In this document: positions 1 to 31,725 of the stretch, piece after piece
How the letters are laid out: every line of letters begins with the position of its first letter
How positions within the stretch are numbered: the first letter of the stretch is position 1
NCBI GenBank assembly: GCA_002269645.1
Contig: NIVC01004050.1
Span: forward strand, 1 to 31,725
Source: Macrostomum lignano
Taxonomy: Eukaryota
Direction: 5' to 3'
DNA length: 31,725 nucleotides
Position numbers and translations under genes: made by a program
Notes under the pieces: generated by a model
Database searches by the model: none
Seen by the model: only the letters and a program-made list of their open reading frames with translations
Told to the model about the DNA's origin: nothing

Positions 1-792
1 GGACACTTCGTTTTGGAAAATTTATTAAAGGCTGATTTTCACGGAAAAATGCACTAGCGAGATAGGAACTTTTCACTTTTTCACTTTAAAATGGTGATAG
101 CTTTTTATTGGAAGCAGATACAAAGCTCTTCTTTGATATAACTTACAAAACATGTTGCTTCAACGGATTTTATAAATATTTTTTTACAATTAATTGATCT
201 TCATATTTTTTAGTTACTAGCTATATCATGCAGCAATTATAGTTTAAAGCTAACTAGTGACTAACTTGAATTTTACAATATCTTTTTAGTCGAATGTATC
301 TATTTATTAGCAATATAGCATTAAAAAAACAGTTGGCTATAATTATATGCCGAATTCACTGCTTATTCATTTTAGTTTTATACTTTTCATATAAAATAAG
401 TATTTAATATGTAGCTATACCTTAGTATACTAGCTATGCATTTAATTATAGCCAACTGTTTTTATAATGATATATTGCTAATAAATAGATACATTCGACT
501 AAAAAGATATTGTAAAATTCAAGTTAGTCACTAGTTAGCTTTAAACTATAATTGCTGCATGATATAGCTAGTAACTAAAATAATATGAAGATCAATTAAT
601 TGTAAAAAATATTTATAAAACCCGTTGAAGCAACATGTTTTGTAAGTTATATCAAAAAAAGAGCTTTGTATCTGCTTCCAATAAAAAGCTATCACCATTT
701 TTAAAGTGAAAAAAGTGAAAAGTTCCTATCTCGCTAGTGCATTTTTCCGTGAAAATCAGCCTTTAATAAATTTTCCAAGAAACGAAGTGTCC
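1..792. repeat. Long AT-rich inverted repeat (arms ~1-350 and ~438-792, spacer ~87 bp)
   Basis: GGACACTTCG at 1-10 mirrors CGAAGTGTCC at 783-792. Complementarity continues with small indels to GGCTATAATTATATGC (~335-350) versus GCATTTAATTATAGCC (~438-453). It may extend left of the window. Confidence 0.95.
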
Positions 793-810
793 CATCCGCG
801 GGAGCACCCC

Positions 811-1150
811 AACTGCCAGCCGGAAAACTGCCAGCCGACAATTTCCAGCCGGAAAACTGCCAGCCGACAATTGCCAGTCGACAACTGCCAGCCGACAATT
901 GCCAGCTGAGAAAACTGCCAGCCGGAAAACTGCCAGCCGACAACTGCCAGCCGGAAAACTGCCAGCCGACAATTGCCAGCCGACAACTGCCAGCCGACAA
1001 CTGCCAGCCGACAACTGCCAGCTGAGAAAACTGCCAGCCGAAAACTGCCAGCCGACAACTGCCAGTCGACAATTGCCAATCGACAATTGCCAGCCGAGAA
1101 ATCTGCCAGCCGAGAAATCTGCCAGCCGACAACTGCCAGCCGACAAGTTC
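811..1150 (+). repeat. 14-15 bp tandem repeat (ACTGCCAGCCGACA), left arm of the foldback element
   Basis: About 24 units read directly, with variants GGAAA, GAGAAA and GTCGAC. Confidence 0.95.
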
Positions 1151-1642
1151 TAGCTAATTGAATCTACTGTAGCCTACTTATTAGCTAAGTAAAAAGCACG
1201 AAACTGTTTGGCTAGCAAAAGGCTTGTGGGGTAGCCTTAAATGTCGCCCTTCCCTTCGTCCCTAATTTTTTCAGATTTCCATTGGAAGTATATATATGTG
1301 AAGGAGAAAGCATTCAAATTTCGTATATTTTTAGGTTGCCTTTGCTCTTTCTTTGAAAGCTTTATTTAAGTAAAGTAATTTAATAGACTTATCTAGGATT
1401 GCGTCATATAGCAATCGCAATCGCAAATTAAATAATAAAGTAAATAAACTTTCAATACAGAAATATTTACAATAGGCATTACAGAATGCTTTCTCCTTCA
1501 CATATACTTCTAATGGAAATCTGAAAAAATTAGGGTAGGGAAGGGCGACATTTAAGGCTACCCCACAAGCCTTTTGCTAGCCAAACAGTTTCGTGCTTTT
1601 TACTTAGCTAATAAGTAGGCTACAGTATATTCAATTAGCTAG

Positions 1643-1860
1643 AACTTGTCGGCTGGCAATTGTCGACTGGCAATTGTCGGCTGGCAGTTGTCGGCTGGCA
1701 GTTGTCGACTGGCAGTTGTCGGCTGGCAGTTGTCGGCTGGCAGTTGTCGACTGGCAGTTGTCGGCTGGCAGTTGTCGGCTGGCAGTTGTCGGCTGGCAGT
1801 TGTCGACTGGCAGTTGTCGGCTGGCAGTTGTCGGCTGGCAGTTTTCCGGCTGGCAGTTGG
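1643..1860 (-). repeat. Reverse-complement array of the same 14-bp unit (TGTCGGCTGGCAGT), right arm
   Basis: About 15 units read directly. Confidence 0.95.
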
Positions 1861-2464
1861 GGTGGACCCGTCCCGTCCTTCTTCTTCTAGTGGTCCTTGC
1901 TCTATTTACCGGTGCGAGCTTTCTCAAGCCAAACTTTTCCACGCGGAAAACTGCTACACAAAGTCAAAACAAAAAGAACTGCTGCCTTCATGCCTCATTT
2001 ATTGGACTTCGCTACAGTTTGCGAGCAGAGGTTTCTTCGAAGGCACACACGGCCCTGAAAAGGAAAACTGCAACGTGAAACGACCTGACCCAACCTTGGA
2101 AGCAATATTTTTTTTCATTTAAGACTCCCTTTGAGCAGTCAAGGAGAAGAAACAGTCACGAAACTGATCAGTAAAAACAATCCGGGCTGTCAAAGACATT
2201 CATGCTTTGAACCATGGCGGTTTGAAAGCAATTAGCGACCTCGAGCACGCAAAATGCGTCAGAAACGAGCGGAAGCTGATCAGAAACATTGATTAGAAGT
2301 TAGGAGCCGTGCCAGTGTTTCAATATCACTTCTGCACTCGCATACTGTGCTACTGCCAACCACCCCTGCCGACCCCACACACTAACCCCCATGGATTGGC
2401 AACAAACACCCTCTCACTGCCAAGCGCCCCGCACAACAACCCCACAAAAAACCCCCACACATAA

Positions 2465-2720
2465 CACCCTCCCACTGCCAACCCCTCCCACACAAAACCC
2501 TCCATGTGCCAACTCCACACACACACACACAACACCCTCCCACAGCCAACCCCCTCCCACACAAAACCCTCCCATGTGCCAACTCCACACACACACACAA
2601 CACCCTCCCACTGCCAACCCCCTCCCACACAAAACCCTCCCATGTGCCAACTCCACACACACACACAACACCCTCCACTGCCAACCCCCTCCCACTACCA
2701 ACACACCCCTCCTACCCACA
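2465..2720. repeat. ~67-bp C-rich minisatellite with an embedded (CA)n, ~4 copies
   Basis: Unit CACCCTCCCAC(T/A)GCCAACCCCCTCCCACACAAAACCCTCCCATGTGCCAACTC(CA)n. The paralogous array is at 13661-13990. Confidence 0.9.
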
Positions 2721-2952
2721 CAACACTTTCCCAGGCCCAACCCCACGCACCACCCGTTTTCTCTTTCGACCATTTTAACAAGAACAAAGTCAAAACTCAA
2801 AATTGGCTTGGTTATATTTCTCAATAAGTGGCTCCTGCATCAGAGAGCGTCCACAGGGATAAAGTTTTGCTTTCGTCGTTTTGCTATACTTTTTCTTTGT
2901 CAAAAACAAGCCACGGGCAGTTAGGGGGTAGGGAGGCTTTCGCCAAATCCAG

Positions 2953-3007
2953 TGGCTTATTAATATTGGTAGCCTCTGGCTTATTAATATTGGTAGCCTC
3001 TGGCTTA
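2953..3007. repeat. 24-bp repeat (TGGCTTATTAATATTGGTAGCCTC), ~2.3 copies, just downstream of the gene A stop codon
   Basis: Read directly; about 12 copies in copy B. Confidence 0.9.
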
Positions 3008-3083
3008 ATCAAGTAGGCATGTTCTGATCAGTCAGAAAATCCAGTTCGGAATTGAAACTTTCAAGAAGCGAGTTCGCAGGGAG

Positions 3084-6000
3084 TCACATTTCAAGAGACT
3101 CATTTCTAGCCGTGTTGACTCGCCCAGTCCCGTTGGGGTCATTGTTGCACACCGTCCTCAGCACCGTGTTGGCGTCGGCGACTCTGACGCGTCGGTCTTT
3201 GAGGATGGTCAGCACCTGGAATTCGATTTAGTCCGGATGTCCGATGGGGCTGCGAAGCGCCTGAGATTCACAATGTCTCGTAAGCTAAGCCTCCAGCCTA
3301 GACCTCATCAGAAAGTAATACAAATTTAGGTAAGTAGCGCTGGTAACTCGAAAACAAAATTGCTAACTTGCACTAATTACCAAAACTTGCAGTCCGCTCT
3401 AGAGCCCACACCCCAGCCCACAGCCCACACCCCAGCCCACACCCCAGCAACCCCAGCCCACACTCCAGCCCACACTCTAGCCCACACTCCAGCCCACACT
3501 CCAACCCACACTCCAGCCCACACTCCAACCCACACTCAAGCCCACACCCGAACCCACACTCAAGTGCACACCCCAACCCACACTCCAGCCCACACTCCAG
3601 CACACATCCCATACTCCAGCACACATCCCACACTCCAACACACATCCCACACCCAGCCCACATCCCACACTCCAGCACACATCCTAACCCACACCCCAAC
3701 CCACACTCCAGCCCATACCCCACCTCACACCCTGACCACCGACCTTCCTGCCAAACACCAGCAGCACGGTGGTGGCTGAGCAGATGTTGATGCAGCAGGT
3801 CAGCAGCACGAGTCGCAGGTCCACCGAGCCGATGGGCAGCGCAAACTCCAGCACCACGCCGATCAGCCCCATCACGGTGGTGTTGTACACGCAGATTCCG
3901 ATCACCTTCGAGTCGTTCAGCGCTTCCACGTGAATTGTGCGAGTCTCCCAGGCAAAGAAGATTCCGAACAGAAGGAACACCGCCTTCATGCCGATGATGA
4001 GGCCCTTCCACAGCACCTCGCTGCTGGACTGACACACGACCAGCTTGTGCAGAACCACAGCTCCGTCAGAGATCATGTCCTGCATTGGCATGGCACTGCA
4101 TGTCAGTGGAATGTCAGTGCAATGTCAGACTCACACTGCACACTGTCACCTGCTCAGACAGTCTCTTGTGAATGCAGAGTACAGAATCACTGCACACCCT
4201 GTTACCTGCTCAGACAGTCTCTTGTGAATGCAGAGTACAGAATCACACTGCACACCCTGTCACCTGCTCAGACAGTCTCTTGTGAATGCAGAGTACAGAA
4301 TCACACTGCACACCCTGTTACCTGCTCAGACAGTCTCTTGTGAATGCAGAGTACAGAATCACTACACACCCTGTTACCTGCTCAGACAGTCTCTTGTGAA
4401 TGCACAGTACAGAATCACTGCACACCCTGTTACCTGCTCAGACAGTCTGTTGTGAATGCAGAGTACAGAATCACTGCACACCCTGTTACCTGCTCAGACA
4501 GTCTCTTGTGAGTGCAGAGTACAGAATCACTGCACACCCTGTTACCTGCTCAGACAGTCTCTTGTGAGTGCAGAGTACAGAATCACTGCACACCCTGTTA
4601 CCTGCTCAGACAGTCTCTTGTGAATGCAGAGTACAGAATCACTGCACACCCTGTTACCTGCTCAGACAGTCTCTTGTGAGTGCAGAGTACAGAATCACTG
4701 CACACCCTGTTACCTGCTCAGACAGTCTCTTGTGAATGCAGAGTACAGAATCACTGCACACCCTGTCACCTGCTCAGACAGTCTCTTGTGAATGCAGAGT
4801 ACAGAATCACTGCACACCCTGTTACCTGCTCAGACAGTCTGTTGTGAATGCAGAGTACAGAATCACTGCACACCCTGTTACAGCTCAGACAGTCTCTTGT
4901 GAATGCAGAGTACAGAATCACTGCACAACTGTCACCTGCTCAGACAGTCTCTTGTGAGTGCAGAGTACAGAATCACTGCACACACTGTCACCTGCTCAGA
5001 CAGTCTCTTGTGAGTGCAGAGTACAGAATCACTGCACAAACTGTCACCTGCTCAGACAGTCTCTTGTGAATGCAGAGTACAGAATCACTGCATACCCTGT
5101 TACCTGCTCAGACAGTCTCTTGTGAATGCAGAGTACAGAATCACTGCACGCCCTGTTACCTGCTCAGACAGTCTTTTGTGAATGCAGAGTACAGAATCAC
5201 ACTGCACACCCTGTTACCTGCTCAGACAGTCTCTTGACAGCCAAGGCTGGGGAATCCAGGAGTCCGAGAGCCAACAGCAGTCCAGCATCCATCAGCAGAA
5301 TAGCGGCAATCACCATGCAGAGGTGCCAGTCCTTGATGGTCTGAAATCCGGTAATGCGTGACCAGGCTGGCTCAAGGTCATTCAGGGGACTGACTATACA
5401 CGAGCACTGCAGTGCAGATGGACTCACAGTCAGCCTCATCTTGTTGGTGAAGATTCTGTGGACTCGCCACGTCTTGGCCAGAATTCCACCGAAGGCGCAC
5501 GAGTAGCCAGTGATGAGGCAGAGCAGCTGGGACCAGCACAGTCCGAGCTGGCTTCCCATGTACGCGTTGAAGGTCATGATGAGGCAGGACGCGTGGCACA
5601 GCAGGCAGCCCAGCCCGATGATGGTGTTCACGATGGGGCTGCTGAGCCGGATGTAGGGCACCTTGCGGAACCACAGGTTCACCGCCATGGCGGCCAGGGT
5701 GAGGCAGGCGCCGCAGGCAGACAGGCCGCCAGAGACCACGGCGCTGACGAGGCTGGCATGGACGAGCTTTGAGAGGATTCTGGGAGAGTCGACTGGAGCC
5801 GAGCCGCCTGCGGGACGGGGTGGGAGATGCGCTGATGGGGTCTCGGGAGACTGGGCTGATGGGGACTCGGGATACTGGGTTGATGGGGACTCGGGAGACT
5901 GGGCTGATGGGGGCTCGGGAGACTGGGCTGATGTGTGAGGCTCGGGAGACTGGGCTGATGGGGCTCGGGAGACTGGGCTGATGGGGCTCGGGAGACTGGG

Positions 6001-9000
6001 CTGATGGGGCTCGGGAGACTGGGCTGATGGGGACTCGGGAGACTGGGCTGATGGGGACTCGGGAGACTGAGCTGATGGAGACTCGGGAGACTGGGCTTTT
6101 TGGGTGAGAACATCAGCATCCATTTAGTATATGGATGCTGATGGTCCAGTATTTGAGTTTCGTACCTGCAAACCATAATGATTTGATCCAGCGAGTGTCC
6201 CCTGTCTTCGGTTGGTACGTTGCAACCAAATCTCTCTTGAGACCTACGCTCGTAGGGTAGGATGACATTAGTTAGCCAAAGCCGTGTTTTCAATTTCTAC
6301 TATTTTGAATAAGATTTAATCCCATGTTTTACCTCGGATTTGATAAATATTAACGGTTGATTCTCTGTCACCCTTCCAATCGAAATTGACTTGACCCTGC
6401 AGTTGGGGACTTTATTCATTGTTATTTATGTTTCTGATGCAGTTTCAAGCCGTAGTGATGTGTTAAAGGAATGACAAAAAAGCATTGTACACTACAGCAG
6501 GCTTGTACACTACAGCAGGCTTGTACACTACAGCAGTCTTGTACACTACAGCAGTCTTGTACACTACAGCAGTCTTGTACACTACAGCAGTCTTGTACAC
6601 TACAGCAGTCTTGTACACTACAGCAGTCTTGTACACTACAGCAGTCTTGTACACTACAGCAGTCTTGTACACTACAGCAGGCTTGTACACTACAGCAGGC
6701 TTGTACACTACAGCAGTCTTGTACACTATATACACTTGAGCATTTCGGTACAACCTGCTGAACTTTTATCCTAGTTTAGGAGGCACCTCATCCTTATTCC
6801 AACAAACGGATATTGTTGTTTGTTGCCTTGATTTTCTTTAATTTCTACTCTTAGTAGTCGAGTGGCGCTGCTTTGCAATTGTTAATTATATAGCTTATTT
6901 TTCGCAGCATGGCGGCTCACTCACAACTGAACGAAGGCCAGGCATGTGTAGGGTAATATTTCAACTTCTAGATCTTCAACTTCATGCCCCGCTACCCTTC
7001 TGCTACTACTGAAAACAATTCCAACCTCGCAACGAAAGTTTAGTTTACAAGCATGGAACCGGGAGACAAGCAACTCACCGAAAGTCCATGAAAGTCCAGG
7101 CTGCGAACGTTCTCGAAGATTTTCTCTTTGAAACTCGAGCAGTCGAGGTCGGCAGGCTCGGCAGTGTAATTCTCGCCCTGCTCCAGGGTGGCGTTGATGG
7201 CCAGGGCGGCCGCCGTCACCGCGTCGAAACGCGTGTCGAAGCCGTTGAGGCCGTATTGCTGGGGGTTTGCGGTCCAGCTGCCGAACTGGCTGAGGAAGTC
7301 CTCGTAGGTCTCGTCTCTTGTCTGAAATTGTGCGGCCTACCCTCTGAAGAACTCGCTTGGAGATGTCACGACAGTCAGAGATGTCCCGATATATCTTGAC
7401 ATCGTGACATCTCTGACATCGTGACATCTCTGACATCGTGACATCTCTGACATCGTGACATCTTGACATCGTGACATCTTGACATCCTGACATCTTGACA
7501 TCGTGACATCTCTGACATCGTGACATCTTGACATCGGGACATCTTGGCATACTGTCATCGGGACATCGTGAAATCTTGGCATGCTGTCATCGAGACATCT
7601 TGACATCAGGACATCTTGGCATACTGTCATCAGGACAACTTACATACTGTCATCGAGACATCTTGCATACTGTCCATCGGGACATGTCGACACACTGTTA
7701 TCGGGACATCTTGACATACTGTCCATCGTGACATGTTGACATACTGTCCATCGGGACATGTTGACATACTATCATCGTGATATATGACAGTACACTATGA
7801 GGATGTTGCTGATATCCTGAGGACATCTTGAAAAATGGCATGCTGACTTAAAGATATGCTCTCAAATTAGCATCCTACATCTTAACATAATGACATATTA
7901 GTATCTTGACTTTATAGCATGACATCCTGACAACCTGGTGTCCGGACATACTGTTTATTTGCATACTGATATCCTGGCATTTTGACAAAATATCAGCACC
8001 GTGCTTGACTCTCTGACATTCTGGTTTTCAGCACCATAACGCGCTAACGTGATGGCATTGGGACATCGCAATTCTTACTCGACCCGTCAGTCCAGCAGGG
8101 TGCCTCGCTCCCGGATCCTCCGGGTCATTGTCCAGCACCATGGAGCCCTCCATGGCCACGGCTCGCTCGGAATCAGAGCAGCTTTCATTCTGATTGAGCC
8201 GCGTGGTTGACAGAAGCCCCATCTGAATCCACTGGTACTTGGGTCCGTACGCTCCCAGCCGCTTGATCTGTGTTTGTTAACGCTTTTTTTAGACTCTGTG
8301 CTAAACTGTAGCCTCCTTAAAGGTTCGGGTGTGGGAGATTCGGGTGTGGGAGATTCGGGTGTGGGAGATTCGGGTGTGGGTGGATTCTGTCTGGTGTGGG
8401 CGGATTCTGTCTGGTGTGGGCGGATTCTGTCTGGTGTGGGCGGATTCTGTCTGGTGTGGGCGGATTCTGTCTGGTGTGGGCGGATTCTGTCTGGTGTGGG
8501 CGGATTCTGTCTGGTGTGGGCGGATTCTGTCTGGTGTGGGCGGATTCTGTCTGGTGTGGGCGGATTCTGTCTGGTGTGGGCGGATTCGGATGTGGGTGGA
8601 ATCGTGTGTGGGTGGATTCGGGTGTGGGTGGATTCGGGTGTGGCTGGATTCGGGTGTGGCTGGATTCGGGTGTGGCTGGATTCGGGTGTGGCTGGATTCG
8701 GGTGTGGGTGGATTCGGGTGTGGCTGGATTCGGGTGTGGGTGGATTCGGGTGTGGGTGGATTCGGGTGTGGCTGGATTCGGGTGTGGGTGGATTCGTGTA
8801 TTGGGAGAGGCGGGTGTGGGTGGATTCGGGTGTGGGAGATTCGGGTGTGGGAGATTCGGGTGTGGGAGATTCGGGTGTGAGTGGATTCGGGTGTGGGTGG
8901 ATTCGGGTGTGGGTGGATTCGGGTGTGGGTGGATTCGGGTGTGGGTGGATTCGGGTGTGGGTGGATTCGGGTGTGGGTGGATTCGGGTGTGGCTGGATTC

Positions 9001-11538
9001 GGGTGTGGCTGGATTTGTGTATTGAGAGAGGCGGGTGCTGGTGGATTCGTGTATTGGGAGAGGCGGGTGCTGGTGGATTCGTGTATTGGGAGAGGTGGGT
9101 GCTGGTGGATTCGGGTGTGGGAGATTCGGGTGTGGGAGATTCGGGTGTGGGAGATTCGGGTGTGGGAGATTCGGGTGTGGGAGATTCGGGTGTGGGAGAT
9201 TCGGGTGTGGGAGATTCGGGTGTAGGAGATTCGGGTGTGGGAGATTCGGGTGTGGGAGATTCGGGTCCCAGGAGATTCGGGTCCCAGGAGATTCGGGTGC
9301 TGGTGGATTCCTGTATTGGGAGAGGCGGGTGGGGCTGGATTCGGGTGTGGGTGGATTCGGGTGTGGGTGGATTCGGGTGTGGGTGGATTCGGGTGTGGGT
9401 GGATTCGGGTGTGGGTGGATTCGTGTATTGGGAGAGGCGGGTGTGTGTGGATTCGGTGCCCTACCACGCAGTCCAGCCGCTTATCCGACTGTTCAGCGGC
9501 GATCGAACGAACAGCGATGAAGATTCGAATGTCCTTTTGCTGCAAATCATAATAAGTAAACTCACTGCGATAATTTTATAATTTAAATTGTTTATGTTAA
9601 AAACTATCGACGTGAGAATTAGTTACTTACCAGAAGGCTTGTCAGAGCGGCAGTGGCGTCAGTAAAGTACATCCGTTTGGAGTAGCTGATGTTGCGGGCC
9701 ATGAAATCTGTCACCAATTCGCTTGCCAACTGAAATTGTTCAAATAAAAATAGTGACACACAGTGACACACGGTGATACCACCTGTCGCAAACGTGTGAC
9801 ACAAATTACGCACACATAGCACCGGGTGGTGCATTGAGTAACTGAACAAATTGAGTAACTGAACAAAACAACTGAACAACAAGTACAATCGGACGTGTTA
9901 ACATGAAAATAACTTAAAATACGAGCTAAAAGACTGCTACACTGCTATAAGTATCATACATACGAGTACCACTTAAACAAAGTGTTTAAGGCTGCCGTTA
10001 CAAGCCATTTCATCAAGTGCTTGGAGCTCTGCCATGAGCGGAATGGTGCTCACATTGAGAATTCGATTTCGCCCATCAGGTTATTGACAACTTAGAAAAC
10101 TCTTATACTGCAAAACTTCTTATTATGTGTTATAAGGCTGTTGAGATTCGCTTAAAGTTGTTCAGTTACTTAAGCGCCACACTGTATTTGTAGACATATC
10201 TACTCACCGATTTGACTGCGGAGTAGTCTTGAACTAAAAAGCCGATCTTCTTCCAATTGAACTTGGTCACAATTGACACCAACGGTTTCACATAGATGTT
10301 ATAAGTAATTGACATTCTCGTGTAGTATGGGTAGATCGACCGATCGCTTAGTTCCGGCGACAGATTCAGGCCAATCTGAAAATTATGAAATTAAATCATA
10401 ACAAAGTCACACAGTTTAGCCTCAGTCTCTCACCTGAGTCACACAGCTTAGCCACAGTCTCTCACCTGAGTCACACAGTTTAGCCACAGTCTCTCACCTG
10501 AGTCACACAGTAGTAGCGGGCCAGCTCAGCAATGACCTGAGACTGCTTCGAGAAGCTGGCGCCCAGCATCAGCGCCTTGTTGCTGCCGCTGAGGTAGCTG
10601 TCAACAAAAGCCTTCAGAGCTGCGCCAACATCTTCCTGCTGTTAATTACGAAATTGAGTTGCGTTGCAATAATTAATCATGGGAATAAAATCTCCACTGA
10701 TTGTAAAATTTTCATGGCGAAAAGCAATCAGTCTGAAAGGTTTAAATTAATCAAATTCACTCTTGAGGCTGTTGAAGCTCTCAGCATAGCAACTGAGAGT
10801 TGTTGACTTCTGCTGAGAACAATATCGCTGATTCTTTATATAGTGTCCACCCTTGCTTTAGAATTCGAATTTGAACAATGGACCATCATGTAGGGGGTCA
10901 TAAATCAGCCTCATATTAAAAATTTCAGGCAGACAACAATACTACCACTGCTTTGTGTTAAATTATTTGGGGATTATAACAAATTCATTTTTTGTTGCTG
11001 ATCTGCATTCGATTTCTAGCACCTGTGCGATTTTACCTATCAGACAACAGGAGCTTTAAAAGGCAAAACACAGCTTCAAACTGGCTATATCCTAAATAAC
11101 TGGCTAACTAACTGACTGACTAACTAACTAACTGACTAACTAACCAACTAACTAACTAAGTAAGTAAGTAACTAACTAACTAACTAACAAACTAACTAAC
11201 TTACTAACTTACTAACTAACTAACTTACTAACTAACTGACTGACTAACTAACTAACTAAGTAATTCTTGCAATAAAACAAGAAAAACGTCAAGTTCGCAA
11301 CAAAATAACAAAGTACCCCTTTGATTAGTCGAATGTCGGGCCTCAGCTTGAAGCTTGGAAACAATTCCATCCTGGTGTTCAAGTATCGGATCGAATAGTT
11401 GAAATAATGGACCTCGTTGAAGAATGGAATTTCCTTGGAAATGGCAATGAGGATGTGCACTTCTGGCCTGTCGTCCGGGTTGGAGACGACAGCGGTCAGA
11501 CAGGCGACTGCCAGCAGAAATTTCAGGGGCAAGCGCAT
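3084..11538 (-). CDS. GABA-B receptor-like class C GPCR, paralogue A (13 exons, 749 aa, intact)
   Basis: Manual splice with all introns GT-AG and frame-consistent: 11538-11317, 10638-10498, 10375-10208, 9729-9631, 9539-9465, 8267-8079, 7321-7079, 6396-6333, 6243-6166, 5807-5428, 5340-5218, 4079-3744, 3215-3084 (2250 nt). It has a signal peptide (MRLPLKFLLAVACLTAVVS). VFT motifs are SPELSDRSIYPYYTR, FNWKKIG, KDIRIFI, YGPKYQWI, RFDAV, DFHGLSGQVNFDWKGDR. GABA-B-type 7TM motifs are YIRLSSPIVN, AKTWRVHRIF, LFGIFFAWETR, ALNDSKVIGICVYN. There is no cysteine-rich domain. Orthology to GABBR1/2 is not established. Confidence 0.92.
3400..3730. repeat. Degenerate 12-bp repeat (CCAGCCCACACT) in intron 12 of gene A
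   Basis: Read directly; paralogous array at ~14915-15245. Confidence 0.85.
4133..5236 (-). repeat. 56-bp minisatellite (~20 copies) in intron 11 of gene A; the unit includes the exon 11 end plus splice donor
   Basis: Sense unit CAAGAGACTGTCTGAGCAG|GT(A/G)ACAGGGTGTGCAGTGATTCTGTACTCTGCATTCA. The true junction is at 5218/5217. Confidence 0.95.
5830..6100. repeat. 24-bp G-rich repeat (GGGCTGATGGGGACTCGGGAGACT) in intron 9 of gene A
   Basis: About 11 units; paralogous array at ~16955-17420. Confidence 0.9.
6486..6729. repeat. 18-bp repeat (TGTACACTACAGCAGTCT) in intron 7 of gene A, ~13 copies
   Basis: Read directly. Confidence 0.95.
7360..7790. repeat. TGACATC-core degenerate repeat (15-20 bp units) in intron 6 of gene A
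   Basis: GACATCGTGACATCT(CT) units grade into GACATCTTGGCATACTGTCATC units. Confidence 0.85.
8322..9455. repeat. G-rich 15-20 bp repeat (GATTCGGGTGTGGGA/GGTG plus a GGATTCTGTCTGGTGTGGGC subarray) in intron 5 of gene A
   Basis: Read directly; it fills the 1197-bp intron. Confidence 0.95.
9819..10198. mobile_element. MITE-like ~375-bp segment in intron 3 of gene A, absent from gene B; degenerate TIRs resembling Tc1/mariner ends
   Basis: Left CACCGGGTGGTGCATTGAGTAACTGAACAA (9820-9849) versus the reverse complement of the right end, TACAGTGTGGCGCTTAAGTAACTGAACAA (10158-10186). ACATA is present on both flanks (9814-9818, 10194-10198), whereas B has a single CACATATC. Confidence 0.6.
10404..10511 (-). 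repeat. 32-bp junction repeat, 3 copies, in intron 2 of gene A
   Basis: Sense unit ACTGTGTGACTCAG|GTGAGAGACTGTGGCTAA. The true donor is at 10498/10497. Confidence 0.9.
11100..11262. repeat. (TAAC)n-type microsatellite in intron 1 of gene A
   Basis: Read directly; a longer version is at 30960-31262. Confidence 0.95.
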
Positions 11539-11907
11539 GCTGCCGCAGAGCTGAGACTAGTGAGTATAGACTGGGCTGCTCGAGCGACAGCTCAGAGAGT
11601 CTTCGATGCTCAGTTGATTTTGAGAGATTTATCGCCTGCTAATAACTGTTCGCGACTTCTGATTGGGCGATTGGGTGAACAGGCTTTTCAGGTCCATCCG
11701 CTATGCTAAAAGTGGTTTTACCCATCTATCCATCAATCCGTGTGTGATTGATAATTACTTCTACTCAAAATGACTTGATAAGTGCTTCAATTCATGTCTT
11801 CGATTCGATGAAAGCCAGCCTAGATGTGAACAGACTGAACCTGGATTCGAATTTTATTAGTGTAAGTTTTTTAGAAAGATTTTTTTAAAGTGAAGAAACT
11901 CAACATA

Positions 11908-12591
11908 ATAAAAGAAGCGTCATGTCAAACATAAAAGAAGTGACATGTCAACCATAAAAGAAGTGCCATGTCAACCATAAAAGAAGTGACATGTGAAACA
12001 TAAAAGAAGTGACATGTCAAACATAAAAGATGTGCCATGTCAAACATAAAAGATGTGCCATGTCAAACATAAAAGAAGTGTCATGTCAAACATAAAAGAA
12101 GTGTCATGTCAAACATAAAAGAAGTGTCATGTCAACCATAAAAGAAGTGTCATGTCAACCATAAAAGAAGTGTCATGTCAAACATAAAAGAAGTGCCATG
12201 TCAAACATAAAAGAAGTGTCATGTCAACCATAAAAGAAGTGTCATGTCAACCATAAAAGAAGTGTCATGTCAAACATAAAAGAAGTGCCATGTCAAACAT
12301 AAAAGATGCTTCATGTCAAACATAAAAGAAGTGTCATGTCAACCATAAAAGAAGTGTCATGTCAAACATAAAAGAAGTGTCATGTCAACCATAAAAGAAG
12401 TGTCATGTCAAACATAAAAGAAGTGTCATGTCAAACATAAAAGAAGTGTCATGTCAACCATAAAAGAAGTGTCATGTCAAACATAAAAGAAGTGTCATGT
12501 CAACCATAAAAGAAGTGTCATGTCAAACATAAAAGAAGTGTCATGTCAAACATAAAAGATGCGTCATGTCAACCATAAAAAGTGTCATGTC
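11908..12591. repeat. 23-bp minisatellite (ATAAAAGAAGTGTCATGTCAA[A/C]C), ~30 copies, ~370 bp upstream of the gene A ATG
   Basis: Read directly. Confidence 0.95.
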
Positions 12592-13109
12592 TGATACAAT
12601 GCAGTAAATTTAGAATGCGCATTATGAGACCGTTCTTCCCGGTTCGAGAACCAAACCCGGTGCTACCTGCAGGTACTCAAAATATAATAGAGTGAGGAAA
12701 TTTACGCATACACATGACTGGATGAGCTAATTAGTCGTTTCTCTCTTCTAAACATTCCCCTCTTTCTGACAAAAGCAGCAATATCGCAGCGGTGACTAAC
12801 AGAAAATTAAATACAGTAACAAGCTCAGCGCTCCACCAGCAAGAAAGACACAAAAAACACGCAAGCAAAAATGCATAACGAAGCAGGATTCTTTTGTGTG
12901 AAAAACAGACTGCTGTTGAACAACTGCCATATTCGAACAATTCATATGTCGTCAAAGAGAAGCGTGACTGCAAAGCACTAAATATAGCTGCGAGGAGCAA
13001 ACAGCTCGCCCTCAGCGATAAAATCACAGCGAGAAACAATCGGACCGTTAAGAGGCGTTAACGGTGTTCCTTTTATCGGGGTTGGTCGTCTGGTATGTCG
13101 TTGGGCGCG

Positions 13110-13530
13110 AGGTAAAAAGCGCCTCTGCTCCGGCTGAATGCAACTCCTCATTGTCAGCATCCGCGTTGCCGAGGATCACTCAGTGCCTGCACGGATCATT
13201 GCCTCCTGCGCTCCACCACTAAACAGAGCACAGCTCTTTGAAGAGATCGTTTTAAATTTTGAGCCAGCACTGATGGCATCATTCAAGCAGGCTCCATTGC
13301 AGTGCGTTGAAGCATCTTAGACTATGCGCGACTTTGTGGTGTCGTAGCCGGCTCGAACCACTGCGAAGTGCGACAGGTACGAGCTACCTCCAACCCGCCA
13401 CTGGCACAGTGCCTTCGACTTCTTCTATGTAGCTTTTAACCAAGTGTCCGTCAAGCACCTCCTGGTACGCATTCGCCAGGCCTGGATCCTTTTCCACAGC
13501 TCATTCCGATCCACGCTTGCAAGCACCGCT
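13110..13530 (-). mobile_element. Decayed BEL/Pao LTR-retrotransposon reverse-transcriptase fragment
   Basis: Minus-strand translation across frameshifts and stops gives KDPGLANAYQEVLDGHLVKSYIEEV / YLSHFAVVRAGYDTTKSRIV*DAS..NGACLNDAISAGSKF / IQPEQRRFL. This resembles, from memory, the Pao-type YLPHHAV...TTKxRIVxDAS...SLNDxLxxGP block. Confidence 0.65.
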
Positions 13531-13660
13531 TAAGTATCAGTCCCTAGGCAGCTAAAACACAGTCACTTCTGTTTTACAGCTTCCCACCTGGCCTGAGGGT
13601 CCATTCTTAGACATTTCTGACACCTCCATACTCCATGCTGCTCATTGCTCCTACACACAG

Positions 13661-13990
13661 CACCCTCCCACAGCCAACCCCCTCCCACACAAAACCCTCC
13701 CATGTGCCAACTCCACACACACACACACAACACCCTCCCACAGCCAACCCCCTCCCACACAAAACCCTCCCATGTGCCAACTCCACACACACACACACAA
13801 CACCCTCCCACAGCCAACCCCCTCCCACACAAAACCCTCCCATGTGCCAACTCCACACACACACACAACACCCTCCCACAGCCAACCCCCTCCCACACAA
13901 AACCCTCCCATGTGCCAACTCCACACACACACACACACAACACCCTCCCACAGCCAACCCCCTCCCACTACCAACACACCCCTCCTACCC
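13661..13990. repeat. ~70-bp C-rich minisatellite with (CA)n, ~5 copies (copy B)
   Basis: Unit starts at 13661, 13731, 13801, 13869 and 13941. Confidence 0.9.
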
Positions 13991-14225
13991 ACACAACACT
14001 TTCCCAGGCCCAACCCCACGCACCACCCCTTTTCTCTTTCGACCATTTTAACAAGAACAAAGTCAAAACTCAAAATTGGCTTGGTTATATTTCTCAATAA
14101 GTGGCTCCAGCATCAGAGAGCGTCCACAGGGATAAAGTTTTGCTTTCGTCGTTTTGCTCTACTTTTTTCTTTGTCAAAAACAAGCCACGGGCAGTAGGGG
14201 GTAGGGAGGCTTTCGCCAAATTCAG

Positions 14226-14520
14226 TGGCTTATTAATATTTGTAGCCTCTGGCTTATTAATATTGGTAGCCTCTGGCTTATTAATATTGGTAGCCTCTGG
14301 CTTATTAATATTGGTAGCCTCTGGCTTATTAATATTGGTAGCCTCTGGCTTATTAATATTGGTAGCCTCTGGCTTATTAATATTGGTAGCCTCTGGCTTA
14401 TTAATATTGGTAGCCTCTGGCTTATTAATATTGGTAGCCTCTGGCTTATTAATATTGGTAGCCTCTGGCTTATTAATATTGGTAGCCTCTGGCTTATTAA
14501 TATTGGTAGCCTCTGGCTTA
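14226..14520. repeat. 24-bp repeat (TGGCTTATTAATATTGGTAGCCTC), ~12 copies, downstream of the gene B stop codon
   Basis: Near-perfect units read directly. Confidence 0.95.
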
Positions 14521-14842
14521 ATCAAGTAGGCATGTTCTGATCCGTCAGAAAATCCAGTTCGGAATTGAAACGTCCAAGAAGCGAGTTCGCAGGGAGTCAC
14601 ATTTCAAGAGACTCATTTCTAGCCGTGTTGACTCGCCCAGTCCCGTTGGGGTCATTGTTGCACACCGTCCTCAGCACCGTGTTGGCGTCGGCGACTCTGA
14701 CGCGTCGGTCTTTGAGGATGGTCAGCACCTGGAATTCGATTTAGTCCGGATGTCCGATGGGGCTGCGAAGCACCTGAGATTCGCAATATCTCGTAAGCTA
14801 AGCCTCCAGCCTAGACCTCATCAGAAAGTAATACAAATTTAG

Positions 14843-15301
<459 letters not shown>

Positions 15302-15646
15302 TGATGCAGCAGGTCAGCAGCACGAGTCGCAGGTCCACCGAGCCGATGGGCAGCGCAATCTCCAGCACCACGCCGATCAGCCCCATCACGGTGGTGTTGT
15401 ACACGCAGATTCCGATCACCTTCGAGTCGTTCAGCGCTTCCACGTGAATTGTGCGAGTCTCCCAGGCAAAGAAGATTCCGAACAGAAGGAACACCGCCTT
15501 CATGCCGATGATGAGGCCCTTCCACAGCACCTCGCTGCTGGACTGACACACGACCAGCTTGTGCAGAACCACAGCTCCGTCAGAGATCATGTCCTGCATT
15601 GGCATGGCACTGCATGTCAGTGGAATGTCAGTGCAATGTCAGAAAT

Positions 15647-16361
15647 CACACTGCACACCCTGTTACCTGCACAGACAGTCTCTTGTGAGTGCAGAGTACA
15701 GAATCACTGCACACCCTGTTACCTGCTCAGACAGTCTCTTGTGAATGCAGAGTACAGAATCACTGCACACCCTGTTACCTGCTCAGACAGTCTCTTGTGA
15801 ATGCAGAGTACAGAATCACTGCACACCCTGTTACCTGCACAGACAGTCTCTTGTGAGTGCAGAGTACAGAATCACTGCACACCCTGTTACCTGCTCAGAC
15901 AGTCTCTTGTGAGTGCAGAGTACAGAATCACTGCACACCCTGTTACCTGCTCAGACAGTCTCTTGTGAATGCAGAGTACAGAATCACTGCACACCCTGTT
16001 ACCTGCTCAGACAGTCTCTTGTGAATGCAGAGTACAGAATCATTGCAGATCCTGTCACCAGCTCAGACAGTCTTTTGTGAATGCAGAGTACAGAATCACT
16101 GCACACCCTGTCACCTGCTCAGACAGTCTCTTGTGAATGCAGAGTACAGAATCACAGCACACCCTGTTACCTGCTCAGACAGTCTCTTGTGAATGCAGAG
16201 TACAGAATCACACTGCACACCCTGTTACCTGCTCAGACAGTCTTTTGTGAATGCAGAGTACAGAATCACACTGCACACCCTGTTACCTGCTCAGACAGTC
16301 TCTTGTGAATGCAGAGTACAGAATCACTGCACACCCTGTTACCTGCTCAGACAGTCTCTTG
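15647..16361 (-). repeat. 56-bp junction minisatellite (~13 copies) in intron 11 of gene B
   Basis: Same unit as 4133-5236; true junction at 16343/16342. Confidence 0.95.
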
Positions 16362-16954
16362 ACAGCCAAGGCTGGTGAATCCAGGAGTCCGAGAGCCAAC
16401 AGCAGTCCAGCATCCATCAGCAGAATAGCGGCAATCACCATGCAGAGGTGCCAGTCCTTGATGGTCTGAAATCCGGTAATGCGTGACCAGGCTGGCTCAA
16501 GGTCATTCAGGGGACTGACTATACACGAGCACTGCAGTGCAGATGGACTCACAGTCAGCCTCATCTTGTTGGTGAAGATTCTGTGGACTCGCCACGTCTT
16601 GGCCAGAATTCCACCGAAGGCGCACGAGTAGCCAGTGATGAGGCAGAGCAGCTGGGACCAGCACAGTCCGAGCTGGCTTCCCATGTACGCGTTGAAGGTC
16701 ATGATGAAGCAGGACGCGTGGCACAGGAGGCAGCCCAGTCCGATGATGGTGTTCACGATGGGGCTGCTGAGCCGGATGTAGGGCACCTTGCGGAACCACA
16801 GGTTCACCGCCATGGCGGTCAGGGTGAGGCAGGCGCCGCAGGCAGACATGCCGCCAGAGACCACGGCGCTGACGAGGCTGGCGTGGACGAGCTTTGAGAG
16901 GATTCTGGGAGAGTCGACTGGAGCTGAGCCGCCTGCGGGACGGGGTGGGAGATG

Positions 16955-17420
16955 CGCTGATGGGGCTCGGGAGACTGGGCTGATCTGGATTCGGGAGACT
17001 GGGCTGATGGGGACTCGGGATACTGGGCTGATGGTGGTTTCGGAGACTGCACTGATGGGGACTCGGGAGACTACACTGATGGGGACTCGGGAGACTGGGC
17101 TGATGGGGTCTCGGGAGACTGGGCTGATGGGTAACTCGGGAGACTGGGCTGATGGGGACTCGGGAGACTGAGCTGATGGGGTCTCGGGAGACTGGGCTGA
17201 TGGGTAACTCGGGAGGCTGGGCTGATGAGGTCTCGGGAGACTGAGCTGATGAGGGACTCTCGAGACTGGGCTGATTGGGACTCGGGAGACTGGGCTGATT
17301 GGGACTCGGGAGACTGGGCTGATTGGGACTCGGGAGACTGGGCTGATTGGGACTCGGGAGACTGGGCTGATGGGGACTCGGGAGACTGAGCTGATGAGTG
17401 ACTCTGGAGACTGGGCTGAT
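16955..17420. repeat. 24-bp G-rich repeat in intron 9 of gene B
   Basis: About 19 units, more variable than in A. Confidence 0.9.
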
Positions 17421-17798
17421 GGGGGGGGGAAATTCGAAAGGGTTAGGGTTAGGGATGGAGTGTTGATGGCCTAGCATTTGAATGGCGTACCCTCGAACCA
17501 CAGTGGTTTGATCCAGCGACTGTCCCCCGTCTTCGGTTGATAAGTTGCAACCAAATCTCTCTTGAGACCTAGGGTAGGATGACACTCGTTGGCAATGTTC
17601 GTGCGTATAATTTAAATTTTTAGAATAAGACTTAATCCCATGTCTTACCTCGGATTTGGTAAATAATAACGGTAGGTTCTCTGTCGCCCTTCGAATCAAA
17701 ATTGACGGGACCCTGCAGTTGTTGCTTTATTCGTTGTTATGCATGTTTGTGATGCGGTAAAAAGCTATAGTGATTTGCAAAGGAATAACAAAATACTC

Positions 17799-18070
17799 TT
17801 GTACACTATTGCAGTCTTGTACACTGTTGCAGTCTTGTACACTGTACTAGTCTTGTACACTGTACTAGTCTTGTACACTGTACTAGTCTTGTACACTGTA
17901 CTAGTCTTGTACACTGTACCAGTCTTGTACACTGTACTAGTCTTGTACACTGTACTAGTCTTGTATACTGTACTAGTCTTGTAAACTATAGAAGTCTTGT
18001 ACATTATAGCCTTCTTGTATACAACAGCAGTCTTGTACACTATAGCAGTCTTGTACACTTTATACACTTG
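17799..18070. repeat. 18-bp repeat (TGTACACTGTACTAGTCT) in intron 7 of gene B, ~15 copies
   Basis: Read directly; the consensus differs from copy A. Confidence 0.95.
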
Positions 18071-18254
18071 AGAATTCTGGTACAACCTGATGAAATTGTA
18101 CCCCTGTTTAAAATGCGATTCATCATCATTCCAAGGAACGAATATTCTTGTTCTTTTCCTTAGGTATCCTTTAATTTCTACTCTTAGTAGTGGACTGGCG
18201 CAGAGAAGCATTTATCTTTATATTGTAGCGCCTTGTTTCCGACTGTCCTTGCGT

Positions 18255-19008
18255 AATATAGCTTTTTGCAGCCCATTTGGGCTTACGCGCATCGAATTCA
18301 ATCCAAGATATGTTTGTCAAAGTAATGGAGCTTTTGTCTATGGCAGCAAGGCTGGCACAGCGGCATTTAATTTGGCCCAACAAGCATCAATTTGGTCCAT
18401 TTAGTTCATTTGTAGCTCAGTCCCAGAATTGTGGACCATATGCTAGGCTGTTGAACGAATGTCATTGGCTTGTGATCGAAGCACTCGACGGAGGTGAACA
18501 CCCAAAGGACATTGCAAGGTTGCTGAATGTAAAAGAAAAGGTGGTTTACAGCATCCAGCAGCGCGTTGAAACTCTGCTGGCAGAGATTGCCTGCGAAAGG
18601 GTGGCAATCGCCAAGGAAAGTTGCTCGAGAGCCTCAGGTCCAACTGCTGCTCGATGCAGTGGAGACGAACCCTTTGTTGACGTTGCCGAAATGCAGCAGA
18701 AGTTGAGGGAACAGCTCCAGTTGGTTATCAGATTTTGACTATCAGCAGAGCTCTGGAAAAGCAACTAAAAATTGCTGGTAGAGACGCTGACATTCCAGTG
18801 GTGCGCAATAACCTGCAGACGGTTGAGAGAAGGCAAGAGTTTGTCCAATGGCTCACGAGTGTTTGGACCAAATGGATGCTTGTTGGACCAAATTAAATGC
18901 CGCTGCGCCAGCCTTGCTACCATAGACAAAAGCTCTGTTACATTGGCAAACATATCTTGGATTAAATAAAATGCGCGTAGGCCCAAATGGGCTGCAAAAT
19001 ACTATATA
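18255..19008. mobile_element. Inverted-repeat element (~145-bp diverged arms) enclosing an HTH-like coding remnant; probable non-autonomous DNA transposon
   Basis: Arms 18255-18399 and 18864-19008 (TATAGCTTTTTGCAGCCCATTTGGG...TGGTCCA and its mirror). The internal + strand frame reads LVIEALDGGEHPKDIARLLNVKEKVVYSIQQR (~18470-18570). No DDE domain is visible. Confidence 0.6.
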
Positions 19009-19859
19009 TAATAACTTTCTTTTGATTGCCCACAAGCTAGGTTGTCTATGACCCAAACTCCAACTTTCGGTTTCAGCCCCAAACCAACTGTACTTTATTT
19101 TTATTAAATAGACGCGATCGCCCCCCAGTCAAGGTTTAACCTTTCGCTCAACTTAATCAATCATCTTCATCTTTTGGTAGCCAGCGCTACAATATTTAAC
19201 TTCTCGAATAGCGGCGTGCTTTCTGACGTCTGAGCATGAGACGCAGGCGTATTTCAATTAACTTCGCATTAACGCCTCCGCTTCCCGCCCCTGCTAACTG
19301 ACTACTGAGGGCAATTTCAAACACATTTCGCCTGGGCCTGGTGGGCGGATGCGGGCTGCCCACCGATGGCCATCCGCTTGTCGTCGAGCGGATTCACCAG
19401 ATGTGTGGTGCTGTTTTCCGTTAAAATATGATAACACAGAATTCTGGTTGATTATTGACTACGAAGCATGCCGTAGGTGGACTTTTTGTTTAAATCCTGC
19501 TCGCTTTTTCGGATTTTCGGATCTCGCAATGAGATTTCAGTCTGCTAGCATGGAACCGGGAGACAAGCAACTCACCGAAAGTCCATGAAAGTCCAGGCTG
19601 CGAACGTTCTCGAAGATTTTCTCTTTGAAACTCGAGCAGTCGAGGTCGGCAGGCTCGGCAGTGTAATTCTCGCCCTGCTCCAGGGTGGCGTTGATGGCCA
19701 GGGCGGCCGCCGTCACCGCGTCGAAACGCGTGTCGAAGCCGTTGATGCCGGATCTCAGGGGGTTTGCGGTCCAGCTGCCGAACTGGCTGAGGAAGTCCTC
19801 GTAGGTCTCGTCTCTTGTCTGAAATTGTGCGGCCTACCCTCTGAAGAACTCGCTTCAGA

Positions 19860-20050
19860 GATGTCACGACAGTCAGAGATGTCCCGATATATCTTGACAT
19901 CGTGACATCTCTGACATCGTGACAACTTGACATCGTGACATCTCTGACATCGTGACATCTTGACATCGTGACGTCTTGACATCGTGACGTCTTGACATCG
20001 TTGACGTCTTGACATCGGGACATCTTGGTATCTGCCATCGGGACATCTTA
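19860..20050. repeat. TGACATC-core repeat in intron 6 of gene B
   Basis: Read directly; shorter than in A. Confidence 0.85.
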
Positions 20051-20699
20051 ATATCCTAGAATATTTACATCCTAAAAACATCTTGACAAATGGCATTCTG
20101 GCTTAAAAACATCCTGACTTAAAGACATCCTGACATAATAGCATCCTTACATATCAACATCCTGGCACATTAGCACCCTTACATCTTAAACATAATGACA
20201 TATTAGCATCTTGACTTTGTAGCATGACATCCTGACGTCCTGGCGTCCGATATTACAATACCGATATGAAATTACCGATATATTTGCAGCCTAGCGGACA
20301 TACTGATATTCTGACATTTTGACAAAATATCGGCACTATGCTTGACTCTCAAACATTCCTGGTTCTCAGCACCATGACGTCCTGACAGTATGACAACTTA
20401 AAGCTTTGAAATTTCGACATGTCGAAGTTCTGACATTCAGACATCGCAATTCTTACTCGACCCGTCAGTCCAGCGGGGTTCCTCCTCCCCGGATCCTCCT
20501 GGTCATTGTCCAGCACTATGGAACCCTCCATGGCCACGGCTCGCTCGGAATCAGAGCAGCTTCCATTATGATTGAGCTGCGTGGTTGCCGGAAGCCCCAT
20601 CTGAATCCACTGGTACTTGGGTCCGTACGCTCCCAGCCGCTTGATCTGTGTTTGTTAGCGCTTTTTTTAGACTCCGTGTTAAACCGTTACTGATCTCAA

Positions 20700-21825
20700 G
20701 ATTCGGAGGTGGGTGGATTCGGGTCTGGGAGATTGAGGTCTGAGAGATTCGAGTGTGGGAGATTCGGGGGTGGGAGATTCGGGTGTGGGAGATTCAGGTG
20801 TGGGAGATTCGGGTGTGGAAGATTCGGGTGTGGGAGATTCGGGTGTGGAAGATTCGGGTCTGGGAGATTCGGGTGTGGAAGATTCGGGTGTGGGAGATTC
20901 GGGTGTGGAAGATTCGGGTCTGGGAGATTCGGGTGTGGAAGATTCGGGTCTGGGAGATTCGGGTCTGGGAGATTCGGGTCTGGGAGATTCGGGTCTGGGA
21001 GATTCGGGTGTGGGTGGATTCGTGTATTGGGAGATTCGTGTATTGGGAGATTCGGGTGTGGAAGATTCGGGTGTGGGAGATTCGGGTGTGGAAGATTCGG
21101 GTCTGGGAGATTCGGGTCTGGGAGATTCGGGTGTGGGAGATTCGGGTGTGGGAGATTCGGGTGTGGGAAATTCGGGTGTGGAAGATTCGGGTGTGGGAGA
21201 TTCGGGTGTGGAAGATTCGGGTCTGGGAGATTCGGGTCTGGGAGATTCGGGTCTGGGAGATTCGGGTCTGGGAGATTCGGGTGTGGGTGGATTCGTGTAT
21301 TGGGAGATTCGTGTATTGGGAGATTAGGGTGTGGAAGATTCGGGTGTGGGAGATTCGGGTGTGGAAGATTCGGGTCTGGGAGATTCGGGTGTGGGAGATT
21401 CGGGTGTGGGAGATTCGGGTGTGGGAGATTCGGGTGTTGGAAATTCGGGTGTGGAAGATTCGGGTGTGGGAGATTCGGGTGTGGAAGATTCCGGTCTGGA
21501 GATTCGGGTGTGGGAGATTCGGGTGTGGGAGATTCGGGTGTGGGTGGATTCGGGTGTGGGTGGATTAGGGAGTGGGTGGATACGGGTGTGGTTGGATTTG
21601 GGTGTGGGTGGATTCGGGTGTGGTTGGATTTGGGTGTGGGTGGATTCGGGTGTGGTTGGATTTGGGTGTGGGTGGATTCGGGTGTGGTTGGATTTGGGTG
21701 TGGGTGGATTCGGGTGTGGTTGGATTTGGGTGTGGGTGGATTCGGGTGTGGTTGGATTCGGGTGTGGGTGGATTCGTGTGTGGGTGGATTCGGGTGTGGT
21801 TGGATTTGGGTGTGGGTGGATTCGG
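20700..21825. repeat. G-rich 15-16 bp repeat (GATTCGGGTGTGGGA/GAA) in intron 5 of gene B
   Basis: Read directly. Confidence 0.95.
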
Positions 21826-22452
21826 TGCCCTACCACGCAGTCCAGCCGCTTATCCGACTGTTCAGCGGCGATCGAGCGAACAGCGATGAAGATTCGAATG
21901 TCCTTTTGCTGCAAATCATAATAAGTAAACTCACTGCGATAGTTTTATAATTTAAATTGTTTATGTTAAAAATTATTGACGTGAGAAATTATCACTTACC
22001 AGAAGGCTTGTCAGGGCGGCAGTGGCGTCAGTAAAGTACATCCGTTTGGAATAGCTGATGTTGCGGGCCATGAAATCTGTCTCCAGCTCGCTGGCCACCT
22101 GGAAGAAATCGTTTAACAAAAAAACTTCTTTTATCGCGCACTGACTGCATAAGTGACATTTAGTGACACACAGTGACACACAGTGACTCACAGTCACACA
22201 CAGTGACACCATCTGTTGCACAAGTGTGACACAGATGACGCACATATCTACTCACCGATTTGAATGCGGAGTAGTCTTGAACTAGAAAGCCGATCTTCTT
22301 CCAATTGAACTTGGTCACAATTGACACCAACGGTTTCACATAGACGTTAAAAGTAGTGGACATTCTCGTGTAGTACGGGTAGATCGACCGATCGCTTAGT
22401 TCCGGCGACAGATTCAGGCCAATCTGAAAATTATGGAATTAAATCATAACAA

Positions 22453-25400
22453 AGTCACACAGTTTAGCCACAGTCTCTCACCTGAGTCACACAGTTTAGC
22501 CACAGTCTCTCACCTGAGTCACACAGTTTAGCCACAGTCTCTCACCTGAGTCACACAGTTTAGCCACAGGCTCTCACCTGAGTCACAGTTTAGCCACAGG
22601 CTCTCACCTGAGTCACACAGTTTAGCCACAGTCTCTCTCCTGAGTCACACAGTTTAGCCTCAGTCTCTCACCTCAGTCACACAGTTTAGCCACAGTCTCT
22701 CTCCTGAGTCACACAGTTTAGCCACAGTCTCTCACCTGAGTCACACAGTTTAGTCACAGTCTCTCACCTGAGTCACACAGTTTAGTCACAGTCTCTCACC
22801 TGAGTCACACAGTTTAGCCACAGTCTACCACCTGAGTCACACAGTTTAGTCACAGTCTCTCACCTGAGTCACACAGTTTAGCCTCAGTCTCTAACCTGAG
22901 TCACACAGTTTAGCCTCAGTCTCTCACCTGAGTCACACAGTCTAGCCACATTCTCTCACCTGAGTCACACAGTTTAGCCTCAGTCTCTCACCTGAGTCAC
23001 ACAGTTAGCCACAGTCTCTCACCTGAGTCACACAGTTTAGCCACAGTCTCTCACCTGAGTCACACAGTTTAGCCACAGTCTCTCACCTGAGTCACAGTTT
23101 AGCCTCAGTCTCTCACCTGAGTCACACAGTTTAGTCACAGTCTCTCACCTGAGTCACACAGTTTAGCCACAGTCTCTCACCTGAGTCACACAGTTTAGCC
23201 ACAGTCTCTCACCTGAGTCACACAGTTTAGCCACAGTCTCTCACCTGAGTCACAGAGTTGAGTCACAGTCTCTCACCTGAGTCACACAGTTGAGTCACAG
23301 TCTCTCACCTGAGTCACACAGTTTAGTCACAGTCTCTCACCTGAGTCACACAGTTTAGCCACAGTCTCTCACCTGAGTCACACAGTCTAGCCACAGTCTC
23401 TCACCTGAGTCACACAGTTTAGCCTCAGTCTCTAACCTGAGTCACACAGTTTAGCCTCAGTCTCTCACCTTAGTCACACAGTCTAGCCACATTCTCTCAC
23501 CTGAGTCACACAGTTTAGCCTCAGTCTCTCACCTTAGTCACACAGTCTAGCCACAGTCTCTCACCTGAGTCACACAGTTTAGCCACAGTCTCTCACCTGA
23601 GTCACACAGTTTAGCCACAGTCTCTCACCTGAGTCACAGTTTAGCCTCAGTCTCTCACCTGAGTCACACAGTCTAGCCTCAGTCTCTCACCTGAGTCACA
23701 CAGTTTAGCCACAGTCTCTCACCTGAGTCACACAGTTTAGTCACAGTCTCTCACCTGAGTCACACAGTTTAGCACAGTCTCTCACCTGAGTCACACAGTT
23801 GAGTCACAGTCTCTCACCTGAGTCACACAGTTTAGTCACAGTCTCTCACCTGAGTCACACAGTTGAGTCACAGTCTCTCACCTGAGTCACACAGTTTAGC
23901 CACAGTCTCTCACCTGAGTCACACAGTCTAGCCTCAGTCTCTCACCTCAGTCACACAGTTTAGCCACAGTCTCTCTCCTGAGTCACACAGTTTAGCCACA
24001 GTCTCTCACCTGAGTCACACAGTTTAGTCACAGTCTCTCACCTGAGTCACACAGTTTAGTCACAGTCTCTCACCTGAGTCACACAGTTTAGTCACAGTCT
24101 CCCACCTGAGTCACACAGTTTAGTCACAGTCTCTCACCTGAGTCACACAGTTTAGCCTCAGTCTCTAACCTGAGTCACACAGTTTAGCCTCAGTCTCTCA
24201 CCTTAGTCACACAGTCTAGCCACATTCTCTCACCTGAGTCACACAGTTTAGCCTCAGTCTCTCACCTTAGTCACACAGTCTAGCCACAGTCTCTCACCTG
24301 AGTCACACAGTTTAGCCACAGTCTCTCACCTGAGTCACAGTTTAGCCTCAGTCTCTCACCTGAGTCACACAGTCTAGCCTCAGTCTCTCACCTGAGTCAC
24401 ACAGTTTAGCCACAGTCTCTCACCTGAGTCACACAGTTTAGCCACAGTCTCTCACCTGAGTCACACAGTTTAGCCACAGTCTCTCACCTGAGTCACACAG
24501 TTGAGTCACAGTCTCTCACCTGAGTCACACAGTTTAGTCACAGTCTCTCACCTGAGTCACACAGTTGAGTCACAGTCTCTCACCTGAGTCACACAGTTTA
24601 GCCACAGTCTCTCACCTGAGTCACACAGTCTAGCCTCAGTCTCTCACCTGAGTCACACAGTTTAGTCACAGTCTCCCACCTGAGTCACACAGTTTAGTCA
24701 CAGTCTCTCACCTGAGTCACACAGTTTAGCCTCAGTCTCTAACCTGAGTCACACAGTTTAGCCTCAGTCTCTCACCTGAGTCACACAGTCTAGCCACATT
24801 CTCTCACCTGAGTCACACAGTTTAGCCTCAGTCTCTCACCTTAGTCACACAGTCTAGCCACAGTCTCTCACCTGAGTCACACAGTTTAGCCACAGTCTCT
24901 CACCTGAGTCACACAGTTTAGCCACAGTCTCTCACCTGAGTCACACAGTTTAGCCACAGTCTCTCACCTGAGTCACACAGTTTAGTCACAGTCTCTCACC
25001 TGAGTCACACAGTCTAGGCACAGTCTCTCACCTGAGTCACACAGTTGAGTCACAGTCTCTCACCTGAGTCACACAGTTTAGTCACAGTCTCTCACCTGAG
25101 TCACACAGTTGAGTCACAGTCTCTCACCTGAGTCACACAGTTTAGCCACAGTCTCTCACCTGAGTCACACAGTCTAGCCTCAGTCTCTCACCTCAGTCAC
25201 ACAGTTTAGCCACAGTCTTTCTCCTGAGTCACACAGTTTAGCCACAGTCTCTCACCTGAGTCACACAGTTTAGTCACAGTCTCTCACCTGAGTCACACAG
25301 TTTAGTCACAGTCTCTCACCTGAGTCACACAGTTTAGTCACAGTCTCCCACCTGAGTCACACAGTTTAGTCACAGTCTCTCACCTGAGTCACACAGTTTA

Positions 25401-28400
25401 GCCTCAGTCTCTCACCTTAGTCACACAGTCTAGCCACATTCTCTCACCTGAGTCACACAGTTTAGCCTCAGTCTCTCACCTTAGTCACACAGTCTAGCCA
25501 CAGTCTCTCACCTGAGTCACACAGTTTAGCCACAGTCTCTCACCTGAGTCACAGTTTAGCCTCAGTCTCTCACCTGAGTCACACAGTTTAGCCTCAGTCT
25601 CTCACCTGAGTCACACAGTTTAGCCACAGTCTCTCACCTGAGTCACACAGTTTAGTCACAGTCTCTCACCTGAGTCACACAGTTTAGCCACAGTCTCTCA
25701 CCTGAGTCACACAGTTGAGTCACAGTCTCTCACCTGAGTCACACAGTTTAGTCACAGTCTCTCACCTGAGTCACACAGTTAGCCTCAGTCTCTCACCTGA
25801 GTCACACAGTTTAGTCACAGTCTCTCACCTGAGTCACACAGTTTAGTCACAGTCTCTCACCTGAGTCACACAGTTTAGTCACAGTCTCTCACCTGAGTCA
25901 CACAGTTTAGTCAGTCTCTCACCTGAGTCACACAGTTTAGCCACAGTCTCTCACCTGAGTCACACAGTTTAGCCACAGTCTCTCACCTGAGTCACACAGT
26001 TTAGCCTCAGTCTCTCACCTGAGTCACACAGTTAGCCTCAGTCTCTCACCTGAGTCACACAGTTTAGCCACAGTCTCTCACCTGAGTCACACAGTTTAGC
26101 CACAGTCTCTCACCTGAGTCACACAGTTTAGCCACAGTCTCTCACCTGAGTCACACAGTTTAGCCACAGTCTCTCACCTGAGTCACACAGTTTAGTCACA
26201 GTCTCTCACCTGAGTCACACAGTTAGTCACAGTCTCTCACCTGAGTCACACAGTTTAGCCACAGTCTCTCACCTGAGTCACACAGTTTAGCCTCAGTCTC
26301 TCACCTGAGTCACACAGTTTAGCCACAGTCTCTCACCTGAGTCACACAGTTTAGCCACAGTCTCTCACCTGAGTCACACAGTTTAGTCACAGTCTCTCAC
26401 CTGAGTCACACAGTTTAGTCCACAGTCTCTCACCTGAGTCACACAGTTTAGTCACAGTCTCTCACCTGAGTCACACAGTTTAGTCACAGTCTCTCACCTG
26501 AGTCACACAGTTTAGTCAGTCTCTCACCTGAGTCACACAGTTTAGTCACAGTCTCTCACCTGAGTCACACAGTTTAGTCACAGTCTCTCACCTGAGTCAC
26601 ACAGTTTAGCCTCAGTCTCTCACCTGAGTCACACAGTTTAGCCTCAGTCTCTCACCTGAGTCACACAGTTTAGCCACAGTCTCTCACCTGAGTCACACAG
26701 TTTAGCCACAGTCTCTCACCTGAGTCACACAGTTTAGCCTCAGTCTCTCACCTGAGTCACACAGTTTAGCCTCAGTCTCTCACCTGAGTCACACAGTTTA
26801 GCCACAGTCTCTCACCTGAGTCACACAGTTTAGCCACAGTCTCTCACCTGAGTCACACAGTTTAGCCACAGTCTCTCACCTGAGTCACACAGTTAGCCTC
26901 AGTCTCTCACCTGAGTCACACAGTTTAGCCACAGTCTCTCACCTGAGTCACACAGTTTAGCCACAGTCTCTCACCTGAGTCACACAGTTAGCCTCAGTCT
27001 CTCACCTGAGTCACACAGTTTAGTCACAGTCTCTCACCTGAGTCACACAGTTTAGTCACAGTCTCTCACCTGAGTCACACAGTTTAGCCACAGTCTCTCA
27101 CCTGAGTCACACAGTTTAGCCTCAGTCTCTCACCTGAGTCACACAGTTTAGCCTCAGTCTCTCACCTGAGTCACACAGTTTAGTCACAGTCTCTCACCTG
27201 AGTCACACAGTTTAGCCACAGTCTCTCACCTGAGTCACACAGTTTAGCCACAGTCTCTCACCTGAGTCACACAGTTTAGCCACAGTCTCTCACCTGAGTC
27301 ACACAGTTTAGCCACAGTCTCTCACCTGAGTCACACAGTTTAGCCACAGTCTCTCACCTGAGTCACACAGTTTAGCCACAGTCTCTCACCTGAGTCACAC
27401 AGTTTAGCCTCACAGTCTCTCACCTGAGTCACACAGTTTAGCCACAGTCTCTCACCTGAGTCACACAGTTTAGCCACAGTCTCTCACCTGAGTCACACAG
27501 TTTAGCCACAGTCTCTCACCTGAGTCACACAGTTTAGCCACAGTCTCTCACCTGAGTCACACAGTTTAGCCACAGTCTCTCACCTGAGTCACACAGTTTA
27601 GTCACAGTCTCTCACCTGAGTCACACAGTTTAGTCACAGTCTCTCACCTGAGTCACACAGTTTAGCACAGTCTCTCACCTGAGTCACACAGTTTAGCCAC
27701 AGTCTCTCACCTGAGTCACACAGTTTAGCCACAGTCTCTCACCTGAGTCACACAGTTTAGCCACAGTCTCTCACCTGAGTCACACAGTTTAGTCACAGTC
27801 TCTCACCTGAGTCACACAGTTTAGTCACAGTCTCTCACCTGAGTCACACAGTTTAGTCACAGTCTCTCACCTGAGTCACACAGTTTAGTCACAGTCTCTC
27901 ACCTGAGTCACACAGTTTAGCACAGTCTCTCACCTGAGTCACACAGTTTAGCCACAGTCTCTCACCTGAGTCACACAGTTTAGCCACAGTCTCTCACCTG
28001 AGTCACACAGTTTAGCCAGTCTCTCACCTGAGTCACACAGTTTAGCCACAGTCTCTCACCTGAGTCACACAGTTTAGCACAGTCTCTCACCTGAGTCACA
28101 CAGTTTAGCACAGTCTCTCACCTGAGTCACACAGTTTAGTCACAGTCTCTCACCTGAGTCACACAGTTTAGTCACAGTCTCTCACCTGAGTCACACAGTT
28201 TAGTCACAGTCTCTCACCTGAGTCACACAGTTTAGCCACAGTCTCTCACCTGAGTCACACAGTTTAGCCTCACAGTCTCTCACCTGAGTCACACAGTTTA
28301 GTCACAGTCTCTCACCTGAGTCACACAGTTTAGTCACAGTCTCTCACCTGAGTCACACAGTTTAGTCACAGTCTCTCACCTGAGTCACACAGTTTAGCCT

Positions 28401-30460
28401 CAGTCTCTCACCTGAGTCACACAGTTTAGCCACAGTCTCTCACCTGAGTCACACAGTTTAGCCTCAGTCTCTCACCTGAGTCACACAGTTTAGCCACAGT
28501 CTCTCACCTGAGTCACACAGTTTAGCCACAGTCTCTCACCTGAGTCACACAGTTTAGTCACAGTCTCTCACCTGAGTCACACAGTTTAGTCACAGTCTCT
28601 CACCTGAGTCACACAGTTTAGTCACAGTCTCTCACCTGAGTCACACAGTTTAGCCACAGTCTCTCACCTGAGTCACACAGTTTAGTCACAGTCTCTCACC
28701 TGAGTCACACAGTTTAGTCACAGTCTCTCACCTGAGTCACACAGTTTAGTCACAGTCTCTCACCTGAGTCACACAGTTTAGCACAGTCTCTCACCTGAGT
28801 CACACAGTTTAGCCTCAGTCTCTCACCTGAGTCACACAGTTTAGCCACAGTCTCTCACCTGAGTCACACAGTTTAGCCACAGTCTCTCACCTGAGTCACA
28901 CAGTTAGCCTCAGTCTCTCACCTGAGTCACACAGTTTAGCCACAGTCTCTCACCTGAGTCACACAGTTTAGCCACAGTCTCTCACCTGAGTCACACAGTT
29001 TAGCACAGTCTCTCACCTGAGTCACACAGTTTAGCCACAGTCTCTCACCTGAGTCACACAGTTTAGCCACAGTCTCTCACCTGAGTCACACAGTTTAGCC
29101 ACAGTCTCTCACCTGAGTCACACAGTTTAGCCACAGTCTCTCACCTGAGTCACACAGTTTAGCCACAGTCTCTCACCTGAGTCACACAGTTTAGCCACAG
29201 TCTCTCACCTGAGTCACACAGTTTAGCCACAGTCTCTCACCTGAGTCACACAGTTAGCCTCAGTCTCTCACCTGAGTCACACAGTTTAGCCACAGTCTCT
29301 CACCTGAGTCACACAGTTTAGTCACAGTCTCTCACCTGAGTCACACAGTTTAGTCACAGTCTCTCACCTGAGTCACACAGTTTAGCACAGTCTCTCACCT
29401 GAGTCACACAGTTTAGCCTCAGTCTCTCACCTGAGTCACACAGTTTAGCCACAGTCTCTCACCTGAGTCACACAGTTTAGCCTCAGTCTCTCACCTGAGT
29501 CACACAGTTTAGCCACAGTCTCTCACCTGAGTCACACAGTTTAGCCACAGTCTCTCACCTGAGTCACACAGTTTAGCCACAGTCTCTCACCTGAGTCACA
29601 CAGTTTAGCCACAGTCTCTCACCTGAGTCACACAGTTTAGCCACAGTCTCTCACCTGAGTCACACAGTTTAGCCACAGTCTCTCACCTGAGTCACACAGT
29701 TTAGCCACAGTCTCTCACCTGAGTCACACAGTTTAGCCACAGTCTCTCACCTGAGTCACACAGTTTAGCCACAGTCTCTCACCTGAGTCACACAGTTTAG
29801 CCTCAGTCTCTCACCTGAGTCACACAGTTTAGCCTCAGTCTCTCACCTGAGTCACACAGTTAGCCTCAGTCTCTCACCTGAGTCACACAGTTTAGCCACA
29901 GTCTCTCACCTGAGTCACACAGTTAGCCTCAGTCTCTCACCTGAGTCACACAGTTTAGCCACAGTCTCTCACCTGAGTCACACAGTTTAGCCACAGTCTC
30001 TCACCTGAGTCACACAGTTTAGCCACAGTCTCTCACCTGAGTCACACAGTTTAGCCAGTCTCTCACCTGAGTCACACAGTTTAGCCACAGTCTCTCACCT
30101 GAGTCACACAGTTTAGCCACAGTCTCTCACCTGAGTCACACAGTTTAGCCACAGTCTCTCACCTGAGTCACACAATTTAGCCACAGTCTCTCACCTGAGT
30201 CACACAGTAGCCACAGTCTCTCACTTGAGTCACACAGTAGCCACAGTCTCTCACCTGAGTCACACAGTTTAGCCACAGTCTCTCACCTGAGTCACACAGT
30301 CTAGCCACAGTCTCTCACCTGAGTCACACAGTTTAGTCACAGTCTCTCACCTGAGTCACACAGTTTAGTCACAGTCTCTCACCTGAGTCACACAGTTTAG
30401 CCACAGTATCTCACCTCAGTCACACAGTTTAGTCACAGTCTCTCACCTGAGTCACACAGT
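22453..30460 (-). repeat. 8-kb satellite of a 32-bp unit (~250 copies) filling intron 2 of gene B; the unit is the exon 2 end plus splice donor
   Basis: Plus-strand unit CACAGTCTCTCACCTGAGTCACACAGTTTAGC. It is continuous into exon 2 at 30447-30460. Copy number is estimated as ~8008/32. Confidence 0.97.
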
Positions 30461-30959
30461 AGTAGCGCGGGCCAGCTCAGCAATGACCTGAGACTGCTGC
30501 GAGAAGCTGGCGCCCAGCATCAGCGCCTTGTTGCTGCCACTGAGGTAGCCGTCAACAAATGCCTTCAGAGCGGCGCCAACGTCTTCCTGCTGTTAATTGT
30601 GTATTTGAGTTGCGTTGCATTTACTTAATTGTGGCGACAAAATCTCCACTGATTGTAAAATTTCCATGGCGAAAAGCAATCAGTCTTAAAGGTTTAATTT
30701 AATCAAATTCACTCTTGAAGCGTTTTGAAGCTCTCAGCATAGTAACTGAGAGTTGTTGACTTCTGCTGAGAACAATATCGCTGTTTCTTTATATACGGGA
30801 GTTCGTGTCCACCTTTCGCTTTAGAATTCGAACAATGGACCAGCATGTATGCGCCATAAATTACACTTTGTATTAAAATTTTCCTTACAGACAACAATAT
30901 TGCTACTGATTTGTTAAATTACTTGGGGATTGTAACAAATTCAATTTTTTGATGCTCAT

Positions 30960-31003
30960 CTAGATAACTAACTAGCTAACTAACTAACTAGATAACTAAC
31001 TAG

Positions 31004-31070
<67 letters not shown>

Positions 31071-31071
31071 G

Positions 31072-31115
<44 letters not shown>

Positions 31116-31262
31116 TACTAACTAACTAACTAACTAACTAACTAACAACCTAACTAACTAACTAACTAACTAAGTAACTAACTTACTAACTTACTAACTA
31201 ACTAACTTACAACTTACTAACTAACTAACTTACTAACTAACTAACTAACTAACTAACTAAGT
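30960..31262. repeat. (TAAC)n microsatellite in intron 1 of gene B
   Basis: Read directly. Confidence 0.95.
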
Positions 31263-31725
31263 AATTCTTGCAATAAACAAGAAAAACGTCAAGTTCGCAA
31301 CAAAATAACAAAGTACCCCTTTGATTAGTCGAATGTCGGGCCTCAGCTTGAAGCTTGGAAACAATTCCATCCTGGTGTTCAAGTATCGGATCGAATAGTT
31401 GAAATAATGGACCTCGTTGAAGAATGGAATTTCCTTGGAAATGGCAATGAGGATGTGCACTTCCGGCCTGTCGTCCGCCGGTTGGAGACGACAGCGGTCA
31501 GACAGGCGACTGCCAGCAGAAATTTCAGGGGCAAGCGCATGCTGCCGCAGAGCTGAGACTAGTGAGTATAGACTGGGCTGCTCGAGCGACAGCTCAGAGA
31601 GTTTCGATGCTCAGTTGATTTTGAGAGATTTATCACCTGCTAATAACTGTTCGCGACTTCTGATTGGGCGATTGGGTGAACAGGCTTTTTCAGGTCCATC
31701 CGCTATGCTAAAAAGTGGTTTTACC

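What the first reader, a model, noticed from the sequence alone, without database searches (positions are those of the whole stretch)
22453..30460. An 8-kb satellite made of ~250 tandem copies of the gene's own exon 2/intron 2 splice junction
On the sense strand each 32-bp unit is ACTGTGTGACTCAG|GTGAGAGACTGTGGCTAA, i.e. the last 14 nt of exon 2 plus a strong donor (CAG|GTGAGA, close to the U1 consensus). The intron grows from 122 bp in A to 8023 bp in B. Extending the exon to any downstream copy passes an immediate in-frame TAA (GTG AGA GAC TGT G(G/A)C TAA), so every decoy is a poison choice. The pre-mRNA would carry hundreds of U1 sites. Possible roles are a copy-number splicing/NMD rheostat, a U1 sponge, or a self-silencing route to pseudogenisation; these roles are inference. 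Variation mostly sits outside the CTCAG|GTGAG core.
Basis: partly seen in the sequence, partly recalled or inferred. Interest (0 to 1): 0.9.

Follow-up and report, generated by a model that had tools for sequence, protein, structure and literature searches.

The report
Splice-donor minisatellite in a flatworm gene
An 8-kb intron of a flatworm (Macrostomum lignano) receptor gene copy really is about 250 tandem repeats of the exon-end-plus-splice-donor sequence. This kind of repeat is already known from several human genes, and here it sits in a gene copy that looks recently broken, so it is most likely a tolerated expansion rather than a regulatory device.

Summary
Window 22453..30460 holds 251 head-to-tail 32-bp units, each made of the last 14 nt of exon 2, the donor CAG|GTGAGA and 12 more intron bases. 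Intron 2 is 8023 nt in paralog B and 122 nt (3.3 units) in paralog A. Reading through the donor meets an in-frame TAA after 5 codons.

The window is Macrostomum lignano and carries two tandem paralogs of a class-C GPCR. Minisatellites inflate 9 of 12 introns. A second array (56-bp unit; 19 junction copies in A, 13 in B) also reiterates an exon end plus donor, and it does so in the intact paralog A.

Paralog B has 2-bp insertions in exons 1 and 2, so its ORF stops at residue 54. It is otherwise open, with dN/dS 0.31 against A, so it is a young pseudogene or carries assembly errors. Distinct variant types are not depleted in the donor core, so I see no sign of constraint there.

The same architecture is described for human F7, IFI6, CBS, LMNB2, PDGF and ABCA7. 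ABCA7 alleles reach 9.7 kb. In those genes the most upstream donor is used.

My verdict is a new, very large member of a known kind. The rheostat, NMD and U1-sponge roles are unsupported. A link to pseudogenisation is possible but its direction is unresolved.

The parts
22453..30460 (-). 32-bp minisatellite of 251 units. The sense unit is ACTGTGTGACTCAG|GTGAGAGACTGTGGCTAA. The first 14 nt of the first unit (30447..30460) are the end of exon 2 of paralog B. The array ends in a truncated unit, ACTGTGTGACT.
22424..30446 (-). Intron 2 of paralog B, 8023 nt when the first donor is used. Only the last 29 nt (22424..22452, ...TTGTTATGATTTAATTCCATAATTTTCAG) are not repeat.
30447..30589 (-). Exon 2 of paralog B, 143 nt against 141 nt in A. 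A 2-bp insertion (CG) at 30468..30469, 8 nt upstream of the array (one 11-nt alignment block before the 14-nt repeat tail), turns AELARYYCVTQ into AELARATTV-stop.
31317..31540 (-). Exon 1 of paralog B (signal peptide). A 2-bp insertion (GG) at 31478..31479 makes the raw ORF stop at residue 54.
22256..22423 (-). Exon 3 of paralog B (IGLNLSPELSDRS...), with its acceptor ttttcag| intact.
14597..31540 (-). Paralog B of a class-C GPCR gene (ANF_receptor + 7tm_3). It has 13 exons and all GT-AG sites are kept. The ORF is open except for the two 2-bp insertions.
3084..11538 (-). Paralog A, with 13 exons, all GT-AG, and an intact 754-codon ORF.
10405..10511 (-). The same minisatellite in paralog A, with 3.3 units (3 donors). 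It has the same start 14 nt inside exon 2 and the same truncated last unit. Intron 2 is 10376..10497, 122 nt.
4134..5236 (-). Second donor-spanning minisatellite, in paralog A. The 56-bp unit is the last ~19 nt of a 7TM exon, the donor CAG|GTAACA and 31 nt more. There are 19 junction copies. Read-through meets TGA after 6 codons.
15649..16361 (-). The same 56-bp donor-spanning minisatellite in paralog B, with 13 junction copies.
3403..3732 (-). 12-bp G/T-rich minisatellite that overlaps the donor GGT|GTGAGG of the last 7TM exon by 4 nt, in paralog A. Its counterpart in B is at 14916..15246.

Best explanation
This is a junction-spanning intronic minisatellite (VNTR-type array) in Macrostomum lignano.

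Origin. A 32-bp segment covering the last 14 nt of exon 2 and the first 18 nt of intron 2 became tandemly duplicated. The likely route is slippage between the 11-nt direct repeat ACTGTGTGACT at the exon end and 32 nt downstream (inferred). This happened before the A/B gene duplication, because both paralogs share the same array start and the same truncated last unit (shown).

Expansion. In paralog B the array then grew to 251 units by unequal exchange or replication slippage. The imperfect higher-order blocks of about 19-22 units in the acceptor-proximal third are the trace of this (shown). The genome routinely fills introns with minisatellites.

Why it is tolerated. Such a duplication leaves the authentic first donor with its full exon context, and all further copies lie inside the intron. 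Only the 29-nt branch/acceptor end stays unique.

Expected behaviour. By analogy with the human cases, the most upstream donor is used, the downstream copies are largely silent, and at most a few percent of transcripts retain one unit and meet the TAA. Any length effect would act through reduced output or downstream exon skipping rather than decoy choice (inferred from F7 and ABCA7, not tested here).

State of paralog B. It carries two frameshifting 2-bp insertions in exons 1 and 2 but is otherwise an open reading frame under past purifying selection. The giant expansion therefore most likely sits in a copy that has just escaped selection.
For: Array and unit anatomy.

Organism and genome background: the organism is M. 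lignano, shown by 100%-identical UniRef fragments. [quoted passage not shown]

Splicing at the first donor: the UniRef models P0001 and P0005 join ...ARYYCVTQ|IGLN... at the first donor. The Pfam ANF_receptor match runs uninterrupted across that junction.

Gene models: A has an intact 754-codon ORF. B has the same 13 exons and splice sites but +2 bp in E1 and +2 bp in E2, and it stops at residue 54. With those insertions removed, dN/dS is 0.31.

Intron table:
- 9 of 12 introns hold arrays.
- Array-free introns are 80-91 nt.
- Three arrays overlap a donor (by 14, 19 and 4 nt).
- No array overlaps an acceptor.

Second example: the 56-bp array reiterates the exon end plus donor 19 times in intact A and 13 times in B.

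No sign of selection or of another function: donor-core variant types are not depleted (7 of 17 against 4.8 expected). There is no Rfam hit and no RNA structure signal (z = 0.43).

Shared array boundaries in A and B. Higher-order blocks.

Precedents: F7, IFI6, CBS, LMNB2 and PDGF, where the first monomer spans the exon-intron boundary and the upstream donor is used (PMC1557585). ABCA7 has a 25-bp VNTR that includes the exon 18 donor, with alleles from 0.3 to 9.7 kb (PMC5954066).
Against: No transcript data could be examined, so donor usage in this species is inferred from mammals. In vitro work on duplicated strong donors has sometimes favoured the intron-proximal site (my knowledge, not checked here), which would make every transcript of B, and of the 56-bp intron in A, a poison isoform.

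The two 2-bp insertions could be assembly errors. In that case B would be an intact gene carrying 250 decoys, and neutrality would be less obvious.

Three donor-overlapping arrays against zero acceptor-overlapping arrays hints at something non-random that pure neutrality does not explain.

The array length rests on a single assembly.
Confidence: 0.7

Rival explanations
1. The expansion itself crippled paralog B. An 8-kb repeat intron lowered output or disturbed splicing (exon 3 skipping, decoy use), selection on B relaxed, and the two frameshifts followed. On this reading the array is the cause of pseudogenisation, not a passenger.
For: B is otherwise an open ORF with dN/dS 0.31 and all 24 splice sites intact, so its death is very recent. 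The array is by far the largest structural difference between A and B. In human ABCA7 longer donor-containing VNTR alleles give about 33% lower expression and 3-4 times more skipping of the downstream exon (PMC5954066).
Against: The order of events cannot be read from the sequence. The ABCA7 effect is modest and not gene-killing. Mean intron length in this species is 1.1-1.4 kb, so an 8-kb intron is long but not extreme. The intact paralog A tolerates a 1.1-kb array with 19 copies of another donor junction.
Confidence: 0.13
2. The array is a selected cis-regulatory device: decoy donors feed poison (PTC) isoforms to NMD, and copy number sets the dose.
For: The decoys are strong donors, with 227 of 251 units identical to the authentic 11-mer. 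The TAA is in frame. In human IFI6 and CBS the two pseudo-sites nearest the authentic donor are used (PMC1557585).
Against: There is no depletion of variant types in the donor core. The copy with 251 units has frameshifts upstream of and within exon 2, so there is no protein output to tune. The intact copy has only 3 units. In ABCA7 one-unit retention is about 2% and independent of length, with no NMD effect. [quoted passage not shown] The locus carries about 12 arrays per gene copy, and their copy numbers differ freely between A and B.
Confidence: 0.05
3. Assembly artefact: the array length, the 2-bp insertions, or both were produced by assembling a very repetitive genome from noisy long reads.
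For: The M. lignano genome is notoriously hard to assemble (PMC5730564). UniRef models from an earlier assembly of the same gene family are full of frame errors (P0003, P0004, P0007, P0010). Only one assembly of the locus was available to me, since look-ups of other copies failed.
Against: The array has a structured interior that an assembly artefact would be unlikely to produce: 32 variants, a homogeneous exon-proximal part, and imperfect higher-order blocks in the acceptor-proximal part. Its boundaries match paralog A to the base. The insertions are 2-bp CG/GG, not the single-base indels I would expect of long-read error (my knowledge, not checked here).
Confidence: 0.08
4. U1 snRNP sponge: the pre-mRNA titrates U1 through about 250 binding sites.
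For: Only the number and quality of the sites.
Against: U1 is among the most abundant nuclear RNAs (established knowledge), and a receptor gene paralog that looks like a pseudogene is unlikely to be transcribed at a level that matters. Nothing here points to high expression.
Confidence: 0.01

Closest known systems
Human F7 intron 7 37-bp minisatellite (Borensztajn et al. 2006, PMC1557585)
   Same: The first monomer spans the exon-intron boundary, so the authentic donor is followed by identical pseudo-donors. The array lies wholly in the intron when the first donor is used.
   Different: F7 has 5-9 units with 4 nt of exon per unit and a weak donor (UGG|gugggu). Here there are 251 units with 14 nt of exon per unit and a strong donor (CAG|GTGAGA). 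Use of the first donor is demonstrated for F7 and only inferred here.
Human ABCA7 intron 18 25-bp VNTR (De Roeck et al. 2018, PMC5954066)
   Same: It is an intronic VNTR that starts at and includes the splice donor. Alleles range from 0.3 kb to 9.7 kb, the same size range as this array. Using the second donor retains one unit and gives a frameshift and PTC.
   Different: The ABCA7 unit starts at the GT and contains no exon bases. Length polymorphism and its effects (lower expression, skipping of the next exon) were measured in people. Here only two paralogs in one assembly are seen, and the long copy is in a frameshifted gene.
Other human junction-spanning minisatellites: IFI6 (6-16) intron 2, CBS intron 13, LMNB2, PDGF intron 4 (listed in PMC1557585)
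   Same: The donor is reiterated 10-25 times in the intron, and the authentic donor, or the first few donors, are used.
   Different: Copy numbers there are about ten times lower. Those are functional single-copy genes, not a paralog pair in which one copy is expanded.
Intron gain or sliding by tandem duplication of a segment containing AGGT (Rogers model; Hellsten et al. 2011, PMC3265369; Lehmann et al. 2010, PMC2891723; listed, abstracts only read)
   Same: A tandem duplication that copies a splice signal is neutral, because splicing removes the extra copy.
   Different: Those cases create a new intron from exon sequence with one duplication. Here an existing intron is inflated by hundreds of copies.

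Membership tests
Junction-spanning intronic minisatellite (F7 IVS7 / ABCA7 intron 18 type) | Head-to-tail array of units of about 10-100 bp | tested here: met
   Period 32, 251.3 copies, 95% matches. Segmentation gives 251 units.
Junction-spanning intronic minisatellite (F7 IVS7 / ABCA7 intron 18 type) | The first monomer spans the exon-intron boundary, so the authentic donor sequence is reiterated in the intron | tested here: met
   The unit's first 14 nt are the last 14 nt of exon 2 in both paralogs. There are 247 matches to the junction 20-mer against 0 expected.
Junction-spanning intronic minisatellite (F7 IVS7 / ABCA7 intron 18 type) | Using the first donor gives the correct, conserved protein | tested here: met
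   The first-donor join gives ...ARYYCVTQ|IGLNLSPE..., identical to UniRef models P0001 and P0005. It lies inside one continuous ANF_receptor match. The full A model is an open 754-codon ORF.
Junction-spanning intronic minisatellite (F7 IVS7 / ABCA7 intron 18 type) | In vivo the most upstream donor(s) are used and the downstream copies stay silent | not testable with these tools
   No transcript data for this species could be reached. Look-ups failed.
Junction-spanning intronic minisatellite (F7 IVS7 / ABCA7 intron 18 type) | Copy number varies between alleles | not testable with these tools
   Only one assembly is available. Between paralogs the number differs 3.3 against 251.
Unprocessed pseudogene (paralog B) | Reading frame disrupted while the exon-intron structure is retained | tested here: met
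   There is +2 bp in E1 and +2 bp in E2, and the raw ORF stops at residue 54. All 13 exons and all GT-AG sites are present. Caveat: the insertions could be assembly errors.
Unprocessed pseudogene (paralog B) | Relaxed constraint (dN/dS near 1) or loss of expression | tested here: not met
   dN/dS between A and B is 0.31, so any inactivation is too recent to show. Expression could not be tested.
Alternative-splicing-coupled NMD element (poison splice site under selection) | The alternative site introduces a PTC upstream of later exon junctions | tested here: met
   An in-frame TAA follows 5 codons after the first donor, and 11 introns lie downstream.
Alternative-splicing-coupled NMD element (poison splice site under selection) | The element is conserved or constrained | tested here: not met
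   7 of 17 distinct substitution types fall in the donor 9-mer against 4.8 expected. Copy number differs about 75-fold between paralogs. The long copy sits in a frameshifted gene.
Alternative-splicing-coupled NMD element (poison splice site under selection) | The alternative site is used in vivo and its products respond to NMD | not testable with these tools
   No RNA data.
Classical satellite DNA | Very long arrays at many or heterochromatic loci | not testable with these tools
   In this window the unit occurs only in intron 2 of A and B. The rest of the genome could not be searched.

The most novel reading that the evidence does not exclude
Donor-spanning minisatellites may be a recurrent, mechanistically favoured feature of M. 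lignano genes rather than accidents. In this one gene 3 of 9 intronic arrays overlap a donor and none overlaps an acceptor. If that bias holds genome-wide, it would point to one of two things. Array birth or expansion could be coupled to 5' splice sites, for example through transcription- or U1-associated instability. Alternatively, copy number could be used to damp individual paralogs in tandem gene families.
Probability: 0.1. Interest if true: 0.6.

Novelty: new member of a known kind. Interest (0 to 1): 0.3.

Why it matters
The locus offers a natural experiment in 5' splice-site choice. Two 97%-identical paralogs lie side by side. One has 3 and the other 251 identical strong donors behind the same exon. 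A second intron carries 19 against 13 copies of another donor. If transcripts can be assigned to A and B, the mammalian rule that the most upstream donor wins can be tested in a distant animal and at a copy number matched only by the largest human ABCA7 alleles.

It also matters for annotation. Gene predictors on this genome have produced chimeric and frameshifted models across these arrays (P0003, P0004, P0006, P0010), and paralog B should be flagged as a probable pseudogene.

It does not currently provide evidence for a new regulatory mechanism.

Tried and rejected
- Other assemblies or transcripts of the locus. Exact-protein look-ups for P0001 and P0004 found nothing, and the spliced A protein was not accepted. 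Array length and donor use therefore could not be checked independently.
- A paralogous M. lignano locus. L001 (NIVC01001840.1) has many intergenic minisatellites, about 22% of 22.7 kb, but none inside the gene. It gave no further junction-spanning examples.
- Structured or known RNA. There is no Rfam family in the window. Four units of sense RNA fold no better than shuffles (z = 0.43).
- Coding potential of the array. The 32-nt period is not a multiple of 3, and the unit carries TAA/TGA on the sense strand and TAG/TGA on the other strand, so no long ORF is possible (read directly from the unit).
- Selection on the donor core. Rejected, because distinct variant types are not depleted there.
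- Exon end derived from the repeat (exonisation). Rejected, because ...YYCVTQ|IGL... lies inside the conserved ANF_receptor domain and is shared with a more distant paralog, P0005.
- Frame rescue in B by a downstream donor. Rejected: the exon 1 frameshift stops inside exon 1, and the exon 2 frameshift gives TGA 5 nt before the first donor (TGA CTCAG|GT).
- My first guess at exon 8. An ORF at about 7000..6924 was wrong. tblastn with P0005 placed the true exons at 6396..6333 and 6243..6166.
Full report
**1. What is in the sequence**

Tandem Repeats Finder finds a 32-bp array at 22453..30460 with 251.3 copies, 95% matches and score 14431. A 3.3-copy version of the same unit lies at 10405..10511.

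On the sense (minus) strand, dynamic-programming segmentation gives 251 units in 32 distinct variants. The consensus is ACTGTGTGACTCAGGTGAGAGACTGTGGCTAA. The exact CTCAG|GTGAGA is kept by 227 units. The junction 20-mer occurs 247 times with at most 1 mismatch, against 0 in 100 shuffles, always on the minus strand and only in these two arrays.

The unit's first 14 nt equal the last 14 nt of the upstream exon in both places.

**2. The gene and the organism**

The window holds two tandem paralogs on the minus strand: A at 3084..11538 and B at 14597..31540. They are 95-97% identical over most unique sequence.

Translated exons hit ANF_receptor and 7tm_3, which makes this a class-C, GABA-B-like GPCR. 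They match Macrostomum lignano UniRef fragments at 100% identity.

I used the near-full-length paralog model P0005 as a guide and built a 13-exon model for A. Every intron is GT-AG and the ORF is an intact 754 codons.

The exon 2 / exon 3 join at the first donor gives ...ARYYCVTQ|IGLNLSPE.... That matches P0001 and P0005. It also lies inside one continuous ANF_receptor match. The first donor is therefore the productive one, and the exon tail is ancestral coding sequence, not repeat-derived.

With that donor, intron 2 is 122 nt in A and 8023 nt in B. Read-through meets TAA after 5 codons.

**3. Context: a locus full of minisatellites**

Nine of the 12 introns in each paralog carry tandem arrays, with periods of 4 to 56 bp. 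The three array-free introns are 80-91 nt. Several introns are 76-100% repeat.

Copy numbers differ freely between A and B:

| Array | Copies in A | Copies in B |
|---|---|---|
| 24-bp unit | 2.3 | 12.3 |
| 56-bp unit | 19.7 | 12.7 |
| CTAA | 43 | 76 |

[quoted passage not shown] A paralogous locus from the public assembly is likewise about 22% minisatellite.

The 32-bp array is not the only one that copies a splice junction. The 56-bp array in the intron after the second 7TM exon has as its unit the last ~19 nt of the exon (CAAGAGACTGTCTGAGCAG) plus the donor GTAACA. It has 19 junction copies in the intact paralog A and 13 in B, and read-through gives TGA after 6 codons.

A 12-bp G/T-rich array overlaps a third donor by 4 nt, and a 16-bp array starts at intron position +9. 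No array comes closer than 14 nt to an acceptor.

If each array is reduced to one unit, the ancestral introns come out at roughly 60-110 nt. A 32- or 56-bp duplication then had a sizeable chance of straddling a boundary (inference). Duplications straddling the donor are harmless if the first donor keeps being used. Duplications straddling the acceptor presumably are not.

**4. History of the array**

A and B share the array's start (14 nt inside exon 2). They also share its end: a truncated unit ACTGTGTGACT followed by TTGTTATGATTTAATT(T/C)CATAATTTTCAG. The array was therefore born before the gene duplication and later expanded in B, or shrank in A.

The exon-proximal ~150 units are dominated by five variants. 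The acceptor-proximal ~75 units (about 25.6-23.3 kb) show imperfect repeats of blocks of about 19-22 units (CJHGIG...BLBBA..RADBD), at spacings of 544-1214 bp. That is the signature of unequal exchange.

**5. Is there constraint on the donors?**

By copies, variants are under-represented in the 9-nt donor: 25 of 167 against 47 expected. That count is driven by two amplified variants at unit positions 26 and 28.

By distinct substitution types, which is a better proxy for independent mutations, 7 of 17 lie in the donor 9-mer against 4.8 expected. I see no evidence that the donor core is protected.

The array has no Rfam match and no unusual RNA folding. It cannot encode a long ORF.

**6. State of paralog B**

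B keeps all 13 exons and all splice sites. It has a 2-bp insertion in exon 1 (31478..31479), which turns SNPDDRPEV into SNRRTTGRK... and stops at residue 54. It has another in exon 2 (30468..30469, 8 nt upstream of the array), which turns AELARYYCVTQ into AELARATTV-stop.

With both insertions removed, B is an open 754-codon ORF. It differs from A at 68 of 2265 nt, and dN/dS is 0.31. B is therefore either a very young pseudogene or an intact gene with two assembly errors. I cannot decide between these here.

Divergence is mosaic, from 0% in the last exon to 13-14% in exons 8a and 8b. This suggests exchange among family members.

**7. Comparison with what is known**

The architecture is described in the literature. 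Borensztajn et al. [quoted passage not shown]

| Human gene and intron | Unit and copy number |
|---|---|
| F7 intron 7 | 37 bp, 5-9 copies |
| IFI6 (6-16) intron 2 | 25 pseudo-sites |
| CBS intron 13 | 15-20 copies |
| LMNB2 | 100 bp, 10-15 copies |
| PDGF intron 4 | 81 bp, 16-18 copies |

De Roeck et al. (PMC5954066) describe a 25-bp VNTR that includes the ABCA7 exon 18 donor. Its alleles range from about 0.3 to 9.7 kb, the size range seen here. They report three relevant results:
- Use of the second donor (one-unit retention, out of frame) is about 2% of transcripts and independent of length.
- Longer alleles lower expression by about a third.
- Longer alleles raise skipping of the next exon 3-4 fold.

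The present array is therefore a new and very large member of a known kind, in a flatworm. It is not a new kind.

**8. Mechanism and rivals**

Best explanation (0.7). This is a tolerated junction-spanning minisatellite that expanded by unequal exchange in a repeat-prone genome. The first donor is used and the rest are largely silent. The extreme expansion sits in a copy that has just lost, or is losing, function.

Rivals:
- The expansion caused B's decline through length-dependent loss of output or exon skipping (0.13). This is compatible with the ABCA7 data, but the order of events is unknown.
- A selected decoy/NMD rheostat (0.05). Against it are the lack of constraint, the frameshifts upstream of the array, and the human data.
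- An assembly artefact in the array length or the insertions (0.08).
- A U1 sponge (0.01).

Shown here: the anatomy, the shared origin in A and B, B's frameshifts, the second donor-spanning array, and the lack of donor-core constraint. Inferred: the slippage origin, which donor is used, neutrality, and the order of events.

**9. Verdict**

Its functional ideas are mostly unsupported, and the phenomenon has clear precedents. Interest is moderate to low (0.3). The main value of the locus is as a natural test bed for 5' splice-site selection and as an annotation warning.

Noticed in passing
window 4134..5236 (paralog A) and 15649..16361 (paralog B), minus strand: A second minisatellite copies a splice junction. 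Its 56-bp unit is the last ~19 nt of a 7TM exon plus the donor CAG|GTAACA. There are 19 junction copies in the intact paralog A and 13 in B. Read-through meets an in-frame TGA after 6 codons.
   Followed up: yes
window 3403..3732 and 14916..15246; 8324..9456 and 20699..21825: A 12-bp G/T-rich array overlaps the donor GGT|GTGAGG by 4 nt, and a 15/16-bp array begins at intron position +9. Overall 3 of 9 intronic arrays overlap a donor and none comes within 14 nt of an acceptor. Array-free introns are 80-91 nt.
   Followed up: partly
window 31478..31479 and 30468..30469: Two 2-bp insertions (GG in exon 1, CG in exon 2) break the reading frame of paralog B, which is otherwise open with dN/dS 0.31 against A. 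B is either a young pseudogene or carries assembly errors.
   Followed up: yes
window 18256..19007 (intron E7-E8a of paralog B only): A ~750-bp insertion is absent from paralog A. It has 144-nt terminal inverted repeats (90% complementary) around 464 nt. An overlapping ORF has a weak, sub-threshold winged-helix HTH_29 match. It looks like a small non-autonomous DNA transposon.
   Followed up: partly
window 810..1146 and 1646..1859: Two arrays of the same 14-bp unit (CAACTGCCAGCCGA) lie in opposite orientation about 500 bp apart, downstream of paralog A. Older gene models (P0006) translate through them (...RQLPADNCQPT...), which is probably mis-annotation.
   Followed up: no
exons of A against B (e.g. 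6166..6396 against 17491..17712; 3084..3215 against 14597..14728): Divergence between the paralogs is mosaic: 13-14% in exons 8a and 8b, 4-7% in exons 2-4 and 6, and 0-0.3% in the last two exons. This suggests gene conversion or exchange with other family members.
   Followed up: partly
unit sequences at 22453..30460 and 4134..5236: The 32-bp and 56-bp units share the 9-mer AGAGACTGT on the sense strand. It lies just after the donor in one unit and just before it in the other. This may be coincidence and is unexplained.
   Followed up: no
window 11908..12591: A 23-bp minisatellite of about 30 copies (ATAAAAGAAGTGTCATGTCAAAC) lies in the spacer between the 3' end of B and the 5' end of A.
   Followed up: no
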